Below, in pieces: positions 1-64,000 of a stretch of 64,000 nucleotides of DNA; within the stretch, counting starts at the first letter, position 1; every line of letters begins with the position of its first letter. The translations under genes were made by a program, and so were the position numbers. The DNA is from an uncultured Candidatus Rokubacteria bacterium (GTDB lineage Bacteria > Methylomirabilota > Methylomirabilia > Rokubacteriales > CSP1-6): assembly GCA_963762145.1 (NCBI GenBank), contig CAVXJS010000009.1, positions 416,001 to 480,000 of the forward strand, in the 5' to 3' direction. A model generated the notes under the pieces. It made no database searches and was not told the DNA's origin. It saw only the letters and a list, made by a program, of their open reading frames with translations.

Positions 1-4
1 TCCG

Positions 5-1252
5 ATGACGGGCGCGGTGCTCGCGCTCGGCATCACCCAGATCACCGCCTGGGGGACGAGCTACTACTGTCTCGGCGTGCTGGCGGGGCCGATCAGCCGG
101 GACACCGGCTGGAGCCGGGGCTTCGTCTTCCTCGGCTTCACGGTGGCCCTGCTCGCCATGGGGATCGTCTCGAACGCGGTGGGCCGGGCCATCGACCGGC
201 ACGGCGGGCGCGCGGTCATGACGCTCGGCACCGTCCTCGTGTCCGCGGGCCTGTTCGGCCTCGCGCATGTCCGGAGCGAGGCGACGTACCTGGCGGTGTG
301 GGTGTTCCTCGGCCTCGGCATGCGGCTCTGCCTCTACGACGCCGCGTTCGCCGCCCTGGTGCAGGTCGTCCCCTCGAGGGGGCGGAAGGCGATCTCCTAC
401 CTCACACTGTTCGGCGCGTTCGCCTCGTCGGTGTTCTGGGTGGTCGGCCACGCCCTGGAAGAGCAGGTGGGCTGGCGACAGACCCTCGTCCTGTTCGCCC
501 TCATCAATTTGGTGGTGTGCCTGCCCCTGCACTGGCTGGGCCTCGCCCGGCGCGAGGACGCCGAGGGCGTCGCCAGGCCGACCGGCGCCCCCTCGGCGTC
601 CCCCGACGGCCCCCCGCTCGAGGGCCGCGCGCGCTCGGTCGCCATCGCGCTCTTCGCCCTCATCATGTCGCTCAACGGGTTCGTGTTCGGCGTCATCTCG
701 GTGCAGCTCGTCCCGCTGCTGGAAGCGGCGGGCCTGGCGACGGCGGCCGCGGTCTGGATCGCCTCGCTGAAGGGCGTCGCCCAGTTCGGCGGGCGGGTGG
801 TCGAGATCGTGTTCGCGCGCAACCTGCGGGCGATCACGGTGGGCCGCATCGCGATCGGCGTGCTGCCTCCGTCCCTGCTCCTGCTGCTGCTCGGCACCGG
901 AAGCCTGCCGATGGTCCTGGCGTTCACGCTGGTCATGGGCGCGTCCCAGGGCGTCATCACCATCATCCGGGGCGCGGTGCCGCTGGCGCTGTTCGGCGCG
1001 AAGGGCTACGGCGCGGTGCTCGGCGCCATCGCCACGCCGGTGCTCGTCGTCAGCGCGGCCTCGCCCACCGCCTTCGCCTGGATCGTGGACCGCTGGGGCT
1101 GGGGGACGGCGCGCGTGGTGCTCCTGGTGAGCTGCTCCGCCGCGTGGCTCGCGATGGAGCTGATGTCGCGCTGGTACGAGCGCCAGCGCGGGGCCGACTC
1201 ACCGCGGGCGGAACCGCCGCCTGAGCCGCCGCCCCGCCGAGGCCAGCGCTGA
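5..1252 (+). CDS. MFS transporter (may extend beyond window start)
   Basis: About 12 hydrophobic helices; MFS motif A GRAIDRHGGR. Confidence 0.9.
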   Translation: MTGAVLALGITQITAWGTSYYCLGVLAGPISRDTGWSRGFVFLGFTVALLAMGIVSNAVGRAIDRHGGRAVMTLGTVLVSAGLFGLAHVRSEATYLAVWVFLGLGMRLCLYDAAFAALVQVVPSRGRKAISYLTLFGAFASSVFWVVGHALEEQVGWRQTLVLFALINLVVCLPLHWLGLARREDAEGVARPTGAPSASPDGPPLEGRARSVAIALFALIMSLNGFVFGVISVQLVPLLEAAGLATAAAVWIASLKGVAQFGGRVVEIVFARNLRAITVGRIAIGVLPPSLLLLLLGTGSLPMVLAFTLVMGASQGVITIIRGAVPLALFGAKGYGAVLGAIATPVLVVSAASPTAFAWIVDRWGWGTARVVLLVSCSAAWLAMELMSRWYERQRGADSPRAEPPPEPPPRRGQR

Positions 1253-2755
1253 AGGAAGCTTCCCCCGCCGCCACTGATCGGAAGGCTCTTCGAGGGCGGC
1301 CGCGTCCGCGCCGTCGGGATCGGCAGGATCGAACGGCAGGCTCTGTGGATCGAGCCACTCCATCGCCGCGCGCTGGCCGGGGCTCGGTGGGCCGTGGCGG
1401 CGCAGGCGCGACTGGTCAGCCAAGGCATCCAGCCGGCCCACCAGCCCCGGCATCGGGCCGAACGCCTCCAGGGCGCCCCGGTGCTGGCCACTATGCTCGG
1501 CGAGGAGGCTGACTCGGATATCTCGGATGCTGGCACCCAACTCCGACGAGGCATCGTCGGCACCCGTCTCCCAGCTCGCATGCAGCTCGCTGTCGACACC
1601 CATGCTCCGATTCGTCAGGTTGGCGGACCCGACGCTCAAGAAGCGATCGTCGACGATCAGGAGCTTGGAGTGGATGTAGGTCGCCGGGAAGGCTTCCGCC
1701 TTGCCCTCGGGACGGGACCAGTAGAGCCCCAAGGGATGCCCGGTCGCGCCGGCCACCTCGCGGAGCTTCTCGAGGATCTCCGCCTGTCGAAGCCCTACCG
1801 CGAGCTCCTCCTTCATGGCTTCGGCCCGCTCGTTCACGATCACCACGATCTCCAGCTTCGGACGACCGGCGGCCTGCATGCGGGCCACGAGGGCGCGGAA
1901 TATCCGCCGGCTGCTGAAGTACTGGGTCTCCGCGTACACGCACTGCTCCGCGGCATCGATCGCATCGACGAGAAGCTCCTCGACCTCCCGCACACCCTTG
2001 GGCCGCCGGGGGTCGGTGCGGCTCAGGGCGACCGCCCCGCCCGGCAACGGCAGCAATCCCTCCGGCCGCTCGAAGCACGGCGACTCCGGAGCCGGCGACA
2101 GGACGAGTCGGTCGCCGCCGGCGCGAGCCCAGCGCTCGCCGAACAGCTCTACGAGGGCGGTGGGCGCGTCGCCTCCGGCCAGGAATGCCTGCACCTCATG
2201 ATAGGGTTTCTGCGGTCGCCCACGGCTGTACCGGAGTGGGTGCTCGGCGAGGTGCCGCCGATCGTCCCAGCGCGCCTCGCACACGTCCATGCCGCCGAGA
2301 AAGGCCACCGCGCCGTCGATGACAATGAACTTCTGGTGGTGCGACCCTCCGTCGACCTCGCACGTGTCGAAACGAAAATGCAGGCGCGCGTTGGTCATCC
2401 AGTGAAAGTAGACCCGCTGCCACCATTCGCGCTCGAGGGCCAGCACCGGGTGGAAGTCCCAGGCCAGGAGGTAAATGCGAAGCGTCGGCCTCCGTTCGCA
2501 CAGGCCGTTGAGGAACTTGAGGAAACGCACTTCCTCGCCGGCGGCCACTTCATCCCCGCGCAGGAGGGGCACCCCGCTGTCGAACTGCCAGCCCGACATG
2601 ACGATGTAGTGCTCGGCGCGGCGCGCCGACCGGTAAAAGGCGCGGTAGTAGTCAGCGCCGTCCACCAGGACCCCGGCGGAAGTCGCGCCGGCGATCCGCC
2701 ATGCGTTTCGCGGCGGCTGGATGATCCGCGCTGCTTCCGTCCTCCGTGTCCTCAC
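1199..2755 (-). CDS. Phospholipase D family protein
   Basis: Two HKD motifs: HQKFIVID and HSKLLIVDD..GSAN. Confidence 0.92.
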   Translation of the reverse strand: MRTRRTEAARIIQPPRNAWRIAGATSAGVLVDGADYYRAFYRSARRAEHYIVMSGWQFDSGVPLLRGDEVAAGEEVRFLKFLNGLCERRPTLRIYLLAWDFHPVLALEREWWQRVYFHWMTNARLHFRFDTCEVDGGSHHQKFIVIDGAVAFLGGMDVCEARWDDRRHLAEHPLRYSRGRPQKPYHEVQAFLAGGDAPTALVELFGERWARAGGDRLVLSPAPESPCFERPEGLLPLPGGAVALSRTDPRRPKGVREVEELLVDAIDAAEQCVYAETQYFSSRRIFRALVARMQAAGRPKLEIVVIVNERAEAMKEELAVGLRQAEILEKLREVAGATGHPLGLYWSRPEGKAEAFPATYIHSKLLIVDDRFLSVGSANLTNRSMGVDSELHASWETGADDASSELGASIRDIRVSLLAEHSGQHRGALEAFGPMPGLVGRLDALADQSRLRRHGPPSPGQRAAMEWLDPQSLPFDPADPDGADAAALEEPSDQWRRGKLPSALASAGRRLRRRFRPR

Positions 2756-2826
2756 CGTGAGCCGGCCCCTTCGTGGCTCACGCGAGCCCGATCCCTAATC
2801 CTTGCACGCAACGACCCACCGTCTCG

Positions 2827-3474
2827 TCAGTAAGTAGCCGCCCGAGATGGCCACCAGGGCAGGACGCTCGCACGCGCGGCCGTCGGGACTCGGGCGAGGG
2901 CTGCGACCAGGTCCGGATCGGTCGCCAGGTCGTGCACGGCCCGGGCAAGCGCGGTCTCCAGGACCTCCCGCCATTGGCTCTCGTCGGGCTTGTCGACCTC
3001 TCGCCTCTTGATCCCGACGTAGCGTCGGGTCAGGAGGGTCTCCCCCGTACGCCCGTCGGCCACGGTCAAGACGATGACAACCTTCCCGACATACTGCAAG
3101 CTCGAATATCCATCGAGGGCATCGAGCCAGAACGCCTCCACGACCGTCGTGAGCACCACGTCTGGCCGGTCGGACACGACGGCGTGACCGTTCTTGCTCA
3201 CCTCGATGCCGAGCGCGTCCTGCACGATCTCGGCGACGGGCCGGCTCGTGACGAGGTCCCCGCCGCCCCTCGGCCTGCTCCCGACGCGCGCGGTCTCGAT
3301 CCGGCGATCGACGACAGGGCCGATCTGCACCCGCCGCGGGGCTGCCGACGCAAGCAGGGCTCTGTTCGCTCCCTGCTCGGGATAGCGAACATCGAGCGCG
3401 GTGCTGGTCGCGCACCCGTTGAACGCCAGCCCGGCGAGGACGATCGAGATCCGTGCGAGCTGTCGTGGTGTCAC
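2827..3474 (-). CDS. Lipoprotein (YajG-like)
   Basis: GTG at 3474 overlaps the upstream TGA (GTGA); lipobox-like FNGC after a hydrophobic stretch. Confidence 0.7.
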   Translation of the reverse strand: MTPRQLARISIVLAGLAFNGCATSTALDVRYPEQGANRALLASAAPRRVQIGPVVDRRIETARVGSRPRGGGDLVTSRPVAEIVQDALGIEVSKNGHAVVSDRPDVVLTTVVEAFWLDALDGYSSLQYVGKVVIVLTVADGRTGETLLTRRYVGIKRREVDKPDESQWREVLETALARAVHDLATDPDLVAALARVPTAARASVLPWWPSRAATY

Positions 3475-4151
3475 CGGCCGGCACTCCGTGCATACATCAG
3501 CTCGCTGGCCAGGCGCTGGCCTGCCCTCTCCAGCACGTCGACCATCTCCTGCCGGGCGAAGTTCGGATCCTTCATGAACGCGCCGGCCGGAAATGGTTCT
3601 GGAGAGGTGACGTCCTGGCTCTCCTCCCACACGATGACCCCCGTTCCCGACTGCGCCATGTGGCCGCGCACGTCCGCGAAACCCGCGAGAAGATCGGGAT
3701 CGCCGTCGCGGACCCTCACGAGTCCCCAGGTAGGCACCATCACGCGCACGACCGCGTCGTCCCGGCGCCGATCCTCGGCGGATTGCTCCCGCTCGAGAGT
3801 GCGGATCTCCTCGAACCAGCCACTCGCTCCGAGCCTTCGGGCCATGGCCGCGGCGACGACCGTCTGCGGCGAGATGCCATCGACGCTGCGAGCAATCGTG
3901 GCCCTCTGGTCGAGGGCGAGCGCCCAGTTTATGCCTTGATGAACCAGCTTGGCGAGGGGCCGCATCCAGGCCTTGGTCGGGTACCAGGCCATGATCTCGT
4001 CGAACGTGCGGCCGGGTTCGGCGTTGTGCTCCAAGACGGAAAGAGAGCTCTCACCTGTGACGACGATGGTGAGCCGCCGGACGTCGTCGAACGGACGCGC
4101 CGTGGGTCGCGCAGGAGGGGCGGAGGCACACCCCGAGAGAGACAGCACCAC
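3471..4151 (-). CDS. Hypothetical lipoprotein (start uncertain, frame open further upstream)
   Basis: Lipobox LSGC after LLAIVVL; coupled to the next gene. Confidence 0.7.
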   Translation of the reverse strand: MVLSLSGCASAPPARPTARPFDDVRRLTIVVTGESSLSVLEHNAEPGRTFDEIMAWYPTKAWMRPLAKLVHQGINWALALDQRATIARSVDGISPQTVVAAAMARRLGASGWFEEIRTLEREQSAEDRRRDDAVVRVMVPTWGLVRVRDGDPDLLAGFADVRGHMAQSGTGVIVWEESQDVTSPEPFPAGAFMKDPNFARQEMVDVLERAGQRLASELMYARSAGR

Positions 4152-4238
4152 GATGGCGAGCAGGCCGGAGAGGGCGCGCCACCGCCGGCTTTCTCGGTTT
4201 CCCGGTCGAGTCTCGATGATTGAATTTCTCCCCGGAGT

Positions 4239-4272
4239 GGCTCTCTTCCGCCCGATCGGGCGGAAGAGAGCC
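4239..4272. terminator. Perfect 34-bp palindrome, probable terminator hairpin
   Basis: GGCTCTCTTCCGCCCGA/TCGGGCGGAAGAGAGCC just downstream of the stop at 4284. Confidence 0.6.
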
Positions 4273-4283
4273 GGTCCCTGGCG

Positions 4284-4643
4284 CTATCGCCCCTTTACCT
4301 TGACGTTTTGCGCGACCATCTTGCCGTCGCGAGCCACGTAGCTGACGGTGACCGCGTCGCCCTCCCGAAGCTCGGTCACTGGCCGCGTCTTGCCGTCCGC
4401 GTCGATGCGAGTGTTTCCATCGAACGCGAATGCCCACTCCCGGTCTTTCTGACCTTCCTCGTGCCCGACAAGGACAAACCCCTTGTCAGTGGCGGTCTTC
4501 ACCGACCCCGTGACACTTCGCGTGCCCATCTTCGACGGGTCCTCGCGCGTCGCGGCCGGGCCGGGCTTTGGCTGCTGCCCGATGGCCGGCGATCCAGACC
4601 ACACGAGCGCGAAAGCCAGCGCCGCCACCACTACACCACGCAT
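4284..4643 (-). CDS. Small exported OB-fold (DUF5666-like) protein
   Basis: Signal peptide MRGVVVAALAFALVW; VTGSVK...LREGDAVTVSY pattern. Confidence 0.7.
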   Translation of the reverse strand: MRGVVVAALAFALVWSGSPAIGQQPKPGPAATREDPSKMGTRSVTGSVKTATDKGFVLVGHEEGQKDREWAFAFDGNTRIDADGKTRPVTELREGDAVTVSYVARDGKMVAQNVKVKGR

Positions 4644-4648
4644 GGCGC

Positions 4649-5176
4649 TCAGCGGCCTCGGTGAGTCGTCGCGGTGCGATCGCTGCCCCACTCCCGATCG
4701 AAGTACTCGCGGTCTTCGGGTGTGCGGGGCTTCACTCCCATGAGAATGCCGCCCTCCTTCAGCCCGCTCTCATACTCCTTGACGCGCTCTTCTGGAATGC
4801 CCGCGCCGACCAGGGCACCGATCCCGCCCCCCACGACGGCCCCGGCTCCGGCCCCTGCCAGTGCGGCCGCGATCGGCCCGGCGACAAGCAGGCCCAACCC
4901 CGGCACGGCGACCGTTGCCGCCACCGCGATGGCCGCAAGAGCGCCTCCCGCGACCGCGCCGACGCCGCCCCCGACTCCCGCGCCTTCCAGAGCCTTGTTC
5001 CCGAGCTCGGTGGTCACGCCAGCGCCAAAGTGCCGCTTCCGACCTTCTTCGGTCATCATCACGTTGATATCCTTCGCGTCGTAACCGCGTGCGAGAGTCG
5101 CCTCGTACTCACGCTCGGCGCTGTCACGGTCTGTGAAGAGTCGCGTTGCGAGATAGTCCCTGTCCTGGTCAGCCAT
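4649..5176 (-). CDS. General stress protein (glycine-zipper membrane hairpin)
   Basis: AAGGAG RBS; Gly/Ala hairpin followed by GIPEERVKEYESGLKEGGILMGV. Confidence 0.85.
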   Translation of the reverse strand: MADQDRDYLATRLFTDRDSAEREYEATLARGYDAKDINVMMTEEGRKRHFGAGVTTELGNKALEGAGVGGGVGAVAGGALAAIAVAATVAVPGLGLLVAGPIAAALAGAGAGAVVGGGIGALVGAGIPEERVKEYESGLKEGGILMGVKPRTPEDREYFDREWGSDRTATTHRGR

Positions 5177-5246
5177 GTCTTCTCCTTCGGGTGTTGGTGG
5201 ATGATTGAGTCGTTACGAGATTGGCGGCACTTGCACTTCGGTATAC

Positions 5247-5261
5247 GCATACGACGTGCCG
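5247..5261 (-). promoter_or_regulatory. Putative sigma54 -24/-12 promoter
   Basis: Minus strand CGGCACGTCGTATGC (GG-N10-GC), about 70 bp upstream of 5176. Confidence 0.55.
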
Positions 5262-5428
5262 TTGCTCGACACGGTGGGACCCAGATCCCAAGGGGCGACA
5301 GCGTCGTTGCGCGGAGACCTCGGGTCGCCGAAGGCTCCGGGTCGGTCCTTACGACTCGGTAAGTTCGCGGAACTCTAAGGCGGGCACATCAGGCGCGGGG
5401 GTGGAACACCTTCAACTGCGAAGCAGAA

Positions 5429-6586
5429 TCAGCGAAGGACGTCTCGGGTGGAGGTGAGGAGAACGCACGTGCAGCCGGTCTCGCTCCAGACATGCTGATC
5501 GCCGGTGCCGGGCTCTGCCCGATTGTAATCCCCAGGAGAGAGTGTCTTGTCGTCTATCATCAGCTCGCCGTCCAGCAGATACAATTCCTCGACTCCGGCA
5601 TGGCGATGTGGCGGATACGCAGCCCCCGGGGCGAGTCGCACGAGCATGCCGACGCGGTCTTTCTCTGCGTCCGTCGCGAGTAGTTTGCAGGAGATGCCGA
5701 TCGCCACTTCTTCCCATTCTGATTCAGGCGGTCCGGATGGCGCCGCCGGCACCGACTCCTGGCTCTGCTCCGTGGCGATTCGCTGCGCAAGCCGTTCCCA
5801 GAGCACTCCAGAGGGATGCGCCACACTGTCGTCGATGCGTTCATGCCGCGGTTCGAACCCCAGCCGGTCAATCGCTCTGGCGCGCGCCTGCTTCATGATC
5901 CATCCGACAACGGACCCGCCCGCAGGATCGTACGCCCACGCGCGTCGCCGTATATCGTGGAACACATCGCCCATGAGATCTTCGGCGGTTTCTCGATTAT
6001 TGGTGATCCGCGCGATCAAGGTAAAGACGATTCGATGCATTCGCGTGTACAGCACCTGCAGCGCCGACTGGTCGCCACCGGCGATGGACCGGACGAGTCC
6101 GGCCCATTCCTTCTCAGACACGAGCGCCTTTGCTGATCCATTGGCATAGAGCAGATCGCCCAGTGTGAGCGTCTCGCGGTCTGGCGGGAACGTCATCATC
6201 GTCTGCGGCAGCGCTGACATGAGCGCGGCGCGACGAGCCATCAGGTCGCGGATCGCGGGCACCAGCATGTCTTTGATCACAACCTTGTTCACGAAGACAT
6301 CCGCGCCGCTGTCGGGCGCCACGAGCCGGTAGTCGGGGTGGGAGCTCATGAGGATGACCCCGGTGTGGGGCAGCTCTCGCCGGATGCGCTTCGTCAGCTC
6401 GACTCCATTGAGGTTGGGCATCACGAGATCCGTGACCACGATGTCCGGCCGCTCGCGGCGCACGATGGCGAGCCCTTCCTCCCCATCAGCCGCCTCACCG
6501 ACGATCTTCATCTCGGACGCTGGTGCGAGGAGGTAGCGGACAAGCTCGCGATACTCCGCGGAGTCGTCGACGACGACGATGGTCAA
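5429..6586 (-). CDS. Fusion of response-regulator receiver, ECF sigma region 2 and ChrR-type cupin
   Basis: VVDD..TDLVMP..NK receiver; GDQSAL..TAEDL..GWIMKQARARAIDRL sigma2; YPPHRHAGVEELYLLDGEL cupin. Confidence 0.85.
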   Translation of the reverse strand: MTIVVVDDSAEYRELVRYLLAPASEMKIVGEAADGEEGLAIVRRERPDIVVTDLVMPNLNGVELTKRIRRELPHTGVILMSSHPDYRLVAPDSGADVFVNKVVIKDMLVPAIRDLMARRAALMSALPQTMMTFPPDRETLTLGDLLYANGSAKALVSEKEWAGLVRSIAGGDQSALQVLYTRMHRIVFTLIARITNNRETAEDLMGDVFHDIRRRAWAYDPAGGSVVGWIMKQARARAIDRLGFEPRHERIDDSVAHPSGVLWERLAQRIATEQSQESVPAAPSGPPESEWEEVAIGISCKLLATDAEKDRVGMLVRLAPGAAYPPHRHAGVEELYLLDGELMIDDKTLSPGDYNRAEPGTGDQHVWSETGCTCVLLTSTRDVLR

Positions 6587-6745
6587 AGAAATAATCCGCT
6601 CCTGGCGCGACGAGATGGCCGTGGGGTCAAGTTACATCAGAGCCGAGGGGACTTCTACGTTCCTTTGGAGGCCCGGGGACCATGGTCGTACCCGGTGGGA
6701 ATAATCTTCCCACCGATGAGCTCCCCCATCGCCGGCGACCTTTGA

Positions 6746-7762
6746 TCACGGCATCTTCCCGGTCAGCTTCAGCTGCCGCCCTGCCCGCAATACCGTCACG
6801 GAGATCGGCGCGCCTTTCTCGAGACGACTCGTGCGTTCGCGAATCTTGGTCAGGTCATCGATCGTCTTCACCACGACGCCCTCGACGCTGAGGATGATAT
6901 CGCCTCCCACGACCAAGGGCTGATCGTCGACAGTGGCTTTCCGGCGCCCTCCTTTGATCCCCATCGCCTCGCCGGGCGATCCCTTGGCCACGGTCTTGAC
7001 CAGGAACCCGCCCGTCTTTGGAGGAAGATTGAATAGATCCGACAACTCATCGGAGAGCAGCTGGCCCTCCAGACCTGACCATATCGAAGGACGTTCCAGG
7101 AGTAGCTGCTTCGCCGTATTTATCGTCACGACGAACCCGAGCCCCTCACTGCCGCCACTCTTGGAAATGACGTGGCTGACGATCCCGATGACCTCGCCTC
7201 CCATGTTGAACATCGGGCCGCCCGAGTTCCCGGTGTTGATGCTGGCATCAGTCTGGAAGAATTCCGCCAGGGGGATCGCTTTGTAGACCGTGCTCGGTGC
7301 CCAACGACCTCCGATCCAACCCACGCTGAGCGTATGCCGGAGCCCATAAGGTGCCCCGACGACCATCACCTGCTCACCGACTCGGACCGTATCGGAATTG
7401 GCGAGCTTTGCGGCGCCTACATTTGGCGGGACCGGATTCAGCTGGAGAAGACACAAATCCGCGGCAAGCTCCAAGGCCACCACCCGGGCGGCGACCGTTC
7501 GGCCCCCGAGGAACTGCACTTCGATTCCCTCGGCCCCGTGCGCCAAGTGAGCCGCCGTCAGAACCTTCCCGTCGTCCGAGATCACAACGCCGGACCCGAC
7601 GTCACTGGACCTCGCGTCTGCTGCCGGCGTTCCCTTTGCCCGGACCACCACCACGCTTGGAGCGACCTTGCCGAACAGGTCCGCAACGTTTTGTGCTTCC
7701 GCGACCCCCAACGCCAGCGTCAATATCGCGACGCTTACCGCTGAGGTGCCAAGAGCTCCCAT
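6746..7762 (-). CDS. HtrA/DegP-like serine protease with PDZ domain
   Basis: Signal peptide; TAAH, ADL and GNSGG triad motifs; C-terminal PDZ (GDIILSV). Confidence 0.92.
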   Translation of the reverse strand: MGALGTSAVSVAILTLALGVAEAQNVADLFGKVAPSVVVVRAKGTPAADARSSDVGSGVVISDDGKVLTAAHLAHGAEGIEVQFLGGRTVAARVVALELAADLCLLQLNPVPPNVGAAKLANSDTVRVGEQVMVVGAPYGLRHTLSVGWIGGRWAPSTVYKAIPLAEFFQTDASINTGNSGGPMFNMGGEVIGIVSHVISKSGGSEGLGFVVTINTAKQLLLERPSIWSGLEGQLLSDELSDLFNLPPKTGGFLVKTVAKGSPGEAMGIKGGRRKATVDDQPLVVGGDIILSVEGVVVKTIDDLTKIRERTSRLEKGAPISVTVLRAGRQLKLTGKMP

Positions 7763-8441
7763 TCTCGCGAACTCCTTTTGGTCCTGCGTTCCGTGCCCTA
7801 GCCGACTATGGGCCGACCTGCAGGGAAACGATTACTCGGTAGCAACGATGCGCCAGGACTGGATTCAAAGCGCCCCGTTCATGGCGAGACTGCTTTCTCT
7901 AGTATTTGCTTGCGGCCTGCGTACTAGAGCAAGGCCGGTGCCATGCAGGGGAGGGGCTTGGCAGTCCTGGGTCGCGAACGAGGCGCTTACGTCTTGGCGC
8001 ACGAGGACGCCATGGAGTCTGGCGTGAGTGAACATACATCCCCGGTGGATAGCGGCACTTGATTCCGTCGCGGAGAAACAGGGTTCGCCTGCTCACAACG
8101 ATCCGGTCCGGGTGGACTTCGTTGAGAGGACCGACCTCGACGGACTGCTCCGAGGGGCGGCACTCCAGGCAAGATGGACTTCCTACAACCGACGCAGATA
8201 GGATTCGGTTTCGGAGTTGTCATCGGGCAACGTAGGACAAACGCTGTGCCGCGCCGACCGGTACTTCTCTCCGCCGTGCGAGGTTGAAGCGGCCGAACCT
8301 CCCGCAGTACGCGGTAAACCCGTTACGACGGTTGACTCCTTCGGCCTAGACGGACGCCTTCCCGCTCATCCAATCCGACGCCCTGAGCCTAGACGGGTCG
8401 CGGATGCCAGGTTGACTCTGGTGAACCCTTCCCCGGCACAA

Positions 8442-8456
8442 CGGCACAGCCCTTGC
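8442..8456 (+). promoter_or_regulatory. Putative sigma54 promoter
   Basis: CGGCACAGCCCTTGC, 42 bp upstream of ATG 8499. Confidence 0.65.
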
Positions 8457-8498
8457 TGCTTGACCTAGATACACGAAGCGACACAAAAGGAGAACAGC

Positions 8499-8756
8499 AT
8501 GGGAATCATCGCCTGGATCGTCTTCGGTCTGATCGTCGGTATCGTTGCGAAGTTTCTCATGCCGGGAAGAGATCCGGGAGGCTTCGTCGTCACGATCCTT
8601 CTCGGTATCGTGGGGGCCATCGTCGGCGGCTTCCTTGGCCGCCTCGTCGGCTGGTATGGCCCAGGGGATCCAGTCGGATTCGTCATGGCCGTCCTGGGAG
8701 CGATTGCACTGCTGATCGCGTACCGGCTGATCGCGCGTAGAACTCGACAGGCCTGA
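8499..8756 (+). CDS. GlsB/YeaQ/YmgE family stress-response membrane protein
   Basis: MGIIAWIVFGLIVGIVAKFLMPGRDPGG signature; AAGGAG RBS. Confidence 0.95.
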   Translation: MGIIAWIVFGLIVGIVAKFLMPGRDPGGFVVTILLGIVGAIVGGFLGRLVGWYGPGDPVGFVMAVLGAIALLIAYRLIARRTRQA

Positions 8757-8792
8757 GCGGATGCTCCGACGCTCGTCCTTTGAAGCCGGCCG

Positions 8793-9245
8793 TTGACGCG
8801 ACGTCCGTTCCTATTGTTGCTGATGGGCCTTGCGCTATCCTCGTGCGCCTCCGCCGACCGGCCGTCGGTCACGCTGGCCAGCGTGACGCTCGCGGGGCTG
8901 AGCCTGTTCGAGCAACGGTTCGTGACCACTCTCCGCGTTCAGAATCCTTCGAATGCCGAGCTTGCGTTCGAGGGGATCAGCGTGGAGGTCGAGCTCAATG
9001 GAAAGACCTTCGCCCGCGGCGTCAGCCCGACTCCTATGGTCGTCCGAGCTTATGGACAAGACCTTATCCGGGTCGAGACAATCAGCACTACACCTGACAT
9101 CGTGCGCCAGTTCCGGAGTCTGGCCGGACTCGGAGATCTGAAGATTCACTACCGCCTCAAGGGCCAACTACAGCCGCGGGGGCGGCTCGATGTCCTCCCG
9201 TTTCACGACAAGGGCGTCATTTCCCTGAAGGACCTCGGCCCGTGA
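8793..9245 (+). CDS. LEA type 2 (WHy domain) lipoprotein
   Basis: Lipobox LSSC; LFEQRF..LRVQNP..ELNGKTFARGVS. Confidence 0.88.
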   Translation: MTRRPFLLLLMGLALSSCASADRPSVTLASVTLAGLSLFEQRFVTTLRVQNPSNAELAFEGISVEVELNGKTFARGVSPTPMVVRAYGQDLIRVETISTTPDIVRQFRSLAGLGDLKIHYRLKGQLQPRGRLDVLPFHDKGVISLKDLGP

Positions 9246-9262
9246 TCGACCCCCGCGGGTAA

Positions 9263-9286
9263 GGGCGACGACCGCAGTCGTCGCCC
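9263..9286. terminator. Hairpin between convergent genes
   Basis: GGGCGACGAC-CGCA-GTCGTCGCCC. Confidence 0.6.
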
Positions 9287-9331
9287 CTGACTTCGCGATG
9301 GTGTCCAGGCGCCGTCAGCGCTGCTCGACCA

Positions 9332-12145
9332 TCACGGTTCGTCGCGTCTCGCCCCGAGGCTTTCGAGGGCCCGTCGCTCCAGCGCCCCCGCGCCCTGATC
9401 CCGCGCGATGGCCAGCGCGGCGTCGAGGCACCCGATGGCGACGCCCCGGTCGTGCCGCGTGGCGAGCAGCAGTACACCCCTCAGCCGATGCAGCTCGGCG
9501 GCGTAGAAGCACTCCCCGCTCGCGTCGACCGCGGCCAGGGCTTCCGTGACGACCTCGAGCGCGGCCTCCGGCCGCCCGGCGGCACCGAGCGCCTCGGCCA
9601 GCAGGCCGAGGAAGTACGTCTTGAACTCCTCCGAGCCCAGGGCGCGGATGGCCGCGAGCCCGTCGCGCATCATGGCGAGCCCGGCGTCGACCTCGCCCGA
9701 CGCGGCGAGGGCCCATCCCCCCGTCATGTCCGCCCAGGCCTGCAGCTGGACGAAGCCCCGCTCGCGAGCGAGCTCGGCGGCCGCCGCGGCCCGGTCGCGG
9801 GTCGTCCGCCAGTCGCCGCCGAGCTGATGCACGCGGGCTCCGTAGAGCAGGGCGTGGGCCTCGCTGAAGGGGTGGTCGAGCCGGAGCGCCAGCGCCAGCG
9901 CCTCCTCGCTCTGCCGGGCGGCCGCCGCGGGATGGCCGGAGAGCGCGAGGGCCCAGGCGCCGTGGCCGAGCGCGCAGACCGCCGGGTCGTGATGGCCGTA
10001 GACGGCGGCCAGCGACGCGTGGCGCTCGGGATCGTAGAGGCGGACCGCGCGGGCCGCGTGATCTCGGGCCTCCCCCAGCTCGCCGCGAGCGAAGCCCGTC
10101 GCCCACAACGCGTGATGAGCCTGGATCGAGAACCCCGGGTCGTCGAGTCGCCGCGCCAGCGCGAGGAGGCGCCCGCCGAGGTCGCGCGCCACGTCGATCT
10201 CGCCGCGGCTGCGTCGGAAGAGGAAGAGGCCCCAGAGGACCGGGAACAACCGGGCCGGATCGTCGATCCGCCGGCCGAGCTCCTGCGCCCGCAGGTAGAC
10301 CTGCTCGACCTCGGGCGCGCCCCGCCCCTTCAGGGCCATGAGGGGCCCTCCCAGCCCGATCTGGAGCGCGATCTCCTCCTCGGCCCGCCGCGGAGTGTCC
10401 GGCTCGGTCCGGAGCAGGTCGAGCGCGCGCGTCAGGTACCCCACCGCCTCGCGCGTGGCACTCCGCTGCGTGGCGATCTCGCCGGCGAGGCGCAGATACC
10501 GGACCGCACCCGGCACGTCGCGTCCGCGCTCGAAGTGCGCGGCCAGCTCCGTCGCGATCTCGGGGCCCCGTGGGCCGAGGCCGATCTCGAGCCGCCGGCC
10601 GATCCGGCGGTGCAGCTCCACGCGGCGTCCGGTCGGGGTGCGCTCGTAGACGACCTCCTGATGGAGGGCGTGACGGAACCCGTAGCGCCCGGCCACCGTC
10701 CCGTCCGGCCACGTCTCGGCGCCGTGCGACGTCAGGAAGGAGCCGGGCCGAGCCAGCTCGGCGCAGCCGCGCTCGACGTCATCGAGGCCGAGCTCCTCCG
10801 CGGCCGCGACGGTGGCGGCGGAGAACTCGACGCCGGCCGCGCCCGCCGCCTCGAGGAGCCGGCGCTGCGGAGCGGGCAGGCGGTCGAGCTCGTGACCGAT
10901 CAGCCGCCGCACGTCGTCGGGAATGGCGATGTGGACGGCCTCGGGGCCGCCCGTGAAGGCCCAGCCGCCGGCGCGCTCGACCAGGACCGCGCGCCGCTCG
11001 AGGTCGTCCGCGACGCTGGTGACGAACAGCGGGTTACCGCCGGTGCGCTGATGGATCAGCGCGGCCAGCCCGCCAGGCGGGCCGGCGCCGGGAAAACGGC
11101 GCTCCAGGTACGCGCCCACCGCCGTCTCGTCCAGGCGGGCCAGCGCCACCTCGCGGCACTGCCCGCGCACCTTCAGCTCGTCCTTGGTCGCCTCGATCGG
11201 ATGCCCCCGGGCCAGAGCTTCTCCCGGTCGGTACGAGGCAAGCACCAGCACCCGTGCCGGCCCGGGGCGCCGCGCCAGGTACGCGAGCCAGTCCACCGTC
11301 GAGGGACCGGCCCAGTGCAGATCCTCGAGCCACAGGATCAGGGGCGCGTCGGCCCCCAGCATCTCCACGGCCTCGGCCAGCTCGCGCAGCATCCGATCGC
11401 GCGTGACGCCGGCCACGTGCCGCTCGAGCGCTCGGTGCTCCGCGACGCCCAGCACCGAGGGCATCTGGGCGAGCCACGTCGGGGCGTGCTGGCGGAGCAG
11501 GCGGACGACGGCCTGCCCGCCCGGCTCGCGGCAGAGGCGGGTCATGGCTTCCAGGAGGGGCAGGTACGCCTCGCCCGCCCCGTGGGTCTCGACGCATCGA
11601 CCCTGCCCGACGCGAAGCCCGTCGCCGTGGGCGGCCTCCGTCAGGAACGCCGCGACGGCCGTCGTCTTGCCGATCCCGGGCTCGCCGGTGACGAAGACGA
11701 TCTGCCGGCTCCCGCCCCTGGACCGGGCCAGGCACGCGCGCAGCTCGGCCAGCTCGCAGTCACGACCCACGACCAGCGCAGGCGGCGTCGGCGCCGCGAA
11801 CGAGTCACCTCCCGGCCTCTCGAGGGCCGACCCCGTGCGAGCGACGAAACGGTAGCCGCGGCGGTGGCGCGTCTCGATGAAGCGGGGGCGCCGGGCGTCG
11901 TCCTCGAGCGCGCGGCGGAGCTCCTGGATGCACGCGGTGAGCGCCCCGTCACCGACGACGGTATCCTGCCAGACCGACCGGAACAGCTCGTCGCGCGTCA
12001 CCGGCTCACCGGCGTGCTCGATCAGCGCGGCCAGCACCGCCGCCGATCGCGGCGTGAGCTTGACCTCGCGCCGGCCGGCCCACAGCCGCCCGGAGCGAGG
12101 GTCGAAGCGGTGACGACCGAAGCTAACCTCCTGTCCGATCAGCAT
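9332..12145 (-). CDS. OmpR-type wHTH + STAND AAA ATPase + TPR regulator
   Basis: ELRRALEDD..FIETRHRRGYRF; Walker A GEPGIGKT; LEDLHW; GGNPLF; helical repeats. Confidence 0.92.
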   Translation of the reverse strand: MLIGQEVSFGRHRFDPRSGRLWAGRREVKLTPRSAAVLAALIEHAGEPVTRDELFRSVWQDTVVGDGALTACIQELRRALEDDARRPRFIETRHRRGYRFVARTGSALERPGGDSFAAPTPPALVVGRDCELAELRACLARSRGGSRQIVFVTGEPGIGKTTAVAAFLTEAAHGDGLRVGQGRCVETHGAGEAYLPLLEAMTRLCREPGGQAVVRLLRQHAPTWLAQMPSVLGVAEHRALERHVAGVTRDRMLRELAEAVEMLGADAPLILWLEDLHWAGPSTVDWLAYLARRPGPARVLVLASYRPGEALARGHPIEATKDELKVRGQCREVALARLDETAVGAYLERRFPGAGPPGGLAALIHQRTGGNPLFVTSVADDLERRAVLVERAGGWAFTGGPEAVHIAIPDDVRRLIGHELDRLPAPQRRLLEAAGAAGVEFSAATVAAAEELGLDDVERGCAELARPGSFLTSHGAETWPDGTVAGRYGFRHALHQEVVYERTPTGRRVELHRRIGRRLEIGLGPRGPEIATELAAHFERGRDVPGAVRYLRLAGEIATQRSATREAVGYLTRALDLLRTEPDTPRRAEEEIALQIGLGGPLMALKGRGAPEVEQVYLRAQELGRRIDDPARLFPVLWGLFLFRRSRGEIDVARDLGGRLLALARRLDDPGFSIQAHHALWATGFARGELGEARDHAARAVRLYDPERHASLAAVYGHHDPAVCALGHGAWALALSGHPAAAARQSEEALALALRLDHPFSEAHALLYGARVHQLGGDWRTTRDRAAAAAELARERGFVQLQAWADMTGGWALAASGEVDAGLAMMRDGLAAIRALGSEEFKTYFLGLLAEALGAAGRPEAALEVVTEALAAVDASGECFYAAELHRLRGVLLLATRHDRGVAIGCLDAALAIARDQGAGALERRALESLGARRDEP

Positions 12146-12173
12146 TGCCGGTCCTCTCCCCTTCCCCGCGCGG

Positions 12174-12228
12174 TCTCAGAACTATCTCACCGGTCTCTCA
12201 GGACTTCTGCGCTCCGGTCCCCTACTCT
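12174..12228 (+). promoter_or_regulatory. Three TCTCA direct repeats at 11-bp period followed by -10 TACTCT
   Basis: TCTCA at 12174, 12185 and 12196; TACTCT at 12223; lies between divergent wHTH-STAND and cupin genes. Confidence 0.55.
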
Positions 12229-12291
12229 CCGATACGTCCGGTGTGATGGCAACAGGACGCGCGCGGCCCCCGCACAAGGAGGAACGTGCCA

Positions 12292-12912
12292 ATGAAATGG
12301 TTCACCGTGCCGATCGCAGCTCTTGCCCTGGTATCGCTGTCGATGGCGTCGGCGGTTGCGCAGCAGGGCCAGGTGGGAGTGGCCGGCTCCGGCAGCCTCG
12401 TCGTCAAACCGCTGGTCGAGAAGAAGGTCACGGAGCTGCCGACGGGACCCCTCGTCTGGCGCGTGGAGAGCTTCCCGAGCCTCGCTCAGGCGCAGGCTGC
12501 CGCCGGGCCGACAAGCCTCGCAGCCGAGGCCGGGGGCAAGGCGTGGCTCTTCACGCTCGGTCCGGCCGGGGGATCGTCGAGCGGTGCCACGAAGATGGCG
12601 GAGATCGGCCCGCTTCCCTCGGTGACGGCCCCGGCCTATCTGCTGCGGATTAACGAGGCCAGTGGGCCTCCGGGCAGTGTCACGCCCATTCATAGCCACC
12701 CGGGCTCCGAGGCGGTCTACGTGCTCGCGGGGGAGCAAAGCTTCCGAACGCCCCACGGCGTCAAGCGTGTCGGGGCCGGCCAAGCCGAGGCGGGCCACGG
12801 CCCCGACACTCCGATGCAGGTCTCGAGCAGCGGCGCAACGAACCTGCATTCGTTCGTCATGTTCGTGGTCGACGCCACCAAGCCGTTCTCGAGCCCGGCC
12901 AAGCTCCCCTGA
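12292..12912 (+). CDS. Exported cupin-domain protein
   Basis: AAGGAGG RBS; signal peptide; HSHPGSEAVYVLAGE cupin motif. Confidence 0.85.
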   Translation: MKWFTVPIAALALVSLSMASAVAQQGQVGVAGSGSLVVKPLVEKKVTELPTGPLVWRVESFPSLAQAQAAAGPTSLAAEAGGKAWLFTLGPAGGSSSGATKMAEIGPLPSVTAPAYLLRINEASGPPGSVTPIHSHPGSEAVYVLAGEQSFRTPHGVKRVGAGQAEAGHGPDTPMQVSSSGATNLHSFVMFVVDATKPFSSPAKLP

Positions 12913-12997
12913 TCGAGGTGCCCGGCTCCCGGCCCCGTGCTGGGCCTCGCCTGCTACCACGGGTTCAGGACTCGGAGCGGGTAGGTGGGGACGAAGC

Positions 12998-13024
12998 GAA
13001 GGGGCGGCAAGGCGCCGCCCCTTC
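12998..13024. terminator. Hairpin downstream of tRNA-Asp and of the cupin gene
   Basis: GAAGGGGCGGC-AAGGC-GCCGCCCCTTC. Confidence 0.65.
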
Positions 13025-13040
13025 CAACCCCTCAGTTGAT

Positions 13041-13118
13041 TGGCGGGCTCGACGGGACTTGAACCCGCGACCTCTGGATTGACAGTCCAGTGTGCTAACC
13101 AGGCTGCACCACGAGCCC
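13041..13118 (-). tRNA. tRNA-Asp(GTC)
   Basis: Cloverleaf GGGCTCG/CGAGCCC acceptor, CTGGA-CTGTCAA-TCCAG anticodon arm, GGTTCAAGT T-loop, G discriminator, CCA. Confidence 0.97.
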
Positions 13119-13161
13119 GCAACGAGAACGCATCTTTATACCACGCGGCCTCCCGGCCTGT

Positions 13162-13758
13162 CTATCCGCCCACCGCCGACGGCCGCGGGGCACACTCGAG
13201 GCCGGCCGTCCAGACGAGCTGCCGGGGATAGCGGCGCAGCAGGTCGGCGATCTCGTCGCACGGGGGCCGGTGGCCGAGCAGATCCTCACCGGGAGACCGG
13301 AGCAGCCGGCGGTGGACGTTGAGCAGGTAGCTATAGACCATGCGCAGGGCCTGATCCTCCGGCACCTGACGCACCCAGACCAGGATCTCCACTGCCGTGG
13401 CGTTGGCGTCGAGCTCCCGCTGCTCGCGCTCGCGCCGGCGGGCGTCGTTGGTGGCGCCGGCCAGAGGCGCGTCGTGGCCCAGGACGTAGTGGGCCAGCTC
13501 GTGGGCGACGATGGCGTCGCGGAACTCCGAGCTCAGCACCAGGCGGTTCACCGCGAAGAAGCCGCGTCGGTAGGACCCGACCGGGCTGTCCGGGTCATGG
13601 CTCACCAGCACGTGGATGGGCTGCAGCCCGTAGCGACGGGCGGTCTCGTCCGCGAAGGCGCGCACCTCGTCGAGGCTCCGGTCCTGCCCCGGGGTCATCG
13701 TCGAGCAGGCGGCCAGCGCGACCGTCCCGACGAGCCCCGCCAGCCGTGACGCCCTCAT
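13162..13758 (-). CDS. M48-like zinc metalloprotease lipoprotein
   Basis: Lipobox LAAC; AHELAH; ELDAN. Confidence 0.85.
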   Translation of the reverse strand: MRASRLAGLVGTVALAACSTMTPGQDRSLDEVRAFADETARRYGLQPIHVLVSHDPDSPVGSYRRGFFAVNRLVLSSEFRDAIVAHELAHYVLGHDAPLAGATNDARRREREQRELDANATAVEILVWVRQVPEDQALRMVYSYLLNVHRRLLRSPGEDLLGHRPPCDEIADLLRRYPRQLVWTAGLECAPRPSAVGG

Positions 13759-13797
13759 GGCGGAAGTCTAGCAAACAGGGCAGAATGTGGCTCGCCA

Positions 13798-15558
13798 TGA
13801 CGACGCCCACGACGACCCCGACGATTCCATCAACCCTCCGCAGCCGCAACTGGTTCGCCCCGAAGAACCTCGACGGCTTCATGCACCGCGCGTATCTCAA
13901 GGCCGAGGGCTTCAGCGACGCGGTCTTCGACGGCCGCCCGGTGATCGGGATCTGCAACTCCTGGTCGGAGCTGAACAACTGCAACGCCCACCTGCGGCAG
14001 GTGGCGGAGGCGGTCAAGCGCGGGGTATGGAGCGCGGGCGGCTTCCCGCTCGAGTTCCCGGTGATCTCGCTCGGCGAGATCCTGATGAAGCCGACCACGA
14101 TGCTCTTCCGCAACCTCATGGCGATGGACGTCGAGGAGTGCATCCGCGCCTATCCCCTGGACTCGGTCGTGCTGCTCGCCGCGTGCGACAAGACCACGCC
14201 CGCGATGCTGATGGGCGCGGCCTCCGCGGACGTGCCCGCGATCATGGTCACGGGCGGGCCGATGCTGCGGGGCATGTGGTGCAACCAGGAGCTCGGCTCG
14301 GGCACGGACGCGCGCAAGATGTGGGCGCAGCGCCGGGCCGGCGAGATCACCGACGAGGTGATGGCCGAGGTCGAGGCGTGCCTCTCGCGCTCGAGCGGCC
14401 ACTGCATGGTGATGGGCACCGCCTCCACGATGGCCGCGATGGCCGAGACGCTCGGCCTGGCGCTGCCGGGCAACGCGGCCATCCCCGCGGCGGACTCGCG
14501 ACGCCTGGCGCTGGCCGAGATGTCCGGCCGCCGCGCGGTGGAGATGGCGCTGGCGCGCGGGCCCAAGCCGTCGGAGATCCTCACCGCGGCGGCCTTCGAC
14601 AACGCGATCCGCGCGGACATGGCGCTGGGCGGCTCCACGAACGCGATCGTGCACCTGGTGGCGCTCGCCGGCCGCGCGGGCGTGCCGCTGCCGCTGCGCC
14701 GCTTCGACGAGCTCTCGCGCACCACGCCGCTGCTGGCCAACGTGCGGCCCTCGGGCAAGCACCTGATGGAGGACTTCTACTACGCGGGCGGCGTGCCCGC
14801 GGTGCTGCGCGAGCTGCTGCCGATGCTGGACGGCAGCGCCCTCGCGGTGAACGGCAAGACCCTGCGGGAGAACGTGGCGGACGCGCCCTGCCACGACCCG
14901 GACATCATCCGGCCGCTCTCGCTGCCGCTCCAGCCCGAGGGCGGCACCGTGATCCTCACCGGCAATCTCTGCCCCGGCGGCGCCGTCCTCAAGCAGTCGG
15001 CCGCCTCCCCGCACCTGATGGTCCATCGAGGCCGCGCGGTGGTCTTCGAGGATCATCTCGATCTCGAGCGGCGCATCGACGACCCCTCGCTGCCCATCGA
15101 CGAGAATTCGGTGCTGGTGCTCAAGCACGCCGGCCCGAAGGGCGGCCCCGGCATGCCCGAGTGGGGCGCCGCGCCGGTGCCGGCGCGCCTGCTGAAGGCG
15201 GGCGTGAAGGACATGGTGCGCATCTCGGACGCGCGCATGAGCGGCACCTCCTACGGCACCGTGGTGCTCCACGTCACGCCGGAGTCCGCGGTGGGCGGCC
15301 CGCTCGCGCTCGTGAAGCAGGGCGACGAGATCGAGCTGAACGTGCCGGAGCGCCGGCTGACGCTCCGAGTGATCCGACGAGGAGATCGCGCGCCGGCGCG
15401 CGGCGTGGACGCCGCGGCCGGACGGCGTCACCAGCGGCTATCTCCGCATGTTCCTCGACCACGTGCTGCAGGCCGACGAGGGCGTGGACTTCGACTTCCT
15501 GCGCGGCCGGCGGCCGGTGGTGGACGAGGACACCGCGCACGGCTCGAGGCTCGCCTGA
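13798..15558 (+). CDS. IlvD/Edd family dehydratase (sugar-acid dehydratase-like), one frameshift near 15370
   Basis: NCNAH, ACDKT, HCMVMGTAST, GGSTN, DARMSGT; C-terminus VLQADEGVDFDFL in the shifted frame. Confidence 0.9.
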
Positions 15559-15559
15559 G

Positions 15560-16806
15560 ATGGCGGCCGGATCGCCAACCGCCGCCTCCACCGCCGACGC
15601 GGTCGTCATCGGCTCGGGCGCCTTCGGCGCCTCCACCGCCTATCACCTGGCGAAGCGCGGCTTCAAGGTCGCGCTGGTGGACCAGCACGCGCTGGGCTCG
15701 CAGACCTCGCCGCGCGCGGCCGGGCTCACGAGCAAGGCCGACACGATGCCCACTATGGCGCGGCCTGCGTCACGAGGCCTGCGAGGCCTTCGAGCGCTTC
15801 GAGACCGAGATGGGGCGCACGGTGGACTTCCACCGCTCGGGCAGCCTGCGCGCGGCGTACACCGACGCGGCGGTGGAGCGGGTGCGCATCGCGCGGCTCG
15901 AGACCGCGACGAAGCTCGGCATCGAGGCGCGAGCTCGTCGACGCCGCGGAGGCCGAGCGGCTCGCGCCCCACTTCAAGCCGGGCGCGGCGCGCGCGATCC
16001 TGCACGTGCCGAGCGACGGCTGGGTGGATCCCGGCCAAGGTCGCGATCGGCTTCGTCACCCGCGCCGGCGAGCTGGGCGCGCGGCTGCTCCCCTTCACGC
16101 CCGCGCTGCGAGCTCCTGCAGAGCGAGGGCGGCCGCGCCACCGGCGTCGTGACCCCGCGCGGGCGAGATCAGCGCGCCGGTGGTGGTGGACGCGGCCGGC
16201 GCGCTGGACCGCGCGCGTGGCCGCGGGCGCGGGCATCGCGCTGCCGCTGGTTCCCGTGCGCCATCAGCTCTTCATCACCGAGCCGATCGCCGGGCGTGGA
16301 GCCGCTGCAGCCCATCGTGCGGCTGGTCGAGGCGAGCGTGTACGTGCGCTACGAGCAGGGCGGGCTGCTCTTCGGCGGCTACGAGGACGCGCCCGCGCGT
16401 GCTCGGGCGCGAGGGCCTGCCGCCGGGCTTCCAGATCGCCGCGCTCGAGCTGGACCTGGGCGTCCTGCGCGCGCTGGTGACGAGGTGGCGGACGCACTTC
16501 CCGGCCCTGCGCGACGCGAAGATCGCGGTGCACCGGGGCGGCGCGCCCACCATGACGCCCGACGGCCGGCCCATCGTGGGCCGCGTGCCCGGCCTCGACG
16601 GCCTCTACGTGGCCTCGGGCTGCTGCGTGGGCGGGCTCAGCCTCTCCCCCGCCGCGGGCCGCGCGCTCGCCGACCTGATCGTGGACGGCAAGAGCGATCC
16701 GGATCTGGCCCCGATCTCGGTCGAGCGCTTCGCCGACGCCTCCCGCGACCCGGCCGCCCTCGAGGCGGCCTGCGTGGCGCAGTACGCGCGCCGCTACACC
16801 CACTGA
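15560..16806 (+). CDS. FAD-dependent oxidoreductase (DAO/sarcosine oxidase beta-like), several frameshifts
   Basis: VVIGSGAFGASTAYHL; TMTPDGRPIVG; GLSLSPAAG spread over three frames. Confidence 0.82.
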
Positions 16807-16825
16807 CCTGCAAGGAGAACGATCC

Positions 16826-17174
16826 ATGGCCACGAGTCGACTGGAGCTATCACCGCAACGGCTGAATGACCTGTGCCAAGACGCAAGGGTTCCTTGCCAA
16901 GCACAAGGTGGCGGTGACCGAGCAGGCCGACGCGAAGAAGGCCACCATCAAGGGCGCGGCCGCGCTCGGCGTGCTCGACGGCGTGGACGAGCTGTACGTG
17001 GCGAAGGGCAAGAAGATCGAGCACGTCGATCTGCAGGCGGCGAAGCCGGACCGCGCCACGCTGCTGGCGCTCCTGCTGGGCCCGACCGGCAACCTGCGCG
17101 CGCCCACGCTGCGAAAGGGCCGCACCCTCATCGTCGGCTTCGAGGAAGCGACCTACAAGAAGGTGCTCACCTAG
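16826..17174 (+). CDS. ArsC/Spx-like selenoprotein (Sec at TGA 16863-16865)
   Basis: AAGGAG RBS before ATG 16826 (one extra base nearby); WSYHRNG-TGA-MTC; GPTGNLRAPT..LIVGF. Confidence 0.82.
16869..16909 (+). promoter_or_regulatory. Putative bacterial SECIS element
   Basis: Upper stem GCAAGG-GTT-CCTTGC with loop 23 nt after UGA; lower stem TGTGC/GCACA. Confidence 0.7.
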
Positions 17175-17180
17175 CTAGGT

Positions 17181-17243
17181 GGGGTCAGGTCTTGAATTAC
17201 GACATTTGCCGCGGCGCGATGTCGTATTTCAAGACCTGACCCC
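17181..17243. repeat. REP-like palindromic element, copy 1
   Basis: GGGGTCAGGTCTTGAA...TTCAAGACCTGACCCC with inner TACGACAT/ATGTCGTA stem. Confidence 0.85.
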
Positions 17244-17247
17244 GTCG

Positions 17248-17550
17248 CTACTTGGCCGCGGCGCTCCGGGGGTCGAGGTTCTCTGCCAGGCACTGGCCCC
17301 GCATCGTCCGGTCGGCATCGGCGGCCTCGAACGAGGCCCCAGCAGAACTCGCGACCACCCGCAAACCCATCTTCTCGAGGGCCTGGCCCTGCTGGCGCAT
17401 GGCGGTGGCGCACTCCTCGCGTGTCGGGAAGGTGCTCACGGAATCCCAGGGCGAATCCCCGCCCATCATCCACAGCACCCAGCCGCCGTCGGCTGAGGCT
17501 GAAGTGGTCAGGCTGAGCAGCACAAGCGTTATGAGAGTCAGGCGGCGCAT
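17248..17550 (-). CDS. Small exported hypothetical protein
   Basis: GAGGAGG RBS; signal peptide ending ASA; WVLW motif; two Cys. Confidence 0.7.
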   Translation of the reverse strand: MRRLTLITLVLLSLTTSASADGGWVLWMMGGDSPWDSVSTFPTREECATAMRQQGQALEKMGLRVVASSAGASFEAADADRTMRGQCLAENLDPRSAAAK

Positions 17551-17671
17551 GGAAGAGGTCCTCCTCATCCAATCCTAGCCGGGGGTGGAATTTTGGCCGA
17601 TCCCGACGCGCGGTTGCTGCTAACCACCAGGAAAGTCTGAATTGCCACCGCCCACCGGGGAGGGTGAGGGT

Positions 17672-19149
17672 CTACGGCAGCAGCACCAGAGGCCCGGTGG
17701 TGCGGCGTCCCTCCAGGTCGCGGTGGGCCTCGGCGGCGGCGGCGAGCGGATAGCGGTGGCGGATGTCCAGGCGGATCACGCCAGTCGCGGAACGCATCGA
17801 AGGTCTGCCGCGCGATCTCGTCGAGCGCGGCACGCTCGGCCGTGTAGTGGAAGAGCACGGGCCGCGTCACCGTGGCCGACTTGGCCGACAGTGTCTCGGG
17901 GCCGATCGGCGGGAGCGGGCCGCTCGCCTGGCCGTAGCTCACCCAGTGGCCGCAGAGCGCGAGGGCCTCCAGGTTCTCCTCCATCGCCGCGCGGCCGAGC
18001 CCGTCGTAGATCACGTCGGCGCCGCGGCCGCCGGTAGCTCCCTTGACCGCGGCCGCGAAGCGGTAGTCGCGGCCGACCAGCGGCAGCTCGCAGCCGTTCG
18101 CGCGCGCGAGCCGCGCCTTGTCCTCGCTCGAGACGGTGCCGATCACGCGCGCGCCGAGGGCCTTCGCCCACTGGCACAGGAAGCAGACCGACGCCGCCCG
18201 CGGCCGCGTGCACCAGCACCGTCTCGCCCGCGCGCACGCGATGCGTGCGGTGGAGCAGGTACGCGGCGGTCATGCCCTTCAGCATCAGCGCGGCGGCGCG
18301 TCTCGTCGTCCACGTCGTCCGGCAGCACCACGACCTGGTCGGCCGGCATCGTGCGCGCGCTCGCGTAGGCGCCGGGCGGCGCGCACGCGTAGGCGACGCG
18401 GTCGCCGGGCAGGAGGTGCGCGACGCCGTCACCCACGTCCACCACCACCCCCGCCGCCTCCATGCCGAGCGGCGCGGGAGGCTCGATCATGCGATAGAGG
18501 CCGGCGCGCACGTAGACGTCGATGTAGTTGACGCCGACCGCGGTCTGCCGGATGCGCACCTCGCCCGGGCCGGGCGGGCGCGCGGGCAGCGGCTGATAGC
18601 GCAGCACCTCGGGGCCGCCGAAGGCGGTGGCCACCACGCCCTGCCCCGGCATCGACGCCCCCGACGCGAGCGTGGGCGAGGCCGTCCGCGGGCGATCCGG
18701 CGCACGGGCGCGACGCGCCGCAGATAGGCGCGCAGGCCCTCGAAGCCGCCTTCGTAGACCCCGGTGCCGACCATGTCGGCCAGCTCGCGCTCGCGGCCCG
18801 GCGGCGCGTCGAAGGTGGACTGCCAGTGCCAGAAGGTGCGCTCCCCGTCGGTCACCCGCTTGAGCTGGAGCGTGGCCACGTACCGGCGGAGGGGCACGCT
18901 CGCGTCGAGGATGCAGTAGGTGGAGACGTGGTCCCGGTCGGAGAGTGCCAGGAGCTGCTCGCGGATGCGGTTGCCGTCGCGCAGCGTGAACCGGCGCACG
19001 CAGCCGATCTGGTCGGACGGCTCCCCGCCCTCGATCTCCGACTCCGCCACCACCGGGTGCCACGCAGTGTGGCTGTTGAAGTCGCGGAGCACCGCCCACA
19101 CGCGCTCGATCGGCGCGTCGATCACCGCCGACCGCGTGACCCGAATCAT
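17672..19149 (-). CDS. SRPBCC (polyketide cyclase/MxaD-like) + NADPH:quinone oxidoreductase fusion, frameshifted
   Basis: IDAPIERVWAVLRDFN; GVNYIDVY; HAAAGGVG; AHRDLEGRRTTGPLVLLP across frames. Confidence 0.8.
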
Positions 19150-19211
19150 GGGGTCAGGTCTTACATTCCGACATTGTCGCGTCGCGTTGTCACAATGTAA
19201 GACCTGACCCC
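19150..19211. repeat. REP-like palindromic element, copy 2
   Basis: GGGGTCAGGTCTTACATT...AATGTAAGACCTGACCCC. Confidence 0.85.
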
Positions 19212-19214
19212 GGG

Positions 19215-19653
19215 CTAGCGGCGGAACATGGTCTTGAGGGAGTCGAAGGCGGTCTGGAAGACGCCCTGGCCGATCTGCTGGGCCAGCTCGCCCTCGCGCT
19301 CGGGCGCGCAGTCGAACTCGGCCGACCACTCCGCGAAGGTGCGGGCCGCCGTCCGTCACGGGCGTCAGCTTGAGGGTGGCGACGTAGTTCTCCACCCCCA
19401 TCGGGGACTCCAGGATCGAGTACGTGCACTGGAAGTCGTAGTCGGACAGGGTCAGGAGCTGCTCGCGGATGACGCCCCCGTCCCGGAGCCGGAAGTTCCG
19501 GACGCAGCCCACGGTGTCGGGGGCCATCCCGCCCTCGATCCGCGAATCGGCCACGAACGGGGTCCACTTGGGCAGACCGTTGAAGTCGCGGATCTGCGCC
19601 CACACCGCGTCCGCGGGCGCCTCGATCACGCTCGAGACGTAGACCTTGATCAT
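19215..19653 (-). CDS. SRPBCC family protein, one frameshift near 19340
   Basis: IEAPADAVWAQIRDFN..GCVRNFRL..IREQLL; paralogous to the next gene's N-terminus. Confidence 0.85.
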
Positions 19654-19656
19654 GCG

Positions 19657-21369
19657 CTACTCGCTGGGCTCGGAGCCGCCCTCGCCGGATCGCGGCAGCG
19701 CCGCGCTCTGGCCGCGATCCAGCAGGCCGCGGGCCGCCTTGCCGACGTCGCCCGAGTCCACGCCGATCTCGCGCAGGAGCTGATCCACCAGCGGGGCCTG
19801 CGCCCGGAAGCGCAGCGCCGAGTTCACCACGCTGTCGGCGAACCCGCCGTTGCCTTCGCGCCCGTCGCCGCCGCGGCCTCCGCCTCCACCGAGCCCGTCC
19901 ACCTGCAGGATCTTGATCCCCTCGATGCGCTCCATCGGCTTCACGGACTCGCGGATGATGCCCTCCAGCTTGTCGATCAGCCGGATGCGCATCGCGGAGA
20001 TGCGCGCCTCCGGGGACAGCAGGTTCTGCGCCTCGTTCATCAGCCGGGTTCCTTCCGCCTCCACCTCGTTGCGGATGCGCGCCGCCATCGCGCGCACGCG
20101 CTCCGAGTCGGCGTACGCCTCCGCCTCCGCCCGCACCGCCGCGCCCCGGTCGCCCGCCGCCGCCTTCTCGGCCTCCGCGCCGATGCGGATCCGCAGCGCG
20201 TCCCGCTCCGCCTCCTGCTGCGCCCCGATCAGGTCGATGCGCTTGCGCCGCTCGGCCATCTCGGTCTCGCGCGCGGTGAACACGCGCTCTTCCTCGGACA
20301 CCGCCTTGGCCCGCGCCAGGTCGGCCGCGCCCTGCGCCTCGGACTGCGCCTTCGACTGCTCGGCCACCGCGATCGCGCGATGCTGCTCGGCCAGCTCGAC
20401 CGCCTGCCGCCGCCCGATCTCGAGCTGCTGCACCTCGCTCTCCTTGAGGATCCGCTCCTCCTCCACCGCCCGCTCCGAGGAGATGCGGGCCCGGTCCACC
20501 GCCTCCCGCGCCCCGATCTGGGCGCGCTCGGCCTCCTGCTCCTTCTCCGCGCGCTGGCGGGCCACGTCGGCCCGCTGGGACGCCCGCTGCATCTCGAGCT
20601 CGCGCTCCTGGGCCAGCCGCGCGTATTCGAGCTCGCGGTCGATGTCGAGCGCCTGGCGCTCGGTCTCCAGGTTCTTGTTGCGCACCTGGATCATGGTGTC
20701 CTGCTCGATGTCGTTGCGGATCTTCTTGCGCCGCTCGATCTGCTCGGTGAGCCGGGTGAGGCCCTCCGCGTCGAAGGCGTTGGACGGGTTGAAGAACTCC
20801 ATCGCGGTCTGGTCGAGCTGGGTGAGCGACACCGCCTCCAGCTCGAGGCCGTTCTGCAGCAGGTCGGCGGCCACCACGCCCTTCACCCGCTTCACGTACT
20901 CCCCGCGCTTCTCGTGCAGCTCCTCCATGGTCATCTCGGCGGCGACGGTGCGCAGCGCGTCCACGAACTTGCCCTCCACCAGCTCCTTCAGCGTCTCCGG
21001 CTCCAGCGTGCGCTGGCCCAGGGTCTGGGCCGCCGACGCGATGGCCTCCGGGCCCGCCTGCACGCGCACGTAGAACTCGGACACGACGTCCACCCGCATG
21101 CGGTCCTTGGTGATGAGGGCCTTGTCCCGCCCCCGCGACACCTCGAGCCGCAGCGTGTTCATGTTCACCGGCACCACCTCGTGCACGATCGGCAGCACGA
21201 AGGCCCCGCCGTTCATCACCACCTTCTGGCCCCCGAGGCCGGTGCGCACGAAGGCGCGCTCCTTCGACGAGCGCAGGTACAGCCAGTTCATCAGCCACAC
21301 GATGATCGCGACGATGATCGCCACGACCACGATTCCGAGTATTGCCGCCCCGAACTGTGCTCCAGTCAT
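19657..21369 (-). CDS. Flotillin/SPFH family protein (YqiK-like)
   Basis: N-terminal TM; AFVRTGLGG; FNPSNAFDAEGLT; AEA-rich coiled coil; KPMERIEGIKILQV. Confidence 0.93.
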   Translation of the reverse strand: MTGAQFGAAILGIVVVAIIVAIIVWLMNWLYLRSSKERAFVRTGLGGQKVVMNGGAFVLPIVHEVVPVNMNTLRLEVSRGRDKALITKDRMRVDVVSEFYVRVQAGPEAIASAAQTLGQRTLEPETLKELVEGKFVDALRTVAAEMTMEELHEKRGEYVKRVKGVVAADLLQNGLELEAVSLTQLDQTAMEFFNPSNAFDAEGLTRLTEQIERRKKIRNDIEQDTMIQVRNKNLETERQALDIDRELEYARLAQERELEMQRASQRADVARQRAEKEQEAERAQIGAREAVDRARISSERAVEEERILKESEVQQLEIGRRQAVELAEQHRAIAVAEQSKAQSEAQGAADLARAKAVSEEERVFTARETEMAERRKRIDLIGAQQEAERDALRIRIGAEAEKAAAGDRGAAVRAEAEAYADSERVRAMAARIRNEVEAEGTRLMNEAQNLLSPEARISAMRIRLIDKLEGIIRESVKPMERIEGIKILQVDGLGGGGGRGGDGREGNGGFADSVVNSALRFRAQAPLVDQLLREIGVDSGDVGKAARGLLDRGQSAALPRSGEGGSEPSE

Positions 21370-21397
21370 GACAGTCTCCTAGGTTGCTGCATGTCTC

Positions 21398-22228
21398 TCA
21401 CCGCCGGATCTTCTTGAACTTGCGGGTCGTCTCGGTCAGGGCCACTTCCGTGGGCAACCGCTCCATGCTGGAGGCGCCGTAGAATCCGTGGCACTGCCGG
21501 CAATTCTTCAGTATGTAGCGCGCGTCGGCCGGCCGGGCGATCGGCCCGCCGTGGCACAGCACGATGACGTCCCGGTTGACCGACCGGGCCGCGGCCGACC
21601 AGGCATCGACGAGCGGCACGCAATCCTTGAGCCTGGGCGCGGTCTCGGCGCCGATGGCCCCGCCGGTGGTGAGGCCCAGGTGGCAGACCACGATGTCGGC
21701 GCCCGCCTTGGCCATGTCCACCGCGTTCTGCTCGGAGAACACGTAGGGCGTGGTCAGCAGGTCGCGCTCGTGAGCGGCGCGGATCATCTCGACCTCGAGG
21801 CCGTAGCCCATGCCGGTCTCCTCGAGCTGGGCGCGGATCGTCCCGTCGAAGAGGCCCACCGTCGGGAAGTTCTGCACCCCCGAGAAGCCGAGCTCGATCA
21901 GCCGGCGCAGGAAGTCGTCGGTGATCATGAACGGGTCGGTGCCGTTCACCCCGGCCAGCACCGGCGTCCGCTTCACCACCGGCAGCACCTCGCGGGCCAT
22001 GTCGAGCACGATGTCGTTGGCGTTGCCGTAGGCCATGAGCCCAGCGAGCGAGCCACGGCCCGCCATCCGGTAGCGGCCCGAGTTGTAGATCACGATGAGG
22101 TCGATCCCGCCCGCCTCCTCGCACTTGGCCGAGAGCCCGGTGCCCGCGCCCCCGCCGATGATCGGCTCGCCGCGCCGGATCATGCTCCGGAACTTCTTGA
22201 GGCAGTCCTGACGGGAGATGCGGGGCAT
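21398..22228 (-). CDS. PEP-hydrolase-like TIM-barrel protein (Tm-1 C-terminal homolog)
   Basis: [17 protein letters not shown]; [16 protein letters not shown]; CHGGPI; [12 protein letters not shown]. Confidence 0.93.
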
Positions 22229-22236
22229 GGGCGCGC

Positions 22237-24528
22237 TCACCTCACCTGAGGCCGGGCCAGGGCGGGCTCGCCGACGATCTCGTCGAACGCGGCCACCAGG
22301 GCGTCGCAGAAGGCCTGGTCGTTGATGTTGTGCGGCAGCCGGATCAGCTTCCGGCGGGAGCCGGCCCGGAATCCCGTCGCGATCGCGTCGAACAGCGCCC
22401 GGTCCGCGGCGGGATCCCAGAATGCCTTGCCCGCCGCGTCGATCAGGGAGACGCCGCCCTCGGGGATCAGGAACCGCACGGGGCCTTCCATCCGGTTGAG
22501 CTTCTCGACGATGAAGCGGCCGATCCGGGCGCATTCCTCGGCGGTGGTGCGCATGAGCGTGACGTTGGGATTGTGCCGGTACAGGTTGCGCTCGCGGAAC
22601 TGGGCCGGCACCGTCTCCATGGCCCAGAAGTTCACCATGTCGAGCGCGCCGCACGAGCCCACGTAGGGCAGCCGCGTGCGGATGATCGAGTCCAGTCGCG
22701 CGGGCCCCGCGGAGAGGACGCCGCCCACGATCTCGTCCGCGATCTCGGTGGTGGTGACGTCGATCACCCCGGTCAGCAGGCCCGAGTCCACCAGCTTCTC
22801 CATGGATTGCCCGCCGGTGCCGGTGGCGTGGAAGACGAGGCAGTCGTACCGCTCCTCGAGGGCCTTGGTGACCGCCTGCACGCACGGCGTGGTGACCCCG
22901 AACTGGGTCAGCCCGATCGCGGGCTTGGCGCTCGACTCGCTGGCGAGCGCCCGCCCGTATCCGATCATGCCCGCGAGCGCGTGGGCCGCGTTGGCCAGCA
23001 CGCGCTCCGAGATGCGGTTGATGCCGGCCACGTCGGTGACCGAGTACATCATGCAGATGTCGGAGGGGCCGACGTACGGCTTCACGTCGCCGGAGGCCAC
23101 CGTCGAGACCATGACCTTGGGCAGGCCGATCGGGAGACCACGCATGGCGAGGGTGGCCAGCGCGGTGCCGCCGGAGCCGCCCGCGGAGATGAGGCCGCCC
23201 AGATCGCGCCGGCCGGCCACGAATCGCTCGAAGGCCACCGCCATCTCGCTGACCGCGGAGCCACGGTCGCCGGTGAAGACCGCGCGCTCGCCCTTCGGGT
23301 GATGCCGCGCGACCTCTCGAGGATGAATCATCGCGGGCGACGGCTTGCCGGAGGTCGCCAGATCCACCGTGACCGTCCGCAGGCCGAGCTTGTCCAGGCA
23401 GTTCCGCAGGAAGAACAGCTCGCGGCTCTTGGTGTCGAAGGTGCCCGCGATGTAGGCGGCCCGTCCGACGGTGGCGGCCACCGGGAACTCGACGACCCGC
23501 CCGGCCGGGCGACTGTCGGCCAGGGCCGCGGCCGCCCCGTCGAGCGACGGCACCGGCTCGCCCGGATCCGCGCGGCCGTCGATCAGGCGGTCGCGCGGGG
23601 CGCTCCGAGGGTCCGCGGCGTTCCACCGGGTGAACCCGCGCACCGCGCGCTCCGCGGGCGGCTCCGCCTCGGGGCCGGGCGCCGTCTCCACGTCGTCGCT
23701 CGACCGGCGCACCGTGTAGACGGTGACGGTGTCCGGCGCGTCTCCGGCCGCGGGCGCCGCGTCGGCCTCCGGCTCCTCGTCCACGCCCACCTTGACGCCG
23801 AGCAGGCGCTGCTGCAGATCGCGGTCGGCGGCCAGCTCGGCCGACGGCATCGAGCGCGCGATGCGGCCGTTGACCATCACGTCCACCGTGTCGGCCACGT
23901 CGATCGCCACCCCGAGGTTCTGCTCGATCAGCAGCACCGAGATCGAGCCGTCGGCGGCCAGCCGCTTCAGCATCTCGGCCACCTGCTGCACGATCACCGG
24001 CGCCAGGCCCTCGGTCGGCTCGTCCATCACGAGGAGGATCGGGTTGAACAGGAGCGCCCGCGCGATGGCGAGCATCTGCTGCTCGCCGCCGGACAGCTCG
24101 GCGCCCCCGTTGCCCTTCCGCTCCGCCAGCCGTGGGAAAGTCTGGTACACGCGGGCCGCCGTCCAGGGGCCGCTCGACCGGTCGCGGGACGCCAGGCGCA
24201 GGTGCTCGTCCACCGTCAGCGACGGCCACACGCGCCGGCCCTGCGGGACGTATCCGACGCCCCGGTCGGTGATCGCGTTGGGCGGCAGACCGAGGATCTC
24301 CTCGCCGTCCAGCCGCACGCTGCCCGCGGCCGGAACGAGCCCCGTGATCGCGTTGCACAGCGTGGTCTTGCCCATGCCGTTCTTGCCCACCACCGCGGTC
24401 ACCCCGTGGTCCAGGCGGAGGGAAACCTCCTGGAGCGCGTGCGCGCGGCCGTAGTACACGTCGAGCTTCTCGACGACCAGGATCGGCCCCGACGAGCGGG
24501 CCCGGCGCGCGCGGGAGAACCAGCGCAT
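22237..24528 (-). CDS. LivF-type ABC ATPase fused to Tm-1-like (UPF0261) domain
   Basis: [25 protein letters not shown]; then [36 protein letters not shown] in one frame. Confidence 0.92.
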
Positions 24529-25319
24529 CAGTGGCGCGCGCCTCCGATGTAGATGGCCTGCACGTCGGCGTCGCCCTCGATCTGCGCGGGGGTGCCGTGC
24601 TTCAGCACGTGGCCGTCGTGCATCACGGTGACCTGCTCCACCACCCGCAACGCGACGTCCAGATCGTGCTCGATGATGATGAAGCTCATGTGGGCGGGGA
24701 GCGCGGTGAGCAGCGCGACCAGATCGCGCCGCTCGGCCGGGGAAAGCCCGGCGGCCGGCTCGTCGAACAGGATGAAGCGGGGCGCGCCTGCCAGCGCCAT
24801 GCCGATCTCGAGCTGGCGCTGCTGGCCGTGCGAGAGCGATGACACCGGCTGGTCGGCCACCGCCTCGAGCCGGACGCGGTGGAGCAGCTCCTCGGTGGCC
24901 AGGCGCGAGGGGTGCGCGGGGCGGGGCCGCAGGAAGCCGTAGCGCCCGCGCGCCACGCCGCGCACGGCCAGGAACAGATTGTCCCGCACCGTGAGATCGC
25001 GGAACAGGAGCGAGGACTGGTACGTGCGGCGCAGGCCCATGCGGATCCGCTCGTGGGGCGGCATCGCGGTCACGTCCTCGCCGAAGAAGCGAACCCGCCC
25101 CGCGGTGGGCGGAAAGTCACCCGTGATGGTGTTGAACAGGGTGGTCTTGCCGGCGCCGTTGGCGCCGATCAGGGCCCGGCGCTCCCCCGCCGCGACCGAG
25201 AACGAGACGTCCTCGATCGCGCGGAGGGCGCCGAAAGTTCGGGTGACGCCCTCGAGCACGAGGGCGTCACCCGTGTTGGTGGGCTGTCGCTGTGCCGTTC
25301 CCGGCTGAACCGGTGGCAT
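24528..25319 (-). CDS. LivG-type ABC ATPase
   Basis: GANGAGKT; LSHGQQRQ; FDEPAAGL. Confidence 0.92.
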
Positions 25320-25329
25320 CCTGCTTAGA

Positions 25330-25361
25330 ATTGGGGGGAGCGGCGGCGCTCCTCCCCCAAT
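25330..25361. repeat. Intergenic G/C-tract hairpin (possible third REP-like family)
   Basis: ATTGGGGGGAGCG-GCGG-CGCTCCTCCCCCAAT; single copy in window. Confidence 0.4.
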
Positions 25362-25441
25362 CCCCCCCACCGCATTTTTCAGCTGCGTTCATGTGTCGAT
25401 TGTTCCGCGTGTTCTTCCTGGTTCTCCTGCCGTTGTCTTCC

Positions 25442-26701
25442 CTACGGGCAGTTGGGGACGTCGCGGGAGCCGAGGCCGACCTTGTCGAACTCGGCCTTGG
25501 ACATGCCGAGACGCTGGTTGACGCCGGGCACCACCTTGACGACCTTGTTGTAGAACTCGCCGTCGGAGGCCTTGGCGACCTCGGTGACGAACGTGGTGCC
25601 GATGGCCTGGCGATTCTCGTCCAGGGTCACCTCGCCGGTCGGGGTCTTGAGCTTCAGATTCTTGAGCGCCTCGCGGTACTTCGCCTGGCCGCCCGAGAGA
25701 TCGCCCTTCACCGCGTCCAGCCCGTCGAGCGCCGCCTTCATGTTGATGTAGTACACGTAGGCGAAGAGCGAGGGGCTCGGGAAGCCGTCCTTGTAGCTCT
25801 CCTTGTAGTCGGCGACGAACTTCTTCCACTCGGCCCCCTCGTACCGGTCGGCGATGGGGCCGGCCGACGGCGTGCCGAGCAGGGACTCGCGCCGCTTGCC
25901 CTTGAAGTTCAGCACCGTCTGATCCACCGTGATCGAGCCGCCCACCATCGGCTTGCTGCCGCCCGCCTGCTCGTACTGGGTGAGGAAGTTCACCGCGTCC
26001 GCGCCGCCCAGGACCACCAGCAGCGCGTCCACGTCACCGGGGAGCTTCGCGATGACGGAGGAGTAGTCCTTGCCGCCGAGCGGAACCCACGCCTTGTGGG
26101 TGACCTTCCCCCCCGCCTTGCAGTACTCGGTCATGAAACCCTGCACCTGGGAGTACGGGAACGCGTAATCCTCCGCGATGAGCGCCATCTTCTTGTAGTT
26201 CTTGGTCTTGTAGGCGTAGTCGCCGAGGCCCACCATCCACTGGGCGCCCTCGGTGTTGAAGCGGAAGAAGTTGGGCGACGGGTCCTGCAGCGTGGTGGCC
26301 TGGGCGCCCGAGGAGCCGTTGATGAACGTGATGCCGGGCTGCGTCTTGGAGTAGTTCTTGACCGCGATGCCCTCGGAGCCGGAGAGCGGGCCGACCATGA
26401 TGTCGACCTTGTCCTGCTCCACCAGCTTCCGGGTGGCGTTGACCGCCACGTCCGGCTTGGCGTCCGACGAGGCCTTGATGATCTCGATCTTCCGGCCCGC
26501 CACCGTGCCGGCGCGCTCCTTCACCGCGAGCTCGGCCCCGCGCATGCCGTCCTGCCCACCCGCCGCGAACGGGCCTTCGAGCGTGGCGAGCAGGCCGATC
26601 TTGACTGCCGGCGCCTGGGCGGTCGCGCCCCCGGCGACGACGCCGGCCAGCATCGCCGCGCCCGCCGCCGTCCACAGTAGCCGCCTCGTGAGTGACTTCA
26701 T
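25442..26701 (-). CDS. Liv-type ABC substrate-binding protein
   Basis: GAGGAGG RBS; signal with RR; VKIGLLATLEGPF; VGPLSGSEG. Confidence 0.92.
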   Translation of the reverse strand: MKSLTRRLLWTAAGAAMLAGVVAGGATAQAPAVKIGLLATLEGPFAAGGQDGMRGAELAVKERAGTVAGRKIEIIKASSDAKPDVAVNATRKLVEQDKVDIMVGPLSGSEGIAVKNYSKTQPGITFINGSSGAQATTLQDPSPNFFRFNTEGAQWMVGLGDYAYKTKNYKKMALIAEDYAFPYSQVQGFMTEYCKAGGKVTHKAWVPLGGKDYSSVIAKLPGDVDALLVVLGGADAVNFLTQYEQAGGSKPMVGGSITVDQTVLNFKGKRRESLLGTPSAGPIADRYEGAEWKKFVADYKESYKDGFPSPSLFAYVYYINMKAALDGLDAVKGDLSGGQAKYREALKNLKLKTPTGEVTLDENRQAIGTTFVTEVAKASDGEFYNKVVKVVPGVNQRLGMSKAEFDKVGLGSRDVPNCP

Positions 26702-27879
26702 TGTCCCCTCCTCCTCTGGGTTAGTGCGGCCCCGGGGCCGCGGTGGAACTGCGCCTGCAGCGATCGCCGACCCTGCGCCCACCAGCCGAGCAGGCCGTCG
26801 GTCGAGAACAGCACGATGACGAGGAACACAGCACCGATCAGCAGGTTGAAGCGCTCCCGGCCGACCAGATCGACCGCGAAGTTCTGCAGCAGCACGAACA
26901 CGATGGCGCCGATGAACGGGCCGATCGGATGGCGCATCCCGCCCAGCACCGCGATGATCAATATGTTGATCAGCCAGCTCGTGCCCACCGAGCCGGGCGA
27001 GACCAGGCCGTTGTACCAGACCATCAGGATGCCGCCCACCGCCGCGATGAGTCCGGCCACCGCGTAGGCGGCCACCCGGTGCGCGGTGACGTTGAAGCCC
27101 AGCGCGCTCATCCGCCGCGGGTTGTCGCGGATGCCCTGCAGCGCGACGCCGAATGGCGCGCGCAGCAGGTAGGACACGAAGAAGTAGCCCGCCAGCGACC
27201 AGAAGAGCGCCAGGTAGTAGAAGGTGGTCGGGGCGCGCAGCTCCACGCCTCCCACCGCGGGCGTCATCACGCTCTGGAAGCCCTGGAAGCCGTTGAACAG
27301 CGAGTAGTTCTGCTGGGCGAGGTAGTAGAAGGCCACCCCGATCGCCAGCGTGATCATGATCGTGTAGATGCCCTCGGTGCGCACCGAGAACCAGCCGATG
27401 AGCGTCCCGCACACCGTCGCGATCACGAGCGCGAGGGCGACCGCGAGCCCCCAGGGCCAGCGCAGGCTGATGTCGGTGCCGCTCGTGGCGAAGATCGCGT
27501 ACATGTATCCCGCGATGCCCGCGACCGTCATCTGAGCCAGCGAGACCATGCCGCCGTAGCCGGCCAGGAACGTCAGCGAGAGCGCGATGAGCCCCAGAGC
27601 GAGCGCCTGCGCACCGATCTGATAGGTGAAGAACGGCGTGGCCACCCACGGATAGATCAGCACCGCCAGCAGCACCAGCACGTGCCGCGCCCCCACCCGC
27701 CGTCCCACCCACCGCGCCCATCCCGCCGCGGACACTTCCCCCTCTCCCCTCAGGGGAGAGGGCCGGGGTGAGGGGCGGGTCGAATCGCGCACGGCCCCGC
27801 GGCGGCCCGCGACTCCGGCGTTCCACGCGTACCGCCCCGCCCCCGCGTTCATCGCCTTCCGCCAGTCGGCCGCGCTCAC
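26698..27879 (-). CDS. LivM-type ABC permease
   Basis: GYGGMVSLAQ; GIYTIMITLA; GIRDNPRRM; VLGG. Confidence 0.9.
   Translation of the reverse strand: MSAADWRKAMNAGAGRYAWNAGVAGRRGAVRDSTRPSPRPSPLRGEGEVSAAGWARWVGRRVGARHVLVLLAVLIYPWVATPFFTYQIGAQALALGLIALSLTFLAGYGGMVSLAQMTVAGIAGYMYAIFATSGTDISLRWPWGLAVALALVIATVCGTLIGWFSVRTEGIYTIMITLAIGVAFYYLAQQNYSLFNGFQGFQSVMTPAVGGVELRAPTTFYYLALFWSLAGYFFVSYLLRAPFGVALQGIRDNPRRMSALGFNVTAHRVAAYAVAGLIAAVGGILMVWYNGLVSPGSVGTSWLINILIIAVLGGMRHPIGPFIGAIVFVLLQNFAVDLVGRERFNLLIGAVFLVIVLFSTDGLLGWWAQGRRSLQAQFHRGPGAALTQRRRGQ
27736..27775 (-). repeat. CCCTCACC..CCCTCTCCCCTGAGGGGAGAGGG palindromic repeat inside the livM-like 5' region
   Basis: Near-identical to 42496-42533. Confidence 0.8.
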
Positions 27880-28787
27880 GTCCGCCTCCCGAGAATGCCC
27901 TGCGGCCGGAACGCGAGGACGAGCGCCATGATGACGAAGGTGAACACCACGCTGTAGGTGGGCGCGTAGGCGAGCCCGAACTGCTCCGCGACCCCGATGA
28001 GGATCGCCCCGATCGCCGCGCCGACGACGCTCCCCATGCCGCCCACGATGACCACCACGAGCGAGGCGAGCTGGTAGCGCGTGTCCTCACCCGGCGCGAT
28101 CGACAGCGCGGTGCCGCCGACCACCCCCGCGAAGCCGGCCAGGCCCGCGCCGATCGCGAAGGTGACCGCGAACACGAACTGCACGTTGACGCCGGCGGCG
28201 GCCAGCATCGCGCGGTCGTCCACCCCGGCCCGGATCATCATGCCCACCCGGGTCCGATTGAGGAACCACCAGAGGAGGATGCCGATCGCGGCCGACATCG
28301 CGAGCAGCACCAGCCGGTAGGTCGGGTAGACCTGCACGATCGGCAGCACGGTGCGGCCGAAGATCGCGGGAGGCGGATCGAACTGGTAGATCTCGCCCCC
28401 GAACATCCAGAGCAGGACGTCCGCCATCATGATGGCGATGCCGATGGTCACCAGGGTCTGGCGCAGGTCCTCGCCGTGCATGAAGCGGAACACCGCCACC
28501 TGGAGGATCAGGCCGAGCAGGGCCGCGCTCGCGAAGCCGGCCGCCACCGCCAACAGCCAGGAGCCGGTCCGGTCGCCCACCACGTAGCCCACGTAGGCGC
28601 CCAGCAGGTAGAGCGAGCCGTGGGCGAGGTTGACGTTGCGCATGAGGCCGAAGACGAGCGTGAAGCCGCTCGCAACGAGGAAGTAGAGCGCGGCGAGCGT
28701 CAGCCCGTTCATGCCGGTGGTCAGGAAGAGCTTGGGATTGTCCGCGAGCCCCCACACCACGAACGCGGCGGTGGGCACGCCGATCAC
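27876..28787 (-). CDS. LivH-type ABC permease (possible CTG start at 28820)
   Basis: SGFTLVFGLMRNVNLAHG; VIVGGMGS. Confidence 0.9.
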   Translation of the reverse strand: MIGVPTAAFVVWGLADNPKLFLTTGMNGLTLAALYFLVASGFTLVFGLMRNVNLAHGSLYLLGAYVGYVVGDRTGSWLLAVAAGFASAALLGLILQVAVFRFMHGEDLRQTLVTIGIAIMMADVLLWMFGGEIYQFDPPPAIFGRTVLPIVQVYPTYRLVLLAMSAAIGILLWWFLNRTRVGMMIRAGVDDRAMLAAAGVNVQFVFAVTFAIGAGLAGFAGVVGGTALSIAPGEDTRYQLASLVVVIVGGMGSVVGAAIGAILIGVAEQFGLAYAPTYSVVFTFVIMALVLAFRPQGILGRRT

Positions 28788-28832
28788 CAGACTCCAGAAC
28801 CACCGCCAGAAGGGGGACAGGGGCCGCTTTCC

Positions 28833-29618
28833 TTAGATGCGCTGCGCGTAGAAGCGCCGCAGCAGGTCGTCACACTCGTCGGGCTTCTCGACCATGGTCC
28901 AGTGCCCGCAGCGGGGCAGCACCATCACCCGCGCGCCGCGGATCCGCTCGCCGATCTGGCGCACCGCCTGCGCGGGCGCGATCGCGTCCTCGTCGCCGGT
29001 GACCAGCAGCGTGGGGCACTCGATCCCGCCCACCTCCACCGCCTGGGCTCCCGCGAGCGCCTCGCAGGAGCGGGCGTAGCCGTCCGGGCACTGGCGCATC
29101 ACCAGCTCCCGCACCGCCGCCACCGCTACCGGGCGGCGTGTCCGCGTCTCGGTCGAGATCGCCCCCTGCACCAGCCCGTCGGCGATGGCCTGCATGCCCG
29201 CCTCCCCTTCCACGCGCGCCTTCTCTCCCCGCGCCCGGATACCCGGCCGCGCGGTGTCGGGCGGGCACACCAGCGGGCCGAAGAGGGCCAAGCTCCGCAC
29301 CAGCCGCGGCGCCGCGATCGCCATGTGAAAAGCGATGATCGTCCCGAGGGAATGGGCGGCCACGTGCACGCGCTCCAGGCCCAGCGCCGCGCACACGCGC
29401 TGCATCGCCTGGACGAACCGCTCGATCGAGAGCGGCCCCTCCACCCGGTGCGAGCGGCCCGAGCCTGGCAGGTCCGGCCGGATCGTCCGATGGCGGCTCA
29501 TCGCGGGCAGGACCGGGGTCCACACGTTGGAGGTGCCGCCGAGGCCGTGGATCATGAGCACCGCCTCGCCGCTCCCGTCGGTCTCGACGGCCATGCGCTC
29601 GACGAACTGCGTGCTCAC
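28833..29618 (-). CDS. Alpha/beta hydrolase (enol-lactonase-like)
   Basis: IHGLGG; AHSLG nucleophile; GDED; CGHW. Confidence 0.9.
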   Translation of the reverse strand: MSTQFVERMAVETDGSGEAVLMIHGLGGTSNVWTPVLPAMSRHRTIRPDLPGSGRSHRVEGPLSIERFVQAMQRVCAALGLERVHVAAHSLGTIIAFHMAIAAPRLVRSLALFGPLVCPPDTARPGIRARGEKARVEGEAGMQAIADGLVQGAISTETRTRRPVAVAAVRELVMRQCPDGYARSCEALAGAQAVEVGGIECPTLLVTGDEDAIAPAQAVRQIGERIRGARVMVLPRCGHWTMVEKPDECDDLLRRFYAQRI

Positions 29619-29749
29619 TTGGCGACGGGGGCGCACCCGAGGATGTGCTCCTCGGTGGGCATGCGCTGGCGGGCCCCGCGCGCGATCCGCGAGATGCGGT
29701 TGCCGGTCCCGTCGAAGATCCGGACGTTCGTGAACAGCACGCTGGTCAT
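29615..29749 (-). pseudogene. 44-aa relic of a metal-dependent amidohydrolase
   Basis: AGGAGG RBS; MTSVLFTNVRIFDGTG-NRISRI-QRMPTEEHIL resemble separated amidohydrolase segments; no HxH. Confidence 0.65.
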
Positions 29750-29821
29750 GCCGCCCTCCTGGCCGGGAGCGGCGCCGCCGCGGATCGAGGGCTGCGCGGC
29801 GGTGGGCAGCTCCGGTTTCCA

Positions 29822-29879
29822 TGAGACACCTGTCTCACGCGAGTGGGCCATACTAGAAAATGCCGTGCCCTCTTGTCAA
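29822..29879 (-). promoter_or_regulatory. Sigma70 promoter TTGACA-N18-TAGTAT with downstream operator TGAGACA-N2-TGTCTCA
   Basis: -35 at 29879-29874, -10 at 29855-29850, perfect inverted repeat at 29822-29837; divergent TetR gene. Confidence 0.75.
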
Positions 29880-29909
29880 CCGGCATTCCCGCGCTCACAG
29901 TAGCGCACC

Positions 29910-30596
29910 GTGAAGACGCCTCCCCCGCCCGAGACCGGCCCTTCCGGCCCGCAGGCGCGTACCTACCGGCTGCTCCTCGGCCACGCGATGACCCTGGTGC
30001 GGCGCGGGCGCATCCCCTCGGTGCCCGAGCTCGCGGTGAAGGCACGCGTCTCCCGCGCCACCGCGTACCGCTACTTCCCCAGCCGCAGCAAGCTCGTGAG
30101 CGCGGTGGTCGCGGAGAGCCTGGCCCCGGTGCGGCGCTTCGAGCCCAGCGCGGCCGACGGGCTGGGCCGCGTGCGCGAGCTGTTCGACAAGACGTTCCCG
30201 CTGTTCAAGCGGTTCGAGCCGCACATGCGCGCGGCGCTCCAGCTCTCCCTGGAGCACGAGTCGCTCGAGCGGATGGGGCTGCTGGAGGAGGAGCCCTATC
30301 GGCGCGGGCACCGGCAGTACATGCTGCACCGGGCCGCCGCGCCGCTCGCAGCCACGCTGGGGCCCGAGGCGTACGACCGCCTGATCAAGGCCCTGTCGCT
30401 GGTCTACGGGATCGAGTCGTACGTGGTGCTGCGGGATATCTGGGGCGCGAGCTACCGCGAGGTGGAAGCGGTGGCGCGCTTCATGCTGGAGGCCCTGATC
30501 GAGTCGGCGCTGCGCCAGGCGCCGGCACCGCTCGCCGCGCGAGGCGGCAACCCTGCCAGAGCCAGACCCCCAGCGCGACCACGATCGCGGGGATGA
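29910..30596 (+). CDS. TetR family regulator
   Basis: SVPELAVKARVSRATAYRYFPS HTH. Confidence 0.9.
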   Translation: MKTPPPPETGPSGPQARTYRLLLGHAMTLVRRGRIPSVPELAVKARVSRATAYRYFPSRSKLVSAVVAESLAPVRRFEPSAADGLGRVRELFDKTFPLFKRFEPHMRAALQLSLEHESLERMGLLEEEPYRRGHRQYMLHRAAAPLAATLGPEAYDRLIKALSLVYGIESYVVLRDIWGASYREVEAVARFMLEALIESALRQAPAPLAARGGNPARARPPARPRSRG

Positions 30597-33096
30597 AACT
30601 CCAGTACGGCGCGGGCCGGCGGGGGTTGGGCAGCTTGATCTCCTCGATCGTGTAGCCCGCGCTCACCCCGAGCTTGCGGGCGGGGCTGCCGAACCGCACG
30701 TTCGTGATCCGGATCTTCTCGCCCACCGCCAGGGTCACCCCGGAGCTGCGGATCCGCTCGCGCCCGTCCGAGCCCGGACCCATCGGCAGCGCGACCACCT
30801 TGCGCACCTCGTCCCCCTCGATGGACTCGCCCTTCACGCTCACGATGAGCAGCTCGTCCGGCGGCAGCCGGTCCGCGATCCGGTAGATGTCCTGGGCGGG
30901 CGCGCCCACGTACTTCGGATGGAGCTGGTCGATCAGCCAGTCCGGCCGGAAGAACAGGAAGCTGGCGATCAGGAGCAGCGCGATCTCGATCACGTGGCAG
31001 CGGGTGCGGAACCACGCCATCGTCGCGGCCGCGAAGAGCAGCGAGGCCACCATCCCGGTCACCGCGACCAGGATCACCTCCCACCACGTGGACACACCGA
31101 TGAACAGGATCTGTGGGTTGAAGATGAACACGAAGGGCAGGACCGCGGTGCGGAAGCTGTACCAGGTGGCCTGCCAGCCGGTGGCGTTCGGGTCCTCGCC
31201 CGAGATGGCGGCCGCCGCGTAGGAGGCGAGGCCCACCGGCGGCGTCACGTCCGCCATGATGCCGAAGTAGAAGACGAAGAGGTGCACCGCGATGAGCGGG
31301 ATGACCAGCTCGGCCTGTGCTCCGAGCTCGACGATGACCGGGGCCATGATGGTGGCCACCAGGATGTAGTTGGCGGTCGTGGGGACGCCGGCTCCGATCA
31401 GCAGGCAGATCAGGCCGGTGAAGATCAGCATGACCAGCACGTTGCCGCCCGAGACGTACTCCACGAACTCGGTCATCATGAGGCCCATGCCGGTCAGGGT
31501 CATGACGCCCACGATCAGCCCGGCGCTGGCGGTCGCGACCCCGATGCCGATCATGTTGCGCGCGCCCAGCACGAGCCCGCGCCAGAGATCGCCCACGCCG
31601 CGCCAGGCCGCGCCGGCGAGCGCGCCCTGACGCCGGAACAGGGCGAGCAGCGGAGGCTGCACCACCACCATCGCCATCACGGTCACGGTGGCCCAGAAGG
31701 CGGAGAGACCCGGGGAGAGCTCCTCGACCATCAGGCACCAGAGCAGCACGATCAGCGGGATCGTGAAGTGAAGCCCGGACCGCACGGTGGGCCACGGCTC
31801 GGGCAGCCGGATGATCGGCGCGGTGGGATCGTCGGGCGGGAGATCGGGGTAGCGCGAGGAGTAGGCGAGGAGACCGAGATAGGCGCCCCCGGCCAGCACG
31901 GTCAGGACCCAGCCCGCCGCCGCGCCGAACGCGTACTGCACCCCGGTGACGACGTAGTAGAGGATGGCGCACACCGCCAGGGTGCCCAGGCCGCCCAGCG
32001 CGGCCTCGATCAGCTGGACCCGCCGGCCGCGGTGGGCAGAGCGCGGGATCGGCTGGAGATCGTACTTGAGCGCCTCCAGGTGCACGATGTAGAAGAGCGC
32101 CACGTACGAGATGATGGCGGGCAGCGCGGCGTGCTTGACGATGTCGCTGTACGGGATGCCCACGTACTCGACCATGAGGAACGCGGCCGCCCCCATCACC
32201 GGCGGCATGATCTGGCCGTTGATCGAGGAGGTCGCCTCGATGGCCCCGGCCTTCACGCCGGAATAGCCGGTGCGCTTCATCATCGGGATCGTGAAGATCC
32301 CGCCCGAGACCACGTTGGACACCGAGGAGCCGGACACCAGCCCGTTGAGCGCGGAGGACACCACCGCCACCTTGGCCGGGCCGCCCCGCAGGTGGCCGAG
32401 GAAGGCCACCGAGATCTGCATCATGTAGTTGCCCGCCCCCGCGATGTCGAGCAGGGTGCCGAAGAGCACGAACAGGAAGATGAACTGCACCGACACGCCG
32501 AGCGCGACTCCGTACACGCCCTCGGTGGTCAGCCACATGTGCGAGACCAGGCGCTGCACGCTGGCGCCCTTGTGCTGGATCACCTCCGGCATGTAGGGAC
32601 CGGAGAAGACGTAGAGGAGGAAGACGCCGGTGGTGATCAGCATCCCCATGCCCATGGCCCGGCGGGTCGCCTCGAGCATGATCGCGATCCCGGCGATGCC
32701 CACCGCGAGGTCGAGCTGCGTCGGCGTGCCCGGCCGCTGGGCCAGCTCGGCGTAGAACAGATACAGATACGAGCCGCAGAAGGCCCCGACCACCGCCAGC
32801 GCCCAGTCGGCCGCCGGCACCCGCCGGCGCGACGACGAGCGGAAGGCGGGAAACACCAGGAAGGCGAGGAAGATCGCGATCGCCAGGTGGATGGCGCGCG
32901 CCTCGGTGTCGTTGAACAGGCCGACGCGCAGGATGAACGGCAGCGGCGAGGCGTACCAGACCTGGAACAGTGACCAGCCGCCCGCGATCAGGGAAAGGAA
33001 GAGGCCGACCCGGCCGCCGGGCTCCCGGCCACCGAGGTCGGCCTCCTTGACGAGCTGCTCGAGTTGCTCGCTGCTGAACGGCTTCTGCTGCTCCAC
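30481..33096 (-). CDS. TRAP transporter fused 4TM/12TM permease
   Basis: GGPAKVAV; GSSVSNVV; GQIMPPVMGAAAF; DVTPPVGLA. Confidence 0.93.
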   Translation of the reverse strand: MEQQKPFSSEQLEQLVKEADLGGREPGGRVGLFLSLIAGGWSLFQVWYASPLPFILRVGLFNDTEARAIHLAIAIFLAFLVFPAFRSSSRRRVPAADWALAVVGAFCGSYLYLFYAELAQRPGTPTQLDLAVGIAGIAIMLEATRRAMGMGMLITTGVFLLYVFSGPYMPEVIQHKGASVQRLVSHMWLTTEGVYGVALGVSVQFIFLFVLFGTLLDIAGAGNYMMQISVAFLGHLRGGPAKVAVVSSALNGLVSGSSVSNVVSGGIFTIPMMKRTGYSGVKAGAIEATSSINGQIMPPVMGAAAFLMVEYVGIPYSDIVKHAALPAIISYVALFYIVHLEALKYDLQPIPRSAHRGRRVQLIEAALGGLGTLAVCAILYYVVTGVQYAFGAAAGWVLTVLAGGAYLGLLAYSSRYPDLPPDDPTAPIIRLPEPWPTVRSGLHFTIPLIVLLWCLMVEELSPGLSAFWATVTVMAMVVVQPPLLALFRRQGALAGAAWRGVGDLWRGLVLGARNMIGIGVATASAGLIVGVMTLTGMGLMMTEFVEYVSGGNVLVMLIFTGLICLLIGAGVPTTANYILVATIMAPVIVELGAQAELVIPLIAVHLFVFYFGIMADVTPPVGLASYAAAAISGEDPNATGWQATWYSFRTAVLPFVFIFNPQILFIGVSTWWEVILVAVTGMVASLLFAAATMAWFRTRCHVIEIALLLIASFLFFRPDWLIDQLHPKYVGAPAQDIYRIADRLPPDELLIVSVKGESIEGDEVRKVVALPMGPGSDGRERIRSSGVTLAVGEKIRITNVRFGSPARKLGVSAGYTIEEIKLPNPRRPAPYWSFIPAIVVALGVWLWQGCRLARRAVPAPGAAPTRSGPPA

Positions 33097-33110
33097 CGAG
33101 CCGCCGTCCG

Positions 33111-34085
33111 CTACTTGATCCAGCCCTTCTCCTTGTAGTAGCGGGCCGCGCCGTCGTGCAGCGGCGCGGAGAGGCCGTCCTTCACCATCGCCTCGGGCTT
33201 GAGCACCGCCAGGGCGGGATGGAGCTTCTTGAACTCGTCGAAGTTGTCGAAGACCGCCTTCACCACCGCGTAGATGGTGTCGGCCGGCACCTTGGACGAC
33301 GAGACGAAGGTGGCGAGGACGCCGTAGGTCTTCGTCTCCTGGGGGTTGGCCGGGTAGAGGCCGCCCGGGATGGTCGCGTAGGCGTAGTACGGCTTCTCCT
33401 TGACCAGCTTGTCGACCGCGGGTCCCGTGAGCGACACCAGCTTGGCCCCGCAGGTCGTGGTCGGGTCCTGGATGTTGGCGGAGGGGTGACCCACCGCGTA
33501 GAAGAACCCGTCGATCTTGCCGTCGCAGAGGGCGGGACCGTGCTCGTCGGCCTTGAGCTCGGAGGCGAGCCCGAAGAAGCTCATGCTGGCGCTCATCGCG
33601 CCCAGCAGCTCCTCCATCGAGGCGCGCGTGCCCGAGCCCGGGTTCCCCACGTTGAAGCGCTTGCCCTTGAAATCGGCGAAGCCCCGGGCGTCCGCTTCCT
33701 TGCGGGCCAGCACCGTGAACGGCTCGGGGTGCAGCGAGAAGACCGCCCGCATCTCGCTGAAGGCGCCGTCCTTGAACTGGTTGAGGCCGTTGGCCGCGTT
33801 GAAGTGCACGTCGGACTGGGCGACGCCCATGTCCAGCTCGCCCGCCTTGATGGTGTTGATGTTGAAAACGGACCCGCCGGTCGACTCGACCGAGCAACGG
33901 ATGCCGTGGGTCTTGCGGTCCTTGTTGACCAGCCGGCAGATCGCGCCGCCCGCCGCGTAGTAGACGCCGGTGACGCCGCCGGTGCCGATCGTGATGAAGC
34001 GCTGCTGGGCCGCGACCGGATCCGGGGCGCTCAGGACGCCGCTCAGGGCAAACGCCAGCAAGGTGATGAGGAAACGTGCCGCCAT
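33111..34085 (-). CDS. TAXI family TRAP solute receptor
   Basis: [13 protein letters not shown]; STGGSVFN; GNPGSG; PLHDGA. Confidence 0.95.
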
Positions 34086-34175
34086 CGATGGTCCTCCTCT
34101 AGCGGATGTGTGGGACAGTGCGAGTCTAGCAGAGGCGGGGCGCGGCCACAGCGCGCAACAAATGCGTGGAGCGAG

Positions 34176-35033
34176 CTAGCCCTTCACGCTCCCGGCGGTG
34201 AGACCTTCCACCATGTACTTCTGCAGATAGATGTAGGCCGCGATGACCGGCAGGGTCGTCAGCACCGCGCCCGCCATGAGGTAGCCCCAGCCGTAGACGT
34301 CGCCGGTGATGAACGTGGAGAGGCCCACCGGCAGCGTGCGCAGCTTCACGTTGGTGATGAAGACCAGGGCGTAGAGGAACTCGTTCCAGGCCTGGGTGAA
34401 GGCGTAGAGCCCGCTCGCGAGCAGGCCGGGCGCGGCCAGGGGCAGGATCACCCGGCGGAAGGCGCCGAAGCGGGTGGCCCCGTCGATCATCGCGGACTCT
34501 TCCAGCTCCACCGGGATGGACTCGAAGTACCCCATCAGCAGCCAGGTCACGAACGGCACCGTGAAGGACGGGTACGCCGCGATCAGTCCGGTGAGGCTGT
34601 CGGACAGCCCGAGGTTCCGGATCTGCGCGTAGAGCGGGATGAACAGGATCGACGGCGGCACCAGATAGGTGATCAGCACCGTGCTGGCCATGAACGCGCG
34701 GCCCAGGAACTTGAGGCGGGCCAGCGCGTAGGCGCCGAGGGTCCCGATCGCAGTGGCCAGGAACGTGCTCGCCACCGACACGATGATGCTGTTCTTGTAC
34801 CAGCTCACGAACTCGGTCTTGCTGAACAGGTGCTCGTAGTTCTCGGTCGCGAACGGGCTCGGCCAGAACATCGAGACCAGGCTACGCATCTGGGTCTCGC
34901 CCTTGAAGGACGTGACGATCATCCAGTAGAACGGGAAGATCACGAACAGGAGGAACGTGATCAGGATCGCGTATGACAGTGCGGACTGCGTCCGCTCGAT
35001 CTGGACCGTACTGCGGCCCTTCCGGACGATCAC
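34176..35033 (-). CDS. Carbohydrate ABC permease (MalG-like)
   Basis: FPFYWMIVTSFK; IPVELEESAMIDGA; WNEFLYAL. Confidence 0.92.
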   Translation of the reverse strand: MIVRKGRSTVQIERTQSALSYAILITFLLFVIFPFYWMIVTSFKGETQMRSLVSMFWPSPFATENYEHLFSKTEFVSWYKNSIIVSVASTFLATAIGTLGAYALARLKFLGRAFMASTVLITYLVPPSILFIPLYAQIRNLGLSDSLTGLIAAYPSFTVPFVTWLLMGYFESIPVELEESAMIDGATRFGAFRRVILPLAAPGLLASGLYAFTQAWNEFLYALVFITNVKLRTLPVGLSTFITGDVYGWGYLMAGAVLTTLPVIAAYIYLQKYMVEGLTAGSVKG

Positions 35034-35987
35034 CGCGTGCGGCCCTTTCTCATGTAATTGGACAGCACGATGATCACGAAGGCGAGCGGGGGCAGCATGT
35101 AGAGCGCGACCGCGATGGCCTCGCCCAGCCGCTGGGCCCCGAAGGCGATCTCGTAGGTGAGCACCGGCAGGACCATGGTGGCCCCGCCCGGGCCGCCCTT
35201 GGTCAGGATGTAGATGATCGCGAAGTCGTTGAACGTCCAGATAGTCGACAGCAGCACCACGATCATCAGGATGTTCCGGATGCCGGGGATCGTGACGTGG
35301 CGGAAGCGCTGCAGCGGGGTTGCGCCGTCCACCGCCGCCGCCTCGTAGAGCTCGCCCGGGATCGCCTTCATGCCGGCCAGGAAGCTGATGCCGAAGAACG
35401 GGAACCCGCGCCATACGTTGACGCCGATGACCGAGACTCATCGCGGTGCCGGGCTCGCTGAGCCAGCCCACACCCCGGCTCAGGACCCCGAACACGTTGA
35501 CCAGCAGATAGTTCAGCACGCCCAGGCTGTAGTCGTAGATCCACAGGAAGTTGAGCGCGGAGACCACGGTGGGAGCGACCCACGGGATCAGCAGCACGCC
35601 GGTCCAGAAGCTGCGGAACCGGATCTTGGAGGTGAGCACGAGCGCCATGCCCATGCCCAGCACGAGCTTGATGCCCACCGAGGCGAACGTGAAGATGAAG
35701 CTGTTGACGACCGCGCGCTGGAAGAAGCCGTCGTAGGTGAGGCGGACGTAGTTCTCGAGCCCGACGAACACCGGCGGCATGCCCACGTACTTGCGGGTCA
35801 TGCTGAGGTACACCGCGTAGCAGAAGGGGTACGCGACCAGCGCCAGCACCAGCACCACGATGGGCGCCACGAACAGGAAGCCCATCCGGTAGTCCGGCCC
35901 GAGGACACGCCGGAGCGTGACCTCGAGCCGGACGCGCGGCTGGATCAGCGCCGCCTTCTCGCGAAGCTGCGCGGCGGGAGTTGCCAT
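35030..35987 (-). CDS. Carbohydrate ABC permease (MalF-like), frameshift near 35435
   Basis: FVGLENY; LYEAAAVDGA; TKGGPG. Confidence 0.88.
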
Positions 35988-36000
35988 GTGACGCTCGACG

Positions 36001-37364
36001 CTAGGCCTTGCCGCGGATCTTGTAGATCTCCTCGATCCGCGCGTGCGCCTCCTTCAGCGCCGCCTCGGGCGAGAGCCCGCCCACCACCACGCGCCCCGCC
36101 ATGTCGGTGAGGATCTTCTGACCCTGCACCTCTGCCGCGGCCGTGGTCATTGGACCGGGATGTCCGAGGTTCACGCTCCGCAGGATGTTCTGCAACATCG
36201 CGTCGAAGTTCGGGTCGGATTTCCAGTACGGGTTGTCCACGCGTCCCTTGTAGACCGGGCCCGCCTGTCCCACCGACACCTGCGAGATACTCGTTGAAGC
36301 GCTTCTCGTCCTCGAGGTAGCGGATCAGATCCTCGGCCAGCTCGGCCCGCTGGCTCTTCTGGAAGACCGCCCAGTTGTAGCAGGAGGAGCCGACGAACGA
36401 TCCCGCGGGGCCGCCGGGCGTCAGCACGCAGAGCGTCTTCGGCGCCAGGTCGTGCTTCTTCGAGACCATCGCGTAGTAGAGGCTGGCCCCGTTGTTGGTG
36501 GTCACGAGCTTGCCTGCCATGTAAGACTCGTTGTTCGACACATCGGTCCAACCCATGACGCCTGGCGGTTGGATGCCGTGCTTCTTGATGGTGTCCACCG
36601 CGAACTGGAGCGCGGCCGTGTTCTGTTTCAGGTTGGACGTGCCCAGCGCGGGCTTGCCATCCTTGTCCCATACACCCCCGCCGTAGTCCCATAGGATGGT
36701 GTCCATGAACCCGTCACCGTCGTCCGATCGATTCAGGGTCTGGCCGAAGCCATACAGATCCTTCGAGGGATCCTGCGCTTTCTTGGCGAACTCGACCACG
36801 TCGGGGTCATAGACCTTGGGCACCTTGAGGCCCTTGGCCTCCATGATGTCCTTGCGAATGAAAAACACGGTGGTCATCGAGTACCGCGCTACACCTAGGA
36901 ACTTGCCGTCCGACTTCATGGCCCGTTCGGCATAGGGCAGCAGGCCACCCTTGCCCGTCGCAATCTCGGTTGCGACCTTGCTCATGTCGCGCAGTGCCGC
37001 CTTGTACCGCAGCGGCCCCCAGATATTCATCTCGCGCGAGGTCGGGTGGGTTCCCCGCTTCGATCGAGGCCACGAACTTCTGCTCGCGATCGCCGAAGGT
37101 CGCCCAGTCCATCTCGACCTCGACGTTCTTCTCCTTCGCCCACGCCTCGATCTGCTTGGCCACCACGTCGTTGCCCGCGGTGACGAAGCTCTTGAACAGC
37201 CAGACCCGTAGCTTGGTCTTCGCCTGCGCCGGGGCCATGCCGCGCAGCGCGTGCAGCCCCGCCGCGGTGCCACCGGTGATGACGGCCGCCTTGCGAAGGA
37301 ACTCGCGGCGGGCGATGAGACCTGCGTCGAGCTGCTCGGCCAGATTCTTGAGGCGAGTGTCCAT
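36001..37364 (-). CDS. Tat-exported sugar ABC substrate-binding protein, two frameshifts
   Basis: RREFLRK Tat motif; AGNPPDL; C-terminal SPEAALKEAH. Confidence 0.85.
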
Positions 37365-37418
37365 GAGGGGGGCTCCTCCTTTGGAGCGCGTGGGGCAGGT
37401 CCGGGAATGGCCCGAATG

Positions 37419-39743
37419 TTAACCCGGCGCCGATCCGCGGGCAAGCAAACCGTTCGCGGCGCGCGCGATGGCGGCCGCGTCCACGCCGTAGTGGCGATAG
37501 AGATCGCCGCGCGAGCCGGACTGGCCGAAGTGATCCACGCCGAGCGGGATCTGCGGCACGCCGAGCGCGCCGCCGAGGAATGCCAAGCGCGTGGGAGTGG
37601 CCGTCGAGCACCGACACCACCGGCACCCCTTCCTCCTCCGCCGACACGAGATCGAGTACGTATGGGCCCGTAGTCCGGAGCCCTCGGTGCAGCAGATCGG
37701 GGCTGGTGACCACGAACACGTTCGCGTGCACCCCGTCCGCGGCGAGCGCCCGGCTCGCCGCGACCGCTTCGGGCACCATCACGCCGGCCGCGAAGATGTG
37801 CACGGCGTCGCCTTCCGGGTCGTAGCCCGGCCGCTCCCGCGCGTCGATCAGGCGGTAGCCGCCCCGGAGCACCGCGTCACGGTACGCGGCGAGGGCGCGG
37901 GGGCGAGGGCCTGGTCGATGGGCTTGGTAGACAGCCGCAGGTAGAGGCTCTCGGCGTCTCCCCGCCGCACGAGACCGCGCAGTCCCTCGAGCAGGATCCA
38001 CTCGACCTCCGGCGCGAACGCGGGCTCGTAGTAGGTGATGGCGGGCAGCGCGATGCCGATACCCGGGGTGATCACCGACTGGTGCGCGCCACCCTCGGGC
38101 GAGAGGCTCACCCCCGACGGCGTCGCGGCCACGATGAAGCGCCCGCCCGCGTAGAGGGCGTGGTAGAGCGCGTCGAGCCCGCGCGTGACGAACGGATCGT
38201 AGAGCGTGCCGATCGGCAGCAGCGTCGTCCCGGACAGCTCGTGCGTGAGGCCGAAAGCACCCAGCGCGAGGAAGAGGTTGTGCTCGGCGATGCCGAGCTC
38301 GATGTGCTGGCCCGCGGGCGACTCCTTCCACTGCACCGCCTGCGGCCCCTCCGCGGTGAAGCCGGGCTTGGCGCGCGGGAAGTACACGCCCTTGCGATTG
38401 ATCCATCCCGCCAGATGCGTGGTCACCGACACGTCGGCGGAAAAGGTGACGACGCGGTCGCCGACGGGCAGGCGGCTCAGCCGGCCGAGGATGCGCCCGA
38501 ACGCCTCCTGCGTCGAGCTCTGGGCGGGATACGATTCCTCCAGCGCGTCCGGCACGTCGAGCGCCGCGTCGGGCTCTGGCGCCGGCGGCGCGTACGGCGC
38601 GGGCGCCCGGCGGATCAGGGCGGCCTCGGCGCTGGCCGGCGCGAACCCGGCCCATTCCTCGCCGGGCGCGAGGCCCAGCGTGGCGCGCATCTCGTCGAGC
38701 TGGCCCTGAGTGGCCAGGGCGCTGTGGTTCATGGGATCGCCGCCGAAAGGATAGCCCCAGCCCTTGATCGTGTCGGCCAGGATCACGCAGGGCCCGCTCC
38801 GCTTCCGGCCCGCTTCCTCGTAGGCTTCGAGGATCGACGCGAGATCGTGCCCGCCCACGTCGGCCACGAGCGCGCCGACCGCCTCGTCCGTGAGATCGCC
38901 GAGCAGCCGGTCCATCGCCGGGTCCGTCTCCCCCGTCGCGGTCGCGATCACCGCCTTGCGCGCGCCCGCGGGCGGCAGCCGCAGGAGCGACTGGTACTCC
39001 GCGTTGCCCATGCCCTCGAGGCGCGCGCGCAGCCGCTCGCCCCCCGGCCGTCCGAAGAGCGCGCGGAGACGTGATCCCCAGCGCAGCTCGATGACGTGCC
39101 AGCCCGCGCCGCGGAACCACTCGCGCAGCTGGCCCCGGCGCGCGTCGGGCACGATGCGATCGAGGCTCTGGCGGTTGAAGTCCACGACCCACATCAGATT
39201 ATCGAGCTCGCGCACCGCCTCTTCCAGGAGCGCCTCCCACACGTTGCCCTCGTCGAGCTCGGCGTCTCCCATCATGGCGATGAAGCGGCCGGGCATCGGC
39301 CGGGCACCGCGGTGCTGGCTCACATAGCGCGCCGCGAGGGCCCCGAAGGCCGCGCTCACCGCGCCCAGGCCCATGGAGCCGGTGGAGAGATCCACGATCT
39401 CGGGATTCTTGCGCCGGCTCGGATAGGCCTGCAGCCCTCCGAGCGTGCGCAGGCCACGGAGCTGATCGGCGGTGAGGCGCCCGCGCAGATACTCGATGGC
39501 GTACAAGACGGGAGAGGCGTGCGCCTTGGTGGCCACGATGTCGCCGGGCCGCAGCGCGTGGAAGTAGAGCGCGGTCATGAGCGAGACCACCGAGGACGCC
39601 GAGGCCTGATGGCCCCCGACCTTGGTCCCGTCCGGGTTCGGCCGGGTATTGGCGTGATGCACCAGCTGGGCGCTCAACCAGAGGACGCGCTTCTGGACGG
39701 ACTCGAGCTGGGCCAGGGGGACGGCGGCGGCGCGTGGGGCCAT
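37419..39743 (-). CDS. Transketolase-like pyruvate dehydrogenase E1 (AceE type), C-terminal frameshifts
   Basis: KVGGHQAS; STGSMGLG; GDAELDEGN TPP motif; PEGGAHQS; LGVDHFGQSG. Confidence 0.88.
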
Positions 39744-39905
39744 CGGCGCCCACCACCTTACCCCACGGAAGCCGCCCGAGGCCAGAGGGGCCGACCTGGT
39801 GTCAGCCGGTCGACGGCGGGGCGGTCTTACCTGGTAGTTTCTTCGGCAGGCACCGGCGGGCGGCGCCGCCCGTCCGCGAATCGCCTACTTACACCCCATG
39901 GCCCA

Positions 39906-39920
39906 TGGCACAGCGCTTGC
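39906..39920 (+). promoter_or_regulatory. Sigma54 promoter
   Basis: TGGCACAGCGCTTGC, near consensus. Confidence 0.75.
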
Positions 39921-39962
39921 CTTTTCTCTCCTCGAGCGATGTCGCATCGGGGAGGCATGATC

Positions 39963-40181
39963 ATGAACACAGGGATCAGGCGGCCCGTTCTGGTAGTGGC
40001 CATTCTCCTGGCTGCCTCGGGATACGCGGCGACCAAGGAGTGGGAGTGGCAGGCAGACGCGGATACCCTGCCCCTCCTGCACGTCTCGCAGATCGACCGG
40101 GGCGCCGCCGGCGGCCCGCGCGATGCGGGCTGGCGGACCGACGCGCTGACGGTGCAGCCCGAGCAGATCTTCCAGGACTGA
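39963..40181 (+). CDS. Small exported hypothetical protein
   Basis: GGAGG RBS; signal peptide PVLVVAILLAASGYA; sigma54 site upstream. Confidence 0.6.
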   Translation: MNTGIRRPVLVVAILLAASGYAATKEWEWQADADTLPLLHVSQIDRGAAGGPRDAGWRTDALTVQPEQIFQD

Positions 40182-40205
40182 TCGTCCAGGACTGCCCGGG
40201 CAAGC

Positions 40206-41819
40206 CTACCGGGTCTCGGCGCGGAAGCGAAACGTCGCGCTCACCGGCAGCGACGGCGCCGGGATCTGCGCCGGCAGCGCCGCGAACGGCTGAGCCAGCC
40301 GCACCGCGCTCATCACGTAGCGGTCGAGCAGCTCCGACCCGGAGGAGCGCCGCAGCGTCGCGCATTCGAGACGGCCCTCGCGACCGATCCGGAACTCCAC
40401 CTGGATATCGCCTCCGACTCCGCCCTCTCCGGCCCCGCGCGGGTACACCATGTGAGCGCGCACGCGCTCGCGGACCCGGGTGACGTAGCCGCGATGCGGC
40501 GGGTCGGGATTGTCCAGATCCACCGTCCCGCCGGCCACCTCCGCGCAGGCCGGCGGCAGCGGAGGCGCCGAGGGCAGCTTCAGGGTGAGCTGCTGCCAGA
40601 GGGCGGGCGCCACGTCCTCGCCGCGGTCGTGCGCCTGCTCGGCCGCGCCCCAGGCCTCGACGGGCCGGCCGAGCCGCTCGAGCAGCTCGGCGAGCCGCAG
40701 GTACGCGGGCCCATACGAGGGATCCACCTGGATCGCGTTCTGGAACGCGGTGATCGCCTCCCCGGTCCGCTCGCGCTTCGCCAGGATCATGCCGATTCCG
40801 ACGTACGCGCGGGGAGCGCGACGGTCGATCCGCAAGACGTCGCGGAGCTCGACGAGGGCTTCCTCCTCGCGCCCGAGGCGGAGCAGGACGAACCCGAGCT
40901 CGGTCCGGGCCTCGGTCTCGCGGAAGTTGATCTTCTTGGCCGCGTCCAGCTCGCGGGCCGCATCCTCCAGCCGGCCCTGGCGCAGGAGCAGGAGGCCCAG
41001 CAGCGTGCGGGGGCGCGCCGCGGTCGGGTCGATCGCGATCGCCTCGCGCACCAGGGCCACGCCCTCGTCCACGCGGCCGATCCGCCCCAGCTCGACGCCC
41101 GCGCCCGACAGCGCGCTGGCCAGCGGGTTCGGATCCCCTCGCCGATGTCCCTCCGCGTGGATGGCGCTCCAGGCGCGGCGCGCGTCCGGATCGAGGCCGA
41201 GAACGCCGCGCGTGAAGTCGTAGCCGCGCATGAGCCGGATCACCCGCGCGGACTGGTCGTCGAAGCGATTGGCGGGCCCGCCGGTCATCACGGTATCGGA
41301 GCGCCCCACCGACGGATGGAACGCGCCGAAGAGGTGCGCGATCTCGTGCGAGAGCACCGCCTCCGGCGCGGTGTTGGCGAGCACGGCGGTGTCGAGGCAG
41401 CCGGTCTGCACCATCGCGTACCGGCCGAAGGTCAGCGCGAAGCCGTACTCGAGCTTCTCGCATCGCTCCGCCGCGAACAGCACGAGCACGTCGGCGGCGC
41501 CCGGCCCCACCTCCCCGCGCACGCGGGCCAGGATGCGGGGAACCGGCGCCGCCGGGCCGATGGTCCACGGCACCACGTCGCGGATCGTCAGACGGATCTG
41601 GAACTGGCGCTCGTAGATGTCGGAGACCGTCTGGACGGTCCGCCGGAGCGCGGCCTCCCAGCCCGGCTGGGCGCGGTACATCTCGTCGGCGACCGCGCGC
41701 AGCGTGACGATCCGGATCTCGGACAGCGAAGCGGGCTGGGCGCGGGCCGGGGGAGCGAGGCACCCGACCAGCGCGGTAAAGGCCACCAGGAACCCGAGCA
41801 CCGGGACCTGTTTGGCCAT
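40206..41819 (-). CDS. Exported metzincin peptidase + TPR + TonB C-terminal domain protein
   Basis: HEIAHLFGAFH and TVM Met-turn; TPRs; YPRGA..VEFRIGREG..RSSGSELLD. Confidence 0.85.
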   Translation of the reverse strand: MAKQVPVLGFLVAFTALVGCLAPPARAQPASLSEIRIVTLRAVADEMYRAQPGWEAALRRTVQTVSDIYERQFQIRLTIRDVVPWTIGPAAPVPRILARVRGEVGPGAADVLVLFAAERCEKLEYGFALTFGRYAMVQTGCLDTAVLANTAPEAVLSHEIAHLFGAFHPSVGRSDTVMTGGPANRFDDQSARVIRLMRGYDFTRGVLGLDPDARRAWSAIHAEGHRRGDPNPLASALSGAGVELGRIGRVDEGVALVREAIAIDPTAARPRTLLGLLLLRQGRLEDAARELDAAKKINFRETEARTELGFVLLRLGREEEALVELRDVLRIDRRAPRAYVGIGMILAKRERTGEAITAFQNAIQVDPSYGPAYLRLAELLERLGRPVEAWGAAEQAHDRGEDVAPALWQQLTLKLPSAPPLPPACAEVAGGTVDLDNPDPPHRGYVTRVRERVRAHMVYPRGAGEGGVGGDIQVEFRIGREGRLECATLRRSSGSELLDRYVMSAVRLAQPFAALPAQIPAPSLPVSATFRFRAETR

Positions 41820-41824
41820 GCGTG

Positions 41825-42460
41825 TCAGGCGAAAGGATCGTCTCCGGGATCTTCGCGCCAGACGTACTCCATGAACCGCGCGGACTGCCGGGCCATGTCG
41901 GTGCCCTGCAGCCGCGCCACCACCGACAAGGCCATGTCGATGCCCGCGGAGACCCCGGACGAGGTGACGAGATCGCCGTCGTCCACCCAGCGCGCCTGAC
42001 GCTGCCACTTCACGCGCGGGCCCTGCTGCACCACCCAGTCCCACGCCACCTTGTTGGAGGTCGCCGGCCGTCCGTCCATGAGGCCGGTGCGCGCCAGCAG
42101 CGCCGAGCCGGTGCACACGGTGGTGGTCACGGCGGCGCGGCGGCTGGCCGCGGTGAGGGCCAGGAGCAGCGGGGCGTTGTTGACCGCCTGGCGGGTGCCG
42201 AAGCCGCCCGGCACGAGCAGCACGTCGTAGGCGGGCGCGTCCGCGAAGGCGTGGTCCGCGTGCGTTGTCGGCCCCTCGCCGCTCTTGATCGGGCCGGCCT
42301 TCTCGGCCACCGTCACGATCTCGAAAAGCCGCTGGACCGAGCCGTCGGGACGGGTCGAGCGGGCGGAGGCGAAGGCCTGCACCGGGCCGTAGACGTCGAG
42401 GACCGTGAAGCCCTCGAAGAGGACCACCGCGACCCGGCGGACCGAGGGCGTGTCGGCCAT
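41825..42460 (-). CDS. DJ-1/PfpI family protein
   Basis: LDVYGP; LVPGG; VCTGS; TSSGVSAGIDM. Confidence 0.93.
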   Translation of the reverse strand: MADTPSVRRVAVVLFEGFTVLDVYGPVQAFASARSTRPDGSVQRLFEIVTVAEKAGPIKSGEGPTTHADHAFADAPAYDVLLVPGGFGTRQAVNNAPLLLALTAASRRAAVTTTVCTGSALLARTGLMDGRPATSNKVAWDWVVQQGPRVKWQRQARWVDDGDLVTSSGVSAGIDMALSVVARLQGTDMARQSARFMEYVWREDPGDDPFA

Positions 42461-42495
42461 GGTGAGGGAGACTATAGCACCCCTCACGGTCACCA

Positions 42496-42533
42496 CCCCT
42501 CACCCTGCCCTCTCCCCTGAGGGGAGAGGGGAA
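42496..42533 (+). repeat. Intergenic copy of the CCCTCACC..GGGGAGAGGG palindromic repeat
   Basis: CCCCTCACCCTGCCCTCTCCCCTGAGGGGAGAGGGGAA. Confidence 0.8.
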
Positions 42534-42597
42534 TGAGGAGGAGAAGCCCTTTGAGGCTCATTGAGTTCGTTGACAAGGTGGCCGGGCGCGGGACACC

Positions 42598-43275
42598 ATG
42601 AACGCCATGCGCGTGGTGGACCTGAGCTTCCCGATCGGCCCGCACTTCCGCTGGACGGTGGCGAGCGAGCGGCGGTCGACCCACGAGGCGGGGGCGAACT
42701 TCCAGTCCACCGTCCTCACCGTGAGCTGCCACGCCTATACCCACGTGGACGCGCCGGTGCACTTCCTGCCCGGCGATCGCGACATCGCCTCGATGCCGGT
42801 GGACCAGTGGATGGGCCCCGCCGCGGTGGTGGACCTCACCCACCTGGGCGAGAACGCGGAGGTGACCGGGGCCGATCTCGAGCGGCGCGCAGGCCACGTC
42901 CAGGCGGGCGACATCGTGCTGCTGCGCACCGACTGGCCGCGCAAGTGCCCGGTGGCGAGCGAGCGCTTCTGGAAGGACGCGCCCTACACCGGGTCCAGCG
43001 CCTGCGAGTGGCTCGTGGCGCGCGGGGCGAAGGCGGTGGGTTACGACTATCCGCCCGACTACTGCATCCGCACCTCGATCTTCTCGCCGGGCACGAAGAT
43101 CACGCGTGAGGAGTGCACCACGCACCACATCTTCTTCCCCAAGGGCATCACGGTGATCGAGTACCTGACCAACCTCGACCAGATCGGCGCGGCGCGCTGC
43201 CGGGTCATCGCGCTGCCGCTCCGGGTGACGGGCGCCGACGGCTCGCCGGTGCGCGCGATCGCCCTGGTGGACTGA
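42598..43275 (+). CDS. Cyclase family (kynurenine formamidase-like) hydrolase
   Basis: HAYTHVDAPVH; IEYLTNL; GADGSPVRAIA; start may be 42607. Confidence 0.92.
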   Translation: MNAMRVVDLSFPIGPHFRWTVASERRSTHEAGANFQSTVLTVSCHAYTHVDAPVHFLPGDRDIASMPVDQWMGPAAVVDLTHLGENAEVTGADLERRAGHVQAGDIVLLRTDWPRKCPVASERFWKDAPYTGSSACEWLVARGAKAVGYDYPPDYCIRTSIFSPGTKITREECTTHHIFFPKGITVIEYLTNLDQIGAARCRVIALPLRVTGADGSPVRAIALVD

Positions 43276-43285
43276 AAGGCTCGCC

Positions 43286-43534
43286 ATGGACGTGACGAAG
43301 GCCCTGGTCAAGCGGGTCGCGGTGTGGACGGTGCTGGGCGTCGTGGGGGGCGGCGTGGCCGCCGATCTACTCTGGCGCCAGAAGGGCGGCCAGGAGCAGG
43401 CCAACCTGCGCGCGCAGCAGACCGAGGAGCTCCAGCGGCTGGAGGGTCAGCTCAAGACGCTGACCGACCAGCTCGCCGCCGAGCGCCTTCGCCGGGAAGC
43501 CCTGGAGCGCTCGCTGAGCGAAGGCCGCAAGTAG
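43286..43534 (+). CDS. Small membrane-anchored coiled-coil protein
   Basis: One TM helix plus heptad-rich C-terminus. Confidence 0.65.
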   Translation: MDVTKALVKRVAVWTVLGVVGGGVAADLLWRQKGGQEQANLRAQQTEELQRLEGQLKTLTDQLAAERLRREALERSLSEGRK

Positions 43535-44292
43535 TGGCGCGCGCGCTCCGGCGCCTCGTCCTTCCCGGCACGCTCCTGCTCCTCCTGGTCGCGCCCACGT
43601 GGAGCCAGGAGCCCGGGCGTCCGCGCAGCCTGCCGGCCGCGGTCGTGAAGATCGTGAGCGGCGACACCATCCACGTCTTCGTCAACGGCGACGTGGAGCC
43701 CGTCCGGTACATCGGGGTGACCGCGCCGGACGCGGGCGACGGCCGTCCCGATTCCGGCGACCCACAGGGCCGGGAGGCCCTGCAATTCAACCGCGGCCTG
43801 ACGAACGCCAAGAACGTACGGCTCGAGCTCGACGTTCTGGAGCGGGACCCCGAGGGCCGGCTCCTGGCCTACGTCTGGGTCGGCGACGTGATGGTCAACG
43901 CGGAGCTGATCGCACACGGACTGGGGCAGGTCGTCACCGGCGGCCCCAACGTCCGGCACCAGGAAACGCTGCTGCGTCGCCAGGAGCAGGCGCGGGCCGC
44001 GAAGCTCGGCATCTGGAAGACGGCGGGGCCGGCGCCTCCCGCGAAAGGCACGTCCCCCGCCGCCCCCCCGACGGCACCGAACGTCGCGCAGGCCCGGCCC
44101 GGCGTGGCGCCGAAGACAGGCTGGAGCTGCCCCCTGACGCATCCGATCAAGGCGGACTTCACGACCTATTCGTCGGAGCGCTGCATCTACTACGTGCCCG
44201 GCAGCAGCGCCTATGCGGAGAGCCGTACCGAGCGCTGCTACGCCACCGAGGACGAGGCCCGCCAGGACGGCTGCCGCCGCTCGCGCCGCTAG
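43534..44292 (+). CDS. Thermonuclease (SNase) family protein with C-terminal Cys-containing domain
   Basis: SGDTI; VRYIGV; GRLLAYV; VNAEL; GIW; CP..PIK..CIYYVPG..ERCY. Confidence 0.88.
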   Translation: MARALRRLVLPGTLLLLLVAPTWSQEPGRPRSLPAAVVKIVSGDTIHVFVNGDVEPVRYIGVTAPDAGDGRPDSGDPQGREALQFNRGLTNAKNVRLELDVLERDPEGRLLAYVWVGDVMVNAELIAHGLGQVVTGGPNVRHQETLLRRQEQARAAKLGIWKTAGPAPPAKGTSPAAPPTAPNVAQARPGVAPKTGWSCPLTHPIKADFTTYSSERCIYYVPGSSAYAESRTERCYATEDEARQDGCRRSRR

Positions 44293-44345
44293 GGTGTCGC
44301 CCTCCGAACCTTGCTCCTGCGCGGTGAACCCGCTATCGTGCATGA

Positions 44346-44717
44346 ATGGCCGGACATCTGATCCTGGTCGTGGACGAGGAAGCCGCCGCGCGGCAGGCTC
44401 TCGTCGACGTGCTGAGCCTCGACGGTCACGAGGTGGACGGGGCGGGCGACGCCGACGGAGCGCTCCTGCTCCTCGACCAGCGGCGCTACGAGCTCGTGAT
44501 GGCCGACGTCCGCATGCCGAAGCTCGACGGCCCCGCGCTGCTCGACGCGCTCGCCGAGCGCTTCGCCGACGCCCTGCCCCAGGTCGTGTTCCTCACCCAC
44601 GTCGCCTTCGATCCGCACTACGGGAGCTTCCTCGCCAACCTCCGGGCGCCCGTGCTCGCGAAGCCGATCAAGCCCGGCCGCGTGCTCGAGCTGGTGACCC
44701 GGATCTTCGCCGCATGA
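44346..44717 (+). CDS. Single-domain response regulator
   Basis: VVDE; ADVRMP; KP. Confidence 0.88.
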   Translation: MAGHLILVVDEEAAARQALVDVLSLDGHEVDGAGDADGALLLLDQRRYELVMADVRMPKLDGPALLDALAERFADALPQVVFLTHVAFDPHYGSFLANLRAPVLAKPIKPGRVLELVTRIFAA

Positions 44718-44730
44718 GCCGGCGGGAATC

Positions 44731-45108
44731 GTGACCACGCGCCCGAGGCTGATCCTGGTGGTGGAGGACGAGAGCAGCCTCCGCGAGCTGATCGCCAACA
44801 TCCTGCTGCTCGACCACCACGAGGTGGACACCGTCCGCGACGGGGCCGAGGCCCTCTACCGCATCGAGCAGCGCGCCTACGACCTGATCATCAGCGACCT
44901 GCAGATGCCGAACCTCGACGGCCCGGGACTGTATACCGCCCTGCGCAAGCGCTTCGGCGAGGCCCTGCCCCGCGTGATCTTCGTCACCGGCCACGCGGAG
45001 GCCGACAAGTTCGTCCCCTTCCTGGCCGAGACCGGCGACCCGGTGCTGACCAAGCCCTTCACGGTGGAGGACCTCCGCACCCTGGTGCAGTGGGTGCTCG
45101 AGACCTGA
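44731..45108 (+). CDS. Single-domain response regulator (paralog of the previous gene)
   Basis: VEDE; SDLQMP; VTG; KPF. Confidence 0.92.
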   Translation: MTTRPRLILVVEDESSLRELIANILLLDHHEVDTVRDGAEALYRIEQRAYDLIISDLQMPNLDGPGLYTALRKRFGEALPRVIFVTGHAEADKFVPFLAETGDPVLTKPFTVEDLRTLVQWVLET

Positions 45109-48100
45109 TCAGAAGCTGACGCCGCCCGGGCGGCCGCCGGGCCCCGGCGCGGTGCTCGAGTCGAGATGCAGCCGCTCGAGCCAGAACGCCATCCCCATCT
45201 CCTCGAAGAGCGCGCGCGCCTCACCCAGGTGCTTGTCCGCGCCCGCCGCGTCGCCGGTCCGGCGGGCGAGCCGGCCGAGCCCCAGGTGGCAGCGCGCGGC
45301 CAGGGTCCGCATCCCGAGCTCGCTCGCCAGGGCCAGCGCGTGCGCGTGGTGGCTGCGCGCCCGGTCGAGATCGGGCGGCTGCTTCTCGGCCGCGGCCAGG
45401 CCCAGCAGCCGGAGGGCGTAGACCATGTTGCCGCGCTCCTTGTGCGCTTCGGCGAGCGCGAGGGCGCGCCGCCCGTCCGCCTCCGCCGCCGCGGCGTGGC
45501 CGGTGAGCAGGCGCACCTCGCCCAGATGGGTGGCGATCAGGGAGAGTCGGCCGAGGCGCTGCATGCTCTGCGCCTGGCGCACCGCCCGCTCGGCCAGATC
45601 GAGCGCGTCCGCGCCCCGTCCCGTGAGCGCGTAGACGATGGCGAGGTCCCCCGCGATGGGCGGGAAGAAAGCGGGCATCTCGGCCGCGAGCTCGATGCCG
45701 CGCTCGAGCACGCCCCTGGCTTCCCACATCTGGCCGCGCCGGACCAGGGTGCCGCCCAGCCCGAGCAGCGCGTACGGGACGCTGTAGGCGTCGCGGCGCG
45801 CCTCGGCCAGGCGCACCCCGTCCTGCGCGACCGCCATCGCCTCGTCGAACTGGCCCAGCTCGGCCAGGGCCCACGCGAGGTGCGCGCGCGTGAGCACCGC
45901 CGCGATGCCGGGCAGCCCGAAGGTCTCGCCGCTCTCGTGAGGCGGCAAGAGCTCCAGGTTGCGTCGCAGGACGGTGACCGCCTCGCGGTAGTCGCCCAGG
46001 GCCCGTCGGCCCGCGCCCACGTTGAAGGTGCCCACGACCCGCAGGCCCAGGTCCCCCGTCTCCTCGGCGATGGCGAGCGCCCGGGCGCCCACCCGCGCCG
46101 CCTCGTCGGTCTCGCCGAGCTCCCAGTGCACGTTGCTCTCGAACGAGAGCGCGCGGGCCAGCCGCGGTCGGTCGTCGAGGGCCTCCGCGTGCGCGGCCGC
46201 CTCGCGCAGGACCTCGAGGCTGCGCGCGTGCTGGCCGAGCGGGACCAGCGCGTTGTGCAGGTCGCAGCGGAGGTCGACCCCGGTGGCGCGCGTCACCGCG
46301 TCCACCGGCCGGTGGGCGAGCGCGGCGAGGGCCCGCTCGAAGAAGGAGACGCTCTCCCAGCTCGCCAATCGCGCCAGCATCCGGCCGCCGGCCTGGCGGC
46401 AGTAGCCCACCGCGCGCTCCCACGCCTCGCCCAGGAAGGCGTGGTGGGCGAGCCGCTCGGTCTGCTCGGCCAGACGGTCGCCCTCGTAGAACTGCTCGAT
46501 GGCCTCCAGGATGCGCGCGTGCAGCGTCCGCCGACGCTCGTGCAGCAGGCTCTCGTATGCGACGTCGTGCACCAGCGCGTGGCGGAAGCCGTACTCGAGA
46601 TCGGGGAAGAGCGCGCGCTGATCGAGCAGGCCCGCGACGTTGAGCTGGTCGAGGCCGCGGCGCACCTCGTCGGTGGGCACGTCGGCGACGGTCTCGAGCA
46701 GGCGCACCGGGACCGTGTCGCCGATGACCGAGGCGGCCTGCAGCAACCGCTTGTCCTCGTACCGCAGCCGGTCGATGCGCGAGGCGATCGTGGCCCGCAC
46801 GGTGGCCGGGACCTCGAGCGCGAGGACGGGACGCGTGAGGCGGTAGGCCCCGCGCTCCCCCGCGAGCGCGCCGGTCTCGACGAGGGTCGTCACGCACTCC
46901 TCGAGGAAGAGCGGATTGCCGTTCGCGCGGTCGGCCACCAGGCGCTTGAGCGGCGTGAGCCCGGGCTCGTCGCCCAGCAGCGCGTCGAGCATGTCGCCGG
47001 TGGCCGGCGGCTCGAGCGCGTCCACGCGCACCTGCGAGTAGCCCGGGTGGCGGCTCCAGCGGTCCACGTGCTCGGGACGGTAGGTCGAGACCACGAGCGT
47101 GTAGGGCGGCAGCGCCTCCACCAGTGCGTCCATCGCGGCGTGGGTCTCGGAGTCCACCCACTGCATGTCCTCCAGGATCATCACGAAAGGCTGCTGGCGT
47201 CCCTGGCGCGTGACGAGCCGGTGCACGGTGCGCATCACCTGGCGGCGGCGGCGATCGGGATCCATGTCGCTGACCGCGCCGTCCTGCGGCACGCCGAGCA
47301 CCCAGAGGATCGCGGACACGCCCTCCTCGAGGTCGGGATCGAGCGCGCGCAGGCGCGCGGCGACCTTGTCGCGGACCGTCGCCGGGTCGTCGCCGCTCTC
47401 GACCTGGAAGTACCGGCGGTGCAGCTCCACCCCCGGCCGGTAGCCGGCGGCGCGGCCGTAGGAGACCGCGGGCGCCTCGATGACGAGACAGCCCCGGGCC
47501 CGGCAGCGCCGGGCGAACTCGAGGCAGAGACGCGACTTGCCCACTCCCACGTCGCCCACCAGGGACACGACCTGGCCGGTGCCGGCCAGCATCGCGTCGA
47601 GCGCCTCGTCGAGGCGGGCCAGCTCCGTCTCGCGCCCCACGAGCGGCGAGCGCGCGCGCGGCGAGGCCGCGTCGAGTCGCGAGCGGATCGGCACCGCCCC
47701 GCTGATCTCGTGCACGTCGACCGGCGCCTGGAGGCCGCGCACCGGCACCGGTCCGAGGGCGCGCGTGGCCACGCGGCCCCGCACCAGCGCGACGGTGGGC
47801 TCGGTGGCCAGGATCGAGGCGGGCTTGGCCATCTGCTCCATGCGGGCGGCCAGGTGCACGGTCTGGCCCACCGCGGTGTAGGTGAACGAGAGATCGCTGC
47901 CGATGGAGCGCGCCACCACCTCGCCCGAGTTGAGGCCCACCCGGATCTGCAGCGGCAACCCGAGCGAGCGCTGCAGCGCGTCGCCGAAGGCGAGCATCCG
48001 CGTCTGCATGCGCAGGGCCGCGTAGCAGGCGCGCACCGCGTGGTCCTCGTTGGCGAGCGGCGCGCCGAAGAGGGCCATGATCCCGTCGCCCATCACCTGG

Positions 48101-48423
48101 TTGACGGTGCCCTCGTAGCGGTGCACCGCCTCCATCATCAGGTCGCGCACCTGGTCGATGACCGGCCCGATCTCCTCGGGGTCGCGCTCGCCGACCGCCT
48201 CGATCATGCCGTGGATGCCGGCGAACAGCACGGTCACCTGCTTGCGCTCGCCCTCGAGCGCCTCGCGCGAGTCGAGGATGCGCTGGGCGAGGTGCGGCGG
48301 GGTGTAGACGCCCGGCGAGGTGAAGCGCGCGGAGTCGCCTCCGCCGATCCGGCTGCCGCACGCGGGACAGAATCGCGCGCCGTCGGGCGCGGAGTTGGCG
48401 CAGCGGGGGCATGGCTGGCTCAT
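45109..48423 (-). CDS. Zinc ribbon + class III cyclase + STAND ATPase + TPR protein
   Basis: CPRC..CPAC; MGDGIMALFGAP; LAARME; GDVGVGKS; GNPLF. Confidence 0.92.
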   Translation of the reverse strand: MSQPCPRCANSAPDGARFCPACGSRIGGGDSARFTSPGVYTPPHLAQRILDSREALEGERKQVTVLFAGIHGMIEAVGERDPEEIGPVIDQVRDLMMEAVHRYEGTVNQVMGDGIMALFGAPLANEDHAVRACYAALRMQTRMLAFGDALQRSLGLPLQIRVGLNSGEVVARSIGSDLSFTYTAVGQTVHLAARMEQMAKPASILATEPTVALVRGRVATRALGPVPVRGLQAPVDVHEISGAVPIRSRLDAASPRARSPLVGRETELARLDEALDAMLAGTGQVVSLVGDVGVGKSRLCLEFARRCRARGCLVIEAPAVSYGRAAGYRPGVELHRRYFQVESGDDPATVRDKVAARLRALDPDLEEGVSAILWVLGVPQDGAVSDMDPDRRRRQVMRTVHRLVTRQGRQQPFVMILEDMQWVDSETHAAMDALVEALPPYTLVVSTYRPEHVDRWSRHPGYSQVRVDALEPPATGDMLDALLGDEPGLTPLKRLVADRANGNPLFLEECVTTLVETGALAGERGAYRLTRPVLALEVPATVRATIASRIDRLRYEDKRLLQAASVIGDTVPVRLLETVADVPTDEVRRGLDQLNVAGLLDQRALFPDLEYGFRHALVHDVAYESLLHERRRTLHARILEAIEQFYEGDRLAEQTERLAHHAFLGEAWERAVGYCRQAGGRMLARLASWESVSFFERALAALAHRPVDAVTRATGVDLRCDLHNALVPLGQHARSLEVLREAAAHAEALDDRPRLARALSFESNVHWELGETDEAARVGARALAIAEETGDLGLRVVGTFNVGAGRRALGDYREAVTVLRRNLELLPPHESGETFGLPGIAAVLTRAHLAWALAELGQFDEAMAVAQDGVRLAEARRDAYSVPYALLGLGGTLVRRGQMWEARGVLERGIELAAEMPAFFPPIAGDLAIVYALTGRGADALDLAERAVRQAQSMQRLGRLSLIATHLGEVRLLTGHAAAAEADGRRALALAEAHKERGNMVYALRLLGLAAAEKQPPDLDRARSHHAHALALASELGMRTLAARCHLGLGRLARRTGDAAGADKHLGEARALFEEMGMAFWLERLHLDSSTAPGPGGRPGGVSF

Positions 48424-48461
48424 CGAGGTAGAGGCAGTCTACCATCGCGGCGGAAGGCGGC

Positions 48462-48497
48462 TTGACACTCCCGGACCGCGCATCTAAAGTGCGCGCC
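48462..48497 (+). promoter_or_regulatory. Sigma70 promoter, leaderless configuration
   Basis: TTGACA-N17-TAAAGT-N7-ATG(48498), no SD. Confidence 0.75.
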
Positions 48498-49082
48498 ATG
48501 TCGCGACGGGTTTTCGCCCTCCTGGCCCTCGTGCTCGTGTCCGCCGGCTGCGCCGGGCGCGACTTCAAGCGGCCCGCGCCCGAGAGCCTGGCCGTCGGGC
48601 AGGCGACGGAGGCGGAGATTCGCCAGCGGTTCGGCACGCCCTACCGCGAAGGCACCGTCCTCAAGAACAACGAGACGATGAAGATCCTCAGCTACGCCTA
48701 CGCGACGACGGCCTCGTCGGCTCCGGGCGGCCTGGTTCCGGCCCGCGCTCAGGAGTTCTACCTCTGGCGGGACGTGCTCGTCGGCCACCACTTCACCAGC
48801 TCCTTCCCGGACGACAAGACGGACTTCGACGGCACGAGGGCGTCCGAGATCAAGAAGGGCGAGACGACGGAGGCGGCCGTGGTGAGCCTGCTCGGACCGC
48901 CCCACGGCGCCTACCGCTACCCGCTCATCGCCGACAAGGACGCGCGCGCGGGCGTCTACCTGTTCGAGCAGGTGAAGGGCACCTCGTTCAACCTGAAGCT
49001 CTACCGCCAGATCCTGGTCGTCCAGTACGACGGCGCGGGCGTGGTCAAGGACCTCGAGTACACCGCCACCGGCGAGCGCTGA
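48498..49082 (+). CDS. Lipoprotein with two BamE/SmpA-like repeats
   Basis: Lipobox SAGC; GQATEAEIRQRFGTP and GETTEAAVVSLLGPP. Confidence 0.75.
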   Translation: MSRRVFALLALVLVSAGCAGRDFKRPAPESLAVGQATEAEIRQRFGTPYREGTVLKNNETMKILSYAYATTASSAPGGLVPARAQEFYLWRDVLVGHHFTSSFPDDKTDFDGTRASEIKKGETTEAAVVSLLGPPHGAYRYPLIADKDARAGVYLFEQVKGTSFNLKLYRQILVVQYDGAGVVKDLEYTATGER

Positions 49083-49087
49083 CCCGC

Positions 49088-50311
49088 CTAGACGGCCGGG
49101 GAGCGGATGTGCTCGGCGCGGATGCCGACGCCGACCACGCGGGCGGGCAGGCGCTGGAGAGCCGGGTAGCGCGCGAGCAGCCGGATCGCGAGGGGCGGCG
49201 CGAGGCCGGTCTGGCCGCCCTGCAGTGCCCGGGTGATGACTCGCCGCTGCACGAGAACCTGCAGCCGCTGCGTGACGCGAGTCGGCCACTGACGGCGCGC
49301 CTGTACGCGGCGGAGCTGGGCGAGGGTCGGCCGGCCCGCGCGCAGCGGCTCCCACAGAAGGTTGGCGGTCGCGACCGCGTCCTGGATGGCCAGGTTGATG
49401 CCGACGCCGCCGACCGGCGACATGGCGTGCGCGGCGTCGCCGATGCAGAGCAGGCCCGCCCGCTGCCACTCCCGCAGGCGATCCACCTTGACGGTGAGGA
49501 GCTTGACGTCGTCCCAGTCGCGGATCTCACCCGTCCGGTCGGGGGCCCACGGAGCGAGACGCGCCACCTCGGCGCGGAAGGCCTCGAGGCCACGCCGGCG
49601 GACGTCCTCCGCCGAGCCCTTCGGGATCACGTAGCCGCACTGCCAGTGCTCGCCGCGGTTGATGAGGACGAAGATCCGGCCGATGTCGAAGCGGCCCATG
49701 GTGGCCGCCGGGTCGGACCGGTGGCGCGAGAGCCGGAACCAGAACACGTCCATGGGCGCGCCCAGGTCCTCCACCGAGAGCCCGGCCCGCTCCCGGAGCA
49801 CCGAGGACCGCCCGTCGGCGGCGACCACCAGGTCGGCCCGCACCTCGAGCGGGCCCGCCGGCGTGACGGCGCGGACCCCGATCACCCGGCCCGCGTCCTC
49901 GATCAGCCCGGTGGCCTCGGCCCGCATCTCGAGCTGGAAGGTCGGAAAAATCTTCGCCTGGCGGACCAGGAAGTCGAGGAAGTCCCACTGCGGCATCATC
50001 GCGATGAACTTGCAGCGAGTCGCCAGGTGCGTGAAATCGGCGATGGTGACCGGAAAATCCCCGAACTGCGCGACCAGCCGGGGGACTTCCTGATGCGGGA
50101 GCCGCAAGAACTCCTCCAGGATTCCGAGCTCGTGCATCAGCTCGAGCGTGGAGGGGTGGATGGTATCGCCCCGGAAATCGCGCAGGAAGTCCGCGTGCTT
50201 CTCCAGCACCTGCACGGACACCCCAGCCCGGGCCAGGAGCAGGCCCAGCATCATCCCGGCGGGCCCGCCGCCCACGATGCAGCAGCGGACCGCCCTCGAC
50301 GCGGAGGCCAT
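49088..50311 (-). CDS. FAD-dependent monooxygenase/oxidoreductase
   Basis: GGGPAG; ADGRSS; IGDAAHAMSPVGGVGIN. Confidence 0.93.
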   Translation of the reverse strand: MASASRAVRCCIVGGGPAGMMLGLLLARAGVSVQVLEKHADFLRDFRGDTIHPSTLELMHELGILEEFLRLPHQEVPRLVAQFGDFPVTIADFTHLATRCKFIAMMPQWDFLDFLVRQAKIFPTFQLEMRAEATGLIEDAGRVIGVRAVTPAGPLEVRADLVVAADGRSSVLRERAGLSVEDLGAPMDVFWFRLSRHRSDPAATMGRFDIGRIFVLINRGEHWQCGYVIPKGSAEDVRRRGLEAFRAEVARLAPWAPDRTGEIRDWDDVKLLTVKVDRLREWQRAGLLCIGDAAHAMSPVGGVGINLAIQDAVATANLLWEPLRAGRPTLAQLRRVQARRQWPTRVTQRLQVLVQRRVITRALQGGQTGLAPPLAIRLLARYPALQRLPARVVGVGIRAEHIRSPAV

Positions 50312-50384
50312 CTATGTCACGATCCCCCGGCCCGGGAGCCCGGAACACGGGGCGAATGACGGCAATCTGGGTTAGGATTCTGGC

Positions 50385-51422
50385 ATGAGCACTCCGAACG
50401 CATCGCAGGTCAGAGTATATCGTGCCGCCGACGCGCCGCCCGGCGCGCTCGCGGGCGAATCCGTCGCGGTGCTCGGCTACGGCCATCTCGGCCGCACCGC
50501 CGCGCTCAACCTGCGCGACTCCGGCGCAAAGGTGCGCATCGGCAATCGCGAGGACGAGTACGCCGAGCAGGCGCGGGCCGAGGGCTTCGAGGTGGTGTCG
50601 ATCGCCACCGCGGCCGCCGACGACGTGGTGTACGTGCTGCTGCCCGACGAGGTCATCCCGACCGTCTTCGACGCGGAGATCGCGCCCACGCTGCGGGCGG
50701 GCAGCGCCATCGCCTTCGGCTCGGGCTACAGCCTGGCCTTCGGCCTCATCCACCCGCCGGAGACGATCGACGTGCTGCTGGTGGCCCCGCGCATGGCCGG
50801 GACCACCGCGCGCAATCGCTACCTCGAGGGCCACGGGTTCTGGGCCTGCGTGGGCGTGGAGGCCGACCGCAGCGGGCGGGCCGAGCAGCGCATGCTGGGC
50901 TTGGCCGATGGCATGGGCGTGCTGCGCAAGGGCGCGGTCCAGATGTCCGCGAAGGTCGAGGCCACGCTCGATCTCTTCATCGAGCAGACGGTGGGCTCGA
51001 TGCTCGGCATGGCGATCATGATGGCCTTCGAGGTCGCGCGCGACGCCGGCATGCCCGCCGAGGCGCTGGTGCTCGAGATGTACATGTCGGGCGAGATGGA
51101 AGCGGTCTTCCAGGCCTTCCGGGAGACCGGCTTCTTCCGCGCCTCCGAGGACCACGGGCCCACCGCGGTGTTCGGCGGCATCACCCGCTCGCTCGAGATG
51201 GACCGCGAAGCCATGGCGGAGAGCTTCCGCAAGACCCTCGAGGACATCAAGAGCGGAGGCTTCGCGCAGCGCTTCCAGGAAGAGGCCCGGAACGGGTACC
51301 CGATGCTGGAGTTCGCGCGGGCCATGATGCACGGCGGCTCGCCGATCACCGAGGCGGAGAACCGCATCCGGCGCCTGACGTCTCCCGACTCGTCCGGCGC
51401 CAGCCCAGGAGGGTCGACATGA
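50385..51422 (+). CDS. Divergent ketol-acid reductoisomerase-like protein
   Basis: VLGYG..ALNLRDSG; LLPDE; VAP; EATLDLFIEQ; IKSGGFA. Confidence 0.8.
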   Translation: MSTPNASQVRVYRAADAPPGALAGESVAVLGYGHLGRTAALNLRDSGAKVRIGNREDEYAEQARAEGFEVVSIATAAADDVVYVLLPDEVIPTVFDAEIAPTLRAGSAIAFGSGYSLAFGLIHPPETIDVLLVAPRMAGTTARNRYLEGHGFWACVGVEADRSGRAEQRMLGLADGMGVLRKGAVQMSAKVEATLDLFIEQTVGSMLGMAIMMAFEVARDAGMPAEALVLEMYMSGEMEAVFQAFRETGFFRASEDHGPTAVFGGITRSLEMDREAMAESFRKTLEDIKSGGFAQRFQEEARNGYPMLEFARAMMHGGSPITEAENRIRRLTSPDSSGASPGGST

Positions 51423-51511
51423 CCCTCGCCCTCCGGTGCGCCTCCACCCTGCCCGTGGCGGGCGGCGACCGCCTCGGCTGAGTTGCCCGCCAGCGCCCCC
51501 GCGCGGCCGCG

Positions 51512-52141
51512 TCAGGGCTGAAGCCGCGTCCCCCGCCACGCCCCGCCGGTGAAGCCCGCCGCGGTCGGCTCGAGCGTCCGCGCCCACACCGCGCGATCGT
51601 GGGCGCGCCCCGGCTGCCCCGCCCACAGCTCCACCCGCTCCGCCCACACGCGATAGCCGCCCCAGCGCTTGGGCCGCGGCACGTCCGTGCCGTGCGTCTG
51701 CTTCGTCGCCTCGATCTTCTCGAGGAACGCCCGGCGCGAGGCGATGGGCCGGCTCTGGTCGCTCGCCGCCGCGGCCACCCGCGCGTCCAGCGGCCGCGTA
51801 TTCCAGTAGCGATCGGAGTCGGCCTCGGGCGCGTGCGTGACCGGCCCTTCCACGCGGATCTGGCGCTCGAACACGTCCCAGTGGAAGACGAGCGCGGCGC
51901 GCGGGTTCGCGGCGAGGGCCAGGCCCTTCGTGCTCTCGCGATCGGAATAGAAGACGAGCCAGCCCAGGCCCACGTCGAAGCCCCGGCAGATGACCATGCG
52001 CACCGTCGGGCGCCCGTCGGCCCCCACGGTGGCCAGCGCCATCGCGGTCGGGCTCTTCATCGCGGGCCGCGCCTCCTCGAGCCACTGCGCGAGCAGCGGG
52101 AGGGGATCGGCGGGCAGGATCTCGGGAAGCGGCTCACTCAT
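51512..52141 (-). CDS. pdxH: Pyridoxamine 5'-phosphate oxidase
   Basis: MALATV..PTVRMV; RQIRVEG; QSRPI; WGGYR; HDR; RLQP. Confidence 0.9.
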   Translation of the reverse strand: MSEPLPEILPADPLPLLAQWLEEARPAMKSPTAMALATVGADGRPTVRMVICRGFDVGLGWLVFYSDRESTKGLALAANPRAALVFHWDVFERQIRVEGPVTHAPEADSDRYWNTRPLDARVAAAASDQSRPIASRRAFLEKIEATKQTHGTDVPRPKRWGGYRVWAERVELWAGQPGRAHDRAVWARTLEPTAAGFTGGAWRGTRLQP

Positions 52142-52166
52142 GGCCGGCGCAGGATAGCACGGCGGT

Positions 52167-53594
52167 TCACGAGGTCGACCCGTCACGCCGGCGCCGGCGC
52201 TTGACGCTCTCCCGGTGCAGGGCCCGCGCGCGGACCAGCAGGGTCACCGCGAGCCAGAGCGCGATCACGCCGAGTGGCACCGCGACGACCCACGGCCAGA
52301 CCAGCGCGACGAGGCCCAGCAGGAGAAGCACGAGCCCCGCCGCGCCCATGATCCTGGCCTCGGCCGGCCCGAGCGCGCGATGCCCGGTCATCGCCGCCCC
52401 GACCGCGCTCCCGATGCTGACCGCCCCCGCGGCGGCGCGACCGGCGCTCCCCGGCTGGCGGGCCGGGCGCCGGGGTGCCTCTGCGCGCTTCACGACCCGG
52501 GCCCTGGCGGTCAGGGTGATCTCGGTCGCCCGTCCGAGATCGTCCAGGTACATGTCCTCCATCTCGGCCGCGAATCCCTCGTCCTCCACCGCCACGTCGA
52601 GCTCCCAGTTGCCGATCCACGACTGGAGATTCAGATTCGTGGAGCCGACGCGGGCCCAGCGCCCGTCCGCCACCGCGGTCTTGGCGTGGAGCATCGTGCC
52701 ATTCCACTCGTAGACTCGCACCCCAGCCTCGAGCAGCGGACGGTAGCCCGCACGCGACAGCCCGCGCAGGATCCAGATGTCGGTCGCCCCGGGCACGAGC
52801 AGCCGCACGTCCACGCCGTCGCGCGCCGCGGCGCGCAGCGACTGCACGTAGGCGCTCGTTCCGACGAAATAGGCGTCGGTGAGCCAGAGCGTCCGTCGCG
52901 CGGCGGCCGCGATCAGCTGATCGAGGCGATAGAGCTCGGCGGTGCCGGGCATGCTGGCGATCACCCGCACCGCGACATCGCCCGCGGCGGACCGCGAGTC
53001 CCTCGCCGACACCTCCGCCGCGGGGATCGGCGGACCGGTGAGGGCCCACATCCGGGCGAACGCCCGCTCGAGGTCCGCGATCGCGGGACCGCGCAGGCCG
53101 ATCCCGGTATCGCGCCAGGGCTCGATGCCCCGCGCGACGTCGCCGACCCAGTAGCGCCCGACACAGAGGCCGGTCACGAAGGCGACCTGGCCGTCCACCG
53201 CCAGCATCTTGCGATGGTCGCGCGAGAGCCAGCTGACCGCGCTCGAGAAGCTCGGTGGATTGAAGCAGCGGACCTCCACGCCCGCGGCCCGCAGCTCGCG
53301 CCAGAACCGGCGCGAGGTCTTGCCCACCGCCCCCAGCCAGTCGTAGATGACCCGGACCCGCACTCCCGCCCGGGCGCGGGCCGCGAGGGCCTGCGAGAAC
53401 TGCCGGCCCGTCTCGTCATCGTGGATGATGTAGCTCTCGAAGTGGATCGAGCGCCGGGCCGCGCCGATCGCCTCGAGCCAGGCCGGGTAGTTCTGGGCCG
53501 CGTCCTTGAGCAGGCTGACATCGTTGCCGGCCACGAGCGGCGCCCCCGAAGCGCGCGCGAACGCATGTTCGATCGAGTCGAACGCGGAGCGCAC
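52167..53594 (-). CDS. Cardiolipin synthase-like PLD
   Basis: DHRKMLAVD; WRDT; [13 protein letters not shown]; C-terminal TM pair. Confidence 0.9.
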
Positions 53595-53623
53595 CTCGTC
53601 AGCGCCGCCGCCGCACTCGCCCG

Positions 53624-54229
53624 TCAGTGGCGATGGCCGGGAAGCAGCTCCCCCTTCGCCATGGCCAGGTGATGGGGGCCGTGGTGGCCGCCCTGCACCA
53701 GGAGCCCGGCGAAGCCGAGAGCGCGGATCCGCGTGACGGTCGCGGCGTCCGCGGGCTGCCGCGCGGTCACGGTGAGACGGAGGCCGCCGGGAATCGGCTC
53801 GGTCCTGGCGGTCCAGTCGGGCATGTGGTCCAGCTCGCGCGCGTGCGGCGCGAGCATGGCGCGGATGGCCCGCTCGGTCCGCGCCGCGCCGGTGACGTCC
53901 ATGGCCAGGCCGCCGGGTACCGCGTTCGTCTTCACGCTCGACCGCAGCACGATCTCGTTCATGTCGATCAGATGCTGCCGCAACCGCTCGAGATCGACGC
54001 GGCTCCAGTCGGTGCCGGGGTCGGCCTCCAGCCGGCGCACCACCTCGGCGATCGCGCCGAACGCGTCCTGCCCCGGCATCGTCGGCGCGCCCTCCGGCCC
54101 GGCCACGCGATGGCCGTGCGTCTGGTGTGGCGCGGCCGGCGGCGCGGGCGGGCCCTGGGCCAGCAGCGGCGGCGTGATCAGCAGAGCGCCGAGGCCGAGG
54201 CTCAGCGCGATCGTGATGGGTCTGGACAT
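53624..54229 (-). CDS. Exported His-rich hypothetical protein
   Basis: AGGAGG RBS; signal peptide; LRQHLIDM; HHGPHHLAM. Confidence 0.75.
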
Positions 54230-54253
54230 CGTCCCCTCCTGGTTGCGCCCATC

Positions 54254-54904
54254 TTACCCCAGGGAGTCGGCGGCGAACGCCCGGACCCATCGGGCCATGG
54301 CCTCCACGTCGCCTCGCGTGACCGCGTCCGATCTGCCCTGGTCCGCGTGGTCGCGGAGGAGGGCCAGCCCGGTGATGCGCTCCTTCGAGCGCGTGCTGTA
54401 GGCCCCGGTCTTGGCCAGCTCCGCATTGAGGCTCTCGATCGTGGCCGTGGGCGGCGGGACGAACCCGCGCGCCTCGCACAGCTTCCGCAGGGCCCGCTCG
54501 AGCACCGCGCCGACCAGCGATGCGGCGGGAAGATGGTGCCCCGCCGCGAGCAGGCCCTCCGCCTGGCCGATGAAGCTGCCGAGCACGTCGGCCTCGATGA
54601 CGTGCCGGAATTCGAAAAAGTGGCCCTCTCCGAAGTCTTTCGCGGCCGCCAGGAGCACCCCTTGCAGACGTGGCACGTACGCGGCGGGCTGGTCGATCCG
54701 GGCGAGCTCCAGCAGCGCCCGGTAGTGCTCGGAGCCTTCGCCGCAGGCCCGGCGGATGAGGTTTCTCGTCCGCAGCATCAACTCCGCCGACCGCACGCGA
54801 TTGGGGAACTTCTCCTTCGCGTCGGACAGGAGCGACTCGCAGAACGCGATGAGCGCCTCGAAGTCCCGCAGGATAACCTCGCGGACGGGCAGTGAATCGC
54901 TCAT
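54254..54904 (-). CDS. DUF4145/HEPN-like protein
   Basis: [17 protein letters not shown]; RDHADQG at the RxxxxH position. Confidence 0.7.
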
Positions 54905-55043
54905 TCCGGGCCCCATCTTAAGGGAACGCCTCGAAAAACCGCGTACTTTGCGTCCCCCCGCGTCGGGCGCGGTTGACATCGGTCCGCGCGGCGGCTACAG
55001 TCCCCGCGACCGCCAGATCGATGCTTCACGCGAGGCGGATCCC

Positions 55044-56180
55044 GTGCTGATCGACCTCCGCAACGCTCTCCGCCGGTTCTACGATGCCCAGGGATTCCTG
55101 CTGGGATCCGCGCTCTCGTTCTCGTTCCTGCTGTGCCTCGCGCCCCTGGCCCTGCTGTTCTTCTCGGGCACCGGCTTCCTGCTGGCCTCCGACCGGGCGG
55201 CCGGATCCGTGGTGAAGGTCGCGACCTCGCTGCTGCCCGGCTACAGCGCCGAGATCCTCGGGGTCCTGGATCTCCTCAACGAGGAGCGACGGGTGACGGG
55301 CACGCTCGGCGTGGTCGGCCTCGTCGTCTTCGCCACGCCGCTCTTCGCCCTGACGCGCACCGCCATGAACGCCGCCTTCCGGGTCGAGCGAGCCCGGAGC
55401 ATCGTCCACGGCTTCGCGTTCGACCTCGCCGCGCTCGGGGCGGTCGGCCTGCTCGCCATCGCGCTGGCCTCGGCGCTCCTGCTGCTCGCCACCTTGTCCG
55501 ACATGGCGGCGACCGTGGGGGTCCCGACGTCGATCCTCTCGAGCGTCTGGGTGCGGTCGATGGCGCCCGCGCTCCTGTACGTGACCGTGCTGGGGCTGCT
55601 GTTCCTCGTTTACCGCACTTTCCCGAACACGCCCGTCTCGACTCGCGCCGCGATCATCACGACCCTGATCGTCGCGGTGCTCTGGGAGATCGCGCGCCTG
55701 GCGTTCGCCGCCTACCTGACCCGCTTCGGCACCTACAACAAGCTCTACGGCTCCTTCGGTGTGATCGCGGCCACGCTCGCGTGGATCTACTACGCGACCG
55801 CGATCTTCGTGTTCGGCGGTGTGCTGACCGCCGTCCTGAGCGAGCGCTACCGTGGCGCGGTGCTCGATCCGCCTCCCGCGGCGAGCCCGCCGGCCGCCCA
55901 GACGACGGGGCCGCCCTCGCGCGTGCCGGCCTATCTGTCCATCGCACTCGGATCCGTCGTGGTCCTGTTCGCGGTTCAGAACGGGGCACCGGTGACCCTC
56001 CACTTTCTCGCCTGGGCCTTCGTCGACATCCCGCTCGCCGGAGTGGTCCTCGGCACGCTTGGCGCGGGCGCCTTGGTCGCGGCCGTGCCGCTCGGGATGG
56101 CCTACACCCGGCTGCGTTCCAGGCTGCACGCGGCGGAGGCCCGGCGGCGGGCTTCCGAGTCCAGCGACTACGAGCGGTAG
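55044..56180 (+). CDS. YihY/BrkB membrane protein with C-terminal LapA-like domain
   Basis: YNKLYGSFG..WIYY; VLFAVQNGAPVTLHFL. Confidence 0.85.
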   Translation: MLIDLRNALRRFYDAQGFLLGSALSFSFLLCLAPLALLFFSGTGFLLASDRAAGSVVKVATSLLPGYSAEILGVLDLLNEERRVTGTLGVVGLVVFATPLFALTRTAMNAAFRVERARSIVHGFAFDLAALGAVGLLAIALASALLLLATLSDMAATVGVPTSILSSVWVRSMAPALLYVTVLGLLFLVYRTFPNTPVSTRAAIITTLIVAVLWEIARLAFAAYLTRFGTYNKLYGSFGVIAATLAWIYYATAIFVFGGVLTAVLSERYRGAVLDPPPAASPPAAQTTGPPSRVPAYLSIALGSVVVLFAVQNGAPVTLHFLAWAFVDIPLAGVVLGTLGAGALVAAVPLGMAYTRLRSRLHAAEARRRASESSDYER

Positions 56181-56280
56181 GCTGCCAGGCGCCTCCTCAT
56201 CGAAGGTGGCCGCTCGGATCGATCTGATCAGGAGGGCCACGCGCGCCCACGGGAGCAGGTACGGGAGCTGGTTCACTCGA

Positions 56281-58150
56281 TCACCGGGCTGACGCTACAA
56301 GGTGAAGCCGAAAAATCGCGCCTCCGGTCGGGCTGTTGTCGACGAGCAGACGACCGCCGTGAGCGTGGACGATGGCGCGGCTGATCGCCAGCCCCATACC
56401 GAGCCCGTCGTGCTTGGTGGTGAAGAACGGCTCGAAGATCCGATCGCGGTCAGCTTCCGCGATGCCCTTGCCCGAATCGTGCACGCCGAGCTCGAGGTAC
56501 GGCGCCGACGCGGCCGATGTCCACACGGTCACCTTCCGCGTCGGGGCTCCTTCGTTCGCCGCGGCACTGATCGCATTGGTGAGCAGGTTCAAGATCACTT
56601 GCTGGATCTGCACCCTGTCGCCGTACGTGACCGGGAGGGCGGCCGCAGAGGAGAATTCGATGCTGACGGCATGCAGCAGTGCATCGTTCGCGACCAGGCG
56701 GATCGTGTCTGCCGCGAGGTCGTTAAGCGCGAGAGGCGTCCTGACAAACTCGGCCTTCTTGAGCAGTTGCCGCACGCGTTGGATCACTGCGTCCGCTCGC
56801 CGGTCATCGCTGACGATGTCGTCGAGACACGATCGCAACTCGTCGAGTGTCGGCCCTGCACTCGCCAGCAGGCGCTTCGCCGCTTGCGCATTGGTGAGGA
56901 TGCCCGTCAGCGGTTGGCGCAGCTCGTGCGCGAGCGATGCGACAAGCTGGCCCATGGCGCCAAGGCGGTCGAGATGAACAATCTGACTCAGGTGGAGCTG
57001 CGCGGCCCTCTCGGCCTGCCGTAGCGCTGCCTGGGCCTCGCGGCGGCGTCGGCGCTGAACGAGCAGCGTGACGATGAGTGCCGCCTGCGTCGCGATGAGT
57101 CCTGCCGCGCTCACGATATGCCAGCGGTATTCCTGCCAGAGCGTCGGCTGGCGGAAGAGGATCACGCTGCCTGGCGGCAGGCGATTCTCGCTGATATTCC
57201 ACCGTCGCAGCTCCCGCCAGTCGTACCGCGGGCTCAGAGCCGGGATGACCTGGGGAGGGAGCCTGGAGATCGGTTCCCCGCGCAGGACCCGAATGGCGAT
57301 ACGGGCCGACGCCTCGCCCTGGGCTTCGGCCTGGTAGAGACGGCCACCAACCAGCCCCAGCCCCAGCTGGTTCTGGTAGAGGCCATTGATGGGCGCGTTG
57401 GCCACCGCGTGGAGCTGCTGGAGCGCTTCGTCCTGGTTGTGGGTCACGCCCGACGCATCGCGGATGAGCAGGGCGAGGAGGATGAACGAGCGCGGAGGCA
57501 ACGTGGCCACCCGCTGCAGCAGCTCGTCGAACGACAGGTCGTTGAGCCAGCTGAAGCGTACGCGGTCCTGGAAGGGCTCGAACGCCTTCTGAAAGATCGT
57601 CGTCCAGAACCGCTCGAGCGGGGAGGCCCCGATCACGACGGCGATGTGGTTCGTGTCGGGCGCCAGCTGCAGAATGTCCTCGACCAGGCCCGCGAGGTCG
57701 AACGACTCGCCGACGAAGGTGGCGTTGCTCTTGAACGCGTCATCAGGCAGCGTGCGCCGGTCCATGCCGGTGTAGATGATGGGCGCCCCTGGAAAGAGAC
57801 GGTCCCGATATTTCACCACGAAGCGACCAGCCGGCGATCCGATCGGCACCACCAGATCGGGATGCCACTTCGCGAGACGCGCGAGCAGGAACTCGACGAA
57901 CGGGCCCTCCATGTCCGGCTGCGCGTAGCGGGCCATGTCCAGGGAGACCTCGTCCATGTCGACGCCGCTCCCCCAGCTCCTTGGTCAGCGTGGTCTGGAA
58001 GGCGGTCGAGTGCGTCGTGAACGGGGGCGCCGTGCTCCCGAAGGAGTGGACGATGAGGACGCGCTTGGGCTGAGGCTCCGCCCCGTTGGAGGCACTGGCA
58101 GTGAGCGCCAACAGGAGGAGGCCGAGCGATAGCCTGCCCCAGGTCGTCAT
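56281..58150 (-). CDS. Sensor histidine kinase with periplasmic ABC-binding-like domain, frameshift near 57965
   Basis: AHELRQPL; NLLTNA; DSGKG; FFTTK..GMGL; signal peptide in the upstream frame. Confidence 0.88.
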
Positions 58151-58415
58151 TTGGCGGCGACAGAATCGCATAGAGCGAATGGCCCTACAAGGCTCGTGGG
58201 ACCGCTCCCAATCCCTTGCACAGGCTTCACCGCGTTCCAACCATTAGGTCCGCAGCATGAAGACTGCGACCGGGTCTGCTTGTGAGCTTACAAATCGAGT
58301 TGCTCGAACAGACCTATCCCGGATTTGAGGAACGGCTCATGAGGTTCCAGGGTGGCACAGAGCGAGCATCAGACTAGACGAGGCGCTCGGGGGCCGGCTA
58401 ACTCCGTATGGTAAA

Positions 58416-58459
58416 TGGTAGGCGGGGGAGGATCGAACTCCCGACCCCGGCCTTGTAAG
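58416..58459 (-). repeat. Duplicated 3' half of tRNA-Val (att site)
   Basis: Matches 60221-60265 except one G in a homopolymer; stops at the anticodon loop. Confidence 0.92.
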
Positions 58460-58552
58460 CGCGTCTCGCCCCTACCGGCTACTGTTGGTGATGCTGCTAT
58501 TCCGGTGACTTAGCGCTGACCATTGTTGGTACTGTTGGCCGGTTTTGGCACT

Positions 58553-58690
58553 TCAACTGGCACTGGTTTTCTGCGCCGCTTCGAGCATGCGCATGGCATC
58601 GCGCAGGTGACTGGGCGAGAGGTGCTGGTAGCGCATCGTCATATGCGGGTCGCGGTGCCCGAGGATCTCCATGATCGCCCGCTGCGGCAT
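58553..58690 (-). pseudogene. Tyrosine integrase C-terminal fragment
   Basis: IMEILGHRDPHMTMRYQHL box II motif. Confidence 0.85.
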
Positions 58691-58895
58691 CGTGTCGGCG
58701 GTGATGGCGGCCGGCACCGCGCTCGTGGGGTGGTTCCAGCGCGGCACCGCGCTCTACCGCAAGCGCGGCTACCGCATCGAGCTGGGGCAGCCGAACGACT
58801 ATTTCCTCAAGAACATGACCGCGATTAGGGCGGAAGTACGCGAGACGCTGGCGATCTACAAGCCCTCTGCTTTCGCGAAGGTGGCCGGGCTCACC
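58691..58895 (+). pseudogene. HK97-fold major capsid protein C-terminal fragment
   Basis: GTALVG.F..DYFLKNMTAIRAEVRETLAIYKPSAFAKV. Confidence 0.78.
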
Positions 58896-59189
58896 CCGGC
58901 CCGACGGGCGCCCGACCGAGAATCCGCTCGTGGTGGTATTCTCGTGCCGGCATGGCGACTTCTTGGCGCATCGAGTGCTCACCGTGCCGGAGGCTGGGTT
59001 ACGCCGATCGGCGCGCGGATGCGGATCGCATGGCCAAGGACCATGTTCAAGGCGACAGTACGAAAGCCCATTCCGTGACCGTCGAGCGCGGGTCAGCGGA
59101 CCCTCCACCGGTCAGCGGGCGACGCTAACGATGAGTCGCGCTCGATGACGTCCTAATGGCGTGGGCGCAGTGCCGCTGAGCTGACGCGC

Positions 59190-60073
59190 GTGTACCCAGC
59201 CACTTTCTTCGGTCTATTCCCCGCCTTTCCAAGGAACCTTCGTGTATTCGTCGCGATGAGCTTTGATCGGGCCTATGAGGCGCGTTGGCTCAATGTCATT
59301 TCGCGGGCAGTCAACCTCATCGAGATAAACGGGCAGCCGCTGGAGCCTCATCGTGTCGACTTTCGGAGCGCCGGCGATTCGATCCTGACGGAGATCCTTG
59401 ACGGAATCGCTCAATGTCGTACCTTCGTGGCCGATATCACATCGATTGGTGACATTGGAGGGCGACCAGTCCGAAACGCGAATGTCATGTATGAGGTTGG
59501 GCTCGCTCATGCGATGCGGCAGCCTGAGGAAGTGCTGTTGTTTAGATCGGACGAACACCCGCTAATGTTTGACATTTCCAATGTTCGTGTCCACCGGTAC
59601 GATCCCGATGGCTCGCCAGATTCGGCCACGGAGCTTGTCAGGGACAAGATAGCGCAATCGCTCCGCGAGATAGACTTGAGGAAGAATCTAGCGGTCAGAC
59701 GGATTGCGACGGCGCTTGACTATCGCAGTTGGATGACACTTGGGAAACGATGGGCAAGCCTATCCAGCACCCACAACTGGTAACCATGGGGCAGGCTGTC
59801 GCAGGAATAGCCCGGTCACAAGCGATTTCGCGGCTGCTTGATGTTGGAGCCTTAGAGGTTGAATTCGCCAAGATCTCCCCGGCGCTCGTCAGGGACACCA
59901 CGCGAAAGGGAGAAGACCTCGTCAGCTACAAGGTCACTCCACTCGGAGTAGCCCTTGTAGAGTACGCGGCCCGAGAACTGAACCTGCACTCACCCGACGT
60001 CCGCGAGATGGTTGAGGATGAGATCAGAAATCCTCCGAATCCGAATCCGGGCACGCCAAGGCAACAAGGATAG
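59190..60073 (+). CDS. NDT/TIR-like domain protein with possible C-terminal wHTH, frameshift near 59745
   Basis: VFVAMSF; FVADIT; NANVMYEVGLAHA; LMFDI; AISRLLDVG..YKVTPLG. Confidence 0.75.
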
Positions 60074-60220
60074 CAGGGTGCGGTGGGCGGATAGCAGGGC
60101 GGGACGGCAAGGTGACCAGACTCGGCTTCAGCAGCGTGCCCCACGGGCTTTCTGCACTGGCACTATTTCGGCACCGGGGGGAACCGACAGATCAGCGGTG
60201 TACTCCAGGGACCTGATAGT

Positions 60221-60296
60221 TGGTAGGCGGGGGGAGGATCGAACTCCCGACCCCGGCCTTGTAAGGGCCGTGCTCTCCCAGCTGAGCTACCCGCCT
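60221..60296 (-). tRNA. tRNA-Val(TAC)
   Basis: AGGCGGG/CCCGCCT acceptor; CGGCC-CTTACAA-GGCCG anticodon arm; GTTCGA T-loop; CCA. Confidence 0.97.
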
Positions 60297-60366
60297 ATCG
60301 TTGGAATATCCGAGGCTTCCACGAAGAAGTCTATCGTCTCCGAATTGATCGTGCGCGGAATTGTGC

Positions 60367-62169
60367 TCACGGACTCTCGGTGCGTCGCCGAGCGCTGCCT
60401 TTGAGGAGCCAGTCGATCGCCGCGGCAGGGTCCGAGGGCTCCGCCTGCGCCTCCACGGCCACTGGCTCGGACCGGCGCACCGGAGCCGGGATCGCGGCGT
60501 GCGTCTCGGGTGCCGCGACGCGGCGCGCCGGAATCGGTTGAGGCATGCGAGCAGGCCGCGGAGGCGCGTCCTGGACGACGACAGGCGTCGCAACGACCGG
60601 CTCGGCGGGCTTGCGGTCAACGGACAGGACCGGATCCCGCCGCATGCCTTCGTCGGGCGAGAGCAGAGCGTCGGGTCGCGGGCGCGGGCCCAGGAACAGG
60701 AGCGATGAGACGATCACGACTCCGCTCACGATCCCGGCGCAGACCCTGGGATGGGCGCGGGCGCCGGCGGGAATGGTCCCGACGAGGTGGCCGACGGCCC
60801 GGGCGGACGAGGCAGCGACCGCGGACATCCGTCCCCCGAACCGGACGAGGACGTCGCGGAGTCGCAGGGCCCCAAGCCAGCAGATCGCAATCACCCGGCC
60901 CGCCGCTCGCACCGATTCTCCGATGAAGCGCGACATCAGCCCGAGGAGCGCGCCGGCCGCCACGGCCGCGGCGCGCGCAGCCCCGTGACAGGCCATCATC
61001 AGCGCCGCGCCGAGCCGGGTCAGCCCGCGCGCCGAGCGCGCGCCGGCGCGTCCGGCGTGCGCGACCAGACGGGGAATGGTCCCGACGAGGCGGGCGACGG
61101 CCCAGCCCGCCGTCCGCACGGCCTTCGCGAGGGAGCGCCACACCAGACCGAGGATCGCGCCAGCCGCCCCGCCCACGGCGCGTCCGGCACCGTGACACGC
61201 GATCATCGCCGCCGAGCCAAGCCGGGTCAGTCCGCGCGCCGAGCGCGCACCGGCGAGTCCGGCGTGCGCGACCAGGCCGGGAATGGTCCCGACGAGGCGG
61301 GCGACGGCCCAGCCCGCCGTCCGCACGGCTTCCGCGAGGGAGCGCCACACCAGGCCGAGGATCGCGCCGGCCGCCCCGCCCACGGCGCGCCCGGCCCCGT
61401 GGCACGCCATCATCGCCGCCGCCCCGAGCCGGGTCAGCCCGCGCGCCGAGCGCGCGCCGGCAAACCGGGCGCGATCGACCAGGCCGGGAATGGTCCCGAC
61501 GAGGTGGCCGCCGGCCCGCGCGAATGGCCCAGCGAGTGACGGCACCCACCCCCCGACACGGACGAGGACGTCGCGGGTTCGCACGACACCGAGCCAGCAG
61601 GTCACCGCCACCCGGCCCGCCGCGCGCACGGTTGCGCCGAGGGATCGCGACACCAGCCCGAGAATCGCGCCGCCCGTCTCACCCGCGGCGCGTACCGCCC
61701 CATGGCAGGCGATCATCGCCGCCGAGCCAAGCCGCCCCGCCAGGCGCGCCGCGCGCACGCAGACGAACCGGACGCCGTCGACCAGGCCGGCGACGGCTCG
61801 AGCGGGTAGCATGACGAGCATCCGCAACCGCGACGCGAGCCAGGAGAGCCCGGCCCACGTGCCCTCGATCCCCCTCACACCCGCTCGCGTGGACACGACC
61901 AGCGAGCTCGATGTGAGCAGGCGGAGCCGGGTCGGCACGCCGAGGACCTGCGTCAGCTCGGTCCGGATGGTCTCACGCGCGGCACGCGCGACGATCGCCA
62001 GGTTGACGGGAGGCGGCTCAACGCTCGGAGGGGCGAGCGTGAACGACGCGCGCTCCGCCCGGCAGTCCGCGCATTGCGCGATGTGGACGTGCGCGAGCGC
62101 CCGTTCGGTCAGACTCGTTCCGTCGCGCGAAGAGACCGAGTGCTGCTCTCGAACCTCGTGGCAGTTCAT
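60367..62169 (-). CDS. zf-HC2 anti-sigma-like protein with internal tandem repeats, TM helix and Pro-rich tail
   Basis: MNCHEVRE..HIAQCADC; four ACHGA units; TM GIVSGVVIVSSLLFL. Confidence 0.7.
   Translation of the reverse strand: MNCHEVREQHSVSSRDGTSLTERALAHVHIAQCADCRAERASFTLAPPSVEPPPVNLAIVARAARETIRTELTQVLGVPTRLRLLTSSSLVVSTRAGVRGIEGTWAGLSWLASRLRMLVMLPARAVAGLVDGVRFVCVRAARLAGRLGSAAMIACHGAVRAAGETGGAILGLVSRSLGATVRAAGRVAVTCWLGVVRTRDVLVRVGGWVPSLAGPFARAGGHLVGTIPGLVDRARFAGARSARGLTRLGAAAMMACHGAGRAVGGAAGAILGLVWRSLAEAVRTAGWAVARLVGTIPGLVAHAGLAGARSARGLTRLGSAAMIACHGAGRAVGGAAGAILGLVWRSLAKAVRTAGWAVARLVGTIPRLVAHAGRAGARSARGLTRLGAALMMACHGAARAAAVAAGALLGLMSRFIGESVRAAGRVIAICWLGALRLRDVLVRFGGRMSAVAASSARAVGHLVGTIPAGARAHPRVCAGIVSGVVIVSSLLFLGPRPRPDALLSPDEGMRRDPVLSVDRKPAEPVVATPVVVQDAPPRPARMPQPIPARRVAAPETHAAIPAPVRRSEPVAVEAQAEPSDPAAAIDWLLKGSARRRTESP
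60771..61740 (-). repeat. In-frame 207-bp tandem repeats
   Basis: GAATGGTCCCGACGAGG at 60771, 61074, 61281 and 61488. Confidence 0.88.
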
Positions 62170-62584
62170 GGCCTGCAATCAGCCTTCGACCTACGGTCAG
62201 TCTTGGGAAGGTTCAACCGAGGGCATCGATGCCCTCTCCCTGTTCGCCGCTCAGCCCTCTCCGTCAGTCGGCGTAAGGTCCGTACCTTACCACGCCTCCG
62301 ATCGGGCCGCCCAGATGTCTGGCGGGAATACCCGGGGGAAGAGCTTACCGGGCAGCATCTGCCCCGCGGGGCCCGGACCTGGCCAGGGGGGACGCCCATT
62401 GGCCCCTCTTGAACGCCTGATAAGACACGCATAGGCCTTGCTCGGGGGTCGGGCTATGGCCAGCCCTGACACCGACGACTACGCCGGCGATCAGCCGCAG
62501 GGGCCCGGACCGGACGACGAGCCGCGGATCAAGCCGCCGGCCCGGCGGCGCCCCCGGCGGCCCGCACGTCAGTAACCGCTCCGG

Positions 62585-63232
62585 CTACTTTCGCTGCTGG
62601 TTGCTCGACAGCGCGGCGGCCACGCCCAGGCCGATGTAGAGGCTTCCCGAGATCCAGCGCTCGCTGGCCAGGAAGCGCGGGCTGCCGCGGAGCCACTGCG
62701 CGGCCGCGCCGGCACCGATCGCGTAGAGCGAGTCCGTGATCGCGCCCAGGAGCACGAAGACCACACCCAGCGCCACGATCTGTTCGCCCACGTGCCCGCG
62801 GGAGACCGTCACGAACTGAGGGAGGAAGGCGAGGAAGAACAGGCCGGTCTTCGGGTTCAGGACATTGACGATCACGCCGTCGAGGAAGGCGCGCCGCAGC
62901 CGCTTGGGCTCGCCGGGCGTGACCGCGCCGAGCGGGGTGCGGTCGAGGAGCCGCCGTACCCCGATGAAGATGAGGTAGGCCGCGCCCAGATACTTGACCA
63001 CGCTGAACGCGGTGGCGGAGGCGGCGAGCACCGCCGAGATGCCGGCGGCCGCCGCGAAGATGTGGGCCAGCGTGCCCACGTGCACGCCCAGCACCGAGAC
63101 TAGGCCCGCGCGCCGGCCCTGATCGATGCTGCGGGTGACGATGTAGAGGACCGCGGGACCGGGCGTCAGCAGCAGCACCAGCGCCGCGATCACGAAGAAC
63201 CCGAGGCTCGACCACTCCGGCAGGACCAGCAT
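62585..63232 (-). CDS. LysE/RhtB family translocator
   Basis: TPGPAV; KYLGAAYL; NVLNPKT..FLPQF. Confidence 0.93.
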   Translation of the reverse strand: MLVLPEWSSLGFFVIAALVLLLTPGPAVLYIVTRSIDQGRRAGLVSVLGVHVGTLAHIFAAAAGISAVLAASATAFSVVKYLGAAYLIFIGVRRLLDRTPLGAVTPGEPKRLRRAFLDGVIVNVLNPKTGLFFLAFLPQFVTVSRGHVGEQIVALGVVFVLLGAITDSLYAIGAGAAAQWLRGSPRFLASERWISGSLYIGLGVAAALSSNQQRK

Positions 63233-64000
63233 CAGCAGCACCCTCCCCGGATGGGGCCGCCCGCGGGCAATGCCCGATCCGGCTCCCAGCCCCACGAGCG
63301 GGGACCCCAGTCGGGCGTGAACACGCGCCCCTTCTTGACGGTGACGAAGGGGACCACCGCGCGGTCCACCCGCAGCCCGGCGCCCAGAACATCGTAGACC
63401 ATCCAGTCGCCGGGACGGATGTCGAGGACCGAGATGTCGGCCTGCCGGCCCACCGCGAGGCTGCCGAGACGGTCATCCACGCCCGCCGCCTTCGCGGGAT
63501 TGGCGGTGCACATCGTCACCACCTGCGGCAGCGTGAAGCCCAGGCCGAGGAAGCGCGTCATCATCTCGGCCATGCTGTGCACGGTCATCACGCGACCGGG
63601 CACCGTGAGATCGGTGCTGATGCAGTGGGGGAGCACGCCCTGCTCGATCACGCGCCGGCCCACGTCGAAGCTGAAGTTCATGCGCCCGTGCGCGGTGTCG
63701 AACCACACGCCGCGGTCGGCCGCCTCTCGGACCTCGGGCACCAGCTTGCCGTTGCCGTCGAGGACCCCGCCCGGATTGGCGGTGAAGTAGTGGGTGAGGA
63801 TGTCGCCCTTCTCGAGAATCGGCAGCAGCGAGCGAATCACCTTGGGGTCGTAGCGCTTCTCGGTGTCGCCGATGTGCACCATGAGCTTGACGCCGCTCTC
63901 CTTGGCCGCCCGCTTGGCCAGCTTCGGCATCTCCATGCCCATGATCTCGAGCGCGGGCGAGACCATGCGCGCCTTGATCCCGCGGATCAGGGACTTGTGC
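63232..64000 (-). CDS. Metal-dependent amidohydrolase/deacetylase (dihydroorotase-like), 5' partial
   Basis: LMVHIG; GDILTH; DTAHG; ISTD; NPAKA; GSLAVGRQAD. Confidence 0.88.
   Translation of the reverse strand, partial: HKSLIRGIKARMVSPALEIMGMEMPKLAKRAAKESGVKLMVHIGDTEKRYDPKVIRSLLPILEKGDILTHYFTANPGGVLDGNGKLVPEVREAADRGVWFDTAHGRMNFSFDVGRRVIEQGVLPHCISTDLTVPGRVMTVHSMAEMMTRFLGLGFTLPQVVTMCTANPAKAAGVDDRLGSLAVGRQADISVLDIRPGDWMVYDVLGAGLRVDRAVVPFVTVKKGRVFTPDWGPRSWGWEPDRALPAGGPIRGGCC

Follow-up and report, generated by a model that had tools for sequence, protein, structure and literature searches.

Positions 16826-17174 (+) of the window, by which we mean the whole 64,000-nucleotide stretch of DNA from an uncultured Candidatus Rokubacteria bacterium that was analysed here, most probably hold a gene of 115 codons that belongs to the curated NF041106 family ('ArsC family (seleno)protein'), with a UGA selenocysteine (Sec) codon and a displaced start codon; we give this reading a probability of about 80%. 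Translated in frame 0 with the TGA read as U, the window yields PLTCKENDPWPRVDWSYHRNG-U-MTCAKTQGFLAKHKV... up to a TAG stop codon at 17172-74, and its DNA reads ...cactgacctgcAAGGAGaacgatccATGgccacgaGTCGACTGGAGCTATCACCGCAACGGCTGAATGACCTGTGCC.... ORF callers cut the gene at the UGA, whereby strand 1 and the active-site selenocysteine are lost. The finding is mainly an annotation fix, and nothing in the window alters existing knowledge of selenoproteins. Indeed, the original prediction had called this selenoprotein 'hidden', which is true for ORF callers only: NCBI maintains a curated model of the family, and surveys of selenoproteomes list it.

An in-frame TGA within a conserved reading frame

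In the table-11 ORF list, the gene begins only at the ATG at 16866 (Table 1). As the original prediction had it, frame 0 nevertheless continues upstream across the TGA at 16863-65 as ...RVDWSYHRNG-U-MTC..., and an AAGGAG at 16812-17 is followed, 8 nt on, by an ATG (16826-28) in frame 2, offset from the gene by one base; sequence and translation agreed on both counts. An alternative in-frame start was considered and rejected: frame 0 is without ATG, GTG or TTG over 16807-16862, and its only CTG, at 16803, stands ahead of the Shine-Dalgarno sequence.

Table 1. Coordinates of the putative selenoprotein gene, its elements and its neighbourhood in the window.
Feature	Position	Strand	Remarks
IlvD/Edd-family dehydratase gene	13746..15560	+	frame lost at 15372; ILVD_EDD_N 372.5 bits; ILV_EDD_C only to position 155 of 191; intact in L185
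DAO-type FAD-dependent oxidoreductase gene	15563..16806	+	DAO pieces in two frames, split by insertions; intact (408 aa) in L185
Window-private zone of single-base insertions	15372..18714 (about)	.	breaks the IlvD/Edd 3' end, DAO, the selenoprotein start and the Zn-alcohol dehydrogenase
Shine-Dalgarno sequence AAGGAG	16812..16817	+	8 nt before ATG 16826; GGAG-type sites at the equivalent place in relatives
ATG, presumed true start codon	16826..16828	+	frame 2 in the window; in-frame ATG/GTG in all 37 relatives
Single extra base, within ACGA	16832..16835	+	one codon in relatives (CGA, AGA, AAG, AAA, ACG, others); alignment places the insertion at 16832/16833
Selenoprotein gene body, frame 0	16836..17171	+	V4 to T115 of the 115-residue product; NF041106 match
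UGA, predicted selenocysteine codon (U13)	16863..16865	+	with TGT 16872-74 forms U-M-T-C; TGA in 38/38 sequences
SECIS-type apical hairpin GCAAGG-GUU-CCUUGC	16883..16897	+	6 pairs kept in 38/38
Stop codon TAG	17172..17174	+	from sequence and translation
Zn-alcohol dehydrogenase gene, split by insertions	17568-19099	-	downstream

The read-through product matched NF041106 (ArsC_rel_Se_1) with 140.5 bits over profile positions 1-107 of 107, starting from the V encoded at 16836, where the model's cut-off is 85 bits; a six-frame search of the window's genome with the same profile gave 133.2 bits. When 40 related genomes were searched in six frames, the family was found in 17 of the 20 genomes of the same genus (16 full-length matches and one cut by a contig end), and two genomes of the same family also had full-length matches. 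Each full-length match contained one in-frame TGA, and the TGA column was identical in the window and all 18 full-length relatives, preceded by [VI]DWSY[HL]R.G. Across the phylum, 99 of 251 genomes had a match over the cut-off, with exactly one in-frame TGA in every such case (the set includes one unpublished genome, G233, and no result rests on this genome alone). A further 19 loci from other genera of the phylum showed the layout M/V-x-x-[VI]-D-W-[SR]-Y-H-R-x-G-U-x-x-C.

Together, the 16 same-genus, 2 same-family and 19 other-genera full-length loci make up the 37 relatives used below (38 sequences with the window), to which the window's product is 59-92% identical at the protein level. The first position of the U/C-x-x-C motif was a TGA in all 38 of these same-phylum sequences, and the residues [VI]-D-W-[SR]-Y-H-R-x-G ahead of it were retained while third codon positions varied. 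The homolog alignment at the TGA column that had been proposed as a check thus gave a uniform answer both at the TGA and at the conserved [VI]-D-W upstream, and together with the NF041106 score it bears out the assignment to an ArsC/Spx-fold selenoprotein with U-x-x-C. In 5 of the 37 relatives the same gene ends with a TGA stop codon; TGA is therefore still a stop in these genomes and has not been reassigned.

Could the TGA at 16863-65 simply be the ordinary stop of an upstream frame, with the real gene being the 102-codon ORF from ATG 16866, free of selenocysteine? An ATG does stand directly after the TGA, ORF callers yield 16866-17174, and the shortened product still matches ArsC weakly (19.8 bits). 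We nevertheless regard this as highly improbable, given that the codon after the TGA is AAG, CAG, GGC or GCC rather than ATG in 21 of the 37 relatives, that the nine residues ahead of the TGA are conserved as protein, with a start codon and Shine-Dalgarno sequence 12 codons upstream in 37/37 relatives, and that the NF041106 alignment begins at profile position 1, upstream of the TGA. Moreover, the shortened form would lose both strand 1 and the first of the redox residues.

Several observations on the distribution of the gene accompany these results. Carriers of an exact conserved 32-mer were mostly Candidatus Rokubacteria / Methylomirabilota metagenome-assembled genomes (MAGs). Six gene-bearing contigs (L187, L188, L190, L191, L193 and L195) were found in Verrucomicrobiia, Dormiibacterota, Nitrosotalea, Deferrimicrobiaceae and Limnocylindria MAGs; five of them were 92-94% identical to the window over 180 nt and one, L191, was 71% identical, and all six are probably mis-binned. 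A second, more distant ArsC-like group (~38-52 bits) occurs in the phylum, with one in-frame TGA in many genomes and a few forms that lack the TGA, presumably with Cys (G060:C1:294024, G057:C1:1478942 and G052:C103); the six-frame search found no match to this group in the window's genome.

A short conserved hairpin follows the UGA

Bacterial SECIS elements have a usual spacing window between the UGA and the stem-loop. In the window, a hairpin with the arms GCAAGG (16883-88) and CCUUGC (16892-97) and the loop GUU (16889-91) begins 17 nt after the UGA, its loop G lying 23 nt after the A of the UGA. The fold energy of the 66-nt stretch (MFE -20.0 kcal/mol, against -19.7 +/- 2.8 kcal/mol for shuffles; z = -0.11) was no better than that of shuffled sequence, and the hairpin was therefore judged by conservation and not by energy.

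To this end, 66 nt from 3 nt before the UGA were aligned for the 38 sequences and analysed with RNAalifold, which returned the apical 6-bp hairpin only. All six apical pairs were formed in 38/38 sequences, and four of them were invariant. Pair 27-35 was A:U in 35 sequences and G:U in 3, and pair 29-33 was G:C in 28 and A:U in 10, and never broken. The latter switch is compensatory and combines GGG->GAG (Gly->Glu) with a synonymous TTC->TTT change; its A:U form occurs in loci of three taxonomic families, one genus having both forms. The 3' arm holds the Leu codon CTT in 38/38 sequences, a codon used for only 14 of the 184 leucines encoded by three genes sampled from the window's genome (70% G+C). 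Counting against the hairpin is its size, only 6 bp with a 3-nt loop, and the Rfam search found no family for it. Of the two-tier hairpin with a GUU loop 23 nt past the UGA that the original prediction had described, the apical tier thus stood and the lower one did not: the two lower helices of the window's MFE fold were paired in only 62.8% and 74.7% of cells, and were rejected as part of the element as unconserved in the 38-sequence alignment. A stem-loop shortly 3' of the UGA is thus present at 16883-97, and its apical loop has the G that the Fig. 4 legend of PMC1794560 names for bacterial SECIS elements.

The genome encodes a selenocysteine machinery

Searches of the same genome found selA (577.4 bits), selB (363 bits) and tRNA-Sec (69.3 bits; called tRNA-SeC with anticodon TCA by ARAGORN) standing together on the window's own contig, and selD twice in the genome (341.4 and 280.5 bits). 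The two selD genes lie at G000:C11:419505-420437 and G000:C14:136744-137655; one of the two has an in-frame TGA and the other does not, so that the SelD encoded by the TGA-bearing copy is itself a selenoprotein. The original prediction had pointed to a genome without Sec machinery, or to homologs without conservation upstream of the TGA, as what would speak against it; selA, selB, selD and tRNA-Sec were all found, and the upstream residues were conserved.

From these sequence data, we infer that selenocysteine is inserted at the UGA at 16863-65. Translation would begin at ATG 16826 behind the AAGGAG and end at TAG 17172-74, and SelB with Sec-tRNA(Sec), brought in by the 16883-97 hairpin, would decode codon 13 as selenocysteine.

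The start codon is displaced by a window-private insertion

In all 37 relatives, an ATG or GTG stands in frame exactly three codons before [VI]-D-W, and the same in-frame start was present in 19/19 loci retrieved by the 32-mer, a set that partly overlaps with the 37. The window alone has ten bases, ATGGCCACGA, against nine in the others, with one extra base among 16832-35, between the ATG and the GTC. Past this insertion, the frame stays open for 112 codons, whose protein sequence is up to 92% identical to that of the relatives. An exact 18-mer over the Shine-Dalgarno sequence and the ATG was found at 122 contig loci (60 metagenome, 62 genome), none of them BLAST-similar to the window.

The insertion does not stand alone. 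In an alignment of ten sequences over ~1.85 kb (15346-17174), 12 indel events were private to the window, and in 11 of these the length was not divisible by three; each of the nine relatives had 0-1 private indels, all multiples of three. Compared with the closest relative (L185), 13036-15371 showed only a 6-nt and a 3-nt gap and no frame-breaking indel, against 19 gap events over 15372-16832, of which almost every one is an insertion in the window; comparison with five relatives revealed further private 1-nt insertions at ~17785, 18184, 18298 and 18685-18714. A reference-free analysis of GC3 phase agreed, with 15 changes in 14-20 kb and 0-5 per 2 kb elsewhere; the same scan hints at possible further patches at 4-6 kb, 36-38 kb and 56-58 kb.

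Other soil metagenomes yielded short-read contigs ~96.5-98% identical to the window, and over matching intervals these were shorter than it, with 718 letters on 732 positions (X1) and 645 on 658 (X2). Near the start codon, X1 had 467 letters on 468 positions across 16437-16904, and X9, with one gap, had 151 letters on the 152 positions of 16702-16853. Given that 16832 is not among the indels listed, the base missing in X1 and X9 is consistent with the 16832 site but not pinned to it. A search for sequencing runs holding the window returned none with more than 0.52 of the sampled words.

On the evidence of these alignments, the extra base at 16832-35 is very probably an assembly artefact, and the gene is probably intact in the organism. 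The one-base offset would then come from a single inserted base, one of about 20 in a ~3.3-kb patch. The original prediction's out-of-frame ATG in an error-rich zone was therefore well placed: the insertion is private to the window and the alignments confirm the zone.

Alternatively, the inserted base might be real, and the selenoprotein gene a pseudogene in a locally decaying locus together with DAO, the dehydratase 3' end and the alcohol dehydrogenase. ATG 16826 would then lead only into a 137-residue, Arg/Gly-rich nonsense peptide, in a frame without recognisable content. As sequenced, the ATG is indeed in frame 2, which stays open for 137 codons (16826-17239), and 16832-35 is not among the indels listed for the short-read contigs. 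The indels are also confined to one region: selA and selB on the same contig are intact and without frameshifts, and the errors are therefore patchy, as a real decaying locus would also be. Against this, the roughly 20 events are nearly all 1-nt insertions, with almost no deletions and none of them large, and substitutions are no more frequent than in the intact flank (93.4% identity to L185 over 13036-17174), a pattern that fits consensus errors rather than gene decay. Many of the inserted bases are absent from the 96.5-98% identical contigs of other samples, and the 112 downstream codons remain open and similar to the relatives. We consider a genuine pseudogene unlikely. Still less credible, to the point of being almost negligible, is programmed +1 ribosomal frameshifting that bridges ATG 16826 and GTC 16836: all that speaks for it is that the given sequence can be read only with a +1 shift in the first three codons, whereas the offset occurs in 0/37 relatives and 0/19 32-mer loci, no shift site is conserved, and similar 1-nt insertions litter the neighbouring genes.

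Read as an assembly artefact, the patch makes the window a clear example of 1-nt insertion errors that falsely break at least four neighbouring genes. Even a pipeline that recognises selenoproteins would call this gene a pseudogene, because the one-base insertion hides its true start.

Neighbouring genes

The original prediction had placed a dehydratase and an FAD oxidoreductase upstream of the gene, and both are real, as seen from their Pfam domain matches and their intact counterparts in L185. The stop codon of the upstream gene lies at 16804-06, leaving a stop-to-start gap of 19 nt to the selenoprotein gene in the window. The genes of L185 run from an MFS transporter through the IlvD/Edd dehydratase (590 aa) and the DAO flavoprotein (408 aa) to the selenoprotein, and the window has the identical order. 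At 13 of the 16 same-genus loci, the DAO 3' end immediately precedes the selenoprotein gene, and the remaining three have a nitroreductase or PAS sensor gene upstream. Two loci show variations: at L004 the selenoprotein gene is separated from the DAO end by a nitroreductase gene, and at L011 most of the DAO gene is missing by BLAST, so that the dehydratase end abuts the last ~35 nt of DAO. Further upstream in the window, the opposite strand encodes a large regulator with Trans_reg_C and AAA_16 domains (9335-12145, -) and a Peptidase_M78 (IrrE-like) protein (13165-13758, -).

Beyond the genus, the picture was different. A Pfam neighbour scan, covering 108 of 218 listed open stretches at 13 of 25 loci (4 same-genus and 9 from other genera), found neither DAO nor IlvD/Edd within 1.5 kb in any of the 9 scanned loci of other genera. 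Their neighbours were unrelated and include ABC permease/VanZ, PpoB2, FGE-sulfatase, Fae, photolyase, TspO and 2-thiouracil desulfurase. The linkage to DAO and IlvD/Edd is confined to one genus, and the idea of a redox partner for the dehydratase therefore describes at best a genus-level arrangement. The original prediction's proposal of a redox partner of an Fe-S dehydratase is accordingly supported only by gene order inside a single genus, with DAO or IlvD/Edd near the gene at 0/9 scanned loci of other genera. One could speculate that in this one genus the selenoprotein gene was recruited to the end of the IlvD/Edd and DAO operon and may serve as its dedicated selenol/thiol redox partner, or else that the frameshift is real and the operon is being lost in this strain, but we find this doubtful.

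A palindrome of ~68 nt with arms of ~25 nt, at about 17178-17245, directly follows the selenoprotein stop codon, and another copy lies near 19149-19212. It is a dispersed repeat, with 103 matches on nine contigs of the window's genome (both strands counted), a metagenome contig depth ~10x that of its flanks, and copies after the same gene in L003 and L006. The palindrome looks REP/MITE-like and may act as a terminator. The only matches to Rfam were chance miRNA-model matches to the palindrome at 17177-17246.

Predicted fold and relation to known systems

An AlphaFold2 model, built from the family alignment with Sec as Cys, had a pLDDT of 89.2 and a pTM of 0.83. In the model, strand 1 comes first and the Sec residue immediately precedes helix 1, an arrangement shared with C-x-x-C proteins of the thioredoxin fold. 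The family profile matched Spx (1Z3E) with E = 3.6e-05, the U-x-x-C aligning on the Spx C-x-x-C and U13 on Cys10. A Foldseek search against the PDB gave no match at E <= 0.001, the best being Spx with 1.2e-03 and a TM of 0.55. The product would thus adopt a glutaredoxin/thioredoxin-like fold of the ArsC/Spx/YffB type, with U13-x-x-C16 at the start of helix 1, where it would be expected to cycle between selenol/thiol and selenenylsulfide. We infer a small selenol/thiol-disulfide oxidoreductase. The family name does not imply arsenate reduction.

Compared with Spx of Bacillus subtilis (1Z3E, 3GFK and 6GHB), the model differs by an rmsd of 4.6-5.1 A. The product has 115 residues, and its alignment stops at residue 114 of 132 of Spx, so that the C-terminal tail of Spx is without counterpart. 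The models of the RNA polymerase-binding Spx/MgsR regulators score far under their cut-offs with the product (TIGR01617, 28.1 versus 75.05 bits; NF002459, 20.4 versus 123 bits).

True ArsC proteins generally have a single-Cys motif and not C/U-x-x-C, and in ArsC of plasmid R773 the catalytic Cys is accompanied by a conserved arginine triad. Set against YffB of Pseudomonas aeruginosa (PA3664, 1RW1) and the glutaredoxin-coupled ArsC, the product falls just under the gathering score of Pfam ArsC (PF03960; 23.4 bits, 0.6 bit under the score of 24). Kinship with the ArsC superfamily despite this miss is supported by the profile match to Spx and by the structural comparison.

The family is already known, with ArsC-like UxxC selenoproteins in print since 2006-2008. 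PMC1794560 lists 'ArsC-like' selenoproteins for Desulfotalea and Desulfuromonas, the GOS survey has entries for 'Arsenate reductase (ArsC) 1, UxxS' and 'Arsenate reductase 2, cd03032, UxxC' (PMC2398784), and a 2022 review lists an 'Arsenate reductase-like protein, COG1393, UxxC' (PMC9312934). As described in these entries, the UxxC proteins of the surveys likewise pair an ArsC/Spx-type domain with a selenocysteine that opens the U-x-x-C motif. These ArsC-like UxxC proteins are likely the same family as NF041106. The survey entries come from marine and anaerobe data, in contrast to the window gene, which belongs to a soil lineage. Within NF041106, the gene has the same length (115 aa), U-x-x-C and post-UGA hairpin as the 37 relatives; the protein is without difference, and only the start codon is displaced by one base, in this assembly alone.

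Follow-up and report, generated by a model that had tools for sequence, protein, structure and literature searches.

The window, a 64,000-nucleotide stretch of DNA from a soil bacterium, carries on its minus strand, from 29.8 kb down to 17.7 kb, what we regard with moderate confidence as a reduced version of a conserved operon that has spread horizontally, is repressed by TetR and would serve to take up a small organic molecule and process it at the expense of ATP. The initial annotation described an array of eleven co-oriented genes. Third-position GC frame analysis and Pfam searches recovered all eleven features in place on the minus strand, except that the first SRPBCC gene and the SRPBCC::quinone reductase gene are not open frames in the assembly. 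Packing is tight, with overlaps of 4 nt or 1 nt and otherwise gaps below about 125 nt. The idea that these genes behave as one unit is backed by synteny elsewhere, but the unit as described was incomplete: relatives carry a fuller unit of 13 genes with two extra amidohydrolases, and the window copy is a trimmed version of this 13-gene ancestral form that lost both. A literature search found no paper on this gene cluster, which is widespread but unstudied and offers a way into the bacterial function of the UPF0261/TIM pair.

Components and control region of the operon

The importer resembles Liv/Urt (HAAT) systems in that two BPD_transp_2 permeases, a Peripla_BP_6 binding protein and two ATPases are encoded in one operon, all on the minus strand like the other genes of the unit. 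The LivH/UrtB-like permease (27876..28787; Pfam BPD_transp_2, E 2e-37), whose first start codon lies about 8 codons past the onset of homology with relatives, is followed by the LivM/UrtC-like permease (26698..27879; BPD_transp_2, E 6.4e-35), the periplasmic binding protein (25442..26701; Pfam Peripla_BP_6, E 7.9e-58) and the LivG/UrtD-like ATPase (24528..25319; Pfam ABC_tran, E 3e-30). Unlike known Liv/Urt importers, all five components fall under the Liv and Urt equivalog cutoffs of NCBIfam (UrtB, 171.7 bits with a cutoff of 250.3; UrtC, 109.1 and 296.2; UrtA, 82.6 and 492.75; UrtD, 217.7 and 304.1; UrtE for the LivF moiety, 209.4 and 285.8), with Liv models scoring below Urt models, and one of the ATPases bears a 500-residue C-terminal extension. 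Since every component missed its equivalog cutoffs, we rejected a strict assignment to the urea (Urt) or branched-chain amino-acid (Liv) transporters. The top PDB matches of the binding protein were 4ZPJ (6.4e-43), then 4EY3/4EYG/4EYK and 4EVQ; apart from 4ZPJ, these solved relatives are presumably benzoate-derivative binders of Rhodopseudomonas.

The extended ATPase is a LivF/UrtE-like::UPF0261 fusion of 763 aa with no stop (22237..24528; Pfam ABC_tran, PF06792 and PF23189). Its ABC ATPase (aa 1 to ~247), which keeps Walker A, signature and Walker B as read from the translation, is connected by an Ala/Pro/Asp/Glu-rich linker (~248-355) to a UPF0261 domain of the Tm-1/MarK type (~356-763). This domain matched PF06792 in its N-terminal part (201.8 bits) and PF23189 in its C-terminal part (304.2 bits; Pfam cutoffs, 27), as well as NCBIfam NF002673 (607.8 bits, over the cutoff of 520), and in the PDB it retrieved Tm-1 (3WRY, E 3.9e-94) and MarK (9MPY, E 6.5e-55). 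The next gene encodes the PEP-hydrolase-like TIM barrel (21398..22228) of the family that forms the C-terminal half of Tm-1 (Pfam PF09370, E 6.7e-131; 435.8 bits, cutoff 33.8; profile positions 3-267 of 267). Hence the proposed correspondence to the two halves of Tm-1 was right. The barrel, with a mean column identity of 82% over 68 sequences, matched at full length a barrel of the same kind, Mll9387 of Mesorhizobium loti (2P10, E 1.9e-126), an entry that carries the title 'Mll9387 protein' alone; no paper naming Mll9387 was found in the literature search. This fold class acts on enol/keto-acid intermediates.

Among solved structures, that of Tm-1 (PDB 3WRY/3WRX) is closest to the UPF0261 domain. 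In tomato Tm-1 inhibits a plant virus replicase, as stated in two papers (PMC5028733; PMC12624787), and it joins UPF0261 to the TIM-barrel family in one polypeptide (PMC5028733). In contrast, separate genes encode the two halves here, with the UPF0261 half joined to the ATPase of a transporter within an importer/hydrolase operon. The second relative, MarK (Saro_1862, Novosphingobium aromaticivorans), is a UPF0261 protein described as an ATP-dependent phenol (acetovanillone) kinase that acts as a free-standing homodimer without a TIM partner and whose catabolic operon includes the acvCDEF carboxylase/phosphatase genes (JBC 2025; PMC12624787). The earlier statement that no function is established for the bacterial pair is therefore partly outdated, at least for its UPF0261 member.

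The domain in the window shares with MarK the two-domain UPF0261 fold, the D-T-K motif of the ATP site and the equivalents of His219 and His304; MarK's place in a catabolic operon would be a further parallel. In our manual reading of the alignment to 9MPY, MarK D14, K16, H219 and H304 correspond to D25, K27, H227 and H312, all invariant in 66 sequences, and T15 corresponds to T26, which is at least 90% conserved in the same set. Unlike MarK, the domain has an ABC ATPase as fusion partner and is paired with a PF09370 barrel. Furthermore, the same alignment reading showed that residues contacting acetovanillone in MarK are changed (H348 to Ile, F283 to Met, I285 to Asn and T196 to Val), so that the phenol specificity is not transferable, and Pfam searches of the cluster proteins of the window and of a relative found no acvCDEF-type carboxylase or phosphatase genes. 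On these two grounds, a MarK-type acetovanillone kinase orthologue was rejected. By analogy with MarK, the UPF0261 domain would be an ATP-dependent small-molecule kinase.

The flotillin gene (19657..21369) encodes SPFH/Band_7 and Flot domains (Pfam Flot, E 5.7e-37, 127 bits; Band_7, E 1.7e-17, 64.5 bits; both over cutoffs) and an N-terminal hydrophobic segment, and its product matched flotillin-1 in the PDB (9BQ2, E 5.1e-7). It shares these features with the bacterial flotillins FloT/YuaG and YqiK, which are usually encoded beside NfeD, whereas here the gene is embedded in an importer/enzyme operon, to our knowledge not a usual context for a flotillin, and Pfam detected no NfeD domain among the cluster proteins scanned from the window and a relative. 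A FloT equivalog was rejected, as the protein scored 51.1 bits with an NCBIfam cutoff of 700.

Upstream of the importer genes lies a PcaD-like alpha/beta hydrolase (28833..29636; Pfam Abhydrolase_1, E 2.5e-28), whose top NCBIfam models were 3-oxoadipate enol-lactonases, under their cutoffs, and whose PDB match was 2XUA (E 6.8e-23). The amidohydrolases of relatives resemble the L-Arg carboxypeptidase Cc2672 (3MTW, 4.7e-47) and, weakly, ochratoxinase (4C5Y, 7.2e-19).

A TetR-family regulator (29910..30596, plus strand; Pfam TetR_N, 26.4 bits, cutoff 24) is divergent from the operon, and homologues occupy the same divergent position in Rokubacteria (82-97% identity) and Burkholderiales (56-61%). 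The initial annotation placed a single promoter and operator before the genes, and we found one of each. The sigma-70-like promoter TTGACA-18-TAGTAT (29850..29879, minus strand) is the sole promoter-like site in positions 17000-30700, a 13.7-kb region in which shuffles gave a mean of 0.4, and a TTGACA...TAGT-type pair also occurs in the intergenic regions of relatives. Just 3' of its -10 element, an operator-like palindrome, TGAGAC-N4-GTCTCA (29822..29837), was read from the sequence. The palindrome is kept in nine other loci (including L013, L035, L037, L038, L040, L041, L043 and L049), with constant half-sites and a variable central 4 nt, and conservation of promoter and operator crosses phyla. 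The TetR_N helix-turn-helix, the divergent gene and the conserved inverted repeat over the promoter together make a predicted TetR-operator pair, in which TetR would occupy the palindrome over the transcription start until released by a ligand.

Conservation of the gene cluster among relatives

Synteny was surveyed in the best 80 of 179 TIM-barrel loci. These were picked by similarity to the window barrel and some are closely related, so the counts cannot be treated as independent. In this set UPF0261 adjoins the TIM barrel in 73 of 77 loci. Of 69 informative loci, 41 had flotillin, and it was found only beside a Liv importer with a fused LivF::UPF0261, while none of the 28 informative loci lacking flotillin had a Liv importer. 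The initial annotation had set the synteny of flotillin and SRPBCC genes as the test of its proposal, and this synteny is kept elsewhere: flotillin directly follows the barrel in 41/41 loci of the best 80, and among flotillin loci with enough flank both SRPBCC genes are present in 34 of 34 and the quinone oxidoreductase (QOR) in 33 of 34. Similarly, such loci contain LivH (33/33), LivM (31/33), the binding protein (32/33), LivG (33/33), LivF (33/33), both amidohydrolases (28/28) and the alpha/beta hydrolase (24/28). A gene of the FAH hydrolase family accompanies 17 flotillin loci among the best 80, namely in Alpha- and Gammaproteobacteria plus a few others.

Both fusions, LivF::UPF0261 and SRPBCC::QOR, are in frame in nearly all flotillin loci. 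The former was in frame in 38 of 40 checkable loci, and the best 120 database clusters were all fused. A quick unrooted tree indicated that fused forms are not one clade, with at least two changes forced by well-supported branches. Unfused UPF0261 proteins of the flotillin-free loci showed no ABC domain in the nine scanned, and the unfused pair elsewhere neighbours sugar-type ABC importers and catabolic enzymes. SRPBCC genes also lie beside unfused, flotillin-free pairs, in 9 of 28 loci (for example L071, L072 and L079).

The position of the hydrolase module varies. Rokubacteria, Burkholderiales and certain further loci have it 5' of the genes for the importer, and loci of the Alphaproteobacteria/Arenicellales type have it 3' of the quinone reductase; in the latter, flotillin, SRPBCC and QOR are flanked by cluster genes on both sides. 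Overall, the unit ranges over Methylomirabilota and Alpha-, Beta- and Gammaproteobacteria, cultured strains such as Pelagibius litoralis DSM 21314 and Ramlibacter sp. PS3R-8 included. Furthermore, PF09370 recurs as the N-terminal domain of sigma-54-type activators beside unfused pairs (L060, L072, L075, L079), and PF09370 plus HTH_8 regulators are encoded upstream of 10 flotillin-type loci; the paralogous TIM domain in these regulators is a putative sensor.

State of the window copy

The amidohydrolase relic of the initial annotation is real. It is a 44-codon ORF (29615..29749) with an amidohydrolase-like N-terminus, its start resembles the amidohydrolases of relatives, and blastn aligned it in patches only, all within the initial ~285 nt of the first amidohydrolase gene in relatives (428 aa, Amidohydro_1), the remainder being absent. 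The second amidohydrolase was cleanly deleted: at the junction (28811..28833), between the hydrolase stop and livH, blastn against L013, L021 and L035 skips ~1470 nt of the subject, a deletion of ~1.47 kb where relatives encode an Amidohydro_1 protein of 430-437 aa. Accordingly, tblastn at E 1e-5 detected no amidohydrolase in the window.

At the other end, five window-specific insertions (+1, +2, +1, +1 and +1 nt) disrupt the reading frames of the last two genes. The first SRPBCC gene (19215..19653; Pfam Polyketide_cyc2; 145 aa in relatives) is split over two frames in tblastn by a +1 insertion near 19348 that is missing in L018, L019 and L020. The SRPBCC::QOR fusion (17673..19149; 490 aa in relatives), for which Pfam on an intact relative found Polyketide_cyc2, ADH_N and ADH_zinc_N in one frame, is broken near 18712 (+2) and near 18298, 18184 and 17785 (+1 each); its pieces lie in four frames, with ADH_N and ADH_zinc_N in different ones. 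In the window, the two Polyketide_cyc2 domains gave 162.5 bits, as compared with 101.4 and 84.5 bits in intact relatives, whose candidate zeta-crystallin-type NADPH:quinone oxidoreductase scored 281.8 bits with PRK10754 (NCBIfam cutoff 348). Between the two SRPBCC genes, outside the conserved unit, lies a window-specific REP-like hairpin (19150..19213), a 55-nt insertion with 18-nt inverted arms; blastn-short with a 75-nt stretch containing it gave 53 rows in G000, of which almost all matched one arm.

The cluster in the source genome could alternatively be a decaying, non-functional remnant in which SRPBCC and SRPBCC::QOR are true pseudogenes, a view we consider unlikely. The reduced and deleted amidohydrolases, the five insertions and the REP-like element between the broken genes would fit it, as would the indel-rich DAO-like neighbouring gene, with 19 gap openings over 1642 nt compared to L018. 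Against it, no frame break occurs in the eight genes from hydrolase to flotillin, over ~10 kb, and nonsynonymous to synonymous codon changes on the window branch remain purifying in the broken genes (SRPBCC::QOR, 4:31; SRPBCC1, 2:10) as in intact ones (TIM barrel, 3:18; flotillin, 9:22), indicating that the breaks are either very recent or assembly errors. In addition, similar clustered frame breaks occur in another MAG of the group (L015), and an amidohydrolase 66% identical is encoded elsewhere in the source genome, although in an unrelated context. For the frameshifts in the last two genes, an assembly error is therefore a more probable cause than decay. Nevertheless, with the amidohydrolases missing and SRPBCC and QOR broken as assembled, the window copy may not work like the full unit.

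Proposed function and alternative explanations

From the gene content, the two in-frame fusions, the conserved promoter and operator and the link between flotillin and importer, we infer the following steps. With LivG and LivF supplying the power, the compound would be taken in by the binding protein and LivHM-like permeases. Where the unit is full-length, its two carboxypeptidase-like amidohydrolases would cut the substrate or its products, as might the PcaD-like hydrolase and, where present, the FAH-family hydrolase. The imported molecule probably contains amide and/or ester (lactone) bonds. The UPF0261 domain, tethered to LivF through a flexible linker of ~105 residues, may act as MarK does on phenols and transfer phosphate from ATP to a hydroxyl group, carried either by the imported compound or by a product of its hydrolysis. 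The PF09370 barrel would then bind or convert the phosphorylated intermediate. As MarK functions without a TIM partner, the role of the barrel is a guess, and it may just bind a ligand, given that PF09370 is also the N-terminal module of transcription activators. SRPBCC proteins could ferry a hydrophobic intermediate to be reduced by the fused quinone-reductase-type enzyme, and flotillin oligomers could keep the transporter-enzyme assembly within a membrane patch. We infer from this arrangement a membrane-scaffolded form of uptake and catabolism.

Plant Tm-1 works through binding, not catalysis, and Bacillus flotillins organise signalling proteins. In a non-catabolic alternative, the importer would only supply the ligand, the UPF0261/TIM pair would act at the membrane to sense or modify a signal or cofactor, and flotillin would provide a platform for signalling. 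The use of PF09370 in regulators near both unfused pairs and flotillin-type loci would agree with this, yet borrowing an enzyme-like domain as a regulator's sensor is usual for catabolic operons. The binding of Tm-1 is also tight and ATP-bridged, according to PMC12624787. However, three to four hydrolases and a reductase accompany the unit, the MarK catalytic-type residues are invariant or nearly so, and the unfused pair sits within sugar-type catabolic clusters (L071), which makes a non-catabolic role improbable. That flotillin, SRPBCC and quinone reductase form an independent membrane/quinone stress module merely adjoining the importer and Tm-1-like genes is, in our estimation, quite improbable: each family is known alone in unrelated contexts, but the invariable position of flotillin after the barrel and the lack of a Liv importer wherever flotillin was missing among the best 80 loci, the SRPBCC genes beside flotillin-free pairs, the internal position of all three genes in the Alphaproteobacteria/Arenicellales type and the intergenic gaps of 3-28 nt in the window all speak for one unit. 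An anti-phage or other defence system around a bacterial homologue of Tm-1, itself an inhibitor of viral replication, is highly improbable, in line with the initial annotation, which had thought a defence role less likely. PADLOC gave no match for 9 of 11 proteins (UPF0261, TIM barrel, flotillin, SRPBCC, QOR, TetR and hydrolase included) and only generic P-loop matches for the pair of ABC ATPases. The genes stand in the setting of an importer with hydrolases under a TetR repressor, and the flanks scanned contained no mobile-element or defence-island genes.

Within the catabolic reading that we prefer, a more elaborate and still tentative version is a novel type of vectorial uptake machine, in which the kinase borne by the importer ATPase would phosphorylate the solute as it leaves the translocation pathway, thereby trapping and activating it, while the TIM barrel and the SRPBCC carriers dock onto this assembly and a dedicated flotillin confines the metabolon to a membrane microdomain. 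If so, the machine would follow a PTS-like logic built from ABC parts, a flotillin would for the first time have a defined client to which it is genetically linked, and the original biochemical task of plant Tm-1 would come to light.

Gene layout and regulatory signals of the cluster

Using third-position GC frame analysis together with Pfam, we assigned every gene of the cluster to the minus strand of the window, which has a G+C content of 70% and belongs to contig 9 of the 25 contigs of a 6.26-Mb genome. From its 5' end, the operon codes for a 44-codon amidohydrolase relic (29615-29749), an alpha/beta hydrolase (28833-29636), the BPD_transp_2 permeases LivH (27876-28787) and LivM (26698-27879), a Peripla_BP_6 binding protein (25442-26701), the ABC ATPase LivG (24528-25319), a 763-aa fusion of a second ABC ATPase to a UPF0261 domain (LivF::UPF0261, 22237-24528), a PF09370 TIM barrel (21398-22228, E 6.7e-131), a flotillin with Band_7 and Flot domains (19657-21369), an SRPBCC protein (SRPBCC1, 19215-19653) and an SRPBCC domain fused to a quinone oxidoreductase (SRPBCC::QOR, 17673-19149). 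Adjacent genes overlap by 1-4 nt or are separated by less than about 125 nt. The LivF::UPF0261 fusion retains the Walker A, signature and Walker B motifs, and a linker of about 105 residues rich in Ala, Pro, Asp and Glu lies ahead of its UPF0261 domain. MAGs labelled Candidatus Rokubacteria or Methylomirabilota are the closest relatives.

Upstream of the operon, a TetR gene (29910-30596) has the divergent orientation. The initial annotation had placed all these genes behind one promoter and operator, and our results agree with it. A single sigma-70-like site, TTGACA-18-TAGTAT (29879-29850), was detected on the operon strand in 13.7 kb (shuffle mean 0.4), and a candidate operator, TGAGAC-N4-GTCTCA (29822-29837), is located just 3' of it. 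The half-sites of this palindrome, with a variable centre, recur behind a similar promoter in two further Rokubacteria loci (L013 and L035; L numbers denote TIM-barrel loci of other genomes), and likewise in five Burkholderiales-type loci (L037, L038, L040, L041 and L043) and in L049, a locus with TetR, UPF0261 and TIM barrel only. Such retention across phyla is as expected for a genuine TetR operator, making the palindrome a putative one. TetR adjoins six flotillin-type loci of the Rokubacteria/Burkholderiales arrangement (L035, L037, L038, L040, L041 and L043) as well as L013, and a regulator combining PF09370 and HTH_8 lies upstream of 10 flotillin-type loci, all of the Alphaproteobacteria/Arenicellales arrangement. 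A terminator scan returned one weak plus-strand site within the binding-protein gene (shuffle mean 3.3) and no internal terminator on the strand of the operon. Rfam at gathering thresholds revealed no riboswitch or leader RNA, its only matches being two tRNAs outside the cluster.

Just past TetR lies a second, unrelated uptake system that consists of a fused TRAP-type permease (DctM + DUF3394, 871 aa; 30484-33096, minus strand) and an NMT1_3 (TAXI-type) binding protein (33114-34085, minus strand).

Linkage of flotillin to the importer and its fusions

A scan for the TIM barrel in one genome per species yielded 179 confirmed relatives, of which the best 80 loci were kept and searched by tblastn with all cluster proteins. 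As these loci were chosen by TIM-barrel similarity, close kin included, the following counts describe this cluster clade rather than independent events. UPF0261 adjoined the TIM barrel in 73 of the 77 loci with room, and flotillin was present in 41 of 69 informative loci, in all 41 of them immediately after the TIM barrel. Where flotillin loci had enough flank, SRPBCC1 and SRPBCC2 were found in 34/34 each, QOR in 33/34, LivH, LivG and LivF in 33/33 each, LivM in 31/33, the binding protein in 32/33, each of two amidohydrolases in 28/28 and the alpha/beta hydrolase in 24/28. Among 28 loci without flotillin, none had the Liv importer and 9 had an SRPBCC-like gene. The initial annotation would have been refuted by a lack of synteny between flotillin and SRPBCC genes elsewhere, and this gene-neighbourhood comparison showed the opposite.

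In Rokubacteria, Burkholderiales and some further loci, the hydrolase module precedes the importer on its 5' side, and in loci of the Alphaproteobacteria/Arenicellales type it is found 3' of QOR; an FAH-family hydrolase is added in 17 flotillin loci. As labelled, the 41 flotillin loci belong to Rokubacteria/Methylomirabilota (10), Betaproteobacteria (12), Alphaproteobacteria (11), Gammaproteobacteria (5) and three others (one Verrucomicrobiia, one Flavobacteriaceae and one unclassified MAG) that are possibly mis-binned. Six come from cultured strains, Pelagibius litoralis DSM 21314, Denitrobaculum tricleocarpae R148, Hwanghaeella grinnelliae Gri0909, Hwanghaeella sp. 1Z406, Rhodovibrionaceae bacterium A322 and Ramlibacter sp. 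PS3R-8, which makes genetics and ligand screens possible.

The LivF::UPF0261 junction was in frame and free of stops in 38 of 40 loci in which each part was detected at >50% identity (exceptions L028 and L041), and the SRPBCC::QOR junction was in frame in 32/34 (exceptions L025 and L041). No ABC domain was found in nine unfused UPF0261 proteins scanned. The LivF::UPF0261 fusion is also common in metagenomes, as the best 120 90%-identity clusters were all fused, under the label 'uncharacterized protein (UPF0261 family)/ABC-type branched-chain amino acid transport ATPase' or, wrongly, 'ABC transporter permease'. On a quick unrooted tree, 4 label changes are required, of which 2 or more are forced, so that a single origin of the fusion is not supported.

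NCBI names the fusion 'ABC transporter permease' in three proteins (P0059, P0066 and P0087) that contain no membrane domain by Pfam; this label is an annotation error that masks the fusion.

Missing amidohydrolases and frame breaks in the window copy

In relatives of the same genus and order, the cluster is a 13-gene unit ordered TetR, amidohydrolase A (428 aa), hydrolase, amidohydrolase B (437 aa), importer, fusion, TIM barrel, flotillin, SRPBCC and SRPBCC::QOR, the latter being 490 aa in a single frame. Of amidohydrolase A, the window retains only patches from the initial ~285 nt; amidohydrolase B has been lost through a clean deletion of ~1.47 kb that lies between the stop of the hydrolase gene and livH. 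No amidohydrolase was found in the window by tblastn. The window cluster is therefore a trimmed copy of this unit. The best paralogue in the genome (contig C21, 66% identity) is surrounded by unrelated genes and is not a relocated module.

Two Burkholderiales loci, L038 and L041, have a short ORF that shares the amidohydrolase-like N-terminus of the window relic. It is placed directly behind the operator and ahead of the alpha/beta hydrolase gene, even though both full amidohydrolase genes are located downstream. The window relic may accordingly be a recurrent or retained leader and not a one-off scar. Another relative genome (G038) carries the cluster twice, on contigs of 24 kb (L013) and 1.78 Mb (L015), which may reflect a strain duplicate in the bin. 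Both copies have a ~4-kb insertion between SRPBCC1 and SRPBCC::QOR coding for an alpha-amylase-family protein, an esterase and a LigD_N phosphoesterase, and L015 shows several clustered frame breaks.

Comparison with three mutually agreeing relatives revealed insertions private to the window: +1 nt near 19348 in SRPBCC1 and, in SRPBCC::QOR, +2 nt near 18712 and +1 nt each near 18298, 18184 and 17785. Decay of the cluster in this genome would account for such breaks, and we consider it unlikely given the substitutions that accompany them. Window codons were read in the frame of the relatives, and the changes that belong to one lineage alone were counted. Nonsynonymous to synonymous changes on the window branch were 4:31 for SRPBCC::QOR and 2:10 for SRPBCC1, compared to 3:18 for the intact TIM barrel and 9:22 for the intact flotillin gene; the frameshifted genes are thus at least as constrained as the intact pair. 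A long-drifting gene with five indels is expected to accumulate mostly nonsynonymous changes. The breaks are therefore either very recent or, more likely, assembly errors. Furthermore, the adjoining unrelated gene for a DAO-family FAD oxidoreductase (15560-16803, plus strand) is split over several frames, with 19 gap openings over 1642 nt relative to its homologue at L018, and a small gene between it and the cluster (16866-17174) is unbroken. Together with the five cluster insertions, these indels make the 15.5-19.4 kb region look like a poor assembly consensus, with which the clustered frame breaks of L015, from another MAG of the group, also agree, and the apparent pseudogenes of the window copy are probably assembly errors. 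A sequencing-run search listed 22 runs, of which 20 contain at least part of the stretch searched; 6 soil-metagenome runs from 2 studies contain at least half of the sampled words.

A 55-nt hairpin with 18-nt perfect inverted arms, missing from the three relatives, lies at 19150-19213, exactly between the SRPBCC1 stop and the SRPBCC::QOR start. A blastn-short search with a 75-nt stretch holding it gave 53 rows over the genome contigs, nearly all to one arm and often in inverted pairs, suggesting a REP-like repeat family of the organism.

Predicted function and related proteins

Tomato Tm-1 (3WRY, E 3.9e-94) is the nearest match of the UPF0261 domain, which resembles the phenol kinase MarK (9MPY, E 6.5e-55) as well. 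In PMC12624787, MarK is described as an ATP-dependent kinase of acetovanillone and other phenols, claimed by its authors as the first catalytic function for the UPF0261 family, with no TIM partner and with carboxylase subunits encoded in its operon. In contrast, the window UPF0261 has an adjacent TIM barrel, and carboxylase subunits are absent from the cluster. Residues D14-T15-K16, His219 and His304 of MarK align with positions invariant or nearly so in 66 relatives, whereas, by manual reading of the alignment, its acetovanillone-contact residues are replaced in the window domain.

The TIM barrel belongs to an extremely conserved family (mean column identity 82%) and matches Mll9387 (PDB 2P10) over its full length (E 1.9e-126), a protein titled merely 'Mll9387 protein' in the PDB and for which literature searches found no paper naming it. 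Complex prediction for UPF0261 (66-row alignment) and the TIM barrel (68 sequences, 67 rows counted) gave a score of 0.00 in two runs without controls, which speaks neither for nor against binding. The amidohydrolases of the full unit resemble the L-Arg carboxypeptidase Cc2672 and related enzymes (3MTW, E 4.7e-47) and, more weakly, ochratoxinase. Enzymes of these types hydrolyse the bond between an acyl group and a C-terminal amino acid. Among known enzymes, 3-oxoadipate enol-lactonase comes nearest to the alpha/beta hydrolase, and the transporter components are closer to Urt than to Liv while falling below both sets of cutoffs. The nearest solved relatives of the binding protein are 4ZPJ and 4EY3/4EVQ-type proteins, the latter being presumably binders of benzoate derivatives. 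Elsewhere, unfused UPF0261/TIM pairs occur beside CUT1 sugar-type importers, dehydrogenases and SRPBCC proteins.

The most unusual fact is the strict linkage of flotillin to the importer-tethered form of a kinase-like domain. Considered jointly with the reductase and the hydrolases, this linkage points to a unit for uptake and conversion that is organised at the membrane. The cluster would be a catabolic operon for import, with a protein of the UPF0261 kinase family at its centre. From the kinase step on the reading is inferred, as regards the compound phosphorylated, the task of the TIM barrel and a possible binding of flotillin to the complex. A sensing role for the unit, to which the PF09370-containing regulators of other loci could be related, seems improbable beside its hydrolases and reductase. 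An independent flotillin module, unconnected with the importer and the Tm-1-like genes, is rather less probable still, given the fixed position of flotillin after the TIM barrel and the distribution of the Liv importer. Least of all do we expect a defence system, for all the kinship with Tm-1: PADLOC gave nothing specific for the cluster proteins, consistent with the initial view that defence was the less likely role.

Literature searches found no paper on the cluster or on the bacterial UPF0261/TIM pair, though Datasets S2/S3 of PMC12624787 (MarK-homologue genomes) may include some carriers; a bacterial 'Tm-1-like' mention in PMC12733950 is a mere gene label in an SNP table. The pair ranges from bacteria to plants, and the one catalytic function found in print for the family, that of MarK in 2025, concerns a member without a TIM partner. 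The cluster gives the pair a defined setting, in which the transporter is covalently attached, the putative operator and the repressor are conserved, and accessory hydrolases narrow down the chemistry. Strict synteny moreover ties a bacterial flotillin to specific client genes, a rare situation that makes the scaffold hypothesis for bacterial flotillins directly testable.

Four loci with unfused pairs also encode a sigma-54 activator in which a PF09370 barrel forms the N-terminal domain, fused to a sigma-54 AAA+ module and HTH_8 (L060:5889-7853, L072:5988-7853, L075:5933-7867 and L079:5770-7857). Further PF09370-N-terminal regulators were observed at L057:743-2473 and L082:93-1505, and in the flotillin-type loci examined the regulator joins PF09370 to HTH_8 and its AAA+ part is degenerate. 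These regulators beside UPF0261/TIM pairs would constitute an uncharacterised sensor class. Between the TIM-domain activator and UPF0261, the same four loci contain a third PF09370-like ORF of 233-270 aa on the opposite strand (L060:7812-8510, L072:7873-8661, L075:7877-8611 and L079:7878-8687, all minus), which matches the middle of the profile only (E 1e-13 to 1e-19) and may be real or an antisense artefact.
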